A stretch of 64,000 nucleotides of DNA from Candidatus Gottesmanbacteria bacterium RIFCSPLOWO2_01_FULL_39_12b (GCA_001780955.1 MFJR01000007.1:75053-139052), one strand, 5' to 3'. Positions 1 to 64,000 are shown, counted from the first letter of the stretch. The notes: generated by a model from the letters alone, not told the origin. A program made the numbers and translations.

Positions 1-250
1 TAGACCAGATTAAGAAATATGTAAATAAATATAAGAATCTGCAATTAATTGGTAGAAATGGAACTTTCCGCTATAACAATATGGATCATTCAATTGAGAT
101 GGGTTTATTTGCGGCTTGGAATATAATTTCTGGAGGCCATAAATATGATATCGAATCTGTCAATATCGAGAGAGAATATTTAGAAGAGAAAAAGATAGAA
201 AACGTCGAAGATGAAACACTAGAGGAATTAAATAATACCCAAACAGAATG
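1..250 (+). CDS. C-terminal fragment (5'-truncated by the window edge) of an FAD/NAD(P)-binding oxidoreductase, UDP-galactopyranose-mutase / amine-oxidase-like
   Basis: Frame 3 is open from position 3 to TGA at 248-250. It translates to ...LIGRNGTFRYNNMDHSIEMGLFAAW..., the G-R-x-G-x-F-x-Y-x-N-x-D C-terminal motif of Glf-type flavoenzymes. It resembles the C-terminus of the ORF at 51942-53291 (VGRFSYFEYINVD). The stop overlaps the next start (ATGA). Confidence 0.5.
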
Positions 251-1003
251 AAAACTAAACCAAGCTTTTTCTTAAAACACAAAGTAATTGTTGTTATGCC
301 TGCTTATAATGCAGAAAAGACATTAGAAAAGACGTATAACGATATCCCAAAAGACGTAGTAGATGAGGTTATAGTGGTGGATGATGATAGCCGGGATAAA
401 ACAGTCATTACGGCCAAACGATTAAATTTGAAAGTCATTGTTCATAAAAAAAACTTAGGATACGGAGGGAATCAAAAAACCTGCTACCGGGAAGCCCTAA
501 ATCTTGGGGCGGAAATCATAGTTATGATACATCCGGATTATCAGTATGATGCTAAATTAACTGGAGAACTTATCAAGCCAATTAAGGATAATCGTGTTGA
601 CATTATGTTAGGAAGTAGGATAAGAAGCAGAGCCGAAGCGTTAAAAGGAGGTATGCCTTTATATAAATATATAAGTAACAGATTTTTGACAGTAGTTGAA
701 AATATAATTCTGGGATTAAACTTATCTGAATACCATACTGGTTTTAGAGCGTATAGGAGAAATGTTTTAGAAACCTTACCTTTAAACGCTTTCTCTGATG
801 ATTTCGTGTTTGATCAGGAAATTCTTATTTCTGCTCATGCAAAAGGATTCAAAATGGGAGAAATCGCCGTACCCGTACGTTATTTTCCTGAAGCGTCATC
901 GATTAATTTTATTCGATCGCTTAGATACGGATTACAGATTATATATACCCTAGTTCTCTACCTTTTACATAATTTAGGTCTAAAGATTAATATATTCAAT
1001 TAA
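248..1003 (+). CDS. GT2 family glycosyltransferase (dolichol-/polyprenol-phosphate sugar transferase-like)
   Basis: VVMPAYNAEKTLEKT...VIVVDDDSRDKT: an N-terminal GT-A Rossmann with a DxD motif. 251 aa, full ORF. Confidence 0.85.
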   Translation: MKTKPSFFLKHKVIVVMPAYNAEKTLEKTYNDIPKDVVDEVIVVDDDSRDKTVITAKRLNLKVIVHKKNLGYGGNQKTCYREALNLGAEIIVMIHPDYQYDAKLTGELIKPIKDNRVDIMLGSRIRSRAEALKGGMPLYKYISNRFLTVVENIILGLNLSEYHTGFRAYRRNVLETLPLNAFSDDFVFDQEILISAHAKGFKMGEIAVPVRYFPEASSINFIRSLRYGLQIIYTLVLYLLHNLGLKINIFN

Positions 1004-1021
1004 ATTTGAGGTGAATAATCC

Positions 1022-2674
1022 TTGATGAAGAAAATTGACTGGCTGATTTTATTCTCCATAATCTTTATATCAGTTGTAGTATTGAAAGATTTGTTCAAAC
1101 CGGGAATGTATACCAGCCATGACGGAATCCATCAGGTGGTTCGCTTTTATTACTTCGATCAGGCATTGCGTGATGGGCAAATTCCTCCCCGATGGGCACA
1201 GGGACTGTTGAATGGTTTTGGCTACCCCTTGTTTATTTTTTCTTATCATTTACCTTGGTTTATAGCCGAATTTGTACATATATTTGGCTCTTCAATTATT
1301 GATAGTGTAAAGCTGACTTTTCTTATAGGGTTTATACTGTCCGGGATAACAATGTACTTAGTGCAAAAAGATATATTTGGCAGATTGCCTGCCATTGTCG
1401 GTACAACTCTCTATCTTTTTGCACCTTACAGATTTTCCAATATATTTGTCCGGGCAGCGATAGGAGACGCAACTACTTTTATTTTCGCCCCGCTGTTTTT
1501 CTGGGCAATATGGAAGTTGAAAGAGGATTGGAATTGGAAATGGGTAATTTTAGGAGGAGTAGCTGTTGCCGGTCTTATATTATCTCACGTCATGGTAGCG
1601 GTACTTTTCCTGGGTGCAATGTTTATCTATTTTTGTCTCTCATTATTCTATGTAAAAAATAAATTTGCATATTTTAAAAGTTTACTCGCTGTACTAATTT
1701 TGGGTGGAGGAATATCGGCATATTATTTGATCCCGTCTGTTCTAGAAAGAGAAAATACACAGTTTTATGCTCTTATGAGCCAGATTTTTCTCGGCTCATA
1801 TTTTCCGAATATTTCTGATTTGATTTACTCTAAATGGGGATATGGAGTATTCCACGCAAAAGAAGGCGCAATGTCGGTACAATTGGGTTTAACACAGTGG
1901 CTCGCGTTCATACTTACGGTGGTGGGGATATTTATATTGCCGTTATTATCCAAAAAACTATCGATAAAAAATAAAAAATTGTTAAGTGACGGAAAAAATA
2001 TTATTTTGGTATTTGCTTTTACTATTTTTATGATGTTAGATGTCTCACTACCAATTTGGAAGTTTGTTAGCGGAATAGTATTTATTGATTTTCCCTGGAG
2101 ATTTTTGGCCGTATCGACCTTTTTAGTATCTTTGTGTGCAGGATTGTTGGTATCTTTATCAGGCAAAGTAAAAACTGTTTTAGCAATTTTATTAATTCTT
2201 TCCGCAATTTATTTCAACCGTAATAATTTGCATATCAATCAATCGCTACCTTGGGATTTAGCGTTTATCTTGAAGCTTGAAAGAACTACCAATACTTACG
2301 ATGAATATACTCCAAAATGGGTTAAATCTGAGTTGGTAAAAGAAAACGCTCCGAGAGTAGAATTGTCTGATTTGAAGTCCACATTCAGTATAAATAAAAA
2401 TACCACAAATAAATTAGATTTATCCATCAGTTCACCATCGGGAGGCAATTTGTTTGTCAACACAATCTATTATCCAGGTTGGGAAGCGACAATAAATGGA
2501 GTCAAAAGCAAAATCAGTTATGATAATGGTTTCATAAAATTGCCTCTGGTAAAGGGTGAGTCAAAAGTAGAGTTACGCTTTCAAGAGACGCCTTTGAGAG
2601 TCTTTAGTGATATTTTATCGATTTTAAGTATTTTTGTGGTTATTGTAGGGTTGATTAAACTGAGAAAACTATGA
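1022..2674 (+). CDS. Polytopic integral membrane protein, putative GT-C-fold glycosyltransferase
   Basis: 550 aa with about 12 hydrophobic segments. A conserved loop SHDGIHQVVRFYYFDQALRDGQIPPRWAQGLLNGFGYPLF follows TM1. It has a C-terminal soluble region. GAGGTG RBS-like sequence at ~1005. Family not identified. Confidence 0.5.
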   Translation: MMKKIDWLILFSIIFISVVVLKDLFKPGMYTSHDGIHQVVRFYYFDQALRDGQIPPRWAQGLLNGFGYPLFIFSYHLPWFIAEFVHIFGSSIIDSVKLTFLIGFILSGITMYLVQKDIFGRLPAIVGTTLYLFAPYRFSNIFVRAAIGDATTFIFAPLFFWAIWKLKEDWNWKWVILGGVAVAGLILSHVMVAVLFLGAMFIYFCLSLFYVKNKFAYFKSLLAVLILGGGISAYYLIPSVLERENTQFYALMSQIFLGSYFPNISDLIYSKWGYGVFHAKEGAMSVQLGLTQWLAFILTVVGIFILPLLSKKLSIKNKKLLSDGKNIILVFAFTIFMMLDVSLPIWKFVSGIVFIDFPWRFLAVSTFLVSLCAGLLVSLSGKVKTVLAILLILSAIYFNRNNLHINQSLPWDLAFILKLERTTNTYDEYTPKWVKSELVKENAPRVELSDLKSTFSINKNTTNKLDLSISSPSGGNLFVNTIYYPGWEATINGVKSKISYDNGFIKLPLVKGESKVELRFQETPLRVFSDILSILSIFVVIVGLIKLRKL

Positions 2675-3444
2675 ATAGGATTTCTTTGGCTATAGCTACA
2701 TTTAATGAGGAAGAAAATATTGGAAAATGTTTGGAAAGCGTTGCTGATTGGGTTGATGAAATTGTGGTAGTGGACGGATCATCTACAGATAGAACTGTTG
2801 AGATTTCCAATAAATATAAAGCCAAAGTTAAAGTGGTTGATAATCCACCTAATTTTCATTTAAACAAACAAAAAGCCATTGATTTTTGCAGTGGAGAATG
2901 GATACTTCAATTGGATGCGGATGAAGTTGTTTCTGAAGAATTAAAAAATGAAATACTTTCGGTTATAAACCCACAACCGATTAATGGTTATTGGATTCCC
3001 AGACAAAATTATTTCTTGGGAAAATTCTTAAGTAAGGGTGGTCAGTATCCAGATTACACTCTTAGACTTTATAGAAGAGGAAAAGGAAAGTTACCTTGTA
3101 AGAGCGTGCATGAACAAGCACAAGTAGAGGGTGAAGTCGGGTATCTAAAAAATCCGCTTTTGCATTATCCCTATCCTGATTTTACCCATTACCTTGAACA
3201 TTTTAATAGATATACTGATATTTTTGCAGAAGAATTGCGAGTGCAGAATCTGAAAATATCGATAATTCAGACTTTGAATTATCTATTGTTTAAACCTGCA
3301 TTTTGGTTTCTGAAAACTTATTTCAGGCATAAAGGATTTATGGATGGGTTTGCCGGTTTCCTATTCAGTTTTTTTTCGGCACTTCGATTTCCAGTCGCCT
3401 ATTTTAAATATGGGAAAAAATTAATTCGTAAATCGAAATTATAA
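2671..3444 (+). CDS. GT2 family glycosyltransferase
   Basis: ISLAIATFNEEENIGKCLESV...IVVVDGSSTDRT...LQLDADE. ATGA overlap with the upstream gene. Confidence 0.85.
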   Translation: MNRISLAIATFNEEENIGKCLESVADWVDEIVVVDGSSTDRTVEISNKYKAKVKVVDNPPNFHLNKQKAIDFCSGEWILQLDADEVVSEELKNEILSVINPQPINGYWIPRQNYFLGKFLSKGGQYPDYTLRLYRRGKGKLPCKSVHEQAQVEGEVGYLKNPLLHYPYPDFTHYLEHFNRYTDIFAEELRVQNLKISIIQTLNYLLFKPAFWFLKTYFRHKGFMDGFAGFLFSFFSALRFPVAYFKYGKKLIRKSKL

Positions 3445-4490
3445 TGAAACAAATTAAAATAGCTTTGGTTAATCCGCCACTGCCTGGTCATAAGCAAAGG
3501 GGAACCGGAACATACCTTGAGGAATTAATTAAAGCCTTAAATAAGTGCACAGAAATAGAGGTTACTTTGGTCAGGATCAATTCTGATATATCGAAATTTG
3601 ATTTAGTACATTATCCCTATTACGATCCATTTTTTTTAACTCTTCCGCTTATTAAGATCAAGCCAACAGTTGTAACAGTCCATGATATGATTCCCCTTAA
3701 ATTTCCAAATTATTTCCAGAAAGGTTTGAGAGGAGAAATAAAGTGGTTAATCCAAAGACAATCATTAAAAGGAGCAAAAACCATAATCACTGATTCTTAT
3801 GCATCAAAAAAAGACATCGTGAAGTTTACCGCGATTAGTGAGGAGAAAATCAATGTAATTTATCTGGGAGTAAGAGAGGAATTTAAAGTCATCAGTTCTC
3901 AGAAGGAATTGGATGAAGTGAGAGTGAAATACAGCTTGCCGTCAAGTTTTATCCTGTATGTAGGCGACGTAAATTACAATAAAAATATTCCCGGTATTAT
4001 TAAGTCATTCCTTTCTGCTACCCAAAAATTCGAAAATATTTATCTGGTTTTGGTAGGAAATGGTTTTATAAATAATTCTATCCAATTATCAGATATTAAT
4101 AATTTAATTTCTAAACTTCGATTGGAAGAAAAAGTGATAAAACTGGGTTTTATCGATCTCTCTGATCTAGCGGGAATATATAATCTGGCCAAAGTCTATC
4201 TGCAACCCTCTTTTGCTGAGGGGTTCGGTTTACCCATACTTGAAGCAATGGCATGCGGATGTCCTGTAGTGACAACTAATACGTCAAGCCTGCCGGAATT
4301 AACAGGAGAAGCGGCAATAAAATTAGATCCAAAAAATTATCAAACACTGGCTAGATCTATCATTGAACTTATTGAAAATGCTTCATTAAGGGATCAATTA
4401 ATAAAAAAAGGTATTGAGCGAGCCAAAAAATTCAGTTGGGATAAGTGCTCTCAGGAAACAATTAAAGCGTACAAAAAGGCCTTAGAATGA
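3444..4490 (+). CDS. GT4 family (GT-B) glycosyltransferase
   Basis: C-terminal EX7E region FAEGFGLPILEAMACGCPVVTT. 348 aa. Confidence 0.85.
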   Translation: MKQIKIALVNPPLPGHKQRGTGTYLEELIKALNKCTEIEVTLVRINSDISKFDLVHYPYYDPFFLTLPLIKIKPTVVTVHDMIPLKFPNYFQKGLRGEIKWLIQRQSLKGAKTIITDSYASKKDIVKFTAISEEKINVIYLGVREEFKVISSQKELDEVRVKYSLPSSFILYVGDVNYNKNIPGIIKSFLSATQKFENIYLVLVGNGFINNSIQLSDINNLISKLRLEEKVIKLGFIDLSDLAGIYNLAKVYLQPSFAEGFGLPILEAMACGCPVVTTNTSSLPELTGEAAIKLDPKNYQTLARSIIELIENASLRDQLIKKGIERAKKFSWDKCSQETIKAYKKALE

Positions 4491-5650
4491 ATATATTTAT
4501 AATCTCTATTTTTTTCTTTTGGAGAGTATTTCTTTTTTTTGTAGCCTGGACAGGCGAGAAATTTCTCCCATTTTCCCCAAGATTTCCTTATTCAGATATA
4601 TTGCTCATAACGTCCCATCTGCCTAGTTGGTTATGGTCTTTTGCTAATTTTGACGGTGTGCATTATTTAACAATTGCTAAATCGTCCTATTCAGCCCAGT
4701 TTACACAGGTTTTTTTCCCGCTCTATCCTATCCTTGTTGGAATCATATCGAAACTATTCCCTATCTTGAATTTAATTACGGTCGGCTTGATCGTATCAAA
4801 TCTATCCTTTTTTTTGAGTTTAGAAATCTTTTTTAAACTATTAAAACTTGATTATAAAAAGAGTGACATAAAAATTATCTTATTATTTCTAATCAGTTTC
4901 CCAACCTCTTTTTACTTTGGGAGTTTTTATTCCGAAAGCGTTTTCTTATTTTTTATTCTTTGTTCTTTTTATCTCGCTCGTACAAAAAGATGGTGGTTGT
5001 CTGGATTTTTTGGCGCGGCCGCGTCTGCTACAAGACTAGTTGGGATATTTTTACTGCCGGCCTTACTTTGGGAATGGCATCAAAACGAATTCAAAGTTAA
5101 AAGTTCAAAATATAAAGTTTCCAATTTCCATTCTCTATTATCTATTTTCCGTTCTCCAATTACATATCTAGTTCCTCTTGGATTAATAATATATATGCTT
5201 TATTTGCAGATTAATTTCGGAGACTTTCTATATTTCTGGCATTCTCAACCGATTTTTGGGGCAGAAAGAAGTGGGAGTTCAATCATATTACTTCCTCAAG
5301 TAATCGTAAGATATATAAGGATTTTAATATTAGTAGACTACACTCAGGAGATATATTGGATTGCACTTTTAGAACTATTGATAACTGTTTTTGCTTTTAC
5401 CGCGCTTATCATCGGACATATTAGAAAAGTTAGGCTATCATATCTAATTTTTTCCTGGTTGACAGTACTGACCCCTACACTTACCGGTACGTTTTCTAGT
5501 ATGCCTAGGTATGTACTGCTAGCGTTACCGATGTATATCGTTTTAGGATTGATAAAGAACAGATTATCAAAAATATGTATTTTAGCCGTTTTTATTAGTT
5601 TGCTTCTTTTTCTGACCGTATTATTTACTAGAGGTCATTGGGTGGGTTAA
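4487..5650 (+). CDS. Polytopic membrane protein, putative GT-C mannosyltransferase-like (PIG-V/DUF2029-like)
   Basis: 387 aa, about 10 TM segments, FFPLYPILVG motif, conserved R/W-rich loops. Family assignment is tentative. Confidence 0.4.
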   Translation: MNIFIISIFFFWRVFLFFVAWTGEKFLPFSPRFPYSDILLITSHLPSWLWSFANFDGVHYLTIAKSSYSAQFTQVFFPLYPILVGIISKLFPILNLITVGLIVSNLSFFLSLEIFFKLLKLDYKKSDIKIILLFLISFPTSFYFGSFYSESVFLFFILCSFYLARTKRWWLSGFFGAAASATRLVGIFLLPALLWEWHQNEFKVKSSKYKVSNFHSLLSIFRSPITYLVPLGLIIYMLYLQINFGDFLYFWHSQPIFGAERSGSSIILLPQVIVRYIRILILVDYTQEIYWIALLELLITVFAFTALIIGHIRKVRLSYLIFSWLTVLTPTLTGTFSSMPRYVLLALPMYIVLGLIKNRLSKICILAVFISLLLFLTVLFTRGHWVG

Positions 5651-5678
5651 AGATCAATAAATTTGTTATAATCATCCT

Positions 5679-6461
5679 ATGTTTAAAGATATAGTAGTTT
5701 TTTTGCGCTATAAGGATTTGTTAATTAATCTGACAGAGAGAGAAATTAAAGCTCGCTATAAACAGTCCATACTGGGCTATTTTTGGGTTATTCTTAACCC
5801 TTTTTTGCAAATGCTGGTAATGACTTTTATCTTTTCTATTGTTATGAAAGTACCCTCATTAGGAGTACCTTACCCAATATTTTTATATGTAGCTCTCCTA
5901 CCATGGAACTTTTTTTCCAACTCGCTTTCTTCTTCAATGAATAGTTTGGTTGCAAATAGTTCATTGATTACAAAAATATATTTCCCAAGGGAAATCTTGG
6001 TTTACTCTACGGTTTTTGCGAAAGTAATCGATCTTATACTGGCAGTATCTATACTTGTGATATTTATGATAATTTATAGAATACCAGTTTCAACTAGAAT
6101 TCTATGGGTCCCGGTTATATTTATAATCCAACTTATTTTTACCACCGGCCTCTCTCTGATACTGTCAACTTTTAATCTATTTTACAGAGATATACAGTAT
6201 TTAGTAAGTTTAATGTTAATGTTATGGATGTATTTAACACCCGTAATCTATCCGGTTGAAATAATTCCAAACGAATACAGATTCATTCTCTCCTTAAACC
6301 CTATGGCTGTATTTGTTAATGCATATAGACAGGTTATTCTAGGCGGCGGCGATCCAAACCTTAATAGTTTAATAATAGGTGTGATTGTATCTTTATTTGT
6401 TTTCCTGGCAGGATTTTCGATATTCAAGAAATTAGAGGGAATTTTTTCTGATGTAGTTTAA
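5679..6461 (+). CDS. ABC-2 type polysaccharide/teichoic-acid export permease (Wzm/TagG/KpsM-like)
   Basis: 260 aa, 6 TM. N-terminal LTEREIKARYKQSILGYFWVILNPFLQM is the classic ABC-2 signature. It lies immediately upstream of the ATPase. Confidence 0.85.
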   Translation: MFKDIVVFLRYKDLLINLTEREIKARYKQSILGYFWVILNPFLQMLVMTFIFSIVMKVPSLGVPYPIFLYVALLPWNFFSNSLSSSMNSLVANSSLITKIYFPREILVYSTVFAKVIDLILAVSILVIFMIIYRIPVSTRILWVPVIFIIQLIFTTGLSLILSTFNLFYRDIQYLVSLMLMLWMYLTPVIYPVEIIPNEYRFILSLNPMAVFVNAYRQVILGGGDPNLNSLIIGVIVSLFVFLAGFSIFKKLEGIFSDVV

Positions 6462-6465
6462 ATTT

Positions 6466-7215
6466 ATGGATAATAATCAGTCAAATCATACTCAAGTACT
6501 TAATATTAATAGAGTTTCTAAAAAATATTTCCTTCAGAAGCAGAAAACTTTTAAAGAATTCTTACCCTCATTAGTGTTAGGAGGTACTTGGGCTAAGGAT
6601 TTTTGGGCTTTGAAGTCAATCAATATCTCCCTAAACAAAGGAGATTCATTAGCGGTGGTTGGTAAAAACGGCGCTGGTAAATCTACACTGTTAAAACTTA
6701 TTGCCGGCGTTACCTCTCCGACTGTAGGTAAAATTATGGTTAAGGGCCGTGTAGCTCCCCTGATTGAATTGGGTGCAGGTTTTCACCCTGAACTGACGGG
6801 AAAAGAGAATATCTATCTGAATGGGTCGATTTTGGGTATGAAAAGGGGCGAAATTGACAAAAAATATCATGAGATCGTTGAGTTTTCAGAACTGCGAGAG
6901 TTTATAGATCAACCGATCAAGCATTATTCTTCTGGAATGTATATGAGGTTAGCCTTTTCAGTGGCCATTGCGGAAATGCCGGAAATACTGCTTATCGATG
7001 AAATCTTTGCGGTTGGGGATGCTGATTTTCAAAAAAAATGTCTTGACAAATTGAAAGAATTTCAAAAGAACAAAGTTTGCATGATTATTGTTAGTCATTC
7101 CCTTGAACAAATAAAGAATTTTTGCAATTTGGGTATGGTTCTTAGGAAAGGTGAGCAGGTATTTTTCGGTGAGATTAATCAGGCAATTGAGACTTATAAG
7201 AAGTTATTAGATTAA
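6466..7215 (+). CDS. ABC transporter ATP-binding protein (Wzt/TagH/KpsT-like), short form without C-terminal carbohydrate-binding domain
   Basis: Walker A GKNGAGKST, ABC signature YSSGMYMRLAFS, Walker B ILLIDE, H-loop IVSH. 249 aa. Confidence 0.9.
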   Translation: MDNNQSNHTQVLNINRVSKKYFLQKQKTFKEFLPSLVLGGTWAKDFWALKSINISLNKGDSLAVVGKNGAGKSTLLKLIAGVTSPTVGKIMVKGRVAPLIELGAGFHPELTGKENIYLNGSILGMKRGEIDKKYHEIVEFSELREFIDQPIKHYSSGMYMRLAFSVAIAEMPEILLIDEIFAVGDADFQKKCLDKLKEFQKNKVCMIIVSHSLEQIKNFCNLGMVLRKGEQVFFGEINQAIETYKKLLD

Positions 7216-7218
7216 CTT

Positions 7219-8571
7219 ATGAATATAGCCTTTGATATTAGTCCTTTAATTTCGGCATCAGGATCATTTGGGGATAAATCTGGGGTATATCGGTACACTT
7301 ACGGTCTAATTTCTAGTCTGAGTAGTCTCCTATTAAGGATAGATAAAAAGTCGAAAATCTTCTTATTTTCTTTTAATCGCGATCTTCTGACCTATCCTTT
7401 AAATCCAGATATCTTGCAAGTCTTATCCGCTAGAAATATTACTTTTTTTAAAAAAGTCCCCAAATTTAAATTAGATGAATCAGGCGACTTTTTCACAGAT
7501 AGCTACGTTTTCAAATCTATCCATACTCTTGTAAAAAACCTATTTAAGTTGAATATGAAATCTATGTATGAAAATTACATCAATAACATCCGTTTTAAAA
7601 AATATATTAAGTTTTTACGAAACGAGTTTGCTAGACTAAAAATAAATATAATCTATCATTCAGAGACCGCTTTTTATCCATTACAAGAGTATATTAATGT
7701 TATGACAATATATGATTTAACTCCAATTATTTCTCCTGAAATGCATAGAGATGAAAATATTGACCTGCAAAAAAGAAAGCTTAAATTCGCCAGTAAATAC
7801 TGTCAGGGAATAGTTTGCATCAGTAAATCAACAAAAAACGATTTGCTTAGAAATTCAAACATCTGGAAAAATAAAAAAATTATTGTGGCTTATCCCGGAT
7901 TAGATCAGGTATTTGCTAATGCATCAAAAAAACCGGTAGATTCAAACAAACTATTTCGCAATCTTAATTTGATTATTAAGTCAAGAAACCAAAAAATCCA
8001 AAAAAATAAATATTTACTATACTATGGAACTTTTGAACCTCGTAAGAACTTAATTTATCTGATTAAAGCCTTTATAAATTTACAAAACGAAAGAGAAATT
8101 CCGTCTAATTATAAGTTGATATTAATTGGAGGAGAAGGATGGGGAGGAGTGAAAGGATCGATAAATAATTATATTGACGAACAATTTCCAATTGACAAGG
8201 ATAAAAATATCATATTATTGGATTATTTAAGTGATAAATACGTGATCGAATTCATCAAAAATTCATACTGTGTCATATATCCCAGTTTGTATGAAGGATT
8301 TGGCTTGCCTGTTCTGGAAAGTATGTCGTTAGGAAAGGCGGTAATTTGTTCTGATAATTCATCTTTGCCTGAAGTAGGAAATAGATCAGTTTTATACGTT
8401 GACGCTTCGGATTATTATGATATTAAGCAAAAAATAAAATACCTGATCAATAATCCAGAGATTGCTAAATCAATGGGTCTTGAAGGGATGGAACAAAGTA
8501 ACAAGTTCAGGTGGGAAAAAACGGCAATAAAAGTATATAAATTTCTTACTGAGTTAAGTAATGAATATTAG
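7219..8571 (+). CDS. GT4 family glycosyltransferase
   Basis: YEGFGLPVLESMSLGKAVICSDNSSLPEV in a 450 aa GT-B. Confidence 0.8.
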   Translation: MNIAFDISPLISASGSFGDKSGVYRYTYGLISSLSSLLLRIDKKSKIFLFSFNRDLLTYPLNPDILQVLSARNITFFKKVPKFKLDESGDFFTDSYVFKSIHTLVKNLFKLNMKSMYENYINNIRFKKYIKFLRNEFARLKINIIYHSETAFYPLQEYINVMTIYDLTPIISPEMHRDENIDLQKRKLKFASKYCQGIVCISKSTKNDLLRNSNIWKNKKIIVAYPGLDQVFANASKKPVDSNKLFRNLNLIIKSRNQKIQKNKYLLYYGTFEPRKNLIYLIKAFINLQNEREIPSNYKLILIGGEGWGGVKGSINNYIDEQFPIDKDKNIILLDYLSDKYVIEFIKNSYCVIYPSLYEGFGLPVLESMSLGKAVICSDNSSLPEVGNRSVLYVDASDYYDIKQKIKYLINNPEIAKSMGLEGMEQSNKFRWEKTAIKVYKFLTELSNEY

Positions 8572-8583
8572 CTTATAATCGCG

Positions 8584-9705
8584 ATGAAGATAGGAATTGA
8601 TATCAGCATGCTGGCATACACAGGAAGTGGGGTAGCAACATACACCTATAACTTAGCAAAGAACTTGCTAATATATGATAAGAAAAATGAATATATTCTC
8701 TTCTACAGCTCATTTAGAAAGCCAAGGGGTTTTTATTACCTGATAGAATTGGAGAGACTGGGAGGGAAAATAATTAACCTCATCCTTCCGCATACATTTC
8801 TCAAATTATGCTGGAATAAATTTAGTTTGCTTCCTGTTGAGCGCTTTATAGGTAAAGTCGACGTTTTTCATTCTTCTGATTATCTTAGACCACCTTTATT
8901 TAAGAATACTTTAGGAATTACGACGATTCATGATCTGACCTGGAAAATATTCCCTGAATTTCATACCAAAGAAATAATAGAAGCTCATGAAAATAAACTG
9001 GAAAAGACAGTAATCTTTGGTGATATAATTATCGTTGATTCTTATAACACTAAAAAAGATCTTATTAAATATTATCCTCAATTGCACCCAAAAAATATTT
9101 TCGTTATCTATCCCGGAGTCGATAATAAGTTTAAACCCATTAAAGATGAGCAGTTAGTAAAAAAGAAATTGACTAAGTATGGTATTGATACCAGAAATAG
9201 ATTTTTGCTCTATGTTGGAGCAATAGAACCGCGTAAAAATTTAGTTACCGCCATAAAGTTATATTACGAGTTGATAAAAGACAGAAGCTATTCCGATTTT
9301 AATTTTATTATAGTCGGCCGGGCTGGTTGGAAAAACGAAGAGGTTTTCCAAACAATCAATAATTTAAAATTAACTGATAAAGTGAAGATTATTGGCTTTG
9401 TTGAGGATCAAGATCTGCCATATATTTATAACGCGGCGCAGGTTTTTATTTATCTATCAAAATACGAAGGATTTGGATTGCCGCCTCTGGAAGCAGGCAA
9501 ATGCGGGATTCCTTCCCTGATTTACCTTAATTCTTCGCTTCAGGAAATTTTTCCTTCCGATTATCCGTTTGCCCAAAAAGGTAGCGAATTGGAAACTTTA
9601 ATTGATTTAATTAAAATACGGTACAAACCGTATCAAAAACATTTGGAAAAATTTAGCTGGAAATCTTACTGCGATATATATCTAGATATCGTCAAAAGTC
9701 ATTGA
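8584..9705 (+). CDS. GT4 family glycosyltransferase
   Basis: YEGFGLPPLEAGKCGIPS plus an N-terminal GT-B domain. Its 3' end overlaps the convergent gene by 7 bp. Confidence 0.8.
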   Translation: MKIGIDISMLAYTGSGVATYTYNLAKNLLIYDKKNEYILFYSSFRKPRGFYYLIELERLGGKIINLILPHTFLKLCWNKFSLLPVERFIGKVDVFHSSDYLRPPLFKNTLGITTIHDLTWKIFPEFHTKEIIEAHENKLEKTVIFGDIIIVDSYNTKKDLIKYYPQLHPKNIFVIYPGVDNKFKPIKDEQLVKKKLTKYGIDTRNRFLLYVGAIEPRKNLVTAIKLYYELIKDRSYSDFNFIIVGRAGWKNEEVFQTINNLKLTDKVKIIGFVEDQDLPYIYNAAQVFIYLSKYEGFGLPPLEAGKCGIPSLIYLNSSLQEIFPSDYPFAQKGSELETLIDLIKIRYKPYQKHLEKFSWKSYCDIYLDIVKSH

Positions 9706-11915
9706 AATTTTATCCACCGGAAATTCACAGCCAGATCTCGATTATCCAGACGACTTAATACCTGCGACGGTTTATAAGTATTTGCGTAAGTAAATCTTAT
9801 TTGATGGACATCTTTTGATATACCGTTTGGGATAGGCAAGTCATATTGTTGCCATTTTGTTGAAAGTAGTTTAGTTGCTAATAGTTTTCCGTCAATAAAG
9901 ACTGTAATTGTTTGCGGCTCTGCAAGAGTTTGCGCTTCAAATGAAAGCTTTTGATAATCATTATTCTTCGCTACCAATCTTAAGGTTGACTCTTTTCCTT
10001 GCGTCCACCTATTGGCACTTTCTTTCACACTCCAGCCGGTTAGGAGTAAACTGTCCTCAGCTTCGCTTTTTCCTAAAGTAATGCTTGAAAGGTTTTCTGA
10101 TCGATCAAGGAGACAAGAAGTACTATCACAGAGTCTTCCCATGAGATAATATGGATTTTCCCAGACGATATTATTTAGTAAAATTTTTGGGGAATTGTAT
10201 ATAATTGACACCTTTGGTATTAGAACAAGACTATTATCTGGTATTATTTTTTTTGTTTTGTCATATTGATAAGGTGAGTAAACAGGGAGCGGATACAAAA
10301 AATATTCAGTCCAAATTTGTCTCCAGTAGCTTTCTAAACCGGAAATAGCCTGATCTGTATAAATCAATTCTTTCAAATTCTTTAGATTGTGAATTTCACC
10401 AAGAGAGATAAGAGATCTGTCAACAATAATGCGTTCTTTGATAAAACGCCGGTTTAGCTTGACAGCAAAAAGAATCTCTAAAGAAAGTAGAATCGTAAGA
10501 ATTCCCATTAAGAGTTTCCTTTTTTTGCTTAAATATTCCAGTAATCCGATAGAGAAAAGTACGATGAAAAATGGAAGAGAATAGGTGAGTGATCTATTAT
10601 ATGCAAAGAAATTATGATGTAAAATCGCTGTCCATGTAAAAAAGAAACTATAAAGAGCTAAAAAACTTACTGCCAGTAATTTATATCTTATAGTAAGAAA
10701 TCCCTTCAGGATAATAAATAAGGTAAGAAGGCTTAATATAGAAGCTGCAATTAAACGCATAGGTTCCATCGCGTGAATACTGTAAAATCCCATTGCTTCA
10801 AAAGGATTAGCATAGGGAATTTTGGTTCGAAATAGTGCCCATCCAATTGGATCGTCAATTTTTGAGGCTTGTATGAAATCAACAACGAAAGACTTTACTA
10901 TGGAAATAGAAGCTGTAATTGCAATAATGATACATATCCTAATTACGGGCAATATTAGTTTTACGCTTTTTTTCAAAAGAGAATAAAGTATTATAAATAA
11001 GATTAGCGGGGGGATAATAAGTATTACGGCTTCGTGATAGGCAAAGTAAAAAACAGTTGTAGTAAATCCAATGATATAATCAAATCTGGTAAAGTTTTTT
11101 TTGAAAGGTTCTGAAGAAGAAAAATATGAAAAGAGAAAAATCAGCAAGAAAAGTTCAACACCCCAGAAAAAAACTTGACCGAAAAAATCATGATATAACA
11201 TATACAGGAGATTAGAATTGAACATAAACAGAAAGGTCGATAAGATAAGACCTAAAATTTTTGGTTTATAGAGGGTTGAAAACAGGATATAAATAAGTGG
11301 AATGGTTAAACCGAATAAAATGGTCTGAAATAAATACGTGTATTGATATCCCTTTATTTGGAAAATGTTGAGGAAGAAGGACGAAAGTAAAGGGGTACCC
11401 CACCTAAATCCACGAAATAATAAATTTCCAGTGACTTCATCTGTTGGTTTTAGATCGATTACTTTTGTCTGAAAATACTCAAAAATTGAATGGTTAACCA
11501 GATATTCAGGTGTTTGTGCGTATACAATAACATCATTATTTCCCATTGAAATAGTTGTGAGTATTTTGTCATTACGTATAAGTGGAGACAAATTGAAAAC
11601 AATACTTGTGGCAATAAGTAAACCAATCAATATATCCTCCTTCAAACGAAAATTATATCGTAATTTCTTCTTCCAGAATGCGTAAAAATTCAAAAAAAGC
11701 AAAAATCCTATAAGATATGGACAAATCTGATTTACCGAAAGACCAGCCAGGCTAAAAATAGTAAGAAAAAATATGAGAAAAACGACTGTAAACCACGGGG
11801 TAAGCCAAAAGGTATAAGGATGCAATTGCTTTGGAGCTAACAGCAAGGTAAGTCCGAAGCCCAAAAAGAATAAAATGAAAATAGTTAGGATTGAATATAG
11901 AAATATTAGAATCAT
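9699..11915 (-). CDS. Large polytopic membrane protein, paralog family 1 member a: ~500 aa TM domain plus a ~230 aa C-terminal extracytoplasmic domain. Candidate GT-C glycosyltransferase or polymerase, unassigned family
   Basis: 738 aa. N-terminus MILIFLYSILTIFILFFLGFGL...WLTPWF and first-loop motif GNNDVIVYA. C-terminal block LLLTGWSVKESANRWTQGKESTLRL...YKPSQVLSRLDNRDLAVNFRWI. Clear paralog of 11925-14144 and 14152-16362. Confidence 0.6.
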   Translation of the reverse strand: MILIFLYSILTIFILFFLGFGLTLLLAPKQLHPYTFWLTPWFTVVFLIFFLTIFSLAGLSVNQICPYLIGFLLFLNFYAFWKKKLRYNFRLKEDILIGLLIATSIVFNLSPLIRNDKILTTISMGNNDVIVYAQTPEYLVNHSIFEYFQTKVIDLKPTDEVTGNLLFRGFRWGTPLLSSFFLNIFQIKGYQYTYLFQTILFGLTIPLIYILFSTLYKPKILGLILSTFLFMFNSNLLYMLYHDFFGQVFFWGVELFLLIFLFSYFSSSEPFKKNFTRFDYIIGFTTTVFYFAYHEAVILIIPPLILFIILYSLLKKSVKLILPVIRICIIIAITASISIVKSFVVDFIQASKIDDPIGWALFRTKIPYANPFEAMGFYSIHAMEPMRLIAASILSLLTLFIILKGFLTIRYKLLAVSFLALYSFFFTWTAILHHNFFAYNRSLTYSLPFFIVLFSIGLLEYLSKKRKLLMGILTILLSLEILFAVKLNRRFIKERIIVDRSLISLGEIHNLKNLKELIYTDQAISGLESYWRQIWTEYFLYPLPVYSPYQYDKTKKIIPDNSLVLIPKVSIIYNSPKILLNNIVWENPYYLMGRLCDSTSCLLDRSENLSSITLGKSEAEDSLLLTGWSVKESANRWTQGKESTLRLVAKNNDYQKLSFEAQTLAEPQTITVFIDGKLLATKLLSTKWQQYDLPIPNGISKDVHQIRFTYANTYKPSQVLSRLDNRDLAVNFRWIKFQ

Positions 11916-11924
11916 TGGTAAATA

Positions 11925-14144
11925 TCAATTCTGTGTAAGCCAAATCCTACGAAAATTCAAAGCGAGATCTCTTGTATCCTGAGTTTTTAAGATTTCAGAC
12001 GGCTTATATGAATATGAGTATGTGAGACGTATTTGGTGAACACCTTTAGGTATTCCTTCCGGAATGTAGAAAGTATACTTTGACCATTGAGTCAAGGCCT
12101 GTTTTGTTCCTAATAGTTTTCCATCAAAATAGACAGTAACAGTTTGTGGCTCCTTTAGTGTTTGAGCTTCAAAAGATACTTGATTAAAGCCAGAATTCCT
12201 AGTAATTAATCGAAGAGTTGATTCTTCCCCTGTCGCCCATCTATTCGTCATCTCTCTTACGCTCCAGCCGGTTAGAAGTAAACTATCCTCTGCTTCACTT
12301 ACCCCTAAAGTAATACTTGAAAGGTTTTCAGGTCGATCAAGAAGACATTCTGTGCTGTTACAGATTCTTCCCAGTTTATAATATGCATTTTCCCAGACGG
12401 TTGATTTAAGGAGTATTTGAGGAGGTTTAAACCATGGTGTAGGTTTAGACAGCAGTATAAGACTATTATCAGGAATTCTATTTTCGAAAGGAGTTACGAT
12501 AGAAGTTAATGAGGGTAATGGTTTACCATTATACAGGAAATAACTTGTCCATATTCGTTTCCACAGAGGAATATTATCATCAATTAATCCCTCCATAAAT
12601 ATCGGTTCGGAAAAAGAATTCGAAGAGGGTAATTCTTGCAGAGAGATTAACGATTTATCAACCACAAGATGTTCACTGCGAAATCTCTTGTTGAGTTTAA
12701 TAGCAGAAAAAAGTTCTAAAATGATAATACCGGCTAAAATATATCTTTTCAGTAAAATACGGTTTTTGACGATCTGTGTAATACCGATAGAAAATAAGAC
12801 AAGAATAAGCGGTAAATTAAAGGTGAGGCTTCTGTTATAAGCCCAAAAATTTGGATAAATAAAGGAATAGAGGAAGAGAATAAAAGAATAAAAAGCTATG
12901 TAGCAAAAGAGAAAAAGTCGATTTTTTGACTTAAATAAACCATAAAAAATGATTACGATCGTTCCTAAGCTCAAAAGAATAGCAATAAAGATCGGAAGAG
13001 GTTCAAAAGAGTGAATACTATATAAACCTATCATTTCAAATGGATTTGCATACGGAATGCTATTGCGGAAAAGTGTCCATCCGATAGGCTGATTTGGATT
13101 TGCGCCAATAGATTGATAATAATTAACAATAATAGATTTTATGATAGTAGAGAAACTGGTTAGACCTGTAATTAACATTACTTTAATTAGTGACCAAAAA
13201 TTACCCGATTTGCCATTTTTGAGGAGTAGTTGAATTACATAGAACAATAAAAGAGGGAATAAAACAAAAATGGCACCTTCATGATAGGAAAAAAATAGAA
13301 CACTAATACTTATTCCCAAGGTAATATCATATAAATTTATTAATTTAGTTTTAGTTTTAGCCCCAAAGATATAAGCAATTAAAAATATTAAAATGAATAA
13401 CTCAAGACCCCAATACAATATTTGTCCTGAGAAGTTATGGTAAAGTATATAAAGTAGATTTGAATTGAATGCCGTAACGGTCAGAATCAATACTAGAGAT
13501 ATTAGTGATGGCCTAAAAATGATTTTGGCTAAGATATACCCTAAGGGTAACATCAGAGAATAAATAACCGCGTGAAAAATTGATATATACTGATAAGCTT
13601 TTAAATTAAAAATCATTTGAAAAAATGAGATGACGATTGGAGGTCCCCATCTGTTTCTTTCGACTAATAAATCACCGACTTCAGTTGGTATATTTCCTTT
13701 AACACTATCAGTTATTGGGTGCTTTATAAGATAATCGGAATTGACTGCATAATCGATAATATCATTATTTCCCAGAGACAGGCTTGTCGGATATCGGTAA
13801 TACCTAAATAAAGGAGACAGGTTAGATAAGATACTAATGATTATTATTGCTCCGATGATAAAATCTTCTTTTAAATTGATTTTAAATATTGTTTTATTTT
13901 TAATAAATACATAAAAATTGGTAAATGATAATAGAACAAATAATGGAGCTATTATTTTTGAAATACTGAAACCCATCCGTCCAAAAATCACCAGAATAAA
14001 TATCAATATTACAATTGCATACCACGGTGTGAGCCAAAGCCTGTGTTTTTTAAGAGCTCGGGGCGTTAACAGGTATCCTAGTCCGTATCCTGAATAAAAC
14101 AGGATAAAAATTGTAGCAAAAGAATAAAATAGTATCGATATCAT
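11925..14144 (-). CDS. Large polytopic membrane protein, paralog family 1 member b
   Basis: 739 aa. MISILFYSFATIFILFYSGYGL...WLTPWY, SLGNNDIIDYA. C-terminus LLLTGWSVREMTNRWATGEESTLRL...YKPSEILKTQDTRDLALNFRRI. Confidence 0.6.
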   Translation of the reverse strand: MISILFYSFATIFILFYSGYGLGYLLTPRALKKHRLWLTPWYAIVILIFILVIFGRMGFSISKIIAPLFVLLSFTNFYVFIKNKTIFKINLKEDFIIGAIIIISILSNLSPLFRYYRYPTSLSLGNNDIIDYAVNSDYLIKHPITDSVKGNIPTEVGDLLVERNRWGPPIVISFFQMIFNLKAYQYISIFHAVIYSLMLPLGYILAKIIFRPSLISLVLILTVTAFNSNLLYILYHNFSGQILYWGLELFILIFLIAYIFGAKTKTKLINLYDITLGISISVLFFSYHEGAIFVLFPLLLFYVIQLLLKNGKSGNFWSLIKVMLITGLTSFSTIIKSIIVNYYQSIGANPNQPIGWTLFRNSIPYANPFEMIGLYSIHSFEPLPIFIAILLSLGTIVIIFYGLFKSKNRLFLFCYIAFYSFILFLYSFIYPNFWAYNRSLTFNLPLILVLFSIGITQIVKNRILLKRYILAGIIILELFSAIKLNKRFRSEHLVVDKSLISLQELPSSNSFSEPIFMEGLIDDNIPLWKRIWTSYFLYNGKPLPSLTSIVTPFENRIPDNSLILLSKPTPWFKPPQILLKSTVWENAYYKLGRICNSTECLLDRPENLSSITLGVSEAEDSLLLTGWSVREMTNRWATGEESTLRLITRNSGFNQVSFEAQTLKEPQTVTVYFDGKLLGTKQALTQWSKYTFYIPEGIPKGVHQIRLTYSYSYKPSEILKTQDTRDLALNFRRIWLTQN

Positions 14145-14151
14145 AGCGAGG

Positions 14152-16362
14152 CTACGTTTTTATGAATCGTATCCATCTGAAATTCACCGCAAGATCCCGT
14201 GCATCTTGATTTTTAAGTATCTCAGAAGGTTTATACGTGTGTGTGTATTGAAAGCGTACAGTATGTATCCCCTGGGATATTCCTCCGGGAATCTGAAATG
14301 TATAAGTTGACCAGTTCGTTGTGAGCGGTTGTGTTCCGGCAAACGTATCATCAATAGAAACACTGATAGTTTGTGGTTCAGAAAGGCTATATGCCTGGAA
14401 GGCTAACTGTGTATACCACTCTTTCGTAACAAGTCGAAGAGTAGATTCTTTACCAGTTGACCATCTGCTGGTTGACTCTTTGCCGCTCCAACCCGAAATG
14501 AGAAGACTATCTTCAAAAGTTGTTTCTCCCATAGTAACACCAGAGAGATTTTCCGGTCTATCCAAAAGGCACTCTCGGCTGTTACAGAGGCGTCCTAAAA
14601 CATAATATTTATTTTCCCAGATGAGAGGAGATTTGAGGAGGATTTGTGGGGGATTGGACCGTGGTGCGGGTTTAGAAAGAAGAATAAGACTGTTATCCTG
14701 AGGTTTTTTTTGGGATTTTTTTGGATGCAGGAAATATTCTGTCCATAATGCTTTCCATAAAGGAATTTCTCCAATGAGTTCGTACTCAGTATACATTGGT
14801 TCATTTAATAAACCTAAGTCTTTTATATTTAATTGGGTAAGTGATACAAAAGATTGGTTGACTGATACATATTCCTGATTCATTCGTTTATTTAATTTTA
14901 CAGCAGAAAATAGTACTAAACTGATAAGTGCAATAGCTATGACCGTGGTGGATTTCTTTTTTATCAAAAAAAATTCGTTTAAACCGATAGTAAAAAGAAC
15001 TAATATGAATGGTAAGGTATATGTCACTGCCCGATAATAATCAAAAAAATTATGTTGAACTAGAGACGTCCAATAATACAAAAACACATAGACGATCAAA
15101 AAACTGGTTAAAAGAAGTCTGTTTTTAGATTTCAGGAGACCAAAGAGTATGGTTATGACGACTAATAAACTTACCAATATCGCAAGAATAACCGGTAGAG
15201 GTTCGAAGGCGTGCATGCTATAGAAACCCATCATTTCAAATGGATTTGGATACGGCACGTTGTTTCTAAATGCCTGCCAGCCAATAACTGCATTTTTATC
15301 CGTGTAATTCTTAAGAAATCGAGTGATAGTTTCATTGGCCCCAAAGAAAAAAGGGATAGAGCTGGTAATAATGGTAATAATAAATATTTTAGATAAGGCC
15401 GGCCAGTAATCGAAAGTAAATTTTTTTAAAAAAAATCGTAACAGAACAAATACCGCCAATGGACCAATAACAAAAATTCCTCCATAGTAATATGAATAAT
15501 ATATAACTGCTAATGTTATACCGAGGATAATATCGTATAGAGCCACCTCTCTTTTTGCTGGTTCGTTTGAACCAAAATATAAAAAGAGAAATATAAGAAA
15601 AAAAGTATAAAGCCCGAGGAATAAAATATGGCCAAAAAAGTTGTGGTAAAGAATATACAGTAAATTGACATTAAAAGTAGCGAATATAAGGATTGAGAAT
15701 AAGCTAAAGAGAGTTGGTTTATATAGGATTTTCAGAAGAATAAATACTAAAGGAATGTGTAAGGCATATAATATTACTTGGGATAAGTACGTGTATTGAT
15801 ATCCCTGCAGGTGGAAAAGGTTTTGAAAAAAAGCAGCAAAAATTGGAGGTCCCCAACGGTAGATATTGTGAAACATATCATATACATTCGCATTTGCATT
15901 TAATACATTCTGACGCAGTAATGCAACATTTTTATACATAAGGGTATCTATAATATAATCAGAACTGGCTGCATAATTTACCGCATCATTATTTCCTAGA
16001 GATACTGTGGTGAGAAATTTTTCGTATTTGATCAAAGACATAAGATTAAAGAAAATACTTACCAGAACAAAACAAGCAATAATCACATCTTCCTTATTTA
16101 CGCGAGGGCCCTTAGTTTTTAAAAAAACGTATATGTTAAGTAATAGAAGAGAACCGATGATAATAGGTGATGCCTGGCGAACTGTAAATCCAAGCAGATT
16201 AAGAATAATGAGGATAAATACAAGAAAGATTATAGTAAACCAGGGCGAAAGCCAAAGTGCGTATAATTGAAGTTTTTTTGGTAGAAAAAAGTGAGTTATG
16301 CCATATCCCAAGAAGAATAAAACCAAAATTGTCGCGAGTGAATAGAAAAATATCGAAATCAT
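14152..16362 (-). CDS. Large polytopic membrane protein, paralog family 1 member c
   Basis: 736 aa. MISIFFYSLATILVLFFLGYGI...WLSPWF, SLGNNDAVNYA. C-terminus LLISGWSGKESTSRWSTGKESTLRL...YKPSEILKNQDARDLAVNFRWI. Confidence 0.6.
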   Translation of the reverse strand: MISIFFYSLATILVLFFLGYGITHFFLPKKLQLYALWLSPWFTIIFLVFILIILNLLGFTVRQASPIIIGSLLLLNIYVFLKTKGPRVNKEDVIIACFVLVSIFFNLMSLIKYEKFLTTVSLGNNDAVNYAASSDYIIDTLMYKNVALLRQNVLNANANVYDMFHNIYRWGPPIFAAFFQNLFHLQGYQYTYLSQVILYALHIPLVFILLKILYKPTLFSLFSILIFATFNVNLLYILYHNFFGHILFLGLYTFFLIFLFLYFGSNEPAKREVALYDIILGITLAVIYYSYYYGGIFVIGPLAVFVLLRFFLKKFTFDYWPALSKIFIITIITSSIPFFFGANETITRFLKNYTDKNAVIGWQAFRNNVPYPNPFEMMGFYSMHAFEPLPVILAILVSLLVVITILFGLLKSKNRLLLTSFLIVYVFLYYWTSLVQHNFFDYYRAVTYTLPFILVLFTIGLNEFFLIKKKSTTVIAIALISLVLFSAVKLNKRMNQEYVSVNQSFVSLTQLNIKDLGLLNEPMYTEYELIGEIPLWKALWTEYFLHPKKSQKKPQDNSLILLSKPAPRSNPPQILLKSPLIWENKYYVLGRLCNSRECLLDRPENLSGVTMGETTFEDSLLISGWSGKESTSRWSTGKESTLRLVTKEWYTQLAFQAYSLSEPQTISVSIDDTFAGTQPLTTNWSTYTFQIPGGISQGIHTVRFQYTHTYKPSEILKNQDARDLAVNFRWIRFIKT

Positions 16363-18170
16363 GGAAGGTCATCTATTCTTTTCATAGGAGTAATTGTACC
16401 TAATTGATAATAATCATTCTCCCAAATTTTATTTGTATATATTAACTTCTTCCCTTCTCGCTCCAGATAATTTTTTTCAGCAAGAACTAATCTGATATTC
16501 GCTACATTATCTTTTTCTGTTACAAGGTTTTGCAAAGTAACAATATCTCTATCCATTAAAAAATATTCACGCCACAGTCTTTTCCACAGATTGTCTTCTC
16601 CAAGATACACATCAGAGGTAAAAAATGGTTCTATGATGTCTTTCTTCTTATTCAGTTGCGTGAGTGAAATAAGTGATTTATCAACAACTTGCGCATGCCA
16701 ATATAATTGATAGAGAGTTCTCTGTGCTGACCGAAAAGATAAAAAAAGAAAAAGTACAATAATAGTGAACTTTATCATTTTATTTTTTATCAGTGAGAAT
16801 AGAAAGCACATCCCTATACTAAAAAGAGCAGAATAAAGAAAAAGAGTATAGGTGATTGCTCGATGGAAACTAAAAAAATTTGGGAAAATCCATCTTAAAC
16901 TTACATAAAATGGTATCCATGCTAAAAGAAGGGAGAGAATAAAAAGTTTCTTTCTTAAATTTATAATTCCCAGTAACCATATAACCGCTATAGGAAAACC
17001 AAAAATGATATCAAGGAAGACAGGTAAATCTTTGGAGTGATAAAGGTTGTAAAATCCTGTCATATCGAGCGGGGAAGCAAAAGGAATATGTTCCCACCCG
17101 ATAAAGGAGCTTTGTGTCGAGGAAGTAATTATCTTCACATTTTGCCCAATAGCAGTGCCTGCTGTTATAGGGTTAATAACCAAAGTCAAGAGAAGGATTT
17201 TGAGAAAATATATTCCGTGTATCGGATTCCTATCTTTAAGGAGGCTCAAAATTCCAAAAACAAGAAGCGGCAGGATGGCAAAAATGAGTCCTTCAGGATA
17301 AATTGTTGTTATTGCAGATAATGCAAGAGCGATTAATAAATCATACGAATTAAAGTTCCTCAGATCTTTTTTTTCTTCAGAAATATATGCATGAAAGAGG
17401 ATGACCACAAGAATAAAAATCCCGGTGAAAATAAACTGAGCGTAGAAAACGTTATAGAGCATGTACAGGAGAGTAGCATTTAAGGAAAAAGTAATAAAAG
17501 AAAAAGAGAGAATATGCATATTGTGCTTTTGGCTTAATCGTTTTGCCAATATGTATACCAGCGGAAAAGAAAAAGTGAAAAAGATAGTGATAATGGTAGA
17601 ATAAATCTGATAGGATTTAAGCCTGAAAACGTATGAAAAAAAGCTTAACAGGATGGGGCTTCCCCAACGAAAACCTGCATGAAGAAGGTCTCCTGTTGCT
17701 CCAAGATAGGGTTTATAATGCTCAAACGTTCCTCCTTCCAAGACGGTGTGGTTGATAAGGAAATCTCCAACGGGGGTATAAGAAAGAGGATCGAGATTGC
17801 TTAAGGAAATAGTAGTTGGGAACCCAACTTTTGTTAACAGAGGAAATAAATTAAAGAAAAGAGTAAATCCAACAAGAAGAGTCGTAAAAAGAAATTCGAG
17901 GGTCAAAAAAGGAAGGGTCTTTCGCGCAATGAGACTAGCAATAAATAAAATGCCGGCACAAGCAAGAATAAAATATGCACTTTTTGCAACAGGAATTTGG
18001 GCAAGATTAAAAATAATACTCAGAACTGCAATAAGAATAGTTCCCACCCATGGAGTAAACCAAATAGCGTCTTTTCGTAGATTTTTGGGAATAAGCAAAG
18101 CTGTAAATCCATATCCAACAAAAAATAAAACAGCAATGATTTTTACTAAAAGTATAATAATGTCAATCAT
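16359..18170 (-). CDS. Polytopic membrane protein, paralog family 1 member d, lacking the C-terminal soluble domain
   Basis: 603 aa. MIDIIILLVKIIAVLFFVGYGF...WFTPWV, SLSNLDPLSYT. It ends soon after the TM region. ATGA overlap with member c. Confidence 0.55.
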   Translation of the reverse strand: MIDIIILLVKIIAVLFFVGYGFTALLIPKNLRKDAIWFTPWVGTILIAVLSIIFNLAQIPVAKSAYFILACAGILFIASLIARKTLPFLTLEFLFTTLLVGFTLFFNLFPLLTKVGFPTTISLSNLDPLSYTPVGDFLINHTVLEGGTFEHYKPYLGATGDLLHAGFRWGSPILLSFFSYVFRLKSYQIYSTIITIFFTFSFPLVYILAKRLSQKHNMHILSFSFITFSLNATLLYMLYNVFYAQFIFTGIFILVVILFHAYISEEKKDLRNFNSYDLLIALALSAITTIYPEGLIFAILPLLVFGILSLLKDRNPIHGIYFLKILLLTLVINPITAGTAIGQNVKIITSSTQSSFIGWEHIPFASPLDMTGFYNLYHSKDLPVFLDIIFGFPIAVIWLLGIINLRKKLFILSLLLAWIPFYVSLRWIFPNFFSFHRAITYTLFLYSALFSIGMCFLFSLIKNKMIKFTIIVLFLFLSFRSAQRTLYQLYWHAQVVDKSLISLTQLNKKKDIIEPFFTSDVYLGEDNLWKRLWREYFLMDRDIVTLQNLVTEKDNVANIRLVLAEKNYLEREGKKLIYTNKIWENDYYQLGTITPMKRIDDLP

Positions 18171-20416
18171 TATTTTATTTCCTCCAAAGAGATATGCGTA
18201 AATTTTGCAGAAAGTAATCTATTATCAAAATTGCCAGGGATTACTTCAGAAGGTCGATAGTCGGAAGAGAAAAGAAAATAGACAAAATTAATACCTTCAC
18301 TTAGTTCTTGATTGATTGGTATAGAGAAATTTTCTAAATTAGTAGTTAGTTTTATTTCTGTAATCTTTTTTTTGTTTAAATATATTTTCGTTTTTAGATC
18401 TTTATAAAAAGCCGCAGCTCGAAAATTCAAGTTAAATTTACGTGGTTTTAGCACTTTGAACATAATTGAAGCGTTCTTCCAAGACCAACGAAAACCCTCT
18501 TCTCTAACATTCCACCCGGCACCTAAAAACATATCATCATCTAAAGATCCGATATCAATAGCTAAATATTCCTTTTTATCCGGATTTCTTTGCCAAAGAG
18601 AAAAATGGTTATCTGTAAGCGTTTTATTAAATCCTAAGCTGGTGAGTCCTGCGGAAATAGTGCCAGCAAAGGTTCGATTATCATCAAGAAGAAAATACTT
18701 CAAATCAAGAAAATTAATGCTGTCAATACTTCTCTTATAATCCAATGTTTTCCAGCGGGATAGGTCACTTTTATCAACTCCTCCATTATATTCCAAATTA
18801 TCATCCATTAATCTTCCCATATATCCCAAAAACGGATTTCTTTTATAATAATCCGATTTAAAATAAGGTATTCTTCCCATATATCCAGCTAAAACGGGTT
18901 TTTTATGTATATTTTGTCCTTCTACAAACTCCAATCCATTACTATTACCAAAATAAGTAAATCCGTCTCTTACTACAGATGGAGCCTCCATAACAGTTAT
19001 GTTACTAGGATCGTTTGCAATAGCTTTATATGCATTATATGGAATATATCGCTGAGGCGGAACAGGTATTTTGAAATAATGGTCGAGAAAAAAAATAGCT
19101 ATGAAAATAAAGAAAAAAATAGTTTTTATTTTTTTCCCTTTACCCGATAACAAATAGTCAAATAAATACGCGCAGATAATATAGGAAAAAAATATGAAAG
19201 CTACAATTAGACGACCCGGAATTCTAATGTTTGCCATAAAAGGAAGATAATGGAAGATAACAAACGGTAATGGGATAACTATTCGGATTTCATCATCCAG
19301 GGTAAATCCCCATTTACCTAATATATGAAGAAATGGTCCAAGAGTGAGAATCCAAAAAACTCCGGAAATATATAAATATGGTCTAATAAGCAGATAAAGC
19401 TTAGGTGGAAGTTTATTTTTTAATTTTAGTATAAATAAAGTGATAAAAGTAAAAATTATAAAAAGTCCCGGGTAACTAAAATTTTCAAAAATTCGCGAAG
19501 CAAATTTGAAATGAGTACCCCAGAAACCCGCTATTGGACTTAGAAAGTAGCTATAAATACTCGGGATAAAAAATCCAAACAGATCAGAAGAAAATTCTAT
19601 TGCGCCTCCCCACCCGTTAGTTTTAGGTAGCCCTTCAAATAGGTATGTTTCATATAGGACTTTGAGCCATGGAATAAGAAAGGTTACAATCAAAAGAATA
19701 CTAAGAAGTATATATTTCAGATTATCTTTGACTACATGAAGAAAAGATTTTTGTGAGAATATAAGACCATAAATTGCAAATAGAGAAATAGATAAGACAA
19801 TCATTATGAAATAATATAAATTTAAATAAAGAGAGAGAACAAAAAATAATGCAGTCCCAGCTGAAAATAGAAATTTGGTCTTTTGGTCAAATTCTTTGAA
19901 TAATGAATACCCACAAAGGAAAAACCAGGGAAATACATAAGTTGACATGAAATTTAAATGACCCACACGTGGCGTGAGAAATGTCATATAACCGAACGCC
20001 AATCCTAATAAGTATGAAGTCATTTGCGAAATTCCCAGTTTCCGCAGTAACAGATACATTCCAATGTTGGAAAATATTAAGCCTGCAGCGACTATAATGG
20101 CTAAAGATTGGTGCTCCGAAAAGAAAGGCCTAAGTAATACAAAATAAAATCCATTTCCTGAATCTGTAGAAGTAAAATCTAATCCGAAAGGATACAAGAC
20201 TGCGTTTGAGTGTGCAAAGGGATTTTTCCCACTCATAATGTTCTGATAGACTTTATCCATTGCCCATTCCGCAACAAACACCTCTCCATATCTTGCTCCT
20301 ACTTTTGAATTATCAAAAAAAATTTCTGCCCAAAAAGAATGAAAAAATACAAGATTCACTAAAAAATATCCGCAAAGGAAAAAAATAGAGGTATATTTGT
20401 TTAGAATTTGTTTCAT
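18170..20416 (-). CDS. Large polytopic membrane protein, paralog family 2 member a, with a C-terminal extracytoplasmic domain related to that of family 1
   Basis: 748 aa. Motifs NPFAHSNAVLYPFGLDF, GWGGAIEFSSDLFGFFIPS, PLPFVIFHYLPFMANIRIPGR. C-terminus GAGWNVREEGFRWSW...YRPSEVIPGNFDNRLLSAKF. Confidence 0.6.
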   Translation of the reverse strand: MKQILNKYTSIFFLCGYFLVNLVFFHSFWAEIFFDNSKVGARYGEVFVAEWAMDKVYQNIMSGKNPFAHSNAVLYPFGLDFTSTDSGNGFYFVLLRPFFSEHQSLAIIVAAGLIFSNIGMYLLLRKLGISQMTSYLLGLAFGYMTFLTPRVGHLNFMSTYVFPWFFLCGYSLFKEFDQKTKFLFSAGTALFFVLSLYLNLYYFIMIVLSISLFAIYGLIFSQKSFLHVVKDNLKYILLSILLIVTFLIPWLKVLYETYLFEGLPKTNGWGGAIEFSSDLFGFFIPSIYSYFLSPIAGFWGTHFKFASRIFENFSYPGLFIIFTFITLFILKLKNKLPPKLYLLIRPYLYISGVFWILTLGPFLHILGKWGFTLDDEIRIVIPLPFVIFHYLPFMANIRIPGRLIVAFIFFSYIICAYLFDYLLSGKGKKIKTIFFFIFIAIFFLDHYFKIPVPPQRYIPYNAYKAIANDPSNITVMEAPSVVRDGFTYFGNSNGLEFVEGQNIHKKPVLAGYMGRIPYFKSDYYKRNPFLGYMGRLMDDNLEYNGGVDKSDLSRWKTLDYKRSIDSINFLDLKYFLLDDNRTFAGTISAGLTSLGFNKTLTDNHFSLWQRNPDKKEYLAIDIGSLDDDMFLGAGWNVREEGFRWSWKNASIMFKVLKPRKFNLNFRAAAFYKDLKTKIYLNKKKITEIKLTTNLENFSIPINQELSEGINFVYFLFSSDYRPSEVIPGNFDNRLLSAKFTHISLEEIK

Positions 20417-20447
20417 AATATGGTAAAAATTACCTTATTGTATTACA

Positions 20448-22307
20448 TTAATCTATAAATTTCCTCTCATATAAATCATAGACCCCATCATTCATGATCT
20501 TTTTGAAATCTACTTTTGAGATTATAGAAGATATTGCCGGGGTATATTTTTCATTATTTTTAAGGATTATATATTTCACATTTAAACTATTTAGTTCTTG
20601 GAGGACTAGAGAAGAAGTTATAGCGAATGGTATTATATTCGGCTCCTTTGGTTTTTCTGAATAAGGATTATAATTCCCTTTATCTATTATCTTCGCTATA
20701 TAATTTATAAATCTCATATTCTTGTAACCAATAAATACTTCTTCTGGTACTCGGGCAAGATATCCGCCGATGATCGGTTTTCCGTGAATAAGCTGTCCAT
20801 ACATAGGGAGTATTCCATGGACAAAACCAATATAATTAAAACCATCTCTTACTGTAAAAGGAACATCTAATACTGTCTTTTGGTCATTTTGATTTTTTAA
20901 ATACTGGTAAATTTTTACAGGGGCATTCTCAACCATCTTTTGGGAAATAGTATAAAATTGATCAAAAAAGAAAATAACAAACAAACATACTAATAAAATT
21001 ATCTGTTTTTTCTTACTTATCCTTGTCAATACAAAATTAATCACATAAGCAGTGACAATGCAGGCAAAAAATACGAAAGCCGGAGTAAATCTGGCGGTGG
21101 CTCTAATAGTTGATAAGCCTGGAATATAATGAAGTAATAAAAAGGGGAGAGGTAAGACAACGGAGACACCATCAAGATTGATAAACCAGCGATTAAATAT
21201 TTTCAAAAATGGACCCAACATCAAGATATAAAAAAAACTACTAACTATAAAATAGGGTTTTATCAGTTGCCATAATTTTTGAGGAAATCTATTGAAGATT
21301 TTCAATATAGTAACAGTTAGATAAATCAATACGATGATGATTCCTGGATAACTAAATCTTTCCAGGCTGTTAAGGAAAAAGTATTGATATTTTACAAATA
21401 ACGGAACAATTGAGGTGATTTTATTGAAAATAATATTATACAGAGGATTAAATTCACTCGGTGTTATAAAACTTGCCAAGTCAGATGATAAAGTTATTGA
21501 TCCTCCAAATCCGGGAGTTTTAACTAGTCCTTGGGTTTTGATTAAATTATAAACTGATAATATCCAGGGAATAAGGAAAAAAATTGCTGAAATAATAGAT
21601 AAAAACAAATAGGTGACATTTCTTGATAAAAGTTTTAAAAACTCCTTTCTGTCAGTAAAAAACCAGTATCCTGCAGAAAATAACAATCCAAGCACTATTG
21701 TAAAAAAGTAATAGAAATTACTCAAAAGAACCGTTGCCATGCATAATCCTAAAACCAGACAAAAGATAAATCTTTCTATTGTTTTATTTGATTCAAATAA
21801 TTTTTTTAGTGCTATAAATACTAAAGGAAAAAAGTATATAGATATATAAGCATAATGACCCAGAACTCTATGAGATAAAAATGGTGTGAATCCAAAAATT
21901 AAACTAACTAATATTGATAAGTATTGATCGATCTTTAATTTTCTTAGTAATAAATACATAAAAAAATTATTTAAGAAAAATCCAAATAAGATAATAATCA
22001 GTAGAGATTTATGGGAATTAATAAGTGGCCGGAAAATAAAAAACGGTAAAACATAAGCAGTATTGGGATCATTCAGGGAAAAATTAGTAGTAAATGGGTA
22101 TAGAATAGATTTTGTGACAAAAGGATTTTTAAATTGAAGTATATTTTGGTAACTTGTCTCAATTAAATATTCTGTAACGATATTATCACTGACCATTATC
22201 CTATTTCCAAAAAGTTCACCCCAGAGAGAAAAATTAAAAATTAAATTAATAAAAAGGAAAACAAAAATAGGCAATATAAAACGAAGTTTTTTCTTCATTT
22301 TAAGCAT
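20448..22307 (-). CDS. Polytopic membrane protein, paralog family 2 member b, C-terminal domain absent
   Basis: 619 aa. NPFVTKSILYPFTTNF, GFGGSITLSSDLASFITPS, PLPFLLLHYIPGLSTIRATAR. Terminates where member c's C-domain begins. Confidence 0.55.
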   Translation of the reverse strand: MLKMKKKLRFILPIFVFLFINLIFNFSLWGELFGNRIMVSDNIVTEYLIETSYQNILQFKNPFVTKSILYPFTTNFSLNDPNTAYVLPFFIFRPLINSHKSLLIIILFGFFLNNFFMYLLLRKLKIDQYLSILVSLIFGFTPFLSHRVLGHYAYISIYFFPLVFIALKKLFESNKTIERFIFCLVLGLCMATVLLSNFYYFFTIVLGLLFSAGYWFFTDRKEFLKLLSRNVTYLFLSIISAIFFLIPWILSVYNLIKTQGLVKTPGFGGSITLSSDLASFITPSEFNPLYNIIFNKITSIVPLFVKYQYFFLNSLERFSYPGIIIVLIYLTVTILKIFNRFPQKLWQLIKPYFIVSSFFYILMLGPFLKIFNRWFINLDGVSVVLPLPFLLLHYIPGLSTIRATARFTPAFVFFACIVTAYVINFVLTRISKKKQIILLVCLFVIFFFDQFYTISQKMVENAPVKIYQYLKNQNDQKTVLDVPFTVRDGFNYIGFVHGILPMYGQLIHGKPIIGGYLARVPEEVFIGYKNMRFINYIAKIIDKGNYNPYSEKPKEPNIIPFAITSSLVLQELNSLNVKYIILKNNEKYTPAISSIISKVDFKKIMNDGVYDLYERKFID

Positions 22308-22366
22308 TATACTACGAAAATGTCTTAATCCTAGAGAACGAATTAAATCAATTTATTTCAAAATTC

Positions 22367-24625
22367 TCACTCGATTTTTAAAGAATAAAATTTCAGTCCA
22401 AGTTCTCTTTCATCTTTATTGTCAGGAAAAACTGTAGATGGTTTATGAGTTTTTGAGAGTTTAAATGTAATTCTATGTATTTCTGGTTCTAAAGAGTATG
22501 GAACATCTATACGATACACCCCTTTTTGGGAGAGTACTCGTATCTTATCAATATAGACTTCGTCTAGATAAACTTGCACGTACTGTTCATTTTGGAATGA
22601 CTCTGTTTCAAAAATTATCGTTGGTTTTATCCTGTTGATCGTTTTGACAAAGACTGTAGCTATTTTCCCATAAGTCCATCGAAACCCATCTTCCGCAACG
22701 CTAAATCCAGAAACGATAAATAATTCGTCTCCTGTCGTCCCGAAGCGTATATCTGTAAATAGCACTGCGCGCAATTCTCGTTTCAGAAGTATATATGGTG
22801 TCTCGCTTGACACTATTTTATATCCGATTTCTTCAAGTGTTTGTCGTATAAGCTGCGAGTATAGTTCGTCATTCTTAAGAACAACATATTTAATATCTAA
22901 AAAATCTAGTTCTTTCTGCAGAGTTGTCACGTTGGCATTATAAACTGTGACGATCGGGAGAGTCGGCTGCTCCTTATATAGATCGTAGTTGCCTTTATCG
23001 ATTATTTGCGCAGTATGACCGATAAACGGAAGATTAGAATAGTAAGAAAAAATTGATGAATCTACACGAGAAAGGTATCCGCCAATAATCGGCTTATCAT
23101 GTATCAATGTTCCAATGGTGGGAGTATTCGCGTGAATGCTGCCAATATACTTAAAGCCATCCCTTACAGTAAATGGAATTTCCAGAACAGTTGACTTGTC
23201 AGGATCTTTTTTAATATAGTCGTAAATTTTTAGAGGAAGATACTTATCAGATCTTTGAGGTATAAAATATGCTTGATCAATTACCACAACAATAAATAAA
23301 AGTGTAAAAATTGTGAAATAAAATTTTCTATTTAATCTGCTAAACACAAAGGATAATAAATAAGCAGTGACGATAGTGGCGAAGAACACAAAAGCAGATA
23401 TAAATCTTGCTGGGGCTCTTACAGTGGTAAGTCCGGGAAAATAGTGAAGAAGTAGGAATGGTAAAGGAAGAAAAATATGAATTCCTTCATCAAGAGTGAT
23501 AAACCATCTGTTAAATATCTTTAAAAAAGGACCTAAGGTAAGAAGTGCAAAAAATAGACTCGCTAAAAAATGAGGTTTTAATTTATACCATATTTTTTTA
23601 TGTATTTTATTTTTGAAAAGGAAAATTAAGATATATGCAGTAATGATAATCAACCCAGGAGAGACGGACCTGTTATTGTTAAAGAAAAAAGAATTTGCTA
23701 ATTTGGCAAAAAAAATTGACTTACCCCTAATATCGTTCATGATAGATGCATAAAATGGATTATACTCACTTGGCGTGACAAAATTTATCAGATCCGAAGA
23801 TAATTCTATTGCGCCTCCAAAACCGGCTACTTTATATTCTTCATTAAATAAGCGTAGATTTAATACTGTTAAAAACCAAGGAGTAAGGATAACAAAAAAG
23901 GAAAGTAATGAAAGTAGGAGATAGAATACATTCTTTATAATAAATTGATAGAAAATTTGCTTGAAAGATAAAAAGAGATAATAAACACAGTAAAAAAACA
24001 TAGCTAATACGACCATCAGGAAATAATAAGGATTAGCAAAATAAGTTAGAGCCAATAGTATTCCATAGGTTAGAGAATAAATAGATTTTTTGATAGTTGA
24101 GTTTGATTCTAGAAAAAACAAAATATTTATAAATAAGAGAGGAAAGAAGTAGTAAGTAGTATACGTATAGTGTCCTAATATTCTGTATGATAGAAAAGGT
24201 GAAAAAGCAAATATTAGGCTGCAAAATGCAGAAACATAACTCCTTATTTTCAGTTTTCTTAAAAGTAGATACATACATATATTTGCCCAAAATATATTAG
24301 TAAGAACGATAATAAGAGTTGATTGGTGAATATTAAAGAAAGGGCGTAAGATAGTTAATGGAAAAAAATTGATTAACCAAGTATCATCCAATGAGAGATT
24401 TGTTTTAAATGGATAAAAAATACTGTCGGTTATAAAAGGATTCTCAAATTTTAATATCTTTTGATAAGCGTTTTCCGTAAAAAATTCATAATTTATACCA
24501 TCATTGATGCTAATTCTTTGAGGGTAGTAATTTAAAAAAATATCCTGAATAAAAGGTAAATTAAAAATTATAATAAGAAGAATTACTCCAGCAAAAAAGA
24601 GGTATAAAAATTTTTTACTTCCCAT
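22367..24625 (-). CDS. Large polytopic membrane protein, paralog family 2 member c, with C-terminal extracytoplasmic domain
   Basis: 752 aa. NPFITDSIFYPFKTNL, GFGGAIELSSDLINFVTPS, PLPFLLLHYFPGLTTVRAPAR. C-terminus VSGFSVAEDGFRWTYGK...HKPSTVFPDNKDERELGLKF. Confidence 0.6.
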   Translation of the reverse strand: MGSKKFLYLFFAGVILLIIIFNLPFIQDIFLNYYPQRISINDGINYEFFTENAYQKILKFENPFITDSIFYPFKTNLSLDDTWLINFFPLTILRPFFNIHQSTLIIVLTNIFWANICMYLLLRKLKIRSYVSAFCSLIFAFSPFLSYRILGHYTYTTYYFFPLLFINILFFLESNSTIKKSIYSLTYGILLALTYFANPYYFLMVVLAMFFYCVYYLFLSFKQIFYQFIIKNVFYLLLSLLSFFVILTPWFLTVLNLRLFNEEYKVAGFGGAIELSSDLINFVTPSEYNPFYASIMNDIRGKSIFFAKLANSFFFNNNRSVSPGLIIITAYILIFLFKNKIHKKIWYKLKPHFLASLFFALLTLGPFLKIFNRWFITLDEGIHIFLPLPFLLLHYFPGLTTVRAPARFISAFVFFATIVTAYLLSFVFSRLNRKFYFTIFTLLFIVVVIDQAYFIPQRSDKYLPLKIYDYIKKDPDKSTVLEIPFTVRDGFKYIGSIHANTPTIGTLIHDKPIIGGYLSRVDSSIFSYYSNLPFIGHTAQIIDKGNYDLYKEQPTLPIVTVYNANVTTLQKELDFLDIKYVVLKNDELYSQLIRQTLEEIGYKIVSSETPYILLKRELRAVLFTDIRFGTTGDELFIVSGFSVAEDGFRWTYGKIATVFVKTINRIKPTIIFETESFQNEQYVQVYLDEVYIDKIRVLSQKGVYRIDVPYSLEPEIHRITFKLSKTHKPSTVFPDNKDERELGLKFYSLKIE

Positions 24626-24765
24626 TCTTTTTTTTGATGATTTTATTTCTTATCGAATGAGGTTTGACGATTGGTTCTTGATCTCTTGGAATAGGCATCG
24701 TATGCTAGCGTTAGTAATAGTCAATATTATACTATAGAAATGGGGATTATTTACATTCAGATAGT
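24626..24765. promoter_or_regulatory. Divergent intergenic region, likely carrying promoters for the minus-strand 7-gene membrane-protein operon and the plus-strand acetyltransferase
   Basis: 140 bp AT-rich spacer between divergently oriented genes. TTGACG (24664-24669) and TATACT/TATAAT-like hexamers are present. Exact boxes were not resolved. Confidence 0.3.
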
Positions 24766-25416
24766 ATGTATAATAAATGGAGATTACTCCGTGAAATGAA
24801 AAGACGCATTGTTAATCAATTTCTTATCCGGAAGACTTCAAAGAAAAAACATTGTTATCTAAAACTCGGCAATAATGTTTATCTTCCCATTTTATCTGAC
24901 ATTAAGACTGCAGTTACTATTGGCAACGGTACCGGTATAAACGGAAAAATCACTATCATGGGAGGATCAAAGGTTTCCATAGGGAAGTACTGTGCTATTG
25001 GATCGGACGTGAAAATAATTTCCTCTAATCATGATGTACGATATGCGAATTTACAATCTAAGTTTCAACTAGAATATTTTGCAATGAGTTTAGATAGTAC
25101 CAAAGGTGAAGTAAAAATTGGAAATAATGTTTGGATAGCAGATTCTGCAATCATTCTATCGGGAGTAACTATTGGGGATGGAGCAGTTGTTGCGGCAGGG
25201 GCAGTTGTGGTAAAGGACATTCCCCCGTTTTGTATAGCTGCAGGAATTCCCGCTGTGATAAAAAGAGAACGATTCTCAAAAAAGATCGTAGATAAGCTTT
25301 TGGCGATTCAATGGTGGGATTGGGATGAAAAGATGATAAAACGAAATAAAGATTTTTTTACGCTAGATCTCACTAAAAATCCCAATTTTTTACTAGAAAA
25401 GATTATTCATAATTAG
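24766..25416 (+). CDS. Left-handed beta-helix (hexapeptide-repeat) sugar O-acetyltransferase (LacA/NodL/WbbJ-like)
   Basis: IGNNVWIADSAIILSGVTIGDGAVVAAGAVVVKDIPPFCIAAGIPA: typical LbH repeats plus the C-terminal cap. Confidence 0.8.
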   Translation: MYNKWRLLREMKRRIVNQFLIRKTSKKKHCYLKLGNNVYLPILSDIKTAVTIGNGTGINGKITIMGGSKVSIGKYCAIGSDVKIISSNHDVRYANLQSKFQLEYFAMSLDSTKGEVKIGNNVWIADSAIILSGVTIGDGAVVAAGAVVVKDIPPFCIAAGIPAVIKRERFSKKIVDKLLAIQWWDWDEKMIKRNKDFFTLDLTKNPNFLLEKIIHN

Positions 25417-27236
25417 GGTCGAGAGAATAGTGTTTTTATTCTTCTTATCTTCTCAGAAGCCTTAAAAAGTTTAGTCGAGGTAATTCTTTCCATATCTTCG
25501 CGTAATCTTATGATTTTGCTACTCAAGTTTCTATTCTTTTCTTCCAACTCTGTTAATTTTTTTGCCGAGAGAGATTTTTCCATAACATCTTCAACGTTAC
25601 AATGTTTCACAAGTTCCAGAAGATTGCTTTGATTTTTTATAGTTTGCTGCAAAAAACCCTGAATGTTTTCAAGTATACGTTTCTTACTATCCTTGGTTAG
25701 AATGTGCTGGTAGGCAGATTCTTCCTCAATAAAATTTTCGATATCGTTCTGCGTACAGACAATTCCTGTCGATTCCCGCAGGAAATCCACAATTGCATTT
25801 TGACAAGGAATACGATCATATATTTTATAAAGGTGGGGTAAGTTCATACTGAAAAGATAGGCGACATTTCTCAGAAAAACAGATAGAAGTGGAATTGGTT
25901 TCCTCTTGATATTCTCTACATCAAAGTAGACGAATTTATTATGTACAAGCGATACATTAGAAAGAGTTGCTTCATAATACCGATGACCTATAAATCCCTT
26001 AGGATCTGTATGGCGTTGCAGGAACTGGTAAAACCTGCTGAAAAGTGCAACCCATTCGCCTTTAAAATTTTCTGAGAGTGCCGCTCGCATGAATGAAAAA
26101 ATATAGGGTTCCGGATAAAGGTCTTGGTAGAGAGCTTTCTTTTTTCCATATAAGTATTTCTTACGCACTTTGAGCTCTTTATCTTTTTCTCCTATCGATA
26201 TTTCACTTTGTCGATTCACGCTACGGCTCAGCTGATAGCGCTTAATAACCCAATCAGCTTTCGGAAGATTTTTCTTTCCCTTGCTTGCAAAAACTAAAAA
26301 GGAGTTAGAGAAACTTTCTAGAAGATCATTCTTGAAAAACTCAGAGAGAAGAAGAAATTCATCTATTATCCGGATCGGTGCTCGATAATAATCTCTGGAG
26401 TATTCCTTAAAGAGGAAATGACTTAAATCTGTTGTGTTTTTCCACTGCAGGGGATGATGAAAAAGAGCAAAGGGTGTTTTATAATCCGGAAAAGGAAAGA
26501 ACCATTCTTGGTAACGTAAATTGTTTTCGTTAAACAAATTTATAAGCTCCTTTCGGCTGAAAGTTTTTGGCCCTTTCTTGTTAGGGAAATTGTGAAGGCT
26601 CTCCAGAAATAGAGATGTATGATCTTCGGTAAGTGGGACAAAATAGCGCAATCCAAGTCTATTTTCGATAGCGAGAATCAATACTCCATCGTCCTTGAGA
26701 AAGGAAGCAGCCGTATGAATAAAAGATGAGGCGGGAGAAGGCGACACAGCAATATTTTTCATAAGGGCTGCATATTCTAATACTCCTACAACGACAACAA
26801 AATCAAACTTTTTGGATGGATATAAATTGAATATATCCTCGGCAATAACTTTCACATTACGAAGTCCTCTGCAGCGTTTTGCACATCCAAGGGCTCTTAT
26901 TAGTGGGGGTTCTACTGCATATACTTCTTTTGCGCATTCGCCAAGTAGCCGTGTTAATCCTCCAAAACCTGCACCAATCTCCAATACACTTTTCTCCGTA
27001 AAAAGTTCTTTAAATGGCAGAAGGAGAGAGTTTCGATATTTGGAAAAATGAGATTCTGTAGACCAATCTACGATTTGGGAGTGTAACTCTTCGCTGAGAG
27101 CGGATACGTCTTTTGCCTTATCGAGAACTTCTAGGATTATTTTTTCTTTTTCAGTTCCCTCATTGTACCAAAAATTGGAAGATTGATTATTTGATGCAGA
27201 AGAGATAACGGATGCTTTATCTATTGGAATACTCAT
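25413..27236 (-). CDS. Multidomain protein: class I SAM methyltransferase domain, a ~300 aa uncharacterised region, and a C-terminal predicted coiled coil. Candidate glycan chain-terminating or chain-modifying enzyme
   Basis: 607 aa. MTase motif I VLEIGAGFGGLTRLL with post-I acidic AVEPP. C-terminal heptad-like KKLTELEEKNRNLSSKIIRLREDMERI. Confidence 0.65.
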   Translation of the reverse strand: MSIPIDKASVISSASNNQSSNFWYNEGTEKEKIILEVLDKAKDVSALSEELHSQIVDWSTESHFSKYRNSLLLPFKELFTEKSVLEIGAGFGGLTRLLGECAKEVYAVEPPLIRALGCAKRCRGLRNVKVIAEDIFNLYPSKKFDFVVVVGVLEYAALMKNIAVSPSPASSFIHTAASFLKDDGVLILAIENRLGLRYFVPLTEDHTSLFLESLHNFPNKKGPKTFSRKELINLFNENNLRYQEWFFPFPDYKTPFALFHHPLQWKNTTDLSHFLFKEYSRDYYRAPIRIIDEFLLLSEFFKNDLLESFSNSFLVFASKGKKNLPKADWVIKRYQLSRSVNRQSEISIGEKDKELKVRKKYLYGKKKALYQDLYPEPYIFSFMRAALSENFKGEWVALFSRFYQFLQRHTDPKGFIGHRYYEATLSNVSLVHNKFVYFDVENIKRKPIPLLSVFLRNVAYLFSMNLPHLYKIYDRIPCQNAIVDFLRESTGIVCTQNDIENFIEEESAYQHILTKDSKKRILENIQGFLQQTIKNQSNLLELVKHCNVEDVMEKSLSAKKLTELEEKNRNLSSKIIRLREDMERITSTKLFKASEKIRRIKTLFSRP

Positions 27237-27245
27237 TCAAGAAAT

Positions 27246-28508
27246 TCAAATTTTCTTCACGATGAATCCTAGGATTACCTTTTTAATATACGTGATATGT
27301 TCGAAGCTTATTCCTGGAAAAACTCCGAGCCAAAAGGCTCCATTGAGAGCCACATCAGAATTTTCTACACTACCTGCTATTCTGTATTTGGTATGTTTAT
27401 ATGCAGGATGCCGAAGTAAATTACCAGAAAAAATTGTCCGAGTCCCAATTTTGTTTTCTTCTAGGTATTGAGTAAATTCATTTCGAGTAAATGGTGCGTT
27501 TTCTTTTACTATTGCCGGGAATCCAAACCAACAGGGATCTTCTTTCTCGGAAAGTTCCGGCAGGATAAAATATTTTTTGTACTGATCAAAAAACGCTCGC
27601 AGCTGAGCGTAATTTTCTTTCCGTTTTTTGATAAATTGGGGAAGTTTTTTTAGCTGTGCGACACCTATTGCGGCTTGAAAGTCGGTTAATTTCAGATTGT
27701 ACCCAATTTGGGTATACGTATACTTGTGATCGTACCCGAATGGGAGATCACCAAATTGCCAGCCGAAACGTTTTCTACATGTATTATCTTTTCCCGTATC
27801 ACACCAGCAATCTCTACCCCAATCTCGAAATTGCCTGATAGATCTATGAATAAGAGGATTATTGGTGATAACGGCTCCTCCTTCTCCCATCGTGATTTGA
27901 TGAGCAGGATAAAAGCTGTATGTTGCAATATCACCATACGTGCCGACAAGTTTTCCATTCCATCGGGAACCAAGAGCATCACAGCAATCCTCGATAACCC
28001 AGAGATTGTATTTCTTCGCAATTCGCGTTATCTGGGTAAGGTTGTACGGAATTCCCAGAGTATGAGCTACCATGATAAGTTTCGTCTTTTTCGTAATTGC
28101 TTTTTCAATTTTTCCAATATCGATATTGAATGTTTTAACATCGATATCAATAAAAACCGGTGTGAGTCCATATTGAATTCCGGGATTAACGGTCGTAGGG
28201 AAAGCAAGAGGTATGGCGATGTATTCATCACCACTTTTGAGGGCTCGATCCTTAAAAACGTTGGAGGTGAGAGAAGCTAGAGCGACAAGGTTGGCAGAAG
28301 AGCCAGAGTTGACTAGAGAAACGTATCTTATTCCCATAAAATTTCTGAAGTCCTTTTCAAACTGTTTCCCGAATTCTCCCTCTGTCCACCAGCCGTCACG
28401 GGCTACTTTTATAGCGTTGTTTATCTCTTCTTTGTCGAAAACTTTACCCGAAACGGGAATGTAGGTTCGACCTGGTATAAACGTTTTCTTCATTATTGAA
28501 ATCCCCAT
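27246..28508 (-). CDS. ddhC: CDP-4-dehydro-6-deoxyglucose 3-dehydrase (E1; RfbH/DdhC/AscC family, PMP- and [2Fe-2S]-dependent)
   Basis: 420 aa with near-collinear similarity to RfbH. SGSSANLVALASLTS, FPTTVNPGIQYGL, SFYPAHQITMGEGG (His replaces the PLP lysine), and cysteine cluster RDWGRDCWCDTGKDNTC (C-x-C-x7-C). Then YDHKYTYTQIGYNLKLTD. Confidence 0.85.
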   Translation of the reverse strand: MGISIMKKTFIPGRTYIPVSGKVFDKEEINNAIKVARDGWWTEGEFGKQFEKDFRNFMGIRYVSLVNSGSSANLVALASLTSNVFKDRALKSGDEYIAIPLAFPTTVNPGIQYGLTPVFIDIDVKTFNIDIGKIEKAITKKTKLIMVAHTLGIPYNLTQITRIAKKYNLWVIEDCCDALGSRWNGKLVGTYGDIATYSFYPAHQITMGEGGAVITNNPLIHRSIRQFRDWGRDCWCDTGKDNTCRKRFGWQFGDLPFGYDHKYTYTQIGYNLKLTDFQAAIGVAQLKKLPQFIKKRKENYAQLRAFFDQYKKYFILPELSEKEDPCWFGFPAIVKENAPFTRNEFTQYLEENKIGTRTIFSGNLLRHPAYKHTKYRIAGSVENSDVALNGAFWLGVFPGISFEHITYIKKVILGFIVKKI

Positions 28509-28575
28509 GTAATGATATTGATTTTTCTATTATATCAGTTACTACAAGTATTTGATAAAATAGATTTGATTTAAT
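28509..28575. promoter_or_regulatory. Divergent promoter region between ddhC and the WbqC-like gene
   Basis: 67 bp AT-rich spacer between divergent starts. TTGATA...TAATAT-like elements are present. Confidence 0.25.
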
Positions 28576-29277
28576 ATGAAAATTGGGATAATGCAACCAT
28601 ATTTATTTCCGTATATAGGTTATTTCCAATTGATAAAAGCTGTCGATAAATTTGTGATACATGATGATATTCAGTATATTAAAGGAGGCTGGATAAATAG
28701 AAACCGGATCCAAATTAACCATAAAGAACATCTGTTTACATTTAGCCTAAAAAGGGATAGTTCACTAAAAAATATCAATACTCGATTATTTTCAGATCAA
28801 TTTACCAAAGAGAGTGCTAATTTTTTAAGAATAGTTCAAAATACTTATAAAAAGTCCCCCTTTTTTATTTATATATACGATTTATTATCAAAAATATTAG
28901 CTTACAAAGAATTAAATATTTCATTATTCATAACAAATTCTCTCAAACTGATCTGTAATTACCTTGAAATAAAAACTCCTTTTTATCTGTCATCAAAGCT
29001 TTACAAAAATAATCAGTTAAAGGGTCAGGATAGAGTCATGAATATTTGCCAGACATTAGATGCCGAAGTCTATATCAATCCCATCGGCGGGAAGATTTTA
29101 TACTCAAAGGAAATATTTAAGGAAAATAATATTTCATTATTCTTTTTGCAAACCAAAGATATGAGTTTTGAGTTTAAAAAAGAGTGCTATATTCCCAACT
29201 TATCGATAATTGACGTAATGATGTTTAACTCTATTATAAAAATAAAAAAAATGTTAGACAGCTACGAATTAATATAA
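28576..29277 (+). CDS. WbqC-like family protein (O-antigen cluster associated, function unknown)
   Basis: N-terminus MKIGIMQPYLFPYIGYFQLIKAVDKFVIHDDIQYIKGGWINRNRI matches the WbqC-like signature (MQPYFFPYIGYFQLI...DDVQF...W.NRN). Confidence 0.7.
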   Translation: MKIGIMQPYLFPYIGYFQLIKAVDKFVIHDDIQYIKGGWINRNRIQINHKEHLFTFSLKRDSSLKNINTRLFSDQFTKESANFLRIVQNTYKKSPFFIYIYDLLSKILAYKELNISLFITNSLKLICNYLEIKTPFYLSSKLYKNNQLKGQDRVMNICQTLDAEVYINPIGGKILYSKEIFKENNISLFFLQTKDMSFEFKKECYIPNLSIIDVMMFNSIIKIKKMLDSYELI

Positions 29278-29291
29278 ACAGAAATAAAAAA

Positions 29292-30254
29292 ATGTTTAAA
29301 TGGAAAAAATTAGGAAGAGTTTTTAACCCTACGAAATATAAGGATAAAAGTTGGATGCGCGAATTTGCACAAGCACCTTCTGTTCTAATTTTTGATAAAT
29401 TTGTCAGGGTTTTTTTTGCCTGCAGACCTCTACGTGATAAAAACAGACAATACGTCAGCTATACAGGTTTTGTTGACTTAAATAGATACAATTTATTTGA
29501 AATAATTAATATCTCTAAAAGGCCGATTTTACAGTTAGGGGAAAGGGGAACTTTTGATGAATTTGGTACTTATCCTGTGTCAGTAATAAGAAAAGATAAT
29601 GAAATAATAGCCTATTATGGTGGATGGACAAGATGCGAATCAATTCCTTATACCGTATCCATTGGAGTGGCTAAAAGCCATGATAATGGAGTACATTTTA
29701 CTAAATTTGGCAGAGGTCCATTACTATCCTCCAATATTCTTGATCCATATGTCGTAAGTGGTCCAAAAGTCAGAAGGTTTAACGAGCGATGGTACTTGTG
29801 GTATGTGGCTGGAACGAAGTGGTTAGAGACTAATAGTAAACCAGAGGCAGTCTATAAAATCAGAATGGCATATTCAGTTGATGGAATTAATTGGACAAGA
29901 AATGGTAAGAATTTGATTGAGAATAAAATAGAAAAAAATGAGTGTCAGGCAAGTCCGGATGTAATTTATTATAAAGAAAAATATCATATGTTTTTTTGCT
30001 ATAAATATAGTCTGAATTTTAGAAATAACAAGAGAGGTTATAAAATTGGTTATGCATATTCTGATGATCTGACGCATTGGATAAGGGATGATACAAAAGC
30101 AGGTATAGATATATCAAGAAAAGGTTGGGATGGTGAGTCAATCGCTTATCCCCATGTTTTTGAACTCGACAATAATCTTTATATGCTTTATTTAGGAAAT
30201 CAAGTTGGTAGATATGGTTTTGGATTGGCACAACTAGAAGATTATAAACAATAA
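29292..30254 (+). CDS. Beta-propeller glycosidase/phosphorylase-superfamily protein (GH130/GH43-like, DUF377-like), tandem copy 1
   Basis: 320 aa. WKKLGRVFNPTKY...FAQAPSVLIFDKFVRVFFA with recurring W/Y-rich blade-like segments. Paralog of the next ORF. Confidence 0.4.
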   Translation: MFKWKKLGRVFNPTKYKDKSWMREFAQAPSVLIFDKFVRVFFACRPLRDKNRQYVSYTGFVDLNRYNLFEIINISKRPILQLGERGTFDEFGTYPVSVIRKDNEIIAYYGGWTRCESIPYTVSIGVAKSHDNGVHFTKFGRGPLLSSNILDPYVVSGPKVRRFNERWYLWYVAGTKWLETNSKPEAVYKIRMAYSVDGINWTRNGKNLIENKIEKNECQASPDVIYYKEKYHMFFCYKYSLNFRNNKRGYKIGYAYSDDLTHWIRDDTKAGIDISRKGWDGESIAYPHVFELDNNLYMLYLGNQVGRYGFGLAQLEDYKQ

Positions 30255-30258
30255 AAAT

Positions 30259-31221
30259 ATGAAATGGAAAAAATTTGGCAAGATATTTGATCCTACAAGA
30301 CACAAATTATCAAATAATTGTGTTGAATTTGCTCAATCACCACAAGCATTAGTTTTCGATGATTATGTCAGGATTTATTTCTCAACAAGAGAAAAAGATA
30401 AAACCGGAAAATATTTAAGCCATATATCATTTATTGATATCGATAAAAAATTCAAGAATATAATCAATGTTTCTTCAGATACAGTAATTGAATTGGGTAA
30501 TTTAGGCTGCTATGACGAACATGGTATATTTCCATTAAATATTCTAAGAGATAGTAACAAAATACTTGGATATATTGGTGGTTGGAACAGGAGAGTTTCA
30601 GTGCAAACAGATGGTTCTATAGGTTTAGCAGTCAGCAATGATCAGGGTTTAACTTTTAAACGAATCGGAGATGGTCCTGTGCTAACATCATCACTTCATG
30701 AGCCTTTTATGATGGGTGATCCGTTTGTTCAAATGTATGATGGTATTTATCATATGTGGTATATATACGGTACTCAGTGGATAGAAGCTTCAAAGGAGAA
30801 GGAACCACAACGTGTGTATAAAATTGGACACGCTACATCACATAATGGAATTTCATGGCAAAAAGAAGGTAGGCAATTGATCGCTGACAAGCTGAATTTC
30901 AATGAATGCCAGGCCCTTCCTACGGTCATAAAAGTTAAAAATAAATATCACATGTTATTTTGTTACAGACAGGCAACTGACTTTAGAAAAAATAGAGAAC
31001 GTAGCTATAGAATTGGGTATGCTTTTTCAAAAGATTTAAAAGAGTGGACGAGAGATGATGATACTGTTGGAATTGATGTTTCGGAAGATGATTGGGATTG
31101 TGATATGCTTTGTTACCCTCATGTTTTTCGATGCGATGGGAAGATATATTTATTGTATAATGGAAATGAATTTGGACGATTTGGATTTGGTCTTGCAATA
31201 TTGGAAGATGTTGAAAATTAA
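30259..31221 (+). CDS. Beta-propeller glycosidase/phosphorylase-superfamily protein, tandem copy 2
   Basis: 320 aa. WKKFGKIFDPTRH...FAQSPQALVFDDYVRIYFS. Collinear with copy 1 (the NECQA, KYHM(F/L)FCY and AYPHVF / CYPHVF motifs are shared). Confidence 0.4.
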   Translation: MKWKKFGKIFDPTRHKLSNNCVEFAQSPQALVFDDYVRIYFSTREKDKTGKYLSHISFIDIDKKFKNIINVSSDTVIELGNLGCYDEHGIFPLNILRDSNKILGYIGGWNRRVSVQTDGSIGLAVSNDQGLTFKRIGDGPVLTSSLHEPFMMGDPFVQMYDGIYHMWYIYGTQWIEASKEKEPQRVYKIGHATSHNGISWQKEGRQLIADKLNFNECQALPTVIKVKNKYHMLFCYRQATDFRKNRERSYRIGYAFSKDLKEWTRDDDTVGIDVSEDDWDCDMLCYPHVFRCDGKIYLLYNGNEFGRFGFGLAILEDVEN

Positions 31222-31259
31222 ATATCAATTCAAAGATAATAAAACAAAGAAAAATACCA

Positions 31260-31817
31260 ATGAATATTAAAGGGAAAATAGTAACTTTAAGAGCTATAGA
31301 AGAGACTGATCTCAATCTTCTTCATAAATGGGCAAATGATCCTGAAATACAGGATATTATGGGCGTTATTCACTTCCCAAGTTCCATGGATTTCCATAGA
31401 TTATGGTTTCAAAACCTTAAGAGTGATCTTTTAAATCAACGGTTTGCTATTAATATGTCTGGTATTGGTTTGATTGGAATTTCAAGTCTAATGAGTATTG
31501 ACTGGCGAAATAATCATGCATGGCATGGAATAATGTTAGGAGACGCAAAAATTCGGGGAAAAGGATATGGTGTTGATGCAGTTATGGCTACGATGCGGTA
31601 TGCGTTTGAAGAATTACATTTTGAACGGCTTGATGGTTCAATAATTGAAAATAATAACATATCTTATTCCTTTTATTGTAATAAGTTAGGTTGGAAAGAA
31701 GAGGGTTTGAGAAGAAACTGGTATTTCAGGAGAGGTCGGTATTGGGATCAAATAATTGTAGGTATCACAAAGAAAGACTATGAGCAACTTGTGCAAAAAA
31801 CGAGATATTGGGACTAA
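31260..31817 (+). CDS. GNAT family N-acetyl/acyltransferase (RimJ/RimL-like)
   Basis: 185 aa. KIVTLRAIEETDLNLLHKWANDPEI...LHFERLDGSIIENNNISYSFYCNKLGWKEEGLRRNWYF: GNAT fold motifs. Confidence 0.75.
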   Translation: MNIKGKIVTLRAIEETDLNLLHKWANDPEIQDIMGVIHFPSSMDFHRLWFQNLKSDLLNQRFAINMSGIGLIGISSLMSIDWRNNHAWHGIMLGDAKIRGKGYGVDAVMATMRYAFEELHFERLDGSIIENNNISYSFYCNKLGWKEEGLRRNWYFRRGRYWDQIIVGITKKDYEQLVQKTRYWD

Positions 31818-33115
31818 GCAGCTGAAAAAAAGAAGGAAAAAGGTAATAAGTCTAAAAACAGTTGCCATTATCGGTGCAAATGGGACAATGGGTGCAATGA
31901 CAGGAGGACTTTTTGCGCAATGTGGTTTTAGGGTCTACTTTATCAGTAAAACAATTGAAAAATCCAAAATTGGAATGCAAAAAGCATTCCATCAGGCACA
32001 ATCTGAAATAATCGGCAAAAATATAATTTGTTCTGGCTATTCAGAAATTTCGCACATACTTCCCAAATGTAACTGGATTATCGAGTGTGTCAAAGAGGAT
32101 ATTGACGTAAAAAAAGCAACGTATAAAGTAATTGATACCTATAGAAAAAAAGGGTCCGTAGTTAGCTCAATGACATCAAGTCTTCCTTTACCAAAAATAA
32201 TCGAAGGCACGAGTGATGATCTAAGACGAAACTTTATCGGATTTCATCTATTTAATCCTCCAAATAAATTAACGCTTTGTGAAATTGCCCCAATAAAAGA
32301 TACAGATAAAGCAGTTGTAGATCTTGTTTCAAAAATTGCTCAGAAATATCTTTTTCGTACAGTAATTCCTGTTCGTAATGTAGCTGGTTATGTAGGAAAT
32401 AGAATAGGATTTAAATTTTTCTCAGATGTCACTAAAGAAGTACCCAAATATGGTGTTGAAATGATAGATTATTTACTTGGTCCATATATTGGAAGAGCTA
32501 TGTCACCACTTGCGACATTAGATTTAATTGGCATAGACAATTATACGTAGTCTTATGACTCATATTGTTGACGGTAAATCAGATGAATTTATGCTTCCCC
32601 ATTTTATTAATACGATGGTAGAATTAGGACGCTTAGGAAATAAAACTCCAGATAAGGGCGGATTTTATAAACGTAAATACGATAAGTCAAAAACAGTTCT
32701 TAACATTAAGTCTTTTACTTATGCAAGTGTTTCATGTGTCAAAATTCCTTTTGTGGAACAAGCAAAACAATATATAAGAGAAGGCAGATATTTTGATGCT
32801 TTCACTGAAATTAAAAAAAGCAGTGAAAAAAAAGCTGATTTTATTCGCAAAATTTTATGTTCTTACGTAGCTTATTCTTTTGCGTGTGTGGGTGAAGTAA
32901 CACACAAAAAATATGGAATAGAATTGATTGATAAAGCCATGGCGTATGGCTTTAATTGGGCTCCTCCTACTCTCATTATGCAATTGTTTGGAGGAAAAAA
33001 AGAAATCATACCATTGCTTAAACACTACTCTATAGAAATCCCAAACTCCTTACTGGAATTTTCTGAATTGCCTTTATTTAACCCACGTCATGGTATATAC
33101 TTTCTTGCCAAATGA
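31780..33115 (+). pseudogene. 3-hydroxyacyl-CoA dehydrogenase (Hbd/FadB-like) split into two ORFs (31780-32550 and 32555-33115) by a frameshift plus stop inside the conserved LDLIGLD motif
   Basis: ORF 1: AIIGANGTMGAMTGGLFAQCG (NAD-binding GxGxxG) ... ATLDLIGIDNYT*. ORF 2 is in a different frame: MTHIVDG...LGRLGNKTPDKGGFYKRKYD (3HCDH C-terminal domain motif LGRKSGKGFYDY). Together they are collinear with an intact enzyme. Confidence 0.6.
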
Positions 33116-33128
33116 AAAACTTAAACCT

Positions 33129-34361
33129 ATGAATCAGAAACCTGTATACATATTGGGTGGTTATCAAACGGATTTCGCAAGAAATTGGTCTAAAGAGAAT
33201 AAACATATCGTTGCGATGATACGCGAAGTTCTTGAAGGAGGGATAATGGAGACGTTGCTTCCTATAGAGGATATTAATGCTGCTTTTGTCGCTAACTTTG
33301 CTGGAGAACTTTATGTAAATCAAGGATTACTCGGCGCATTCCTGGTTGAAGCAGATTCACGACTTACGGGTATTCCTTCTACGAGAGTGGAAGCTGCTTG
33401 TGCGTCTGGTTCCGTAGCAATATTAAATGCAATCGCATTTATTCAAGCGGGAATTTATGATGTAGTGTGGGTAGTTGGAGTTGAACAGATGAAAACTGTC
33501 GGTGGGCAAGAAGGTTCTAAGTATTTAGGCAGAGCTGCTTGGTATGAAAAAGAAGCTAAAGATATTGATTTTCCATTCCCAAAACTTTTTGGAAGGCTTG
33601 TTGATGTATATGATAAGCGGTATGGCATAGAAACAAAATATTTAGCAGCTATAGCAGAGAAAAATTATGCAAATGCAAAGAGAAATCCCAATGCGCAAAC
33701 CAGGAATTGGTACATGAGTTTTGATCATGCGAACACTATTGGAGAATATAATCGTATTTTGTCTGGAAAGTTGAGATTAACTGATTGTTCTCACGTTACC
33801 GATGGGGCAGTTTCGCTCTTTCTAGCCTCATCTGATTATACTAAAAAGCATGCAAAGAAACATAATAAAAAACTTGAATCTATTCCCCGCATATTGGGAT
33901 GGGGACAAACAACCGCTCCTGTGGAATTCGATAAAAAAATTCGGGAGTCAGAGAAAGATAACTATGTTCTCCTTTATACTCGTAAAGCTATACTTCATGC
34001 CTTCAAAAAATCTGGAGTTAAAAATTGTTGGGATTTAGATCTTGTTGAAACACATGATTGTTTTACCTCAGCAGAATATATGGCGATTGACCATTTTGGT
34101 TTGACAGCGCCTGGAGAATCATGGAAGGCGATAGAGAATGGAGTTGTTAATTTCAATGGTAAACTTCCATTTAATCCATCAGGGGGACTGATAGGCGTTG
34201 GACATCCGGTTGGCGCCACAGGTGTTCGTCAAATACTGGATGCTTTCAAACAGGTAAACAATACGGCCAAAGATTATCAAATTGAAAACGCCAGAAAGGT
34301 TGCCACTCTAAATATTGGTGGATCAGCAACAACCAATGTGTGCATGATTATCGGAAAATAA
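33129..34361 (+). CDS. Thiolase-family protein (SCP-x / archaeal-type acetyl-CoA C-acyltransferase-like)
   Basis: Active-site region VEAACASGSVAILNA and C-terminal GGLIGVGHPVGATGVRQI...NIGGSATTNVC. The ORF track starts at 33090. An ATG at 33129 (MNQKPVYILGG) just after the upstream stop looks more likely. Confidence 0.75.
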   Translation: MNQKPVYILGGYQTDFARNWSKENKHIVAMIREVLEGGIMETLLPIEDINAAFVANFAGELYVNQGLLGAFLVEADSRLTGIPSTRVEAACASGSVAILNAIAFIQAGIYDVVWVVGVEQMKTVGGQEGSKYLGRAAWYEKEAKDIDFPFPKLFGRLVDVYDKRYGIETKYLAAIAEKNYANAKRNPNAQTRNWYMSFDHANTIGEYNRILSGKLRLTDCSHVTDGAVSLFLASSDYTKKHAKKHNKKLESIPRILGWGQTTAPVEFDKKIRESEKDNYVLLYTRKAILHAFKKSGVKNCWDLDLVETHDCFTSAEYMAIDHFGLTAPGESWKAIENGVVNFNGKLPFNPSGGLIGVGHPVGATGVRQILDAFKQVNNTAKDYQIENARKVATLNIGGSATTNVCMIIGK

Positions 34362-34375
34362 AATCTTTCTTTAAT

Positions 34376-35119
34376 ATGAAAATAAGAAGAGACTACGACA
34401 AAGAACTAAAAAATGCGAATGGTTATAAGTATGCATATAATTTTGATTTGGATGTTATGCACCCATTTATGATCCGAGCCTTTGAACCTTTTTTAAGACA
34501 AGGAAATTTACTGGAGTTAGGAAGTTACCAAGGGAATTTTACAAAAAGACTTTTACCGTATTTCAATGATATAACTTGTGTGGAAGCATCAGATGAAATA
34601 ATTGCTCTTGCAAAAAAAAGATTAGGGAATAAAGTTAAGTTTATACATTCAATTTTCGAAACAGCAAGTTTACCTTCAAAATACGATAATATCATACTAA
34701 CTCATACGCTTGAACATCTTGATAATCCTGTGCTGGTTTTAAAAAGAATAAATAATGAGTGGTTGTCAGAAAAAGGCAGATTCTTTTTGGTTTGCCCCAA
34801 TGCCAATGCACCTTCCAGACAAATTGCCGTCAAAATGGGTTTAATAAGCCATAATACGGCGGTAACTCCGTCAGAAGTAAAACATGGTCATAGAACCACG
34901 TACACTCTTGATACATTAGAGAGAGATGCAAAGGCCGGGGGACTAAATGTAGTTTATCGTTCTGGTATTTTTTTTAAAGCTTTTGCAAATTTTCAATGGG
35001 ACAGGCTGCTTAAGACAGATATTATTTCCCAAGAATATTTAGAAGGATGCTACGTATTAGGACAACAATACCCGGACTTATGTTCCAGTATTTTTTTACT
35101 GTGTGAAAAAGGAAAATAA
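34376..35119 (+). CDS. Class I SAM-dependent methyltransferase
   Basis: LLELGSYQGNFTKRLLPYFNDITCVEASDEIIALAKKRLG (motif I/II). The track ORF starts at 34340. The ATG at 34376, after the thiolase stop, is preferred. Confidence 0.7.
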   Translation: MKIRRDYDKELKNANGYKYAYNFDLDVMHPFMIRAFEPFLRQGNLLELGSYQGNFTKRLLPYFNDITCVEASDEIIALAKKRLGNKVKFIHSIFETASLPSKYDNIILTHTLEHLDNPVLVLKRINNEWLSEKGRFFLVCPNANAPSRQIAVKMGLISHNTAVTPSEVKHGHRTTYTLDTLERDAKAGGLNVVYRSGIFFKAFANFQWDRLLKTDIISQEYLEGCYVLGQQYPDLCSSIFLLCEKGK

Positions 35120-35120
35120 T

Positions 35121-36041
35121 ATGAAAATATCCTTCTCTATCGCGGTGTATCGTAATGAAGGATCAATTAGGAAAACATATGAAAAAATCAAGAAGATTTT
35201 TGCTACTACGCTTAAAAATTATCAATACGAGTTTGTTTTTGTAGATGACGGTTCAGGCGATAATTCTTTAAAGGAAATACTAGATATTAAGGAGCATGAT
35301 TCAAAGGTTAAGGTAATTGCGTTTACGAGGAATTTTGGTCAAATGGCTGCCATGCTTGCGGGACTGAAAGAAGCAAGTGGGGATGCGGTTATAAACATAT
35401 CAGCAGATATGCAGGATCCTATTAGCCTTATTCCTCAAATGGCGGAAAAATGGAAAGAGGGATCAGAGATAGTTGTTTGCTACCGTATTAACAGGCAAGA
35501 TAATTTTGCCGCCAAATTATTTTCGCGTTGTGCCTATTCACTGTTAAGATTATCTATTCCTCAAATACCGGTAGGAGGGTTTGACTATGTTCTTATGGAT
35601 AGAGCGGTATTAGATGTGTTTAATTCTATTGATGTGCGCAACAGATTTTTCCAGGGTGATTTACTTTGGGCGGGTTTCAGAACGAGTTTCATTCCATACG
35701 TTCGTCTTAAACGGTTAATTGGTAAATCACAGTATAGTTGGGGAAAAAAGCTTAAAAATTTTTTAGATGCTTTTCTTGATTCTTCATACCTTTCAATCCG
35801 CCTTATTTCACTCATTGGTATTCTTATATCGTGTTTGGGTGTGATATATAGCATAACTATTGTTTATAGCTGGCTCAGGGGCGGTACGCCTTTTACTGGT
35901 TGGGCTCCGATTATGATTTCTATTTTATTTGTAGGCGGATTGATTATGGTGATGCTTGGTGTAATTGGTGAATATATCTGGCGGATATATGACGAGGTTC
36001 GTAAGAAGCCAAATTACATTATTAGAAAGAAATATCTATAA
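35121..36041 (+). CDS. Polyprenol-phosphate glycosyltransferase, GT2 with C-terminal TM helices (GtrB/ArnC/CsbB/DPM1-like), copy 1
   Basis: MKISFSIAVYRNEGSI...FVFVDDGSGDNSL...FTRNFGQMAAMLAGL...ADMQDP, plus two C-terminal hydrophobic helices. AGGA-like RBS 8 nt upstream of the ATG at 35121 (the track start at 35103 overlaps the upstream gene). Confidence 0.8.
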   Translation: MKISFSIAVYRNEGSIRKTYEKIKKIFATTLKNYQYEFVFVDDGSGDNSLKEILDIKEHDSKVKVIAFTRNFGQMAAMLAGLKEASGDAVINISADMQDPISLIPQMAEKWKEGSEIVVCYRINRQDNFAAKLFSRCAYSLLRLSIPQIPVGGFDYVLMDRAVLDVFNSIDVRNRFFQGDLLWAGFRTSFIPYVRLKRLIGKSQYSWGKKLKNFLDAFLDSSYLSIRLISLIGILISCLGVIYSITIVYSWLRGGTPFTGWAPIMISILFVGGLIMVMLGVIGEYIWRIYDEVRKKPNYIIRKKYL

Positions 36042-36043
36042 GT

Positions 36044-36057
36044 CTTGTAGCTACAAG
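36044..36057. other. Perfect 14-bp palindrome CTTGTAGCTACAAG (extends imperfectly to ~19 bp) immediately after the GtrB-like gene stop
   Basis: Read directly from sequence. Possible operator or weak terminator hairpin. No downstream T-tract. Confidence 0.2.
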
Positions 36058-36083
36058 GACAGAAACGACATAGATATACAGAA

Positions 36084-37208
36084 ATGAAACCATTCTCAAA
36101 ACCTATTTATATTACCCGGCCTCTGATGCCCCCGTTGCATAAATTTACCGCCAAACTACGGCAAATTTGGAAAAGTAAATGGCTATCAAATAACGGAATA
36201 CAGCTTCAAACGCTAGAGAAAAAAATTCAGAGAGTTCTAAAAGTTCCCCATATATCCTTATTTAATAACGGAACTATTGCACTGCTTACTGCTATTAAAA
36301 GTTTGAATCTCAAGGGAGAAGTTATTACAACACCTTTTACATTTCCGGCGACTCCTAACTGTCTTACTTGGTGCAATATTACACCTGTATTTTGTGATAT
36401 TGATTCCGTAACCATGAACATTGATCCTGCGAAAATAGAAAAAAATATAAATAAGAAAACTACCGGGATTTTGGCGGTTCACGTATTCGGATCACCATGT
36501 GATGTACCTACGATTCAGAAAATAGCTGAAAGAAATAGTTTAAAAGTTGTCTATGATGCCGCCCACGGCTTTGAAATCGAAATTAATAATATTGGAATCG
36601 GAAATTTTGGAGACATTTCAATGTTTAGTTTTCATCCGACAAAATTATTTCATACAGGAGAAGGTGGGGCACTTACCTGTAAGGACAAGATTCTTAAAAA
36701 GAAAATTGATTTACTGAGAAATTTTGGGATAAAAAATGAAGAGGAAGTTCTATTACCCGGGATAAACGGTAAGATGAACGAATTGATATCTGCGTTTGGA
36801 CATGTTCTTCTTCCGCTTGTTAAGGCTGAACAAAAGAGGCGAAAACGAATAAGCGAACTCTATAAACGCTATATAGATAATATACCTGGAGTTACCTATC
36901 AGAAAGATATACCCATGGTAAAAACTAATTATCAATATTTTGTAATCAGAATTAACAGTAGAATATTTGGGCGTTCGCGTAATGACGTATATAATATTTT
37001 TCGAACATATAACATATATGCAAGGAAGTATTTTTTTCCTCTTTGCAGCCAGTATCCATATTACAAGCATTTACCCTCTTCCAATCCGAAAAATTTACCA
37101 AACGCCCATAGGATAGCCGATGAAGTTCTAGCTCTGCCATTTTACGGACAGCTATCAATAAGTGAAGCGGAAAAAATTATTTCACTCTTAAAGTCATTAG
37201 GGAAATAG
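36084..37208 (+). CDS. DegT/DnrJ/EryC1/StrS-family PLP-dependent sugar aminotransferase
   Basis: 374 aa. LFNNGTIALLTAIKSL, DAAHGFE, and FSFHPTKLFHTGEGGAL (lysine retained). Confidence 0.85.
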   Translation: MKPFSKPIYITRPLMPPLHKFTAKLRQIWKSKWLSNNGIQLQTLEKKIQRVLKVPHISLFNNGTIALLTAIKSLNLKGEVITTPFTFPATPNCLTWCNITPVFCDIDSVTMNIDPAKIEKNINKKTTGILAVHVFGSPCDVPTIQKIAERNSLKVVYDAAHGFEIEINNIGIGNFGDISMFSFHPTKLFHTGEGGALTCKDKILKKKIDLLRNFGIKNEEEVLLPGINGKMNELISAFGHVLLPLVKAEQKRRKRISELYKRYIDNIPGVTYQKDIPMVKTNYQYFVIRINSRIFGRSRNDVYNIFRTYNIYARKYFFPLCSQYPYYKHLPSSNPKNLPNAHRIADEVLALPFYGQLSISEAEKIISLLKSLGK

Positions 37209-37209
37209 T

Positions 37210-37959
37210 ATGGATAAGAAGGATAAATATGTGCATAGTATGGATTGGACACAAAAAGCAGGAAACTACGAACTGCATAATTATCGAAAATATCAATACG
37301 ATCTTATTGCCAAATATATCGGAAATAATATTCTAGAGGTAGGAAGTGGAGAAAAAGGATTCACGAACGAAATAGTAAAAAATGCTAAAAATATTAAAAG
37401 ATTAATCTCAATAGAACCGTCTAAAACTCTTTTTTACCTTCATAAAAATAAACACCAATTTCCTGATTATGTTTCTTTTCATATGAAAGACCTTTTTGAT
37501 CTGAGTCTCAAAACATTCGGATCTTTTGATACAGTATTGTTTATCCATACACTGGAACACATAAAGGAAGATAAAAAAGCTTTGGATAAAGCCTGCGAGC
37601 TTCTGAGATCCGGGGGCTTTATCTTAATTGAAGTCCCGGCACTGCAATTTTTATTTTCTTCTCATGACAAAGCCTTGGGTCATTACCGCAGGTACAGAAA
37701 ACAACATTTACTATCTTTGATAGACAAAAAAAAATTAACAGTAGTAGATATGTGGTATCAGGATTTTTTGGGCATGTTAGGATCATTATTATTTTTTAAA
37801 TTTAAGAAGATAACCCTGAACTCAAGCTCCGGAGTCAATCTTGTAAAGAACCAAGGAAGATTGTACGACAACTACGTAGTTCCTCTTCAATGTTTCATCG
37901 AAAAACACGTTAGATTACCTATAGGATTAAGCTTAACCGCAGTACTTGAAAAAAAATAA
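37210..37959 (+). CDS. Class I SAM-dependent methyltransferase
   Basis: ILEVGSGEKGFTNEIV...LISIEPS...VLFIHTLEHI. Confidence 0.7.
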   Translation: MDKKDKYVHSMDWTQKAGNYELHNYRKYQYDLIAKYIGNNILEVGSGEKGFTNEIVKNAKNIKRLISIEPSKTLFYLHKNKHQFPDYVSFHMKDLFDLSLKTFGSFDTVLFIHTLEHIKEDKKALDKACELLRSGGFILIEVPALQFLFSSHDKALGHYRRYRKQHLLSLIDKKKLTVVDMWYQDFLGMLGSLLFFKFKKITLNSSSGVNLVKNQGRLYDNYVVPLQCFIEKHVRLPIGLSLTAVLEKK

Positions 37960-37988
37960 TTATCAATATTGATATGTATGAATGATCT

Positions 37989-39875
37989 ATGAAGCATTTG
38001 TTTAAAAATTCGAAAAAATATTTTTTCGTTACATTTTTCTTATTCATTTTAAGCCTGCTGTGGATTTTTTATACATATAATGACAAATTTCAGTATCAAG
38101 TCATCAAGAATGTCACATATAACAATATTGATAGTCAAAAGGAGTATTCCGAAGCGGTTAGTTCAAACTATAAAGACGTTGATATCAGTTTTTCACTTTT
38201 CGTTGATTCGAAGGATAATATCGTTGATATCTTCCAAACGGGATCTTTAGGCACAGGTTTGATCATGAGATTTTCTCAACCAGGATTATTACAAATAATC
38301 ATCGGTTATGACAATCTTCTGGGAAATAAAGTTTATTCGCTCACTGATTCGTTTGAATACAATAAAGCGCATGCTATAAAAGTCATAGTTACCAAAGAAA
38401 AACATCTTTGGGTTGCATACGATGACATACTTGTTATCAACACATATGACAAAAATATAAACTTTGATGTCTCTAAATTCCGATTAGGACAGTTTTTCCA
38501 TGATGAAAAGATAACCAAGAGTACTATAAGTAATTTAAAATACACGTACACTCTGTTTCGTACAGTTCCAGCATACTCAATTGTTAAAAAAATAATGACT
38601 TTGATATTTTTTGTCTTAAGCTTCCAATTATTGAAAAAAAATATCAGAATTTTTTCACGCGAGGAGAGAATCAAATATACGGCATTTATACTGGTTGTTG
38701 GATTCTTGATGGCAGTTTTTTATCTCATAGGCCAAAGTATATTAGGATATACCTATCCGAAAAATACATTCCTTTTTAACCCGGGTAATATGTTTAGTGA
38801 TTTCATCGGCCCGGTAAATAATCCGGATATAATCACCTATTCATTTTTCATGGCGAGTATAAAACTTTTCTTTTATCATTTTGGTACTGAGATTAGCTTA
38901 GTGCTATTTCTTGTAGGATCGATTGCATTTCTGACACTTATAAATATCAAGGAAATTGCCGGCAAAAAATTTAACACGACTTCAATATTCTATGCTGCCG
39001 TTTTTTCATTACTTAGCTATCCTGTCCTTTTTGCTATAAATAGGGGCAATTTTGAACTATGGGTTTTTGTTTTATTGTATTTATTCTCCTATTACTTAAA
39101 TCAGAAAAGATTTATCAGAAGTGCAATATTCCTTTCCCTCGCAATATCACTGAAAATATTTCCCGCAGTTTTTCTCATAGTTATGCTATCTTGTAAGAAG
39201 TTTAAGGCCGCTATATATGCTTGTTTATTCACATTATGTACTACATTGATATCCTTAGCTGTATTTGCAAGTAGATCATCCCATAATGTAAGCAAATTAA
39301 TTTCTCAATACGTCAATACCTATACTATTGGATACGTAAAGGAATATGTTGTGGATAATAGAGGACTGGACTTTGGGCACAGTCTTTATGGACTTCTTAA
39401 ATTGCGTATTTTTAGTTTCTACAAAACGACTAACATTACCGACGTTACTCTCAAGAAAATTACAACCCTTCTCAATTCGTATACCCGGATTCAAATATCG
39501 CTTCTTGTCATACTTTCGGCGTATATTCTTTTCATAGAAAAAGAATTATGGAAAAAAATTACTCTCATGGTAATTGCGATGAATTTACTGCCTTTTGTGT
39601 CTGCCGATTATAAACTAATCAATTTCTTTATCCCTTTATATCTATTTATTAACAAAAAAGAAAAAAGCAGAATTGATTTTCTTTATATCATTCTCTTTTC
39701 TTTACTTTTAGTACCGAAAAATTACTACACAGTACTCTTGAATTTACCGGATACCAGTTTATCGGTTTTATTGAATCCTTTAATAATGATTATTCTGGCA
39801 CTGTTTATCTTATTTGAGGGATTCAAAAATATGTATGTTAGGAAGCGAAGTTCGTATGTCTCCTCCGTGATATAA
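37989..39875 (+). CDS. Polytopic membrane protein with an N-terminal ~170 aa extracytoplasmic domain after TM1. Putative GT-C-like glycosyltransferase
   Basis: 628 aa. One N-terminal TM, then a beta-rich soluble segment, then about 10 TM segments (GNFELWVFVLLY, LAISLKIFPAVFLIV). Confidence 0.45.
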   Translation: MKHLFKNSKKYFFVTFFLFILSLLWIFYTYNDKFQYQVIKNVTYNNIDSQKEYSEAVSSNYKDVDISFSLFVDSKDNIVDIFQTGSLGTGLIMRFSQPGLLQIIIGYDNLLGNKVYSLTDSFEYNKAHAIKVIVTKEKHLWVAYDDILVINTYDKNINFDVSKFRLGQFFHDEKITKSTISNLKYTYTLFRTVPAYSIVKKIMTLIFFVLSFQLLKKNIRIFSREERIKYTAFILVVGFLMAVFYLIGQSILGYTYPKNTFLFNPGNMFSDFIGPVNNPDIITYSFFMASIKLFFYHFGTEISLVLFLVGSIAFLTLINIKEIAGKKFNTTSIFYAAVFSLLSYPVLFAINRGNFELWVFVLLYLFSYYLNQKRFIRSAIFLSLAISLKIFPAVFLIVMLSCKKFKAAIYACLFTLCTTLISLAVFASRSSHNVSKLISQYVNTYTIGYVKEYVVDNRGLDFGHSLYGLLKLRIFSFYKTTNITDVTLKKITTLLNSYTRIQISLLVILSAYILFIEKELWKKITLMVIAMNLLPFVSADYKLINFFIPLYLFINKKEKSRIDFLYIILFSLLLVPKNYYTVLLNLPDTSLSVLLNPLIMIILALFILFEGFKNMYVRKRSSYVSSVI

Positions 39876-39877
39876 TA

Positions 39878-41713
39878 ATGCAATTTACTATGCAGCAGAA
39901 ACTGTCTGATTTTGTCGTCCAGTTTATTGAAGAATTAGGAGTAAAGCATATTTTCCTTGTATCAGGTGGGGGGAATATTCATCTGATTGATTCAGTTGGA
40001 AAGAGTAAAAAATTTGACTACGTTTGTAATCATCACGAGCAAGCCTCAGCTACCTCAGCTGAAAGCTATGCTAGAGTTACAGGAAATATAGGTGTATGTT
40101 TGACTACAACCGGTCCGGGAGGAACGAATGCCATAACAGGTGTTCTTGGTGCCTGGCAAGACTCAATTCCTATTTTGGTTATTTCCGGTCAAGTAAAAAG
40201 AGAACTTCTTTCCTGGAAAGTTGATAAAAATCTGCGGCAGCTGGGAGACCAGGAAGTGAATATCGTTGAGATGGTGAAATCTATCACAAAATACAGCGTT
40301 ACGGTAATGGAGGCTTCGGATATTCGTTATCATTTGGAAAAAGCGGTTTACTTGGCAAGAAGTGGCAGACCCGGTCCGGTTTGGCTGGATATACCTCTTG
40401 ATATCCAGGGATCATTTATAGACCCAGCGAGTTTGCGAGGATTTGGTCCAAAAGAATTAACTCCTTCTTATCAGACGAACAAACAAAAAATTAAGGAATT
40501 AGTAAAAGTTGTAGTTCAAAGACTAGAAAAAGCAGAAAGACCCGTTCTTTATGCAGGTCATGGTATCCGGTTAAGCGGGGCGGAAAAGGAATTTTTGGAA
40601 TTTGTAAACAAGTTAAAAATTCCGGTGCTTTTAAGCTATGCAGGCTATGATTTACTTCCAAATGAGCATCCGTATTATTTTGGCAGAGCTCATGCTTTTG
40701 GACAACGAGCGGCAAATTTTATTATCCAAAATAGCGATTTATTAATCTCAGTTGGAGCCCGTTTTGATGTTCGAACCATAGGATTTACTTACAAAGCGTT
40801 TGCGAGGGCCGCGTATAAAGTAATGGTGGATATAGATAGGGGAGAACTTGAGAAACCCATTCTATCGCCTGACTTTCCCATTAACTGTGACGCAAAAGAG
40901 TTTATCTTGGAGATGATAAACCAACTTAAACAAAAACCGTTCAAAAAAAATATTTCAGACTGGCTAAATTATGGTAGAAGTTTAAACAAAAAATATCCAG
41001 TTGTTTTACCCCAATATTGGCAGGAAAGGAAGTATGTGAATCCTTACTGTTTCATAGAAACAATAGGCAAATATCTGAAACCGGATGAGATCATTGTATT
41101 ATCGGATGGTGTAGGACCTTTAAATTGTATGTATCAAGCTTTTGTAGTAAAAAAGGGGCAGAGAATAATTTTGAATAACGGGTGTGCTCAGATGGGGTAT
41201 GGTTTACCTGCGGCAGTAGGGGCGGCTTTTGCAGCCGGTAAAAAGAAGCGAATAGTTTGTTTTGAAGGTGATGGGAGTCTGCAGTTAAATATCCACGAAC
41301 TTCAAGTGATGAAACATCATAACCTTTCCATAAAACTTTTCATTTATAGCAATGATGGTTATCTCTCAATCCGCAATACGCAAAATAATCTTTTTGAGAA
41401 GAGACATGTTGCGGTTGATTCACACAGTGGTGTAAGTTCTCCTGATTTTGTGAAAGTAGCCAAAGCTTACGGTTTTCCTGCAGAACGCATATACAATCAT
41501 AAGGATATGGAAGAAAAAATCCAGAAAGTATTAAATTTTCCAGGACCCATAGTTTGTGATATAAATGCAGTGCGTGAGCTTATGCTCAGGCCTAAACTCA
41601 TGGCCAAAAAACTTCCAAACGGACAATTTGTATCGCCTCCTCTTGAAGATATGGGTCCGTTTCTGCCCCGAGACGAATTTAAACAAAATATGCTTATACC
41701 TATATGGGAATAA
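39878..41713 (+). CDS. Thiamine-diphosphate-dependent acetolactate-synthase-like enzyme (YerE-like candidate sugar C-branching enzyme rather than IlvB)
   Basis: 611 aa. N-terminal Pyr domain GGGNIHLIDSVGKS...CLTTTGPGGTNAITGVLGAWQDSIPILVISGQV. C-terminal PP domain GDGSLQLNIHELQ. No small-subunit gene nearby. Embedded in the sugar locus. Confidence 0.75.
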   Translation: MQFTMQQKLSDFVVQFIEELGVKHIFLVSGGGNIHLIDSVGKSKKFDYVCNHHEQASATSAESYARVTGNIGVCLTTTGPGGTNAITGVLGAWQDSIPILVISGQVKRELLSWKVDKNLRQLGDQEVNIVEMVKSITKYSVTVMEASDIRYHLEKAVYLARSGRPGPVWLDIPLDIQGSFIDPASLRGFGPKELTPSYQTNKQKIKELVKVVVQRLEKAERPVLYAGHGIRLSGAEKEFLEFVNKLKIPVLLSYAGYDLLPNEHPYYFGRAHAFGQRAANFIIQNSDLLISVGARFDVRTIGFTYKAFARAAYKVMVDIDRGELEKPILSPDFPINCDAKEFILEMINQLKQKPFKKNISDWLNYGRSLNKKYPVVLPQYWQERKYVNPYCFIETIGKYLKPDEIIVLSDGVGPLNCMYQAFVVKKGQRIILNNGCAQMGYGLPAAVGAAFAAGKKKRIVCFEGDGSLQLNIHELQVMKHHNLSIKLFIYSNDGYLSIRNTQNNLFEKRHVAVDSHSGVSSPDFVKVAKAYGFPAERIYNHKDMEEKIQKVLNFPGPIVCDINAVRELMLRPKLMAKKLPNGQFVSPPLEDMGPFLPRDEFKQNMLIPIWE

Positions 41714-42630
41714 TTAAAAGGAAAAACATTTTTATTACCGGCGGGTCAGGATTTATTGGCAGAAATTTACAGGAATATTTACATTCAAAATACACAATTT
41801 TTGCTCCATCTCATGTTGAACTTGATCTTCTGGATACAAAAAAAGTTGAACGCTTCATCCAGAATAACAATATTCAGATTATCATCCATGGGGCAAATAT
41901 TGGTGGAGGAAGGGATACGATAGATCAAAGAGATGTAGTTCAAACAAATTTGACGATTTTTTTTAATATCGTACGAAATCTTGATAGCCTTGAAAAAGTA
42001 ATTCATCTAGGGTCTGGAGCTGAATACGACAAGAGCAGGCCACTTATAGATGTGAAAGAAGGGGATTTTGATAAACAGATACCTCAGGATGATTATGGAT
42101 TTTATAAATATGTTTGTTCAAAGTATATCGACAAAACGGATAAAATCATATCTCTGAGGTTGTTTGCAGTATACGGTAAATATGAAAATTATCTCTTTAA
42201 GTTCATCTCAAATGCAATTCTCAAGAATTTATTTCACTTACCAATTATTATTAGCCAAAACGTATATTTTGACTATTTGTATATTGAAGATCTTATAAAA
42301 ATTATTGATTATTTCATAAACCATACTGCAAAACATAATGCATATAATATTTCAAGCGGAAAAAGAATTGATCTTCTTACGATTTCAGAAACTATTAATA
42401 ATATAAGCAATTTCAAATCAAAAATTATTCTTCTCAATAAAGGGTTAAATCACGAATATAGTGCAGATAATCATAGATTAACTAAAGAAATAACTGGTTT
42501 AAGTTTTACTTCTATAGAAGAGGGAATTAGAAAACTGTATGATTGGTATAAAAGTAATTTATTCAAAATAAATAGAAATGAAATAAAACAAGATCGTTAT
42601 ATTAAGTATATAAATGTGAAAAGGGATTAA
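41704..42630 (+). CDS. NAD(P)-dependent extended-SDR sugar epimerase/reductase (YerF / RfbJ / RfbS-like candidate)
   Basis: IFITGGSGFIGRNLQEYL glycine-rich N-terminus and a YxxxK region (YKYVCSKY). 308 aa. Overlaps the ThDP enzyme by 10 bp. Confidence 0.65.
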   Translation: MGIIKRKNIFITGGSGFIGRNLQEYLHSKYTIFAPSHVELDLLDTKKVERFIQNNNIQIIIHGANIGGGRDTIDQRDVVQTNLTIFFNIVRNLDSLEKVIHLGSGAEYDKSRPLIDVKEGDFDKQIPQDDYGFYKYVCSKYIDKTDKIISLRLFAVYGKYENYLFKFISNAILKNLFHLPIIISQNVYFDYLYIEDLIKIIDYFINHTAKHNAYNISSGKRIDLLTISETINNISNFKSKIILLNKGLNHEYSADNHRLTKEITGLSFTSIEEGIRKLYDWYKSNLFKINRNEIKQDRYIKYINVKRD

Positions 42631-42637
42631 AATCTAT

Positions 42638-43609
42638 ATGGTTAATAAAAGTTTGTCGGTGGTCGTACCTTGCTTTAATGAGGCAAAGAATATCCTCGAG
42701 ATGTACCGAAGGTTAAAAGAGGTATTAAGGAAAAATATTTCGGGTTACGAAATAATTTTTGTAGATAACGGAAGCACCGATCAATCTAGTAAAATATTTC
42801 AATCTATTGTAAAAAAGGATCCACATGTGGGAGTTTTAGTATATTCGCGTAATTTTGGTGCTCATGGAGCTTACACAGGAGGATTGGATTACGTAAAAGG
42901 AGAAGCTGTTGTTTTTATAGACGGTGATCAGCAAGATCCACCTGAGCTTATTGAAGAAATGATTATCAAGTGGCAGGAGGGTTATGATATTGTATATGGA
43001 ATAAGAAAAAGAAGAAAAGGAAATGTTTTAAGAAAATTATTTACAATATTCTTTTATAGAATTCTTAATAAACTCTCTTATGTAAAAATACCTCTGGACG
43101 CGGGTGATTTCTCATTAATGGATCGAAAAGTAGTTGAACTTATTAAAAATATGCCCGAACATAATAAATACTTTACAGGACTTAGAGCGTGGGTTGGGTT
43201 CAGACAAATAGGCATTGAGTATAGTAGAGCAAAAAGAAATGCAGGGGTAACGAAATTCAGTTTTATTGACTATATTAAGTGGGCTCTGCATAGCATTTCA
43301 TCTTTTTCATATAAGCCTCTTGAACTAATTTCTTATCTTGCTACTTTGGTGTTTCTTGTATCCTTTTTTGGAATTTTTGTCTATATTTTAGATTTTTTCT
43401 TTTATCCTAATAATCCTCGGGGTTTCATCACGCTTATTTTGGTTACCTTATTTCTTGGTGGTGTACAGCTATTGTGTCTTAGTATTATTGGGCAATATTT
43501 GGCAAATATATTCGAAGAAGTTAAAAATAGACCTAAGTATATTGTTAAAGAATCTTTTGGAAAGACGCTTCTTTTCAAAAAGAGCGTTCATGGTCAGGAA
43601 TATTCTTAG
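42638..43609 (+). CDS. Polyprenol-phosphate glycosyltransferase, GT2 with C-terminal TM helices (GtrB/ArnC-like), copy 2
   Basis: LSVVVPCFNEAKNI...IIFVDNGSTDQS...SRNFGAHGAYTGGL...DGDQQDP and a C-terminal two-helix anchor. Confidence 0.8.
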   Translation: MVNKSLSVVVPCFNEAKNILEMYRRLKEVLRKNISGYEIIFVDNGSTDQSSKIFQSIVKKDPHVGVLVYSRNFGAHGAYTGGLDYVKGEAVVFIDGDQQDPPELIEEMIIKWQEGYDIVYGIRKRRKGNVLRKLFTIFFYRILNKLSYVKIPLDAGDFSLMDRKVVELIKNMPEHNKYFTGLRAWVGFRQIGIEYSRAKRNAGVTKFSFIDYIKWALHSISSFSYKPLELISYLATLVFLVSFFGIFVYILDFFFYPNNPRGFITLILVTLFLGGVQLLCLSIIGQYLANIFEEVKNRPKYIVKESFGKTLLFKKSVHGQEYS

Positions 43610-43664
43610 TTTCAATTTTCACTAATTATTGTAGTAATGAATCCAAGATGATATTCTAAGTAAA

Positions 43665-44654
43665 ATGGATAAAAAATTTTGGAAAAAAAGAAATGTTTTT
43701 ATAACTGGAAGCACTGGTTTACTGGGTTTCTGGATAGCAAAATATTTATCGGATTATAAGGCAAACATAATTGCTTTAATTCACAACGATATTCCTCAAC
43801 CATTTATTAAAACCTTTTCTCGCATTACTGTGGTGAAAGGTGAGGTGACAGATTATAAAAAAATTCTTTCTTTACTAAACAAACATAATATAGAAATTGT
43901 TTTTCCGCTTGCAGCACAGACCATTTCTCCAGTTGCTAATACAAATCCAATTCATACTTTTGAAACTAATATAAAAGGAGCATGGATTACTTTAGAAGCT
44001 TGCAGAAACTCAAAGACAGTCAAAAGAATTATTTTTCCTTCAACCGATAAGGTATACGGTGAAGAAGAACGTCTTCCTTATACTGAAAATTCCAGGTTAA
44101 CTGCAAAGAGGCCATATACAGTTTCCAAAAGCTGTGCTGATCTTATAGCACAGGCTTATCATGCAAGTTATAATTTGCCTATTTGCATAACACGGTTTGG
44201 CAATTTTTTTGGAGGAGGAGACTTACGTTTTGACAGGCTTGTTCCATCCGTTATTTATTCAGCATTATATAATAAACCACTTGTCGTACGAAGCGATGGG
44301 AAATATATGAGAGATTTTATATATGTAGAAGATGCAGCAAGAGCTTGTATTGAATTAACAGAAGTAATGGATAGCCTAAAAATCCTTGGAAACGCCTTCA
44401 ATTTTAGTTACGAAAAACCGTTTGAGGTTTTAGAGCTCGTTGAACTGATTCTAAAAAAAATGGAATCTCCTGTTAAACCGAGAGTATTGGGACTTACATT
44501 AAATGAGGTAAGAGATCAATATCTATCTTCCAAAAAATCAAGAACACTGCTTGGCTGGAAACCTTCTTTTACTGTTGAACAAGGAATAGAACGGACAATT
44601 AAATGGTATAGAGATTATTTTAAACATATACGCCAGGATAACGACTCAATATGA
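43665..44654 (+). CDS. CDP-glucose 4,6-dehydratase-like (RfbG/DdhB family) NDP-sugar dehydratase
   Basis: N-terminal FWKKRNVFITGSTGLLGFWIAKYL (RfbG FW.GKRVFVTGHTGFKGSWL), PLAAQTISPVANTNPIHTFETNIKG, STDKVYGE, YTVSKSCADL (RfbG SKGCAEL). Confidence 0.65.
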   Translation: MDKKFWKKRNVFITGSTGLLGFWIAKYLSDYKANIIALIHNDIPQPFIKTFSRITVVKGEVTDYKKILSLLNKHNIEIVFPLAAQTISPVANTNPIHTFETNIKGAWITLEACRNSKTVKRIIFPSTDKVYGEEERLPYTENSRLTAKRPYTVSKSCADLIAQAYHASYNLPICITRFGNFFGGGDLRFDRLVPSVIYSALYNKPLVVRSDGKYMRDFIYVEDAARACIELTEVMDSLKILGNAFNFSYEKPFEVLELVELILKKMESPVKPRVLGLTLNEVRDQYLSSKKSRTLLGWKPSFTVEQGIERTIKWYRDYFKHIRQDNDSI

Positions 44655-45319
44655 ATAAGAAAACAGTACTTATAACCGGAACTTCACGTGGAATAGGATT
44701 TGCAATTAGAAAAATTCTTGAAAAGGAAAAATACGTTATTGTTGCTCCTAATCGACAGGAATTAAATTTAGCAGATAAGCATTCTGTTGAATACTTTATT
44801 CATAAAAATAGAAATTTAAATATTGATATCCTGATCAATAACGCAGGTATTAACAATCCTGAGTGGATCCAAAATCTGGACGATAAAAATATTGAAGAAT
44901 CTATGGAGGTAAATTTAATTTCCCCTATCAAGTTGATAAAAGCATTTGTTGGGCATATGATACAAAATAAATGGGGACGGATTGTAAATATAAGTTCTAT
45001 ATTTGGTGTTGTTGCCCGGGGAAAACAAGTCATGTATGCCGCTACAAAACATGGCCTGAATGGAGTTACAAAAGCTCTTGCGTTGGAACTAGGACCGTAT
45101 AATATTCTTGTGAATTCGGTCTGTCCCGGTTTTACCAATACTGATTTGGTGAAGAGAAACTCAAAAGAAAAAAATGCAGAAATAGCTTGCGATATTCCTC
45201 TTGGTCGTTTTGCAGAGCCAGAAGAAATTGCAGAATGTGTTCTTTTCCTTATTTCAGAAAAAAATACTTACATGAACGGAGCCAATATCATGATTGACGG
45301 CGGTTTTACCTGCAGATAG
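44651..45319 (+). CDS. Classical short-chain dehydrogenase/reductase (FabG-like)
   Basis: VLITGTSRGIGFAI, NNAGI, catalytic YAATKHGLNG. Confidence 0.8.
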   Translation: MNKKTVLITGTSRGIGFAIRKILEKEKYVIVAPNRQELNLADKHSVEYFIHKNRNLNIDILINNAGINNPEWIQNLDDKNIEESMEVNLISPIKLIKAFVGHMIQNKWGRIVNISSIFGVVARGKQVMYAATKHGLNGVTKALALELGPYNILVNSVCPGFTNTDLVKRNSKEKNAEIACDIPLGRFAEPEEIAECVLFLISEKNTYMNGANIMIDGGFTCR

Positions 45320-45321
45320 TC

Positions 45322-46419
45322 TTGTCTATGGATGAATTAGTCATCAAATCAAAAATAAAGGATTTTAAAGTTAAATTCGTTGATAATACAAATTTCCTTA
45401 AGGAAATGTTTACTATTCCTCATTATGTCGTTTTCGTAGGATCAATAGTCCACGAGTTTTACAAAGAAAAAATATTCGATCGGTTTCCCAACGAAAAAAT
45501 GATCGTTATGAAGCTTGATGAGGAAAAAAAGACAATCGATACTGCCATTAAACTTTATAAAAAGCTGATGACTAAACAAGGAAAGAAAAACCTGACCATG
45601 ATCTCTTTCGGCGGCGGCATAAATCAGGATATTGCTGGATTTGTTGCTTCCACTCTTTATCGGGGTATAAATTGGATTTATGTACCTACTACGCTTCTTG
45701 CTATGGCAGACAGTTCGATAGGATTGAAAACCTCCCTCAACTTTGGCTCAATTAAAAACATGATCGGTTCGTTTTATCCCCCGACTGAAGTTTATATCGA
45801 TATAAATTTCCTAAAAACGCTAAAAAGGCAAGATTATGCCAGTGGAGTCGGAGAGATAATGAAGCTTCTTCTGATGAAAGAAGATTCATCTAAGAACTTG
45901 GCTAAAATAGTGGAAAAAGTAGAAATATTAGACTGCCAAGAAGATAAAAAAAGGATGATAGAGATCATCAAAGAAGCCATGCAGATAAAATTAAGCTATA
46001 TGGAAGGTGATGAATTTGATAAAGGGAGAAGAAATTTGCTCAATTACGGGCATGAATTCGGGCATGCGCTTGAGCCAGCCTCCGATTATCAGGTCCCACA
46101 TGGGATTGCTATAGTAATTGGTATGATTTTTGCAAACTATATTTCAGTAAAAAGAAAATGGATGAGGAGTAAACTATTTGACTACCTGAATGAGAATATA
46201 TTTATTCCGTATATGAGAAGGAGTATGATAAAATTGAAAAAAGATTTTTTTAAACCGAGTACGCTTTTAGCGAATATGAAAAAGGATAAAAAAAGAGAGT
46301 CAAGCGATCTTGTACTCATTTTGCCCAAAGAAAATTTGAATTTGTGTAAAGTCCAAGATTTAACGATACAAGAATTTGAAACAGGGCTTAGAGAAGTGCA
46401 AAAAATATTAATATTTTAA
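45322..46419 (+). CDS. 3-dehydroquinate-synthase-like sugar-phosphate cyclase family protein
   Basis: GGGINQDIAGFVASTLYRGINWIYVPTTLLAMADSSIGLKTSLNF...KNMIGSFYPPTEVYID...NYGHEFGHALE...VPHGIAIVIGM: collinear DHQS motifs. Confidence 0.7.
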   Translation: MSMDELVIKSKIKDFKVKFVDNTNFLKEMFTIPHYVVFVGSIVHEFYKEKIFDRFPNEKMIVMKLDEEKKTIDTAIKLYKKLMTKQGKKNLTMISFGGGINQDIAGFVASTLYRGINWIYVPTTLLAMADSSIGLKTSLNFGSIKNMIGSFYPPTEVYIDINFLKTLKRQDYASGVGEIMKLLLMKEDSSKNLAKIVEKVEILDCQEDKKRMIEIIKEAMQIKLSYMEGDEFDKGRRNLLNYGHEFGHALEPASDYQVPHGIAIVIGMIFANYISVKRKWMRSKLFDYLNENIFIPYMRRSMIKLKKDFFKPSTLLANMKKDKKRESSDLVLILPKENLNLCKVQDLTIQEFETGLREVQKILIF

Positions 46420-46436
46420 TAGCAAAAGGAGAAATT

Positions 46437-47231
46437 ATGAACGATTTAGAGAATAAAATGGTTGAATCGTTGATTAACTTAAGAGATAAACATGGGGTAA
46501 TAGAGGTTAAGGCAGAGTTTGAAGCAGAAGCTTCCCGCATGAATGAACTCATGCGGTTAAAAGAGGTAGCGGATAAAGCAGGCTTAGGTTTAGTATTAAA
46601 AGTAGGAGGAGCTGAAGCGATTACCGATATGTTTGAAGCACAGCATATCGGAGTGACGGGACTTATTGCTCCCATGATTGAAAGTGCTTATGCCATGAAA
46701 AAATATCTTGAAGCAATAGGGAAATATTTTCCGCAGGATCTTAGGAAGACTATTCATTTTGGAGTTAATATAGAGACGTATCAGGCGTATAAAAATCTTG
46801 AAGAAATGCTTAATTTGCAAAAGATACACTTTATTGACACAATAACCTTGGGAAGAGTAGACATGTGTGGCTCTCTCAATATCTCAAGAATGGATATTAA
46901 CTGCGACCAAATTTTTGATATTGCTCTTGATATATTTACCAAAGCAAAGAAAAAAGGCATGCGGACAACTATGGGAGGAGGAATAGCCAAAGAAGCAATT
47001 CCGTTTATAAAGAAATTAGCTTCAAAAAAACTTTTGGATAGATACGAAACAAGGAAAATTGTGTTTCCTGTTGCAAAAAGTTTAACAAATATCAAAGAAG
47101 GGATCATTGCCGCAAATTCTTTTGAACTTCTTTGGCTGGAAAATAAAAAAAATTACTATTCCCTTATTTCTACCGAGGATGATTTAAGAATAGTAATGTT
47201 GAATAGCAGAATACCCCAAAAACAGGCATGA
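46437..47231 (+). CDS. HpcH/HpaI-aldolase / CitE-like TIM-barrel protein (tentative)
   Basis: GVTGLIAPMIESAYAMKK and DTITLGRVDMCGSLNI resemble the PMVE...and GxxDL motifs of HpcH/CitE aldolases. Weak. Confidence 0.4.
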   Translation: MNDLENKMVESLINLRDKHGVIEVKAEFEAEASRMNELMRLKEVADKAGLGLVLKVGGAEAITDMFEAQHIGVTGLIAPMIESAYAMKKYLEAIGKYFPQDLRKTIHFGVNIETYQAYKNLEEMLNLQKIHFIDTITLGRVDMCGSLNISRMDINCDQIFDIALDIFTKAKKKGMRTTMGGGIAKEAIPFIKKLASKKLLDRYETRKIVFPVAKSLTNIKEGIIAANSFELLWLENKKNYYSLISTEDDLRIVMLNSRIPQKQA

Positions 47232-48205
47232 AAAAAATAGTTTCAGTTGTTATTCCAACCTATAACGAAGAGGAAAACATAGAATACGCGTATGGTGAAA
47301 TAAAGAAAATATTTCGTTTGTTACCGAAGTATGATTACGAAATTGTCTTTGTAGACAATTATAGTACTGATTATTCAAGAAAGATAATAAAAGAAATAGC
47401 AAAAAAAGACGGTAAAGTAACAGCACTTTTCATGTCAAGAAATTTTACCTCTGAATATTCCTCTCAAGCAGCAATGAAACAGGCAATAGGAGATGCGATA
47501 ACGGTTGTAGACTGTGATTTGCAGGATCCCCCAGAAGTAATCCCGCGGTTCATTGCTGAATGGGAAAAAGGATATCAGGTAATTATAGGAGTAAGAAACA
47601 AAATCAATGATACGTTTTTGATGAGCAAAGTTAGAAGACTATTTTATGTTTTTTTTAAAAAACTAGCCAATATCGATATGCCTCTAAATGCCGGAAGTTT
47701 TTGCCTTTTGGATCGAAAAGTGATGGATGTTATAAATAGTCTTCCAGAGAGAAATCGTTTCTTTCGAGGACTCCGAGCTTGGGTCGGGTTCCGAGTATCC
47801 AAAGTGTATTATGAGAGAAAAGCTCGTCACTTGGGTGAAAGTAAGAATAAATTTTCCGATTACATCAATGATTCAGAGAGAGGGTTGTTGGGATTTTCAT
47901 TTATTCCTTTGGATGTTATGACATCTTTGGGGCTTTTATTAGTATGTGCGTCATTTGTTTTTATAGTAGGATATTTGTTTATGGTCTTTGTCTATGGGAA
48001 TCCAGTAAATGCGTCTATTCCGATTTTAATCGCTATCGTCTTTTTTGGAGGTGTGCAAACGCTTGCTATCAGTATCGTTGGGAAATATATTCAAATTATT
48101 TTTGAAGAAGTGAAAGGGAGACCTACGTATATAATCGATGAGGTTATTAACGATCATCGTCAGAGTTTAACCTATAAGACTCCAAAATTGCTGTACCAAT
48201 CGTAG
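47228..48205 (+). CDS. Polyprenol-phosphate glycosyltransferase, GT2 with C-terminal TM helices (GtrB/ArnC-like), copy 3
   Basis: VSVVIPTYNEEENI...IVFVDNYSTDYS...SRNFTSEYSSQAAM...DCDLQDP and a C-terminal membrane anchor. Confidence 0.8.
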   Translation: MKKIVSVVIPTYNEEENIEYAYGEIKKIFRLLPKYDYEIVFVDNYSTDYSRKIIKEIAKKDGKVTALFMSRNFTSEYSSQAAMKQAIGDAITVVDCDLQDPPEVIPRFIAEWEKGYQVIIGVRNKINDTFLMSKVRRLFYVFFKKLANIDMPLNAGSFCLLDRKVMDVINSLPERNRFFRGLRAWVGFRVSKVYYERKARHLGESKNKFSDYINDSERGLLGFSFIPLDVMTSLGLLLVCASFVFIVGYLFMVFVYGNPVNASIPILIAIVFFGGVQTLAISIVGKYIQIIFEEVKGRPTYIIDEVINDHRQSLTYKTPKLLYQS

Positions 48206-49164
48206 ATCTGTTTTATAATACCGCATAATGTGAATTTCGGCTTCCAACCTAATTTTTTCTCTATCTTTGCATAGTCAAGAGATTGAAAAGGAATTTCATT
48301 CCGAGCAGTATTTAATATCTTATAGTCGATTTTTTTCTGTAGGGTTTTCTCAATAAGTGTTATTAAATTTAGAACCGATAAATTCTCACTTGACCCGAAA
48401 TTGAACGCTTCTCCTTTTACTTTCCCAATATTTTTAGCAAGTAGTAGATAGCCATGTATCACATCTTTTACATAAATATAATCTCGGATATAAGTGCCAT
48501 CACTCCGTATCTTAAGAGATTCTTTGGTTGCAAGAGATTTCATAATGCCCGGAATAACGCGGGAAAAATTCAGATCTCCTTCGCCGTAAACGTTTCCAAA
48601 GCGTGTTACCACAACTGGAAGTCCGTAGGTCTTGAAGTAAGAATAGCTGATAAGGTCAGCAGCAGATTTAGATACTTCGTAAGGGTGATCACCCCGTAGT
48701 GGAGTATCTTCAACATATTTCTTTTCCGTTTTTCCATAAGCTTTATCGGAAGAAGCGACTATAATACCTTTTACCTTTGGAAAAAGGCGAGCACTTTCTA
48801 ATACATTTGTAGTACCGAGAATATTTGTTTCAAGAGTTCTTTTCGGGTTAGCATAGGCTATATCGACAAGCGGTTGGGCAGCAAGATGGAAAATCAGGTC
48901 GATGTCAAACTTAGTTACTAGATCAAACACGCTCTCAAAATTACAGATGTCTATATATACCAACGTCGTTTGTTCATCCAAGTTTCGGGAATAAAAATAA
49001 GAGTGAGGATTTCTAGTCTGATAAGTACTTATTACGTGGGCTTTTTGTCTTATCAATTCCTCAATCAGGTGAGACCCGATAAATCCTGTTCCACCTGTGA
49101 CTAATATGTTTTTGTCGGTAAAGTTTATTTCCATATTTTCCAGGGCGCGTTTCCTTTTTTCCAA
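48172..49164 (-). CDS. RfbG-like NDP-sugar 4,6-dehydratase (extended SDR). Likely the CDP-glucose 4,6-dehydratase partner of the adjacent cytidylyltransferase
   Basis: ILVTGGTGFIGSHL, HLAAQPLVDIAYANPKRTLETNILGT, SSDKAYG, YEVSKSAADL. Directly downstream of ddhA in the same operon. Confidence 0.7.
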   Translation of the reverse strand: MEKRKRALENMEINFTDKNILVTGGTGFIGSHLIEELIRQKAHVISTYQTRNPHSYFYSRNLDEQTTLVYIDICNFESVFDLVTKFDIDLIFHLAAQPLVDIAYANPKRTLETNILGTTNVLESARLFPKVKGIIVASSDKAYGKTEKKYVEDTPLRGDHPYEVSKSAADLISYSYFKTYGLPVVVTRFGNVYGEGDLNFSRVIPGIMKSLATKESLKIRSDGTYIRDYIYVKDVIHGYLLLAKNIGKVKGEAFNFGSSENLSVLNLITLIEKTLQKKIDYKILNTARNEIPFQSLDYAKIEKKLGWKPKFTLCGIIKQIYDWYSNFGVL

Positions 49165-49904
49165 ATATTATTTAATTCTTCATACTCTTTATTAGTATCG
49201 ACTGCAAACCAAAACCCTTCATGTTTATATAGGGATAACTGATTTATGTTCGCTAATCTTTTTAAAGCTGCATGTTCCAACTCTCCTGGTTTCTGATAAT
49301 CGAAATATCTTTTATCAAACATCATAAATCCTCCATTAACCCAGTCTTTAAGAACTGGTTTTTCGGAAAATTGAGTGACAAGATTGTCGTTATTTGTTTT
49401 AACCGCACCGAATTTAAATTTGGGATGAATACCGGTTATGGTTCCAATAGTTTTCTGTTGGTAGTGAAATTTTACTAGCTCTCCTATATTCACATTTGCT
49501 ACTCCATCACCATAGGTAACCATAAACGACTTATCAGTTTCTGGTAGGTATTTTTGGCACCTGAGTATGCGTTCTCCAGGAAGTGTTTCCAATCCCGTGT
49601 CTACAAAAGTTATCTTGAAGTTATCACGTTTTTCAAAATCATTTAAATAATATTTTGCCTTATGATTTATAGTATTGAGGGTGAAATCAGAGGTAAATGC
49701 TTTTTGATTCAGAAAAAAATCCTTAATGTAGTTAGCTTTATATCCCAAGGCTAAGATAAATTCATTATATCCATAACTGGCATATATCTTCATGATATGC
49801 CATACAATCGGTTGATCACCGATATAAACCATCGGTTTAGGTTTGAATTCCGTTTCTTCTTTCAGCCTGGTACCGATGCCCCCGCAAAGAATTATTGTTT
49901 TCAC
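49125..49904 (-). CDS. ddhA: Glucose-1-phosphate cytidylyltransferase (RfbF/DdhA)
   Basis: MKTIILCGGIGTRLKEETEFKPKPMVYIGDQPIVWHIMKIYASYGYNEFILALGYKANYIKDFF is near-collinear with RfbF (MKAVILAGGLGTRLSEET..KPKPMVEIGGKPILWHIMK.Y). Confidence 0.85.
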   Translation of the reverse strand: MKTIILCGGIGTRLKEETEFKPKPMVYIGDQPIVWHIMKIYASYGYNEFILALGYKANYIKDFFLNQKAFTSDFTLNTINHKAKYYLNDFEKRDNFKITFVDTGLETLPGERILRCQKYLPETDKSFMVTYGDGVANVNIGELVKFHYQQKTIGTITGIHPKFKFGAVKTNNDNLVTQFSEKPVLKDWVNGGFMMFDKRYFDYQKPGELEHAALKRLANINQLSLYKHEGFWFAVDTNKEYEELNNIWKKGNAPWKIWK

Positions 49905-49984
49905 AATTGATAGTATACAGAATATTTCTCTTATTTACCAACTCAAGGTTGGAGTATAGTCGAGTCTCAGTTTTCGGATACTGA

Positions 49985-50914
49985 TCAGCCGTGATTTTTT
50001 CTCCAAAATTCCATGATGTTTTCCAAAGATTGAGTGATCGAGTATTTGGGTTCAAATCCGAGTAAATTTAATCTTTTGGGATCTCCTACCAGATAATTGT
50101 CATCGTAAGCCCGGTATCTTGATTTATCATATCTAACCGGGATTTTAACTTTTGCCATTTTTATCATGATCGCAAGTACTTCTTTAAGTTGTCTTCCACG
50201 GCCTGAGCAAATATTATAAACATCATAGCTGTTGCCGTTTTTTGAGATAATATTTAATGCATTTACAAAATCCCGAATATCAATAAAATCCCTGAAAGAT
50301 GTCAGATTGCCTACAGGTAAATATTTTTCCAGTCCCCTTTCTATGGTCACTATTCTGGAGGCAAAATCTGATACAGCATCTCCATTCTTGCCGGGACCAA
50401 TAATGGCAAATGGCCGTAAGTGGTAGGCTGGTAATAAATAAAGCCTTTTATAAATCGATACTAGATGGCCTTGAGCTACTTTACTGACGCCATAAGGATT
50501 GGACGGGTAAAGAGCTGAATCTTCCGAAAACGACTTGTTTGTCAAGGAGTTTTTTCCGTACTCTGAACTAGATCCAAAGGAAAATAGCTTAATTTTTCTT
50601 TTTGAGATGCGGATCGCTTCCAATAAATTTAAGGTCCCATTTACATTGATTTGCATTGTTTCCTGAGGGTGAATTATGGAGTAAGGGATATTACTTTGGG
50701 AAGAAAGATGATAAATACTGCCAGGTGAGACTTCTTGGATGATATTATTTACTAATTTTGAATCTGTTATATCGCTTTGATACTGGACTATTTTTTTTGG
50801 TAAAGAATTATTTTTTTTTCTCGATAAACCAAACACTTCATGTCCTTTTTTCATTAAGTCGTAAGACAGCCAGTATCCTACAAATCCACTAATTCCGGTA
50901 ATTAAGATTTTCAT
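49985..50914 (-). CDS. NAD-dependent NDP-sugar epimerase/dehydratase (extended SDR)
   Basis: ILITGISGFVGYWLSYDL, YGVSKVAQG. Contains A9/A8 homopolymer tracts at 50791-50819. Confidence 0.75.
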   Translation of the reverse strand: MKILITGISGFVGYWLSYDLMKKGHEVFGLSRKKNNSLPKKIVQYQSDITDSKLVNNIIQEVSPGSIYHLSSQSNIPYSIIHPQETMQINVNGTLNLLEAIRISKRKIKLFSFGSSSEYGKNSLTNKSFSEDSALYPSNPYGVSKVAQGHLVSIYKRLYLLPAYHLRPFAIIGPGKNGDAVSDFASRIVTIERGLEKYLPVGNLTSFRDFIDIRDFVNALNIISKNGNSYDVYNICSGRGRQLKEVLAIMIKMAKVKIPVRYDKSRYRAYDDNYLVGDPKRLNLLGFEPKYSITQSLENIMEFWRKNHG

Positions 50915-51921
50915 TTAGTCAAAAATTCAGTACGATTGGTCTTGGATGACTTATAAATTTTATTTACCACTTCCATCGCATACAATCCGTCTTGTCCGTT
51001 ACCAGTTGGTTCGCGTCGACTGGAAATAGAATTTTTAAATTCATTCCATTCACTTTTCCAGGAGATATCTTCTTGTCTATACTCGATTGTCTTATGATTA
51101 AACGGTGAGGCTGGAGTGTTTAACCCGAAAATGAGTTTTTCTGTGCCATAGCTTCCTCCCAAGCCAGAAACGTTAAGATATCCTTTCTCACCATAAATTT
51201 CAAAGTCAAACAGATTTTTCCATTGGGTTAAACTCGAATGGATACTTATACATGCACCTGAACTCGTTTCGAGAATAGCGAAAGCATTATCCTCAAGCGG
51301 TTGTATAGGCCAATAATTGGTTTTTACAAAACCTGTTACTTTATGAAACTTACCGAGAAACCAATGAAATAAGTCTATTAAATGTATACCTTGTTCCATC
51401 AGCTGTCCTCCTCCTACAATTTTTCGATTCGAGCGCCATTCCTTTTTCAGTCCGATTCTACCCTGGATGCCGTAACGGCCCCTTCCAAATAAAGGTCTAC
51501 CGATTAAGCCTTTGGAAAAAATTTTGTAGGCTTCACAAACGGCCGGATGATAACGATGATTAAATCCGCATTTCAGAATTCGTTTTGTAGAATCGGCGGT
51601 ATTTACCATCAACTTGGCTTGATTTAGATCACGGGCCAAAGGTTTTTCACATAAAACATCCTTTTCTGATTGCATTGCCGCAATCGATATCTGCGCGTGC
51701 GAATCCGGATAGGTTAACACAAGGACTGCATGGGTCTCTCTATCTCTGATAGCCACCTTCCAGTCGGTATCCCACTTCGCGTTATAAAGACTTGCGAGTA
51801 ATTGTGCTTTGTGAGATTGTCTATCTATTACCCAGGATATCTTATAATGTTTATCATCTAGTATAGGAGGTAAACGACGCATTGCCTGTCGTCCGGCACC
51901 GATTACCGCAATTTTTTTCAT
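50911..51921 (-). CDS. Gfo/Idh/MocA-family NAD(P)-dependent oxidoreductase
   Basis: KIAVIGAGRQAMRRLPPIL and the CEKPLA (EKP) motif. Confidence 0.8.
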   Translation of the reverse strand: MKKIAVIGAGRQAMRRLPPILDDKHYKISWVIDRQSHKAQLLASLYNAKWDTDWKVAIRDRETHAVLVLTYPDSHAQISIAAMQSEKDVLCEKPLARDLNQAKLMVNTADSTKRILKCGFNHRYHPAVCEAYKIFSKGLIGRPLFGRGRYGIQGRIGLKKEWRSNRKIVGGGQLMEQGIHLIDLFHWFLGKFHKVTGFVKTNYWPIQPLEDNAFAILETSSGACISIHSSLTQWKNLFDFEIYGEKGYLNVSGLGGSYGTEKLIFGLNTPASPFNHKTIEYRQEDISWKSEWNEFKNSISSRREPTGNGQDGLYAMEVVNKIYKSSKTNRTEFLTK

Positions 51922-51941
51922 ATTATTTAGTCATTCTTGAA

Positions 51942-53291
51942 TTAATAATTGTTATTATAACCTGAAGATCCCGATTTAATAAATTTATTTAAATTTACCG
52001 GTTTTCCGTTTAGTTGACCGGCTGTTTTCAAAGATCGGGAAACTACAGAGTCGACATTTATATATTCAAAATAACTGAATCTTCCAACCAGATGTATTCC
52101 TTGTTTGGGAAACCATTCCCTTATTATTTTTGTGTTTTCCCGGTAGTGAACATCATAAACGACGTAAGCGTAAGGAATTCTTATTATTTTTTTATAGACA
52201 ATATCTTTCTCGTTTGAAATAAAACCTCTTTTTATCAACCCATCTTGAACGTGTTCTAAGATTTGGTTATCATTTTTTTTCCAGGTTTCCGAATTTTTCT
52301 TACAGGTGATATCCGCCTGGATGCTGTAATAATCTTTCGGGCTGTTATAAGGAGAAAGTGTTTTAGGGAAACAAATTCTATTTACCAAGAATTCTTTCTC
52401 GGGAAAATAAACGGCAGTAAACTGATTTTTATCAATACCATGTAGTCCAAAGTAGACAGCAAACATCGGATTAACTATAAGTTTTTTTACGGCTGTTTTG
52501 ACTTTTTGAGGGATTTCTATATCAATAATTTTTATAAGCTCTTGGATAGGAATGGTTGATATGATTTGGTTAAAGCAATAACTTTTATATCCGTTTGAAA
52601 CTCCGAAATTATTTCCATTTTTAGAAATTTTTTTTACTTTAAAGTTGTATTCTACGGGTAATTTTGAGGCCCAAACATCAGAAAGTGTCTGGTACCCTCC
52701 TTTTAATGGATAGTGATAGTATAACTGATGAGTATAGCCTTCCGTTTCAAATCCCAACGAGGATTTTATAATATCTTCAGCCGGAGGCCTGGGAATTCTT
52801 TCAGCCCATATCATTGATAATTTATCTACTGGTATATTCCAAACCTTTTCATTGTAAGGAAAAAGGTATTTCTCACAGATTCCTTTACCGAAGTGGAAAA
52901 GAAGCCATTGTTTAAGGTTTTTAATTCTTTTTATTTTCTTTTTATAAGGATTGAATAAATAACTTTTGAGGCATTGATAGTTATCTTCTAAAGGTAATGA
53001 TTTAAGATCGTTTTCGAAGGGATATTTTATGAGTCTTCCAGAATACCAGATTTTATTTTTTCTTTTGCATCGGTGGACATTTTTACCTAAACAGGATATC
53101 ATGAAATCAAGAATTTCTTTATTTTTAGAAAACATAATATGTGGACCATAATCAAAGGTGAACCCCTTATCCTTAAAAGATCCGGCATGACCACCGGGAT
53201 GATTATTCTTTTCCAATATCAAGTTTTCTGCCTTTAAAAAAAGACCCATGGTTAACCCCGAGGGTCCGGCACCTATTATTCCGTATTTCAT
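51942..53291 (-). CDS. FAD-dependent oxidoreductase (UDP-galactopyranose-mutase / amine-oxidase-like)
   Basis: MKYGIIGAGPSGLTMGLFL (dinucleotide-binding motif). C-terminal VGRFSYFEYINVD. Confidence 0.65.
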   Translation of the reverse strand: MKYGIIGAGPSGLTMGLFLKAENLILEKNNHPGGHAGSFKDKGFTFDYGPHIMFSKNKEILDFMISCLGKNVHRCKRKNKIWYSGRLIKYPFENDLKSLPLEDNYQCLKSYLFNPYKKKIKRIKNLKQWLLFHFGKGICEKYLFPYNEKVWNIPVDKLSMIWAERIPRPPAEDIIKSSLGFETEGYTHQLYYHYPLKGGYQTLSDVWASKLPVEYNFKVKKISKNGNNFGVSNGYKSYCFNQIISTIPIQELIKIIDIEIPQKVKTAVKKLIVNPMFAVYFGLHGIDKNQFTAVYFPEKEFLVNRICFPKTLSPYNSPKDYYSIQADITCKKNSETWKKNDNQILEHVQDGLIKRGFISNEKDIVYKKIIRIPYAYVVYDVHYRENTKIIREWFPKQGIHLVGRFSYFEYINVDSVVSRSLKTAGQLNGKPVNLNKFIKSGSSGYNNNY

Positions 53292-54232
53292 TTTTCTTTC
53301 CCCAATAAAACCCTAACAGTCTTGAGTACTACCCCACGTGAAGAATAATGTTCTCGCCAGCCTAATTTTTTTAATCTTGAATTATCGATTCTCACTTTGG
53401 CAATATCACCTTTCCAGCCAATTTTCCCCCCGCGGTAAAAAATATTTACTTTTTTAAGATTCATCTCTCTTATAATTATTTTTGCGATCTCATTGACTGT
53501 GATGAAGGTATCTGATGATAGGTTGAAAATATTTATATCCCTCTTAGCTTTTTCAAGTATTAGAAACATTGCTTCAATTACATCTGAGACGTAGATATAT
53601 GACTTGCTTTGCCTGCCGTCCCCTAAAATCTCAAGATTAGCGGAATTCTGTCTTAGTTTCATGATAAAATCGAATAGGACTCCGTGAGTTAGGTTGGGCC
53701 CGATAATATTGGCGGGTCTGATTATCCATGCTTGCATATCAAACAGCTTTACAAATGCAGAAATCATGCTTTCAGCCGAAAGCTTGGTCGCTCCGTACAT
53801 TGAGACCGGAAGAAGCGGACCGAGATCTTCAGAGGCAAATTTATCCCCGATATCTCCATAGACGCCGCTGCCCGAGGTATAAAATATTTTTTTTATTCCT
53901 TTTGCTTTCATTTCACAGAGAATGTTAAAAGTGGCCAGAATTGTATTTTGGAAATCGATTTCAGGGCTTTTTGCGCTTTTGGCAATATCCGAGTTTGCCG
54001 CTAAATGAAAAACCAAGTCGATATTCGAAGATAAATTTTCTTGAAGTTGTTTTTTATTAATTAAATCAATCTTTATAAACTTAAATCGGGGGTTTGAAAT
54101 ATATTGGGACAGAAACGATTCTGTTTTCATACTCAAGTTATCAAATACCGATACCCGATGGCCTTTCTGCAAAAGAGAAGCTGTAAGATTGGAACCGATA
54201 AAACCAGCTCCACCGGTAATTAGGATATTCAT
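53288..54232 (-). CDS. NAD-dependent NDP-sugar epimerase/dehydratase
   Basis: MNILITGGAGFIGSNL, YGATKLSAE. Confidence 0.75.
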   Translation of the reverse strand: MNILITGGAGFIGSNLTASLLQKGHRVSVFDNLSMKTESFLSQYISNPRFKFIKIDLINKKQLQENLSSNIDLVFHLAANSDIAKSAKSPEIDFQNTILATFNILCEMKAKGIKKIFYTSGSGVYGDIGDKFASEDLGPLLPVSMYGATKLSAESMISAFVKLFDMQAWIIRPANIIGPNLTHGVLFDFIMKLRQNSANLEILGDGRQSKSYIYVSDVIEAMFLILEKAKRDINIFNLSSDTFITVNEIAKIIIREMNLKKVNIFYRGGKIGWKGDIAKVRIDNSRLKKLGWREHYSSRGVVLKTVRVLLGKEK

Positions 54233-54235
54233 ATG

Positions 54236-55126
54236 TTATTTAGTGGCTATAATAACTAAATTTCCAGGATATATTTTAATTTTTAAATTATCTAGTTTAA
54301 AAAATTTTAATAATTTAACAGTTAAATGTTTAATATTATTCGGGATAGGCATAAGATGTATCCAGTAAGCCAATTTATGAATGTTTAAAGCGCTTTCGAC
54401 CTTTAATACTTTAAAATTATGCTTCTCAAAAATTTTTTTAATTGTTATATGACTGTAAAGATAGGTATGTTCGATATCAATTATCGGGCTTTTTTCTCCC
54501 AAGATTTTTGCAAATAACGATTCTACATCATGGTTAAGAAAAAGCATATACCCGCCTCTTTTTAAGATTTTGTAGCATTCTTTAATAATCTTGTTTGGAT
54601 CCGGGATGTGGTCTAGGGTTTGAAAACAGCAAATAACATCAAAAAAATTCTTATGAAAAAGGCTAGGTTTAAAGATGCCTTCTTTTATATATGTCTTTAG
54701 GTTATGATTAGCTTTTGCAACGGATTTTTTTCCTGGCTCTACACCATAAACTTGCCCATAATTTTGTTTTAGGGCTTCTTCTAGAAAAAAGCCGTTACCA
54801 CATCCTATTTCCAGCAATCTTTCTTTCGAAACTCTATATTTGTCAAGTTGTTTCAAATAATATCCGTAAGTTTCTCTAAGGTTTTCTATTTGTTCATCGT
54901 AGGAGACAAAACTTTTCTGATAAAGGGAGGCGATTTTACCGTATTCAATTACGGGATTTGAATATATCAGTTTACAATTATTACATTGGACGATCCGGTA
55001 ATGAATTCTATCCGGCAGTCTTCTGGCTGAAAATATTTTTTCGTTAATTTTTTTTAGGTCAAAATTTTCTTTGTAGACGACTCGATAGTCACTTTTGTTA
55101 CAGATTGCGCAATTCTGATATATCAT
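54236..55126 (-). CDS. Class I SAM methyltransferase with an N-terminal zinc-ribbon (C-x2-C...C-x2-C)
   Basis: CAICNKSDY...CNNCKLIYS, then LLEIGCGNGFFLEEAL...GVEPG. Confidence 0.7.
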   Translation of the reverse strand: MIYQNCAICNKSDYRVVYKENFDLKKINEKIFSARRLPDRIHYRIVQCNNCKLIYSNPVIEYGKIASLYQKSFVSYDEQIENLRETYGYYLKQLDKYRVSKERLLEIGCGNGFFLEEALKQNYGQVYGVEPGKKSVAKANHNLKTYIKEGIFKPSLFHKNFFDVICCFQTLDHIPDPNKIIKECYKILKRGGYMLFLNHDVESLFAKILGEKSPIIDIEHTYLYSHITIKKIFEKHNFKVLKVESALNIHKLAYWIHLMPIPNNIKHLTVKLLKFFKLDNLKIKIYPGNLVIIATK

Positions 55127-55169
55127 TTTGTCTATATTTGGATTAATCTATTTTTACATAGTATAATGT
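55127..55169. promoter_or_regulatory. Divergent promoter region (methyltransferase operon on -, split transketolase operon on +)
   Basis: 43 bp AT-rich spacer. TTGGAT...TATAAT-like elements. The TATAAT sits only 2 nt from the ATG, so its role is unclear. Confidence 0.25.
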
Positions 55170-55958
55170 ATGCGTCAATTTTCCTTATTTATGCTACAGA
55201 GACAACTAAGGTTAAAAATACTCAAGATTGCGAACCTATCCAAATCCAGTCATTGTCATATAGGATCTTGTTTATCTTGTATTGATATTTTAATCCAAAC
55301 ATTAATTTATGAGATGGGGGAACGGGATAAATTTGTTCTTTCTAAAGGACATGCCTCTCTTGCTTTATACGTCGTTTTAAATTATTTGGGAAAAATTTCA
55401 GATAAAACCCTATCAACATATTTTCAAAACAATACTAAACTAGGAATTCACACACCTTCTACTTTACAAAGAGATATCCCGTTAGGTACTGGAAGTTTAG
55501 GCCACGGACTTTCTTTTTCTTGTGGTCTAGCCTTAGGTAATCTTATGGCAAATAAACAAAATCCTAGGAACGTTTATTGCTTAATTTCTGATGGGGAATG
55601 TAACGAAGGGGCAATTTGGGAAGCAGCACTCTTTGCCACCGCGCACAAATTATATAATCTAATAATCATAGTTGATAAAAACGGGTTACAGGCGTTTGGT
55701 AAAACTAAGGATATTTTAGGCGACGGAGCGGCAATTGAGAAATGGAAGTCATTCGGGTTCAATACTTATGAGTGCGACGGTCATAATTTAAATGAGTTAA
55801 AACGGGTTTTTAACGAAATAAAAATAAATGTCGGTTCCAGACCGAATATTGTCATCTGTAAAACAGTAAGAGGAAAAGGGTTAAAAGTTATTGAGAATAA
55901 AGTAGTATCAAATTACGTATCTGTTGATGAGAAATTATTGAATTCTATTTATTTATGA
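55170..55958 (+). CDS. Transketolase, N-terminal (ThDP-binding) subunit
   Basis: SKGHASLALYVVLNYLG, GTGSLGHGLSFSCGLALG, CLISDGECNEGAIWEAALFA. Confidence 0.85.
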   Translation: MRQFSLFMLQRQLRLKILKIANLSKSSHCHIGSCLSCIDILIQTLIYEMGERDKFVLSKGHASLALYVVLNYLGKISDKTLSTYFQNNTKLGIHTPSTLQRDIPLGTGSLGHGLSFSCGLALGNLMANKQNPRNVYCLISDGECNEGAIWEAALFATAHKLYNLIIIVDKNGLQAFGKTKDILGDGAAIEKWKSFGFNTYECDGHNLNELKRVFNEIKINVGSRPNIVICKTVRGKGLKVIENKVVSNYVSVDEKLLNSIYL

Positions 55959-55965
55959 TTAAAGA

Positions 55966-56877
55966 ATGAAACAACAACTTGCAAGATCATTAAAAAGACT
56001 AGCGATGAAAGACAGGAAAATAATCTTTATAACCGGAGATTTAGGATTTAACGCTTTTGAAGAGTTACAAAAAACGATGCAGGACAGATTCATTAACGCC
56101 GGTGTAGCCGAACATAACATGATTACGCTGGCCGCAGGTTTGGCTTATATGGGTTTTAAACCCTGGATATACAGTATTGCACCATTTATCACAATTAAAG
56201 TATTAGAGGAGATACGTAATGATGTTAGTTTGACAAAGTCAGACATAAAAATTATAGGACTAGGAGCTGGATTTGATTATGGAATAGCCGGACCAACCCA
56301 TCATGCCATACAAGATGTTGGCGCAGTTCTTTCACTGCCTAATATGAAGGTATACGCCCCGGGATTTATTGAAGATGTCGATACGGTTATTGATAAGATA
56401 TACCGTTATAAAGGACCAGTTTACTTAAGATTATCGAAGGAAGAAAAAGCAAAACTAAAAGTTCCCCAATATGCACCTCTTAGAAGGATTAATAGAGGAG
56501 CGAAAGTTACCGTCGTGGCATTAGGTAATATTATTCAGGAAGTAATTAAGGCCTCCTTTCTTCTCAAAGATAATTTAAGAAGCATTGATATTTGGATAGT
56601 TAGTGAATTGCCACTAAAATTTGAACAGAAATTGATCGACTCGATCAAGAGGACGAGAAAATTAATCGTGGTGGAAGAACATGTTTCAACAGGGGGACTG
56701 GGAGCATATTTATCCTCATACCTTATGAAAAATTACCCTATGGTAGTTAAACAGTTTACTCACAAGTGTGTACAGGGATATAAAAGCAGAAATTACGGAG
56801 ATAGACAGTTTCATTTGCGAGAGAATGATTTGGATGCTGAAAGTATTTTTTCAACTTTGAAAACATTCACTTCTTAA
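55966..56877 (+). CDS. Transketolase, C-terminal (pyrimidine-binding) subunit
   Basis: FINAGVAEHNMITLAAGLAYMGFKPWIYSIAPFIT, PTHHAIQDVGAVLSLPNMKVYAP. Confidence 0.85.
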   Translation: MKQQLARSLKRLAMKDRKIIFITGDLGFNAFEELQKTMQDRFINAGVAEHNMITLAAGLAYMGFKPWIYSIAPFITIKVLEEIRNDVSLTKSDIKIIGLGAGFDYGIAGPTHHAIQDVGAVLSLPNMKVYAPGFIEDVDTVIDKIYRYKGPVYLRLSKEEKAKLKVPQYAPLRRINRGAKVTVVALGNIIQEVIKASFLLKDNLRSIDIWIVSELPLKFEQKLIDSIKRTRKLIVVEEHVSTGGLGAYLSSYLMKNYPMVVKQFTHKCVQGYKSRNYGDRQFHLRENDLDAESIFSTLKTFTS

Positions 56878-56883
56878 ATCTAT

Positions 56884-57843
56884 TTGTCAAAAGATAAATC
56901 TTTTATCAATAAACTTAATGGTCCGATTGCAGTCTTTGGCGCAGGTGGATTTATTGGTTTCAATTTACTTCAAAAATTATTGGAAAGACGGCAGGATGTT
57001 TTAGGGTTGTCGCATGACCCAAAAAACTCATGGAGAATTAAGGAATCACCCAAGATACAAAGATATATCCAAAGATGTGATGTCTTAAATATCTTAGAGT
57101 TGAAAACAATACTTAATAAATATAAACCTCAAACAATTTTTAATTTAGCCGCTTATGGGGCGTATTCAGATCAGCAGAATATAGAATATATTTATTCGAC
57201 TAATTTCAACTCGACAATCTCTATAATAGAGATTCTTAAAAGAAATGGGTTTAAGGCTTATATTCATGCCGGTTCCCAATCGGAATATGGGTTAAATTCG
57301 TCTGGACCTTTCGAAGATAACGATCTTATACCGAACAGTCATTATGCGGTAGCTAAGGTAGCATCTCATTATTTGATCAAGTATTACGGATTAGTAGAAA
57401 AATTACCGGTTATTCATCTAAGATTTTATTCAGTCTACGGACCGTGGGAAGAGAAAGGAAGATTAATTAAGACAATCATCGAAAAAGCAAAAAATAAAAA
57501 ATTACCTGATTTTGTTGATCCAAATGTAACCCACGATTTTATTTATATTGACGATGTCATTGAGGCCATAATTATCTCAGCTGTTAAAGTAAACAAAAAA
57601 ATATTTGGAGAAGTATTTAACGTTGCCACAGGCAAAAAAACTTCAATTAAAGAAATAGCGTTTCTTGCTAAAAAAATATTTAGATTAACCGTTCAACCTA
57701 AGTTTAATAGAATGCAAAACAGGCTATGGGATATGGCTGATTGGTACGGAAACAGCAATAAAGCGTTAAAAGTATTAGGGTGGCAGGCAAAGGTTAGCCT
57801 GACGGAAGGATTGATAAAAACCTACCAGCACAAATATGGCTAA
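56884..57843 (+). CDS. NAD-dependent NDP-sugar epimerase/dehydratase
   Basis: IAVFGAGGFIGFNLLQKLL, YAVAKVASH. Confidence 0.7.
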   Translation: MSKDKSFINKLNGPIAVFGAGGFIGFNLLQKLLERRQDVLGLSHDPKNSWRIKESPKIQRYIQRCDVLNILELKTILNKYKPQTIFNLAAYGAYSDQQNIEYIYSTNFNSTISIIEILKRNGFKAYIHAGSQSEYGLNSSGPFEDNDLIPNSHYAVAKVASHYLIKYYGLVEKLPVIHLRFYSVYGPWEEKGRLIKTIIEKAKNKKLPDFVDPNVTHDFIYIDDVIEAIIISAVKVNKKIFGEVFNVATGKKTSIKEIAFLAKKIFRLTVQPKFNRMQNRLWDMADWYGNSNKALKVLGWQAKVSLTEGLIKTYQHKYG

Positions 57844-58549
57844 GAATGTTATTTTGTCTGTTGTTTTTCCTGTTTTAAATCAGGCAGATCATATTAACAG
57901 GGTAATAAGTTCTTATCATAAATCTTTATCAAAGTTAAATATCAGATTTGAACTGATTACAGTAGTTAATGGTTCTTCCGATAACAGTATCGAAATCTGT
58001 AATAGCTTGGCTAAAAAAATAGACAATCTTCGAGTCTATGAAATAAAAGAAAAAGGCTATGGTCTTGGAATCCTTTACGGTATGGATAAAGCTGAGGGAA
58101 AATACCTCTGTTATTTAAATTCAGCAAGAGTATACGAAGATGAGCTGGTAAAATGTGTCAGAATTTTCCTCACCAAACCCGGGCTTTTATTGCAGGCGAT
58201 CAGGGTAAAAAGAGACGTTTATTACCGAAGACTAAGTTCAGTCATTTACAATTTCTTCTGTTGTTTAATATTTGGAATTCGTTCTCCCGATATTAACGGC
58301 AGCCCTAAAATATTTAGCAGAGAAAACTATCATTTACTTAATTTAAAATTTACTGACAGTATGATCGATTTAGAATTATTAGAGAAAGCTAAAGAGCAAG
58401 GACTGAAAGTGCTTGAAGTGCCTATTTACAAAAATAAAAGACACGGTGGCATTTCCACATCGAACTATAACACGATATTAAGACTGATAAGAGAAGTTAT
58501 ACGCTACTTTATCCTGACAAGATTATCTAAGAGAGCTTATAGCCTATAA
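57836..58549 (+). CDS. GT2 family glycosyltransferase
   Basis: ILSVVFPVLNQADHINRVISS...ELITVVNGSSDNS. 237 aa. Confidence 0.6.
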   Translation: MAKNVILSVVFPVLNQADHINRVISSYHKSLSKLNIRFELITVVNGSSDNSIEICNSLAKKIDNLRVYEIKEKGYGLGILYGMDKAEGKYLCYLNSARVYEDELVKCVRIFLTKPGLLLQAIRVKRDVYYRRLSSVIYNFFCCLIFGIRSPDINGSPKIFSRENYHLLNLKFTDSMIDLELLEKAKEQGLKVLEVPIYKNKRHGGISTSNYNTILRLIREVIRYFILTRLSKRAYSL

Positions 58550-58553
58550 TATT

Positions 58554-60116
58554 TCAGTTCTCCAAAATCCTTCTTTTTTCTATGTATATATCCGCGTTAA
58601 ACTTTATTGCATTCATTACAGAAGTATTAGAAAAAGGCGCCAGAAATTCCTCTAACTTCCAGTATTTTATGTCTTTTATGTCTTTCGACTGGATAATGAG
58701 ATAAATGAAATCCTGGTTTCCGGTTTTTTGAAGAGGGGTAAAGGACAACTTATTAGGTACATAGTCATATGTTTGAGGCCGGTAACTGAAATCTTTAGGG
58801 AGTGGCAAATTATTTTTTTGGGCATACCACCAAAACAAGTACTGATAAGGATAGTCATAGACAGAAGGTGAATAGTTATAAACTCTAAATGGGACACCTT
58901 TTGAATCCGAGTAGATCCAGGAGATCGCTTCCAGCTCATTTATTAGACTGCTTGGATCCTGACTGGATAATTTCTGATTGATATTCTGAAGATAATCTGA
59001 GGGTTGACTGTAAACAATAATTAAGAAAATGATTGTAACGAAAGATACAAACCGAATAATTTTAACCCGAAAAGAGAAAAATAGGCCAAGGCAGATTAAT
59101 AAAACATAGAATGATGGAAAACTGGCAAAGTACCATGATTTGATCCCTGGGGGGAAAAGGAAAGTATAATATAAAAACGGTATTAACCATAACAAAAAAC
59201 TATAGTAGCATATCAAACTGACCGTTTTATTTTTGACGTGTTTTATTTGCAAGAGGCCTCTTGTCAGATAAAAAAATAGAGTTAAAGTTAAAATCAAGTT
59301 ATTTTTACCCATCGTTTGGTAAAATTGCTTTATAAGAAGGAAGAGACGGTCTGGTATTCTAGACCAGAGTGGTAAACTGCCGCCTAAATCTGCGCCCTGT
59401 TTCCCTAATGCCTTCAATATAGAATGAATTTGTAGGAATTCGTGGCGGATATCAAAAATTACTTGAGGTAAAAATGGAATTAACCAAACTATTATCAAAA
59501 GCATTTTATATCTAATATTCAAATTTCTAATCTGTCTGAAAAGAATTATAAATAATGCGAGATTAAAACCTATAGCCACGACCGGTTCAAAGTGAAACGA
59601 CAAACTGGCAACAAGTCCTAGGGCTAATAAAGTTTTTTTATTTTGCGCTGACAAAAGAAGCCATATAGCTATAAGATTAATTAATAGAAAAACGTCCACC
59701 ACAAACCCGTTAGCTGAGATTGAAATCAGGTATGATGAAAATGCGAAAAAGGAAGCTAACAATATTCCGAATATTTTACTTATCCTTTTTCCGAGCATAA
59801 GAGCTAAGATCACACAAAGTGTATTCATGATCGTCGATAAAATTGCCGGACTTCTGGGGTCTCCGTGAAAAACGAAATAGATAAAAGCGATTAAATAATA
59901 CCAAGTAGGCCCAAAAAAAATACCTTTGATGCCCCCTTCGGGTCCAACAAGTCTGAATTTTTTTAACTCAACTATTTCTCTTACTTCCAACATAGTCAGT
60001 CCATGGTCGAAATTAAATGGCACATCGTAACTCAAGATTCTTTGAATCCGGAAGAAAAGGGCGGTTGAAATTATAAATATAGATATCAGGATAAAGATAA
60101 TGCTTGATTTGCTCAT
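58554..60116 (-). CDS. Polytopic membrane protein with a C-terminal soluble domain, putative GT-C glycosyltransferase
   Basis: 520 aa. About 11 hydrophobic segments over the first ~330 aa, then a hydrophilic ~180 aa tail. Confidence 0.45.
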   Translation of the reverse strand: MSKSSIIFILISIFIISTALFFRIQRILSYDVPFNFDHGLTMLEVREIVELKKFRLVGPEGGIKGIFFGPTWYYLIAFIYFVFHGDPRSPAILSTIMNTLCVILALMLGKRISKIFGILLASFFAFSSYLISISANGFVVDVFLLINLIAIWLLLSAQNKKTLLALGLVASLSFHFEPVVAIGFNLALFIILFRQIRNLNIRYKMLLIIVWLIPFLPQVIFDIRHEFLQIHSILKALGKQGADLGGSLPLWSRIPDRLFLLIKQFYQTMGKNNLILTLTLFFYLTRGLLQIKHVKNKTVSLICYYSFLLWLIPFLYYTFLFPPGIKSWYFASFPSFYVLLICLGLFFSFRVKIIRFVSFVTIIFLIIVYSQPSDYLQNINQKLSSQDPSSLINELEAISWIYSDSKGVPFRVYNYSPSVYDYPYQYLFWWYAQKNNLPLPKDFSYRPQTYDYVPNKLSFTPLQKTGNQDFIYLIIQSKDIKDIKYWKLEEFLAPFSNTSVMNAIKFNADIYIEKRRILEN

Positions 60117-60169
60117 ATACTATGATTATAAGGTTCTACCCCAAGTTTACCAGATTATTGCCCTCTTGA

Positions 60170-61102
60170 TTGGGAGAGGTTAAAATAAAACGTATGGGAA
60201 ATCTAAGCGTGGATTTTATTGTTCCAACATTAAATATAAATCCTGAAAGGATAGTCGAGTGTAAAAATTCTATTCTCACTCAAAAAGAAAAATTTAAAAT
60301 AAATATTTTCATAGAGAAAGGTTCTAGCTTTACGAAATCCGTAAACAGGGGTATCAGAAAAGGAAAAGGTCAATACGTTGCCCTTATTAACGATGATGTA
60401 ATATTGACCCCGACTTGGCTGGATGAGGCTATAAAGATTTTAGAGATGAATAAAAGATGCGCGGCAGTTGCAACAAGAGTGCTAAGTTTCGATGGAGTCT
60501 ATATAGACAGTTGCGGTATGGATTATAAGATTATAGGTCGAGCGATTAAACGTGGAAACGGGTTAATAGAAAGTAAACTACTTTTTAGCAAAGTTGAAGA
60601 AGTGTTTGGAGTTCCTTGTTCGGCAGCTTTATTTAAAAGAGAACCTTTAATAAAAGCCGGGTTATTTGATGAGAAATTTTACGCATATTTAGAAGATGTG
60701 GATCTCTCATTCAGGCTTAGACTGATGGGTTACACTCTTTTTTTTGCTCCCAAATCAATAGCCTTCCATTTAGGAGAGGCGACCAGTTCTCTCTTTGGTA
60801 ATTTAAAGTCTATGATGGATGCGAGAAACTGGTTTTATATCATTGTCAAAAACTATCCTCTAAATATTATTAAAAGTAATTTTGACGAAATTTTTCTTGA
60901 GCGACTGAAGAATTTAAGCGGATTGATAAAAGACACGATCCAAAAATACGGTTGGAGATCTGTTTGGGTTTTACCGGTTTCTGTAGCTTTTGTATTTGGT
61001 GCAATTTTGAGAAGATTTCCTAAATTAATAAGCGATAGGAAGAAAATTCAGAATACGAGAAAAATTAGAGATGATGAAATTGAAACTTGGATGAAAGATT
61101 GA
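60170..61102 (+). CDS. GT2 family glycosyltransferase (rhamnosyl/galactosyl-transferase-like)
   Basis: DFIVPTLN...YVALINDDVILTPTWL...GVPCSAALFKREPLIKAGLFDEKFYAYLEDVDLSFRL. The true start may be the ATG at 60194. Confidence 0.8.
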   Translation: MGEVKIKRMGNLSVDFIVPTLNINPERIVECKNSILTQKEKFKINIFIEKGSSFTKSVNRGIRKGKGQYVALINDDVILTPTWLDEAIKILEMNKRCAAVATRVLSFDGVYIDSCGMDYKIIGRAIKRGNGLIESKLLFSKVEEVFGVPCSAALFKREPLIKAGLFDEKFYAYLEDVDLSFRLRLMGYTLFFAPKSIAFHLGEATSSLFGNLKSMMDARNWFYIIVKNYPLNIIKSNFDEIFLERLKNLSGLIKDTIQKYGWRSVWVLPVSVAFVFGAILRRFPKLISDRKKIQNTRKIRDDEIETWMKD

Positions 61103-61111
61103 AATTTAAAT

Positions 61112-62419
61112 ATGACTCCCAAGAAAGCCCAAATTAGTTTACTTCTAAGATTTATTTATACCCACCTGTTTTTTTCCAAAACTGTCAGGAATACTTACTT
61201 TGTTTTTTTGGGAAATTCAATCGCCATAATATTTGCGTTTGTTTATTCGGTCACTGCCTGGAGACTTCTTAGCGAAGCTGACTTTGGTTATTTATCTGCT
61301 CTTCTTGCCTTTTTACTCCTCATATCTGATGTTGTTGACATAGGGATCGGTAGTTCGCTCTCACATTTTTTACCCCCCCTGGAAGGAAAAATATCAAAGC
61401 TCTTCGGTTTTCTCAAGACCGCATTTCTATATCAATTCATAATAGGTCTTTTAGTTGTATTCATAATTTTTAATTTCTCTTTTTTACTTTCAGATGTAAT
61501 TTTTCATAAAAATGAGTTGGAAATATTATTGAAGATTAATTCAATCGGAGTTTTAGGAAATATTATTTTCAATTTCTTTATCTATGCGCTTTCGGCTCGA
61601 CAAAAATTTGTAAGGGTGTCGATTCTCACCGCTTTAAGCGGATTTATGAGATTATTTTCGCTTGCCTTGTTGATGTTAATCTCTGGAGTAATCTTAATAA
61701 ACGTAGTTCTTATACAAACGGTAAGTTTTATTCTTTTGGCGGTAATTGCTTTATGCTTGGCAGATTTTAAATTTTTAGAGGCTTCAGTCAGAATAGTCGA
61801 TCTTAAGAAACTATTTTCATTTTCGAAATATATTGGAATTGCCAGAGGATTTACGGCTATAGCAAACAGGCTTGATGTTTTGATGCTGGTAGCCTTAAAA
61901 AGTCCAGAGGAGGCCGGAATCTACGCCATTGCCTCAAGAGTGATATCCGTATACCCTCTGTTTTCAGGAAGTGTTACAACGGTTATTGCACCTAGGATTA
62001 CGGCTATCAAAAACGCTATGGAACTGAAACGATACATCAATAAAGTAATTTTGCTTACCCTGGGTTTGATTTCGTCAATCATTGTTTTGATCATCATAGC
62101 TTTCCCTTTTATGACTATTTTGTTTGGACAAAAATCTATTCCAGCCGTAGTCGTTTTGCAGCTTCTACTGGTAAGTATGATCTTTTTTGTCGGTTCCATT
62201 CCTTCGGTGGCCGTTTCTATTTACTACCTGAAAAAACCCGGTATTCTAACTTTAAATAGCGTAATACAGTTACTTATAGTAATATTTTGCAATCTATACT
62301 TTATTCCCAAGTACGGAAGATTCGGAGCCGCTTATTCACTGATTATTGCCTTTGGAGCTACTTTCTTTTTGACATCATTTCTCAGTTTGTATTATTTTCG
62401 AAAAACCCTTTCCAAATGA
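61112..62419 (+). CDS. Wzx-like oligosaccharide flippase (polysaccharide biosynthesis protein, MOP superfamily)
   Basis: 435 aa, about 12 TM. N-terminal WRLLSEADFGYLSALLAF...SDVVDIGIGSSL pattern typical of Wzx/RfbX proteins. Confidence 0.55.
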   Translation: MTPKKAQISLLLRFIYTHLFFSKTVRNTYFVFLGNSIAIIFAFVYSVTAWRLLSEADFGYLSALLAFLLLISDVVDIGIGSSLSHFLPPLEGKISKLFGFLKTAFLYQFIIGLLVVFIIFNFSFLLSDVIFHKNELEILLKINSIGVLGNIIFNFFIYALSARQKFVRVSILTALSGFMRLFSLALLMLISGVILINVVLIQTVSFILLAVIALCLADFKFLEASVRIVDLKKLFSFSKYIGIARGFTAIANRLDVLMLVALKSPEEAGIYAIASRVISVYPLFSGSVTTVIAPRITAIKNAMELKRYINKVILLTLGLISSIIVLIIIAFPFMTILFGQKSIPAVVVLQLLLVSMIFFVGSIPSVAVSIYYLKKPGILTLNSVIQLLIVIFCNLYFIPKYGRFGAAYSLIIAFGATFFLTSFLSLYYFRKTLSK

Positions 62420-63132
62420 AACTTTCAATTATAGTTCCGGTTTATAATGAAGAAAAAACTATTAGTTCAGTCCTGGAAAAATTATTTAAGGTAGAATTAT
62501 CCTGTAAAAAAGAAATTGTTGTTGTCAATGATGGTTCAACAGATTCAACCTATAAAAAAATATTGAATTTTGAAAAGCGAAATAAAATAAATGTTATTAA
62601 CCATTCTAAAAACCTTGGTAAGGGTTCTGCCATAAATTCTGGTCTCAAGCAAGCTACTGGTAATTATGTCTTAATTCAGGATGCGGATTTAGAATATGAT
62701 CCTTCCGAAATATCAAAATTGTTAAATCCAATCTTGAAGGAACAGGGAACTAATAAAAAAATAGCCGTCTATGGATCCCGTTTCCTCAATAATAAAATCG
62801 TGATGCCATTTCTATATTATTTAGGTAATAAGTTGCTGACCTTCCTGACAAATATTATCTGTAGTACTAATCTTTCTGATATGGAAACAGGATATAAACT
62901 GATCCCTTTGGATTTTTTTAAAAAAATGAATTTAAGATCATCAAGATTTGATATTGAGCCGGAAATAACTATTAAACTTATTAATCATAAAATACCGATA
63001 ATTGAAATTCCTATTAACTATAAGGGGAGATCACGCCTATCGGGTAAGAAGTTATCAATGCTTGATGCCTATGGAGCTCTTAAAGCTCTTTTTAGATACC
63101 GCTTTTTAGATAGAAATCCATGGTCTATTTAA
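62416..63132 (+). CDS. GT2 family glycosyltransferase (DPM1-like)
   Basis: MKLSIIVPVYNEEKTISSVL...IVVVNDGSTDSTYK...LIQDADLEYDP. ATGA overlap with the flippase stop (the track ORF start at 62287 is an upstream extension). Confidence 0.8.
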   Translation: MKLSIIVPVYNEEKTISSVLEKLFKVELSCKKEIVVVNDGSTDSTYKKILNFEKRNKINVINHSKNLGKGSAINSGLKQATGNYVLIQDADLEYDPSEISKLLNPILKEQGTNKKIAVYGSRFLNNKIVMPFLYYLGNKLLTFLTNIICSTNLSDMETGYKLIPLDFFKKMNLRSSRFDIEPEITIKLINHKIPIIEIPINYKGRSRLSGKKLSMLDAYGALKALFRYRFLDRNPWSI

Positions 63133-64000
63133 TTTTACTATTGGGTCTTATTGTAAGACTGATCAATATCAATCAGTCACTTTGGTTAGATGAGGCTATA
63201 AATGTTTTAGCTGTAAGGGATTTTAAACTTTTTGATCTAATTACTATCTATTCGCCTGGTGATTTTCACCCACCGCTTTACCACGTTATTTTATGGTTTT
63301 GGATAAGACTATTTGGAACCAACGAAATATCCGTAAGATTATTATCTGTTGTTTTTGGACTGGGAACTTTATGGGTTTGTTATCTATTGATAAAAAAATT
63401 CTTTAGCGAAAAACAGGCTATCCTCTCAACAATTCTTCTTGCTACCTCACCACTCCACATCTATTATTCACAGGAGGCAAGAATGTATATGGAAACGGCA
63501 TTTTTTGCGATAGTTTCCGTCTATTTTTTTCTAAACGTGATATCTGAGGGTAAAAAATGTAATTTGGGATCTTATATCGGATTTATTATTTCCACCACGC
63601 TACTTCTCTACAGCGAATATGTTCCTTATTTCTTGGTCTTATCGCAAAACTTAATATACTTACCATTAATTTATACTCATAAACGATTGATGAGAAAGTG
63701 GTTACTTTCCCTCTCTTTTATTCTCCTGATGTTGATACCATGGTTGCCATATTTATGGTTGCAGCTCAACATAGCTATTGGAGTCGCAAGATCCTATCCT
63801 CTATGGAATAGTGTCGTTGGTCAGGCCAGTTGGAAAACAGTTCCCCTTTTGATAACAAAATTTTTGATCGGGCATATCACTATTCAAGATAAATTAATTT
63901 ACGGAATTACGACAATCCCCCTAATTTTATTGGTGGGTATACTTTCATTGAACTATTGGAAGGCGGGAAAAGATAACTGGATAAATAAAGTCGTCATAAA
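63120..64000 (+). CDS. ArnT/PMT-family GT-C glycosyltransferase (GT39/GT83-like), 3'-truncated by the window edge
   Basis: Open frame from ATG 63120 to the window end: MVYLILLLGLIVRLINI...SLWLDEAINVLAVRD (DE motif in the first extracytoplasmic loop) ...HPPLYHVILWFWIRLFG...LYSEYVPYFLV. Not in the ORF track because it lacks a stop. Confidence 0.6.
   Translation, partial: MVYLILLLGLIVRLININQSLWLDEAINVLAVRDFKLFDLITIYSPGDFHPPLYHVILWFWIRLFGTNEISVRLLSVVFGLGTLWVCYLLIKKFFSEKQAILSTILLATSPLHIYYSQEARMYMETAFFAIVSVYFFLNVISEGKKCNLGSYIGFIISTTLLLYSEYVPYFLVLSQNLIYLPLIYTHKRLMRKWLLSLSFILLMLIPWLPYLWLQLNIAIGVARSYPLWNSVVGQASWKTVPLLITKFLIGHITIQDKLIYGITTIPLILLVGILSLNYWKAGKDNWINKVVI

Follow-up and report, generated by a model that had tools for sequence, protein, structure and literature searches.

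In the 64-kb stretch of a Gottesmanbacteria (CPR) genome analyzed here (the window), two overlapping genes, one for a predicted ThDP-dependent carboligase and one for an extended SDR, are probably central to a pathway for branching a nucleotide sugar, which would build a 4-C-branched 3,6-dideoxyhexose from a donor longer than pyruvate. This kind of pathway is already known, while the version in the window is uncharacterized and its operon is widespread. We read the ThDP enzyme as a sugar-branching carboligase and not as an acetohydroxyacid synthase (AHAS) because of its nearest characterized relative, its phylogeny, and its gene neighborhood. The overall reading of the original prediction for this DNA is largely supported, with corrections. 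The genes concerned are listed below by window coordinates; given their long ORFs and strong domain scores, chance is not a concern.

27246..28508, minus strand: E1 (DdhC/RfbH), PMP- and [2Fe-2S]-dependent CDP-6-deoxy-4-hexulose 3-dehydrase (NF011936, motifs, identity to DdhC)
37989..39875, plus strand: GT87-like multi-pass membrane glycosyltransferase of GT-C type (PF09594 1.6e-12; ~5 or more TM segments)
39878..41713, plus strand: predicted ThDP-dependent carboligase, 611 aa, ATG start (TPP domains, JanthE-clade placement, gene context)
41704..42630, plus strand: extended-SDR NAD(P)-dependent reductase, 308 aa, ATG start (PF01370, GxxGxxG, YxxxK)
42638..43609, plus strand: second GtrB-like GT2 (31% to the Yersinia GT2; two C-terminal hydrophobic helices)
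43665..44654, plus strand: second CDP-glucose-4,6-dehydratase-like SDR (TIGR02622 182 bits, cut-off 278; 28% to Yersinia DdhB)
44651..45319, plus strand: FabG-like classical SDR (adh_short_C2 2.7e-45)
45322..46419, plus strand: AroB-related sugar-phosphate phospholyase-like protein, DHQS-like (TIGR04425 377 bits, cut-off 400; TIGR01357 261 bits, cut-off 305)
46437..47231, plus strand: divergent HpcH/HpaI-family (aldolase/citrate-lyase family) class II pyruvate aldolase-like protein (PF03328, AF2 fold)
47228..48205, plus strand: GtrB-like GT2 of the polyprenyl-phosphate glycosyltransferase type (GT2 match; two C-terminal hydrophobic helices)
48172..49164, minus strand: CDP-glucose 4,6-dehydratase-like SDR, ddhB-like (TIGR02622 205 bits, cut-off 278; 29% to Yersinia DdhB)
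49125..49904, minus strand: glucose-1-phosphate cytidylyltransferase, ddhA-like (TIGR02623 265 bits, cut-off 300; 40% to Yersinia DdhA)

The ThDP enzyme and its relatives

A ThDP enzyme of 611 aa with Pyr and PP domains had been proposed, and the ORF at 39878..41713 bears this out: a domain search finds TPP_enzyme_N (PF02776, 1.1e-33), TPP_enzyme_M (PF00205, 2.4e-33), and TPP_enzyme_C (PF02775, 8.9e-33), giving Pyr, middle (TH3/FAD-type), and PP domains in a single chain and answering the accompanying question of whether a middle domain is present. In the translation, the catalytic Glu (Glu54) lies in ‘NHHEQ’, ‘EGDGS...YSNDGY’ matches the canonical ThDP/Mg motif GDG-X25-ND, and the middle domain carries the AHAS-like ‘RFDVR’; across the clade, Glu54 of ‘HHEQ’ is invariant in the alignment. 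With three domains, the catalytic Glu, and GDG-X(24-27)-N, the protein belongs to the ThDP-dependent decarboxylase (AHAS-like) superfamily and shares its architecture and motifs with AHAS (IlvB/IlvI/IlvG).

A conventional acetolactate synthase, anabolic or catabolic, located in a sugar locus by chance, would explain the conserved three domains, the resemblance of RFDVR to the AHAS RFDDR, and the annotations, since the top NCBIfam names for the enzyme are all ‘acetolactate synthase large subunit’ and the JGI label for its homologues is the same. This explanation is effectively refuted by several lines of evidence. The enzyme scores 387 bits against TIGR00118 (anabolic AHAS; cut-off 538) and falls below every AHAS equivalog cut-off, far below in the case of all PRK AHAS models. 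Among solved structures the closest is JanthE (8rph) at 480 bits, against 268 bits for the best AHAS. None of the window's ORFs of 100 aa or more has an IlvH, IlvC, or IlvD domain, and a tblastn search of the window with E. coli IlvH returned no match, in agreement with the originally noted lack of ilvH/ilvC/ilvD context; unlike AHAS, then, the enzyme has neither a regulatory subunit nor ilv genes in the window. A phylogeny had been suggested as a check. In our neighbor-joining tree (592 columns, 300 bootstraps), where AHAS was sampled by only two E. coli sequences (IlvB and IlvI) and YpYerE, ErwE, and MMAR_2332 were left out, 298/300 bootstraps recover the JanthE clade, to which the window protein belongs, as monophyletic, and 0/300 group it with the two AHAS sequences. 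The canonical Yersinia/Pseudomonas YerE clade is its sister, with E. coli IlvB/IlvI/Gcl outside, in 300/300. Members of the clade are moreover embedded in ddh operons across phyla. We therefore reject an anabolic AHAS identity on the grounds of the sub-cut-off score, the separate clade, the lack of ilv context, and the far closer JanthE.

The enzyme is likewise not YerE sensu stricto, an identity rejected on its 33% identity to Y. bercovieri YerE (241 bits) and its sister-clade position; PpYerE (5ahk) scores 266 bits, about the same as AHAS. Of the proposed parallel with YerE, a sugar-branching, YerE-like carboligase thus stands and membership in the canonical YerE clade does not. The closest characterized protein is JanthE from Janthinobacterium sp. 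HH01 (8rph/8rpi/8rpj), which is ~39-40% identical and aligns end to end with the window enzyme, including a C-terminal ‘PKL...SPPLED’ extension. JanthE is a ketone-accepting YerE-like lyase that uses donors from pyruvate through 4-hydroxy-2-oxovalerate and whose physiological substrates are unreported (PMC12188165, 2025), and enzymes of its type take many cyclic ketones (PMC12247030). Its engineering hotspot Lys567 is kept as K573 in the window enzyme, whereas V121, Y268, P293, and Y297 are replaced by D, F, R, and F, respectively; the window enzyme also has the canonical GDG where JanthE has CDG, and the AHAS-like RFDVR where JanthE has RLAIP. By its closest characterized relative and its supported clade, the window enzyme is of the ketone-accepting ‘YerE-like’ type at the level of sequence, and we predict YerE-like function for it within the JanthE clade of the AHAS-like decarboxylase superfamily. 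The predicted reaction is the decarboxylative addition of a 2-oxoacid onto the C4 ketone of CDP-3,6-dideoxy-4-hexulose.

The predicted acceptor sugar and the adjacent reductase

The claim that E1, ddhA, and ddhB-like genes lie in the same island is upheld, with ddhB-like genes in two copies. The E1 assignment is strong: the protein scores 628 bits against NF011936 RfbH (cut-off 423) and shares 51% identity with Yersinia bercovieri DdhC. In an alignment with DdhC and an aminotransferase, His replaces the PLP lysine (‘YPAHQ’ vs. the aminotransferase ‘HPTKL’), and the C-x-C-x7-C Fe-S insertion is present. A DegT gene at 36084-37208 was also considered as E1 and rejected as an ordinary Lys-containing aminotransferase. 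The ddhB-like gene at 48172..49164 is co-transcribed with ddhA; the second one, at 43665..44654, has a counterpart in only ~9/51 related loci.

A scan of species-representative genomes confirmed 535 candidate loci, of which 80 were kept as related loci; neighborhood counts refer to the 51 related loci that span 15 kb or more and come from many phyla, with core genes counted within 10 kb of the ThDP gene. E1 is found near the ThDP gene in 43 of these loci, often directly adjoining it, followed by ddhB-like genes in 39, ddhA in 37, GT2 in 29, and SDR in 27. The frequencies of E1, ddhB-like genes, and ddhA point to CDP-3,6-dideoxy-4-hexulose as the acceptor.

The original prediction spoke of E1/E3 products, which cannot be maintained in that wording: E3 (DdhD) is found neither in the 64-kb window nor in any of the 80 related loci. 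E1 would have to receive its electrons without an E3 encoded in the window, so that deoxygenation of the acceptor at C3 is a prediction. The missing E3 is consistent with a different ketone being branched, either CDP-4-keto-6-deoxyglucose, which is not 3-deoxygenated, or a carbocyclic ketone that the DHQS-like enzyme would produce, in which case the product would be no 3,6-dideoxyhexose derivative. The many cyclic ketones taken by JanthE-type enzymes, the conserved DHQS-like partner, and the two ddhB-like paralogues in the window also fit this explanation. We nonetheless regard it as very improbable, as a bona fide Fe-S E1 in 43/51 loci is hard to explain if the E1 product goes unused. E1-type dehydrases such as SpnQ, in addition, are able to use general ferredoxin/flavodoxin reductases.

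The SDR gene at 41704..42630 overlaps the ThDP gene by 10 bp, both ORFs being as originally described. Its 308-aa product matches PF01370 (1.7e-25) and carries the motifs ‘TGGSGFIG’ and ‘YGFYK’ (YxxxK), and its best solved relatives are dTDP-4-dehydrorhamnose reductases (RmlD-type 4-ketoreductases). Yersinia YerF is only 24% identical across just 140 aa (E = 2e-7), for which reason we reject orthology and consider the window SDR a functional analogue. The comparison with YerF thus holds for the likely role, predicted reduction of the C1' ketone of the branch, and fails for descent. Orthologs of the window SDR occur in 39/80 related loci, directly adjoining the ThDP gene in 20/80, and Yersinia-type YerF is found in only 3/80.

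The Yersinia yersiniose A cluster has the order ddhD-ddhA-ddhB-ddhC-yerE-yerF. Common to it and the window are ddhA/ddhB/E1, a ThDP enzyme with three domains whose gene is overlapped by that of an extended SDR (~310 aa) immediately after it, and a GT2 of GtrB-like type. Unlike the Yersinia cluster, the window lacks E3/ddhD, has E1 and ThDP genes that lie 11 kb apart on opposite strands, and contains additional aldolase, DHQS-like, and FabG-like genes.

Putative donor genes and the probable length of the branch

These additional genes bear on the side chain. The HpcH-like protein scores 28 bits against PF03328 (cut-off 25) and is very divergent, with 12-16% identity to known aldolases; the NCBI label of its homologues is ‘aldolase/citrate lyase family’. 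Its AF2 model (pLDDT 93.7) has HpcH/HpaI/YfaU aldolases as top PDB folds (TM ~0.6), and this predicted structure confirms the TIM-barrel fold of HpcH/HpaI class II aldolases. The metal-site motifs are invariant in the alignment, with E113 in ‘NIET’ and D142 in ‘GRVDM’, which would correspond to HpaI E149/D175; in our reading of the alignment, a Lys occupies the position of the catalytic Arg of HpaI. The protein may make a 4-hydroxy-2-oxoacid donor. The DHQS-like protein has DHQS enzymes as its PDB relatives, at no more than 148 bits, and a true 3-dehydroquinate synthase (AroB) was rejected since its TIGR01357 score is below cut-off and TIGR04425 is nearer. The FabG-like SDR may work with it in preparing the donor side chain.

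These genes form a recurring module. In the window and in 15/51 related loci from several phyla, an HpcH-like, a FabG-like, and a DHQS-like gene make up one contiguous stretch with those for the ThDP enzyme and the SDR. Counted singly, the HpcH-like gene occurs in 24/51 loci, the FabG-like gene in 20/51, nearly always beside the DHQS-like gene, and the DHQS-like gene in 19/51, where its partner is of HpcH type or of NeuB type. Three non-homologous enzymes alternate beside ThDP genes of the JanthE clade, namely HpcH-type, NeuB-type, and DmpG/DmpF-type. All three are types that form 4-hydroxy-2-oxoacids or 3-deoxy-2-ulosonates. A DmpG/DmpF-type pair adjoins a JanthE homologue of 75% identity, mirroring the erwiniose cluster (PMC9306805), and this homologue sits in a ddhA-ddhB-E1 sugar locus comparable to the context of the window enzyme.

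A ‘unifying scheme’ for sugars with longer acyl branches has been proposed from the erwiniose, caryophyllose, and gastriose clusters (Steitz et al. 2022, PMC9306805), with ErwE/F/I/J as the erwiniose genes and MMAR_2331/2332 as those for caryophyllose. In M. marinum, caryophyllose synthesis requires an ‘aldolase/citrate lyase family’ gene adjoining the ThDP gene, and MMAR_2331 is described as belonging to this family, which is that of the window HpcH-like protein (PMC9306805). All the parts of this scheme lie within 27246-49904: deoxy-keto-sugar genes, a ThDP carboligase, a reductase, a pyruvate aldolase, and a glycosyltransferase. The likeness of ErwE, MMAR_2332, and MyGE to the window system is one of description, not sequence, and the window aldolase is of HpcH type where that for erwiniose is of BphI/DmpG type. 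Neither the DHQS-like enzyme nor the FabG-like SDR is mentioned in the Müller-group papers PMC9306805 and PMC12247030, and ‘dehydroquinate’ is absent from the text of PMC12247030.

The conserved HpcH/FabG-like/DHQS-like partners, as in the erwiniose and caryophyllose clusters, suggest a longer 4-hydroxy-2-oxoacid donor in place of pyruvate, so that the branch probably exceeds two carbons. Given these partners, their DmpG/DmpF or NeuB alternatives, and the long, aldolase-made donors for erwiniose and caryophyllose, the ‘two-carbon-branched’ sugar first proposed is the least likely detail of that account. With pyruvate as donor, an acetyl group would be added to the E1 product and reduced by the SDR to yersiniose or a stereoisomer, a 4-C-(1-hydroxyethyl)-3,6-dideoxyhexose, and the aldolase, DHQS-like, and FabG-like genes would serve another sugar. 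This is unlikely in our judgment, yet several observations favor it: the Yersinia cluster has the same overlapping ThDP-then-SDR adjacency, 9/51 loci have no donor module, and minimal loci of the same clade (L022, L064, L084) contain only ddhA-ddhB-E1-(SDR)-ThDP. JanthE also accepts pyruvate (PMC12188165), so a C2 branch is possible for the window enzyme; ErwE rejects pyruvate. Arguing for the longer donor, the module keeps its contiguity with the ThDP and SDR genes across phyla as well as in the window, other 2-oxoacid-forming enzymes substitute for it in further loci of the clade, and the window enzyme lies in the sister clade of the acetyl-transferring YerE, outside it.

Proposed pathway and its distribution

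The chemical steps, each of which we infer, would proceed as follows. By family assignment, ddhA and the ddhB-like dehydratase would produce CDP-4-keto-6-deoxy-D-glucose, from which E1, identified above, would remove the 3-OH to give CDP-4-keto-3,6-dideoxy-D-glucose. Judging from JanthE and the conserved gene context, the ThDP enzyme would decarboxylate a 2-oxoacid and transfer the resulting acyl anion to the ketone at C4, which would become a tertiary alcohol, and the overlapping SDR would reduce the C1' ketone of the branch to a 1-hydroxyalkyl group. The donor is more likely a 4-hydroxy-2-oxoacid, which the HpcH-type aldolase would build from pyruvate and an aldehyde; the aldehyde is perhaps supplied or tailored by the DHQS-like phospholyase, a speculative step, and the FabG-like reductase. 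A GtrB-like GT2 would load the sugar on polyprenyl phosphate, and a GT-C enzyme would transfer it outside the membrane. The product would be a 4-C-(1-hydroxyalkyl)-3,6-dideoxyhexose of the erwiniose/caryophyllose type on the Gottesmanbacteria cell surface. A CPR host presumably has no outer membrane, and the glycan would then not be LPS. We count against this pathway the lack of E3 in the window and the 80 related loci, the distant, opposite-strand E1, the non-orthologous SDR, the divergent HpcH-like protein, and the loci without a donor module.

The likely transferase for the branched sugar is the GT2 at 47228..48205, which has 33% full-length identity to the GT2 that neighbors yerF-gtrA in Y. 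bercovieri and a counterpart in 29/51 related loci. The GT87-like protein, whose gene stops 3 bp upstream of the ThDP gene and has homologues in 5 related loci, is a candidate extracytoplasmic transferase.

More tentatively, the products of the conserved operon ddhA-ddhB-E1-SDR-ThDP-HpcH-FabG-DHQS-GT2 may be surface sugars of a family not yet described, a possibility we hold to be on the doubtful side. The operon would have two features without precedent among branched-sugar pathways. The first is that a DHQS-like NAD-dependent phospholyase would help to build the side chain of a branched sugar, by omega-deoxygenating a sugar phosphate for the aldehyde of the aldolase or by closing a carbocycle; the second is that E1 would be recharged without a dedicated E3. 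The clade would, in that case, define the physiological role of JanthE-type enzymes. Named carriers of the operon are the window, Nitrospirae, Nitrosospira, Sulfuriferula, Elusimicrobia, Bacteroidota, and several CPR lineages; Sulfuriferula multivorans and Campylobacter concisus are carriers in culture.

Such sugars had been called rare, which for the genes does not hold: beside the 535 candidate loci, the ThDP clade comprises >150 clusters at 50% identity, and the 80 kept loci include many CPR lineages. Nitrospirae, WOR-1, Elusimicrobia, and others share the full gene order. Sulfuriferula has a near-identical one, as does Nitrosospira, where the SDR is a different one, and one Bacteroidota locus has the same module.

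Identity of the ThDP enzyme and its SDR partner

The two genes under study lie on the same strand and overlap by 10 bp, as originally predicted:

39878-41713, + strand, ThDP enzyme (611 aa)
41704-42630, + strand, extended SDR (308 aa)

The larger product contains the predicted Pyr and PP domains, with three ThDP-enzyme domains each matching at ~1e-33; the middle domain, for which a check had been proposed, is present. Its catalytic Glu lies within an HHEQ motif, and its cofactor motif, GDG-X25-ND, is canonical. The SDR carries GxxGxxG and YxxxK motifs, and among solved structures it is closest to RmlD-type nucleotide-sugar 4-ketoreductases.

The best NCBIfam names for the ThDP protein are all "acetolactate synthase", each scoring below its own cut-off (for TIGR00118, 387 bits against 538). 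Among solved structures the top match is 8rph (480 bits, E = 7e-143, full-length alignment), with all AHAS structures at or below 268 bits and 5ahk, which we take to be the structure of P. protegens YerE (PpYerE), at only 266 bits. The 8rph structure was identified in a 2025 paper as JanthE, a "YerE-like" lyase from Janthinobacterium that joins 2-oxoacids (pyruvate up to 4-hydroxy-2-oxovalerate) to ketones, and whose physiological substrates are stated there as unknown (PMC12188165). PpYerE has Yersinia homologues at 68% identity, one of them encoded within the textbook cluster ddhD-ddhA-ddhB-ddhC-yerE-yerF-gtrA-GT2, which anchors the canonical YerE clade; Y. bercovieri YerE shares 33% identity with the window enzyme. 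A neighbor-joining tree was built from 38 sequences (592 columns, PoxB outgroup, 300 bootstraps), which the Yersinia YerE clade entered indirectly via PpYerE homologues and from which YpYerE, ErwE and MMAR_2332 were left out. The JanthE clade, including the window protein, was monophyletic in 298/300 bootstraps and the YerE clade in 300/300; with AHAS thinly sampled, the two clades were sisters to the exclusion of E. coli IlvB, IlvI and Gcl in 300/300. This outcome of the proposed phylogenetic test favors the sugar-branching reading.

Assignment as an AHAS is ruled out by the family cut-offs, the tree and the gene context: as had been claimed, ilvH, ilvC and ilvD occur in none of the window's ORFs of at least 100 aa, all of which were annotated, and E. 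coli IlvH as a query matched nothing anywhere in the window. Phosphonopyruvate and sulfopyruvate decarboxylases, families without a middle domain, are rejected by the presence of that domain in the ThDP protein, and neither appears among the best 25 NCBIfam matches or the PDB matches listed. The proposed parallel with Yersinia YerE and YerF stands at the level of pathway class and fails at the level of orthology, with the ThDP enzyme in the sister JanthE clade and the SDR, on direct comparison, only remotely kin to YerF. In predicted function and architecture, the window pathway is within the known class of ThDP-dependent, acyl-branched 3,6-dideoxyhexose pathways.

The E1-linked neighborhood and the predicted acceptor

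The E1, ddhA and ddhB-like genes that had been placed in the same island are indeed there, the latter two just downstream:

27246-28508, - strand, E1 (628 bits on the RfbH/DdhC model, cut-off 423; 51% identity to Yersinia bercovieri DdhC)
48172-49164, - strand, ddhB-like dehydratase
49125-49904, - strand, ddhA-like cytidylyltransferase
43665-44654, second ddhB-like gene

The true E1 gene, 27246-28508, encodes both hallmarks of the enzyme, a His replacing the PLP lysine and a CxCx7C iron-sulfur insertion. The DegT-family gene at 36084-37208 was rejected as E1, being that of an ordinary aminotransferase in which the PLP lysine is kept and the Fe-S insertion is missing. The E3 sought beside E1 was of the DdhD/AscD type (Fer2, FAD_binding_6 and NAD_binding_1), adjacent in the Yersinia cluster. 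Y. bercovieri DdhD found no match in the window or in any of 80 related loci. Ferredoxins were not among the common small ORF families near the ThDP gene, which proved to be GtrA or antisense shadows.

The ThDP family is large: among representatives of 50%-identity clusters, the best 150 each reach at least 411 bits. Scanning species-representative genomes yielded 535 confirmed candidate loci, of which 80, at 44-72% identity, were kept; their hosts include CPR lineages, Nitrospirae, Nitrosospira, Sulfuriferula, Campylobacter concisus, Vallitalea, Planctomycetes, Verrucomicrobia and Bacteroidota, among others. ORFs were called in these related loci and each assigned to its best-matching window gene; the counts below are for the 51 loci of 15 kb or more.

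Genes near the ThDP gene in 51 related loci
E1: 43
ddhB-like: 39
ddhA: 37
GT2 of the 47228 type: 29
Extended SDR of the 41704 type: 27
HpcH-like: 24
FabG-like: 20
DHQS-like: 19

The recurrent operon order is ddhA-ddhB-E1-SDR-ThDP-HpcH-FabG-DHQS-GT2, and the module of the window is also present in one Bacteroidota locus. Linkage to the rare, specialized E1 gene is the strongest evidence that the predicted acceptor of the ThDP enzyme is the E1 product, CDP-4-keto-3,6-dideoxyglucose. As surface sugars, branched 3,6-dideoxyhexoses are strongly antigenic, and they are known from only a few Gram-negatives and mycobacteria. The sugar had been called rare; the genetic capacity for it is instead widespread, ultrasmall CPR bacteria included, which live attached to hosts and whose surface glycans are essentially unstudied.

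Operon variants occur in cultured species, namely Campylobacter concisus Lasto28.99 (L051; ddhA-ddhB-ThDP-HAD-HpcH-SDR-E1-GT2), Sulfuriferula multivorans TTN (L024) and Vallitalea maricola (L063), so the predicted sugar is open to experimental search and could be isolated from these organisms. Long members of the ThDP clade are natural fusions (P0128, P0135, P0151, P0178, P0197, P0145, P0223, P0236), comprising N-terminal cupin-ThDP (~850 aa), ThDP-HAD phosphatase, ThDP-methyltransferase and ThDP-radical SAM/SPASM proteins. The HAD fusion is a hint that donors or products may be phosphorylated. No aldolase-ThDP (Rosetta-stone) fusion was found among the long family members.

Predicted donor supply and length of the branch

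In the "unifying scheme" for erwiniose, caryophyllose and gastriose, the YerE-like enzyme takes an aldolase-made 4-hydroxy-2-oxoacid rather than pyruvate; genes for aldolase and dehydrogenase of the BphI/BphJ type are part of the erwiniose cluster, and in M. marinum the "aldolase/citrate lyase family" gene MMAR_2331, beside the ThDP gene, is required (PMC9306805). Downstream of the SDR, the window encodes:

44651-45319, + strand, FabG-like protein
45322-46419, + strand, DHQS-like protein
46437-47231, + strand, HpcH-like protein

The HpcH-like product belongs to the same family as MMAR_2331. It scores weakly above the Pfam gathering score for PF03328, its homologues are named "citrate lyase beta subunit" or "aldolase/citrate lyase family protein" by NCBI, and its presumed metal ligands are conserved. 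The best PDB folds for its AlphaFold model (pLDDT 93.7) are class II pyruvate aldolases of the HpcH/HpaI/YfaU type.

Donor-module genes in the 51 loci
HpcH + FabG + DHQS: 15
NeuB-like alone, frequently alongside HAD and FkbM genes: 13
HpcH alone (plus HAD in Campylobacter concisus): 9
FabG + DHQS + NeuB: 4
FabG only: 1
No gene of these types: 9

Counted separately, DmpG-like genes occur in 4 and DmpF-like genes in 3 of the 80 loci. Three unrelated enzyme types (HpcH, NeuB and DmpG) thus alternate at the same position beside the ThDP gene, and each joins pyruvate or PEP to an aldehyde, yielding a 4-hydroxy-2-oxoacid. This alternation argues that the donors of the ThDP clade are 4-hydroxy-2-oxoacids, and the branch in the window's variant, originally predicted to have two carbons, is therefore probably longer. 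A CDG-motif homologue 75% identical to JanthE lies in a further locus (L092, 3132-18119) with the order ddhA-ddhB-E1 ... ThDP-DmpF-like-DmpG-like-SDR-SDR-x-GtrA-GT2. This locus mirrors the erwiniose cluster and offers a hint of what JanthE-type enzymes do physiologically.

The DHQS-like and FabG-like genes occur as a pair whether their partner is HpcH-type or NeuB-type, and in one related locus the DHQS-like gene accompanies an FGGY kinase and a HAD phosphatase. The two proteins may prepare the donor aldehyde, possibly through oxidation-assisted elimination of phosphate followed by ketoreduction to an omega-deoxy aldose; a role in carbocycle formation is a possible alternative. In the literature searched, no DHQS-like enzyme was tied to branched-sugar synthesis.

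Unlike described branched-sugar clusters, that of the window has no E3, includes the DHQS-like and FabG-like pair and belongs to a CPR bacterium of Candidatus Gottesmanbacteria; in the literature searched, no report tied CPR bacteria to branched sugars of this type. A 2024 bioinformatic survey by Krug et al. may already list clusters of the window's type. The missing E3 and the DHQS-like partner are two testable oddities of the pathway. Neighborhood analysis supplies a physiological setting for the JanthE clade, whose ThDP lyases are useful in biocatalysis: a CDP-3,6-dideoxy-4-hexulose would be the acceptor and aldolase- or synthase-made 2-oxoacids the donors. The widespread DHQS-containing, E3-less operon may produce sugars of a family not described before and define what JanthE-type enzymes do in nature.

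Glycosyl transfer, export and other sugar genes

GtrB-like GT2 paralogues, each with two C-terminal hydrophobic helices as in GtrB, are encoded at:

35103-36041, + strand
42638-43609, + strand
47228-48205, + strand

The last shares 33% identity, end to end, with the GT2 beside Yersinia yerF-gtrA. GtrA-like genes recur among the related loci, with none in the window, and a gene for a GT87-like multi-pass protein stops 3 bp before the ThDP gene. A Gtr-type route, in which the CDP-sugar is converted to a polyprenyl-phosphate-sugar and then transferred extracytoplasmically by a GT-C enzyme, is a reasonable inference. Three GtrB-like GT2s together with many GT-C-like membrane proteins suggest polyprenyl-phosphate monosaccharides as the delivery form of several sugars.

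A tandem run of seven paralogous multi-pass membrane proteins (9699-24625, - strand; 603-752 aa) looks like an expanded set of GT-C-type glycosyltransferases. They form two subfamilies, b1-b4 and b5-b7, with 30-46% identity within each, and only one member has a weak YfhO match. The + strand at 28576-37208 encodes a WbqC-like protein, two tandem GH32/GH130-like beta-propeller proteins, a GNAT protein, a 3-hydroxyacyl-CoA dehydrogenase, a small ORF, a thiolase-like protein (PRK06289, 569 bits), a methyltransferase, a GtrB-like GT2 and a DesI/PseC-like aminotransferase, a gene set suggestive of an independent pathway for a 4-amino-6-deoxy sugar with an N-acyl group, possibly 3-hydroxybutyryl. 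A split-gene transketolase, with N and C halves in separate ORFs (55170-55958 and 55966-56877, + strand), is followed by an extended SDR (56884-57843, + strand) and adjoined by a methyltransferase (54236-55126, - strand); such TKn/TKc pairs also occur near the YerE-like gene in two related loci (L057 and L086). Split transketolases have been proposed, unproven and so far in Streptomyces only, as keto-sugar branchers (PMC12247030), and this one may give the locus a second ThDP-type system for branching. An ABC-2 permease and ATPase pair (5679-7215, + strand; Wzm/Wzt-like), amid GT2 and GT4 genes, indicates ABC-transporter-dependent polysaccharide export in the same island.

Follow-up and report, generated by a model that had tools for sequence, protein, structure and literature searches.

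The three consecutive genes for a FabG-like SDR, a dehydroquinate synthase (DHQS)-like protein and a divergent aldolase in the 64-kb stretch of DNA analysed here (hereafter the window) are proposed to be a module supplying the side-chain precursor in an operon for 'acyl-branched sugars' of the caryophyllose type, in which the DHQS paralogue would be non-cyclising. This reading is assigned a probability of about 0.55. The DHQS look-alike would most likely remove a terminal phosphate and leave a methyl group, with no carbon ring being built.

The features of the window are listed in Table 1. The trio ORFs have exactly the coordinates given in a preliminary description of this DNA, which had also recognised their glycosyltransferase surroundings; the trio is flanked by two GT2 genes. 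The DHQS-like gene starts with TTG at 45322 or with ATG at 45328, lies 2 nt beyond the SDR stop codon and is translationally coupled to the SDR gene, and the aldolase ATG is preceded by the Shine-Dalgarno sequence AAGGAG. The 2-nt junction and the AAGGAG sequence support a single operon extending from 37989 to 48205.

Table 1. Sugar-related genes of the window, with supporting scores
Coordinates	Strand	Product	Evidence
27246..28508	-	RfbH/E1 CDP-6-deoxy-4-hexulose 3-dehydrase	628 bits, exceeding the cut-off of 423
37989..39875	+	Membrane glycosyltransferase of the GT-C type, family GT87; opens the operon	
39878..41713	+	YerE-like ThDP-dependent carboligase, canonical GDG motif	best solved relative 8rph, 480 bits
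41704..42630	+	Extended SDR adjoining the ThDP gene, candidate YerF-like side-chain ketoreductase	
42638..43609	+	GT2, ArnC/GtrB/PgfS type (polyprenyl-phosphate sugar synthase)	
43665..44654	+	CDP-glucose 4,6-dehydratase-like extended SDR	182 bits, cut-off of 278 not reached
44651..45319	+	FabG-like classical SDR (ketoreductase), 222 aa	adh_short_C2 E 2.7e-45; top PDB matches FabG enzymes
45322..46419	+	DHQS-like protein, probably of the TIGR04425 clade, 365 aa	PF01761 E 1.5e-36; PF24621 E 9.8e-27
46437..47231	+	Putative divergent HpcH/HpaI-fold class II (pyruvate) aldolase, 264 aa	Pfam HpcH_HpaI 28.2 bits
47228..48205	+	Second GT2, ArnC/GtrB/PgfS type	
48172..49164	-	CDP-glucose 4,6-dehydratase-like protein	205 bits (cut-off 278)
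49125..49904	-	Glucose-1-phosphate cytidylyltransferase, RfbF-like	265.5 bits (cut-off 300)
55170..56877	+	Split transketolase (ORFs 55170-55958 and 55966-56877)	Transketolase_N E 4.6e-26; Transket_pyr E 2.8e-24
56884..57843		Extended SDR near the split transketolase	
57836..58549		GT2 near the split transketolase	

The DHQS motif set reported earlier is present in the translation of 45322-46419, and the protein belongs to the DHQS/sugar-phosphate cyclase superfamily as judged by both domains, the glycine-rich NAD motif, three metal ligands and the fold; bacterial AroB proteins are the top structural matches (TM 0.82-0.85) of its AlphaFold model (pLDDT 90). It scores 260.7 bits against the aroB profile TIGR01357, below the curated cut-off of 305, and 377.4 bits against TIGR04425 ('AroB-related putative sugar phosphate phospholyase'; curated cut-off 400), is 26-28% identical to AroBs and is monophyletic with Effusibacillus and Paenibacillus proteins carrying NCBI's TIGR04425 name. 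PDB sequence scores are 120-148 bits for DHQS, 87 for ValA and 76 for DDGS. The phylogenetic placement suggested in the preliminary description was carried out, and in the NJ tree the TIGR04425-clade family forms a monophyletic clade of its own, separate from AroB and on the AroB/DOIS side. The profile score, the separate clade and the sugar-operon context thus bear out the earlier view of a superfamily member distinct from housekeeping AroB, and the grouping with glycerol or glycerol-1-phosphate dehydrogenases that had been named as contradicting it was not seen (30.9 bits, cut-off 413).

The active site was compared with those of eight references drawn from AroB, DOIS, the SH7P (sedoheptulose-7-phosphate) cyclases and a DHQS-family protein of Streptomyces, the SH7P cyclases being three annotated plasmid-encoded proteins and not crystallised enzymes; the An-DHQS numbers of the aligned positions are presumed from the positions of the motifs. 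The metal ligands E178, H244 and H260 (An-DHQS E194, H271 and H287) are invariant in the family, and the AroB-type DAHP-binding residues R130, D146, K152, N162, K197, K250, R264, N268, H275 and K356 (An-DHQS) are found in all 77 members. The family residues at positions 250, 264, 268, 275 and 356 are thus Lys, Arg, Asn, His and Lys; in the annotated SH7P cyclases they are replaced by Met, Glu/Ala/Lys, Asp, Pro and a residue other than Lys. We take K250 and R264 to be the binders of the substrate carboxylate, and their invariant equivalents, missing in the annotated SH7P cyclases, argue for a DAHP-like acid as the substrate. An identity as 2-deoxy-scyllo-inosose synthase was also considered and rejected, the family having R at 264 and N at 268 where an annotated Sodalis DOIS has Ala and Glu. 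The residue directly after the zinc-ligand His is Cys, Glu or Asp in 74 of the 77 members (Glu245 in the protein studied here) and Thr in all eight references, as in the rest of the superfamily. Further family-specific changes relative to AroB include GGK to G(S/L/A)K and an Asn that invariably follows the equivalent of Arg264.

The aldolase-like protein narrowly passes the Pfam HpcH_HpaI cut-off of 25. Its structural model (pLDDT 92.8) is matched by Foldseek to HpaI/HpcH and SbnG, which are class II pyruvate aldolases (E 5e-9 to 1e-6; TM about 0.6), and the predicted TIM-barrel fold and the location beside a YerE-like gene are features shared with the HpaI/HpcH class and MMAR_2331 of M. marinum. 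It differs from the solved aldolases in its identity of only 12-16%, and no significant sequence match was found for it in the PDB; the invariant E113 and D142 are, by sequence only, candidate metal ligands. ErwI is a functional analogue with a different fold. The YerE-like carboligase typical of acyl-branched CDP-sugar clusters is represented by the ThDP enzyme, whose score against 8rph (taken as JanthE from its CDG motif) compares with 266 bits against PpYerE (5ahk) and at most 269 against acetolactate synthases. Of the other members expected in such a cluster, the locus has a predicted aldolase fold and a neighbouring extended SDR, putatively the supplier of a gamma-hydroxy alpha-keto acid and a YerF-like reductase.

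Conservation of the gene neighbourhood was analysed by our own ORF clustering over 80 loci carrying the DHQS-like gene, from Patescibacteria, Chloroflexota, Geobacteraceae, Bacteroidales, Melainabacteria, Nitrosomonadaceae, Firmicutes, Spirochaetes and others; 43 of these (the full-flank loci) are covered for 6 kb or more on each side. The FabG-like SDR is the most conserved partner, lying directly upstream of the DHQS-like gene in 74 of the 80 loci. Within 6 kb in the full-flank loci were found the SDR (41), an aldolase-type gene (40), the ThDP enzyme (39), an extended SDR (37), a GT2 (30) and a DegT-family gene (21), the cluster representative of which scores as RfbH. The SDR and an aldolase are thus conserved partners of the cyclase, in line with the co-occurrence proposed earlier as a check. 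The cassette comprises genes for glucose-1-phosphate cytidylyltransferase, CDP-glucose 4,6-dehydratase and RfbH, for a YerE-like ThDP carboligase with an extended SDR, for a pyruvate/PEP aldolase, for the FabG-like SDR with the DHQS-like protein, and for a polyprenyl-phosphate GT2, GtrA and a GT-C. Across phyla the aldolase slot is occupied by HpcH-like, NeuB/PseI-like or BphI/HMGL-like genes, and the occurrence of three unrelated families forming C-C bonds with pyruvate or PEP in one slot indicates non-orthologous replacement at the same step. Along with the cassette, some loci carry genes for FSA/TalC-like proteins, archaeal-type PEP carboxylase or, in rare cases, a split transketolase, consistent with a supply of erythrose-4-phosphate and activated pyruvate. 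In locus L076 the SDR-cyclase pair occurs alone, between ruvB and queC. Among cultured bacteria, the cassette is carried by Effusibacillus consociatus, Paenibacillus sp., Geobacter sp. AOG1 and Sulfuriferula multivorans.

The window contains the RfbF, RfbG and RfbH gene set for CDP-4-keto-3,6-dideoxyglucose, the RfbF- and RfbG-like members scoring below their cut-offs. The cytidylyltransferase, the CDP-glucose 4,6-dehydratase-like enzymes and RfbH are together predicted to yield a CDP-4-keto-(3,)6-deoxyhexose, RfbH being the putative supplier of the 3,6-dideoxy-4-keto acceptor. No E3-type reductase was identified in the 64-kb window, nor any aro gene among its annotated ORFs. The split transketolase, earlier regarded as belonging to the same island and as a possible source of the cyclase substrate, is genuine but belongs to another transcription unit, at a distance of 8 kb, and the presence of such a gene within 6 kb in only three of the 80 loci argues against a dedicated partnership. 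It may supply erythrose-4-phosphate or, with the neighbouring extended SDR and GT2, constitute a second sugar-branching module.

The conserved cassette agrees with the scheme that has been published for sugars with acyl branches (PMC9306805; PMC12247030). In this scheme a gamma-hydroxy alpha-keto acid, the product of a pyruvate aldolase, is decarboxylated by a YerE-like enzyme and added to C4 of a CDP-keto sugar, a reductase completing the branch, and the 'unifying scheme' encompasses yersiniose, erwiniose, caryophyllose and gastriose (Steitz et al. 2022). The logic common to that scheme and the cassette is the addition of an aldolase-made alpha-keto acid to a CDP-4-keto-deoxyhexose; no mention of a DHQS-family gene or of a FabG-like SDR was found in the published accounts of it that were consulted. 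The donor of YerE is pyruvate, which is rejected by ErwE, from a cluster with its own aldolase (PMC9306805), and accepted among other donors by JanthE (PMC12247030).

Only for M. marinum are the cassette and the structure of the glycan both known. Its MMAR_2327-MMAR_2336 region has in common with the window a cytidylyltransferase, a CDP-glucose 4,6-dehydratase, RfbH, a YerE-like ThDP enzyme, an aldolase/citrate-lyase-family protein, a DHQS-family protein, a GT2 and a GT87. MMAR_2329 of this LOS locus is annotated as "3-dehydroquinate synthase family protein", aroB being a separate gene (MMAR_2177), and MMAR_2327, adjoining the caryophyllose genes, belongs to the same GT87 family as the first gene of the operon described here (supplement of PMC12395582); MMAR_2329 and MMAR_2330 are assigned to the TIGR04425 clade and to the SDRs by annotation text and gene order only. 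Mutants in MMAR_2331 to MMAR_2333 lack caryophyllose (PMC9306805), a 3,6,10-trideoxy sugar whose acyclic side chain originates from a C7 acid and has a terminal CH3. The window differs in its host, an uncultured member of the Patescibacteria (Microgenomates-type), in gene order, in having two GT2 genes, in the location of RfbH 12 kb away and in that no E3-type reductase was seen. The cyclitol or carbasugar product favoured in the preliminary description is disfavoured by this acyclic sugar, and its alternative, an unusual higher-carbon sugar, comes close to the caryophyllose-type reading.

In the proposed pathway, the aldolase would condense pyruvate, in some lineages perhaps formed from oxaloacetate, with erythrose-4-phosphate to a DAHP-like 3-deoxy-heptulosonate 7-phosphate; a NeuB-type enzyme would take PEP instead. 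The DHQS paralogue would perform the first steps of DHQS, namely NAD+ oxidation beside the phosphate, beta-elimination of the phosphate and re-reduction, and the FabG-like SDR would reduce the resulting 6-keto group before aldol ring closure. The product, 3,7-dideoxyheptulosonate, would be a methyl-terminated alpha-keto acid of seven carbons and serve the ThDP enzyme as donor for a 1,3,4,5-tetrahydroxyhexyl (caryophyllose-type) branch; this acid is isomeric with quinate (C7H12O6). In a variant, the DHQS-like enzyme and the SDR would turn erythrose-4-phosphate into a 4-deoxytetrose before the aldol step. In either order the 'cyclase' would be a phosphate-eliminating deoxygenase forming no carbocycle. 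After its GT2-catalysed transfer to polyprenyl phosphate, the finished CDP-sugar would be flipped, and the GT-C enzyme would transfer it on the outer side of the membrane. We know of no DHQS homologue that stops before ring closure. The enol-pyranose intermediate of DHQS cyclises spontaneously, so interception by the SDR or protonation at C7 would have to be fast. Further, the side chain of caryophyllose is presumably D-ribo, going by the systematic name of the sugar, and DAHP D-arabino; the caryophyllose acid would therefore be a DAHP 4-epimer, despite the unaltered binding residues.

True cyclisation is a much less likely alternative, in which a DAHP-like acid would yield a dehydroquinate/quinate-type carbocycle, or the ThDP adduct would be cyclised on the sugar, giving the glycan a branched sugar that bears a carbocycle, similar to caryose or bradyrhizose. 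The conserved full catalytic set of a cyclising DHQS, the AroB-like fold, the NCBI family name 'phospholyase (cyclizing)' and the existence of carbocyclic sugars in bacterial O-antigens point in this direction, caryose being an example of a carbocyclic sugar in bacteria. Closing the ring would, however, use up the C2 keto group required by the ThDP enzyme, and the conserved cassette has no other enzyme able to attach a free cyclitol acid; a bulky CDP-sugar substrate is disfavoured by the invariant carboxylate-binding equivalents, and in M. marinum a cassette with a DHQS-family gene leads to an acyclic sugar. Somewhat less probable still is the existence of two independent modules, the ThDP enzyme producing a yersiniose-like C2-branched sugar from pyruvate and the trio a dehydroquinate/quinate-like metabolite used elsewhere. 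The use of pyruvate by YerE and JanthE and the isolated SDR-cyclase pair of L076 would agree with such a division, which is difficult to reconcile with the presence of the ThDP enzyme and an aldolase-type gene near the cyclase in nearly all full-flank loci of many phyla, and with the rejection of pyruvate by ErwE. To our knowledge, moreover, no aromatic amino-acid biosynthesis, and hence no aromatic pathway using dehydroquinate, is known in Patescibacteria.

The two remaining explanations are very improbable. An EEVS/DDGS/EVS-type enzyme, converting sedoheptulose-7-phosphate supplied by transketolase into a C7 cyclitol, would share with the present protein its superfamily, as would DOIS, and the first chemical steps, and transaldolase-like or transketolase genes do occur in some loci; the substrate-pocket residues differ, all 77 members having the AroB residue at the five distinguishing positions, and the PDB scores, the place in the tree and the rarity of nearby transketolase also speak against it. 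Least probable is a housekeeping shikimate-pathway AroB. With AroB the protein has in common the fold, the NAD-binding motif, the zinc ligands and the equivalents of the phosphate- and carboxylate-binding positions, the active site being identical, whereas the sub-threshold profile score, the low identity, the separate clade, the constant sugar-operon context, the lack of identified aro genes among the annotated window ORFs and the separate aroB of M. marinum set it apart, as does a proposed product other than dehydroquinate.

A pathway for long-branched caryophyllose-type cell-surface sugars is widespread and has already been outlined. If the DHQS paralogue closes the ring in this lineage, which is considered rather unlikely, the cell surface would display a sugar whose branch is a C-linked, quinate-like cyclitol; this would be a new class of bacterial sugars with a carbocycle, uniting shikimate-type and nucleotide-sugar chemistry. 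If, in the less exotic case that the caryophyllose-type reading suggests with about even odds, the non-cyclising paralogue acts as a phosphate-eliminating deoxygenase, it would represent new enzymology.

The preliminary description placed three open reading frames side by side, and these, along with the DHQS-superfamily motifs that it quoted for the middle gene, are present at the coordinates listed in the table: a FabG-like SDR, a dehydroquinate synthase (DHQS)-like gene and an aldolase-like gene. The genes of this trio abut, with 2 nt between the SDR stop and the start of the DHQS-like gene and an AAGGAG upstream of the aldolase ATG, and form part of a same-strand run spanning 37989-48205 in the window, the GC content of which is about 33%. 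Scans for promoters and terminators gave signals no better than chance. The AlphaFold model of the DHQS-like protein (pLDDT 90) aligns most closely with AroB structures from bacteria (TM 0.82-0.85), with DOIS, ValA and DDGS ranking below these at 17, 24 and 43, respectively. For the aldolase-like protein, a PDB sequence search returned no significant match, and HpaI/HpcH and SbnG, which are class II pyruvate aldolases, are the structural matches of its predicted model (pLDDT 92.8); weak matches to glycerol dehydrogenase (about 21 bits) were dismissed as spurious.

Features of the window discussed in the text, with their positions and annotation
Feature	Position	Strand	Annotation
Seven tandem paralogous polytopic membrane proteins	9699-24625	-	603-752 aa, about 9-12 hydrophobic segments each
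RfbH	27246-28508		628 bits (cut-off 423)
Two neighbouring paralogue-sized ORFs	29292-31221		320 aa; weak beta-1,2-mannobiose phosphorylase matches, 49 and 46 bits (cut-off 450)
Putative amino-deoxy sugar module	31780-37959		3-hydroxyacyl-CoA dehydrogenase-like gene, thiolase (569 bits to PRK06289), third ArnC-type GT2, DesI-like sugar 4-aminotransferase, methyltransferase
GT87 GT-C	37989-39875
ThDP enzyme	39878-41713		480 bits to PDB 8rph; acetolactate synthases about 250-269 bits
Extended SDR adjoining ThDP enzyme	41704-42630
RfbG-like gene	43665-44654
SDR	44651-45319	+	Classical FabG-like ketoreductase; Pfam adh_short_C2, E 2.7e-45; best solved relatives are FabG enzymes
DHQS-like gene	45322-46419	+	Both DHQS domains, E 1.5e-36 and 9.8e-27 (Pfam)
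Aldolase-like gene	46437-47231	+	Marginal HpcH_HpaI by sequence, 28.2 bits (cut-off 25)
RfbG-like gene	48172-49164
RfbF-like gene	49125-49904
Split transketolase	55170-56877
Extended SDR	56884-57843
Small GT2	57836-58549
Membrane protein	58554-60116	Opposite to 55170-58549	520 aa

The top curated family for the DHQS-like protein is TIGR04425, [quoted passage not shown] (377 bits, cut-off 400); the aroB model scores 261 bits against a cut-off of 305 and the glycerol-1-P dehydrogenase model negligibly. Among PDB sequences, DHQSs score 120-148 bits, DOIS 116, ValA (EEVS) 87 and DDGS 76. Its homologues, with identities up to 72%, belong mostly to Microgenomates-type Patescibacteria (Roizman-, Levy- and Gottesmanbacteria), so the host of the window is most probably a bacterium of that type too. 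The family as considered here, the DHQS-like proteins of the TIGR04425 clade, is large: two narrow peptide patterns matched 270 GTDB species (one genome per species), and more than 4,600 proteins were found at E <= 1e-60. A search of a plasmid collection yielded no member and only AroB-type genes of at most 35% identity.

Seventy-seven members from many phyla were aligned with eight references taken from annotated plasmid genes, namely AroB of E. coli, S. aureus and Bacteroides, a Streptomyces DHQS-family protein, a Sodalis DOIS and three "sedoheptulose 7-phosphate cyclases". All the DHQS catalytic and binding positions are invariant across the 77 members and carry the same residues as AroB. 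At the equivalents of An-DHQS K250, R264, N268, H275 and K356 (numbers that we take from the motif positions), the three annotated sedoheptulose-7-P cyclases have Met, Glu/Ala/Lys, Asp, Pro and a residue other than Lys, respectively, and the annotated DOIS has Ala and Glu at the R264 and N268 equivalents. The residues equivalent to K250 and R264 presumably bind the substrate carboxylate. Since the AroB residues are invariant in the family and differ in the sedoheptulose-7-P cyclases and DOIS, the pocket, judged from its sequence, fits a DAHP-like substrate (a 3-deoxy-2-ulosonate bearing a carboxylate and, at its end, a phosphate) and not sedoheptulose-7-P or glucose-6-P. In a neighbour-joining tree the family is monophyletic (mean internal identity 47%) and lies on the AroB/DOIS side; its identity to the AroB-type proteins is 26-29% and to the sedoheptulose-7-P cyclases 21-25%.

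The position following the zinc-ligand His sets the family apart: all eight references have Thr there, whereas 74 of the 77 members have Cys (45 members), Glu (21) or Asp (8); in the window it is Glu245. Glu tracks the Patescibacteria clade and Asp occurs mostly in loci with a NeuB-type aldolase. In the model, the site lies on helix 244-253, which also bears the zinc-ligand His and the His275 equivalent. Other family-specific changes are GGK to G(S/L/A)K and an invariant Asn following the Arg264 equivalent.

The genomic context of the family was examined in 80 retained loci, in all of which ORFs were called and clustered and the cluster representatives annotated; neighbours were counted within 6 kb of the DHQS-like gene in the 43 loci flanked on each side by 6 kb or more of sequence. 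A FabG-like SDR is present in 41 of these 43 loci (immediately upstream in 74 of all 80) and an aldolase-type gene in 40, so that the co-occurrence of the trio, raised in the preliminary description, is indeed conserved. An acetolactate-synthase-like ThDP enzyme is found in 39, an extended SDR in 37, a GT2 in 30, a DegT-family gene in 21 (one representative being RfbH at 667 bits) and a glucose-1-P cytidylyltransferase-like gene in 19; GtrA-like and GT-C genes are common in the cassette loci. The aldolase slot is occupied by HpcH-like proteins in 32 loci, NeuB/PseI-like in four, BphI/HMGL-like in three and an unassignable protein in one; cluster 31, a possible fourth occupant, had no match in Pfam, NCBIfam or PDB. 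The three named families are unrelated and all couple pyruvate or PEP to a carbonyl. Occasional additions are FSA/TalC-like genes (four loci), an archaeal-type PEP carboxylase (three) and a split transketolase (one). Cultured bacteria that carry the cassette include Effusibacillus consociatus CCUG 53762, Paenibacillus sp. CGMCC 1.60098, Geobacter sp. AOG1 and Sulfuriferula multivorans TTN.

Some loci depart from the common arrangement. In two Levybacteria-type loci (L001, 7582-11870, and L006), an archaeal-type PEP carboxylase (PF14010, E 6e-128) and an FSA/TalC-like aldolase lie directly upstream of the DHQS-like and HpcH-like genes, and this adjacency suggests oxaloacetate and a sugar-phosphate-derived aldehyde as feedstocks. 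In a Rickettsiales MAG (L076, 8877-10597) the SDR and the DHQS-like gene form a lone pair flanked by ruvB and queC; ThDP, aldolase and sugar genes are all missing from the surrounding 6-9 kb or so, up to the contig ends, and the pair may have a stand-alone function in some lineages. In an Anaerolineaceae MAG (L047, 7093-11068), a split transketolase directly precedes the DHQS-like gene and the SDR and aldolase are absent, as if the cassette had been rearranged or were decaying. The TPP_enzyme_C remnant at the start of its DHQS-like ORF was rejected as a gene fusion and ascribed to ORF calling, as was the N-terminal extension of a 554-aa protein in another locus (L040), which has no SDR domain.

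The ThDP enzyme of the window is closest to PDB 8rph, which is JanthE, a characterised YerE-like carboligase (identity read from the aligned CDG motif). The DHQS paralogue and its SDR almost universally accompany the YerE-like enzyme and the aldolase. Steitz et al. [quoted passage not shown] The window, by sequence similarity, holds counterparts of all the parts of this scheme, with two ArnC/GtrB-type GT2s among its cassette genes, and the locus is a Patescibacteria instance of a caryophyllose-like, YerE-type cluster for acyl-branched sugars.

The archetypal caryophyllose cluster of M. marinum shares this cassette, the DHQS-family gene included (MMAR_2329, by annotation and gene order), as follows from the gene list in the supplementary table of a 2025 study (PMC12395582): GT87 (MMAR_2327), ThDP-binding protein (MMAR_2332), GT2 (MMAR_2333), Glc-1-P cytidylyltransferase (MMAR_2334), RfbH (MMAR_2335) and CDP-Glc 4,6-dehydratase (MMAR_2336), with the housekeeping aroB a distinct gene, MMAR_2177. 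Caryophyllose is missing in mutants of MMAR_2331 to MMAR_2333 (PMC9306805), which accumulate LOS-II*. A profile search with the non-Patescibacteria members gave no Mycobacterium, Rhodopseudomonas or Spirochaeta aurantia homologue among the 120 proteins listed. The C7 2-keto-3-deoxy acid, with its terminal methyl, from which the scheme derives the side chain of caryophyllose is drawn there from pyruvate and a C4 aldehyde of unstated origin (PMC9306805), and the source of the methyl-terminated polyhydroxylated C7 keto acid is not given for the long-branched sugars. The accessible literature on the scheme mentions neither a DHQS-family gene nor a FabG-like SDR in the same clusters and does not discuss the DHQS-family gene of the caryophyllose cluster; searches found nothing relevant on the TIGR04425/AroB-related family or tying YerE, caryophyllose or marinum lipooligosaccharide to dehydroquinate synthase, and a paper on bradyrhizose held no relevant gene content.

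We propose, at about even odds, that the DHQS paralogue acts in this operon as a phosphate-eliminating deoxygenase. A 2-keto-3-deoxy acid of seven carbons that ends in a phosphate belongs to the DAHP type, exactly the kind of acid that the conserved pocket would suit. Oxidation adjacent to the phosphate, followed by loss of the phosphate through beta-elimination and by re-reduction, would yield a 6-keto-7-deoxy acid, and the coupled SDR would reduce the 6-ketone to 3,7-dideoxyheptulosonate, an isomer of quinate (both C7H12O6), which would keep the alpha-keto group for the ThDP enzyme and bear the terminal CH3 found in caryophyllose. The proposal would account for the tight coupling of the two genes, for the interchangeable pyruvate/PEP aldolases, for the absence of a phosphatase and for the occasional FSA/transaldolase or transketolase, which could supply erythrose-4-P. 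HpcH-type enzymes can use oxaloacetate as activated pyruvate, which would explain the occasional PEP carboxylase. More speculatively, the Cys/Glu/Asp after the zinc-ligand His might donate a proton to C7 and so disfavour ring closure. In a variant with the same net result, the DHQS-like enzyme and SDR would deoxygenate erythrose-4-P ahead of the aldol step; this leaves the invariant carboxylate-binding residues unexplained.

Among the other explanations, true ring closure by the DHQS-like enzyme is the least improbable, though unlikely, as it fits the logic of the cassette and the M. marinum product more poorly than deoxygenation does. Two independent modules, a ThDP-dependent branch and an aldolase/DHQS-like/SDR set, are somewhat more doubtful still, given how nearly obligate their linkage is from phylum to phylum. 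The preliminary description rightly saw no ordinary AroB in the DHQS-like protein, and a housekeeping AroB is the least credible reading of all in the light of the aroB model score, the separate clade and the sugar-gene neighbours. Its own suggestion of a sedoheptulose-7-P cyclase of the EEVS/DDGS/EVS type is disfavoured by the pocket residues, the PDB scores, the tree position and the neighbour counts, and a cyclitol so derived is hardly more credible. A cyclitol product in general is unlikely, as M. marinum with the same cassette makes caryophyllose, 3,6,10-trideoxy-4-C-(1-hydroxyethyl)-decose, which has no carbocycle.

The split transketolase, earlier suggested as a possible source of substrate for the cyclase, is rarely linked to it across the loci, and in the window is the first gene of a separate unit that also has an extended SDR and a small GT2. 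It could provide more erythrose-4-P; alternatively, by analogy with the split-gene transketolases proposed for miharamycin and amipurimycin, so far predicted only in Streptomyces, it could branch a second keto sugar, and the unit may be a second branching module of that type. The adjoining membrane protein had no Pfam match. Elsewhere in the window, the seven tandem membrane proteins fall into two subfamilies (30-46% identity inside each, with weaker, partial matches between them); the four scanned had no Pfam match, and the array probably encodes GT-C-like glycosyltransferases or polymerases. The thiolase-containing group resembles a set of genes for making an N-acylated amino-deoxy sugar, a metabolism unusual for a Patescibacteria genome.

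What is new here is a putative role, proposed from gene content and residues, for a very widespread DHQS paralogue and the SDR that accompanies it. If true, an enzyme of the DHQS type that deoxygenates and does not form a carbocycle would be a new outcome for this chemistry. Patescibacteria, with their very small genomes, devote a long operon to a predicted C12-type branched sugar delivered via polyprenyl phosphate and GT-C enzymes. In mycobacteria and plant pathogens, long-branched surface sugars play a part in contact with the host, and the enzymes that make them are sought as biocatalysts.
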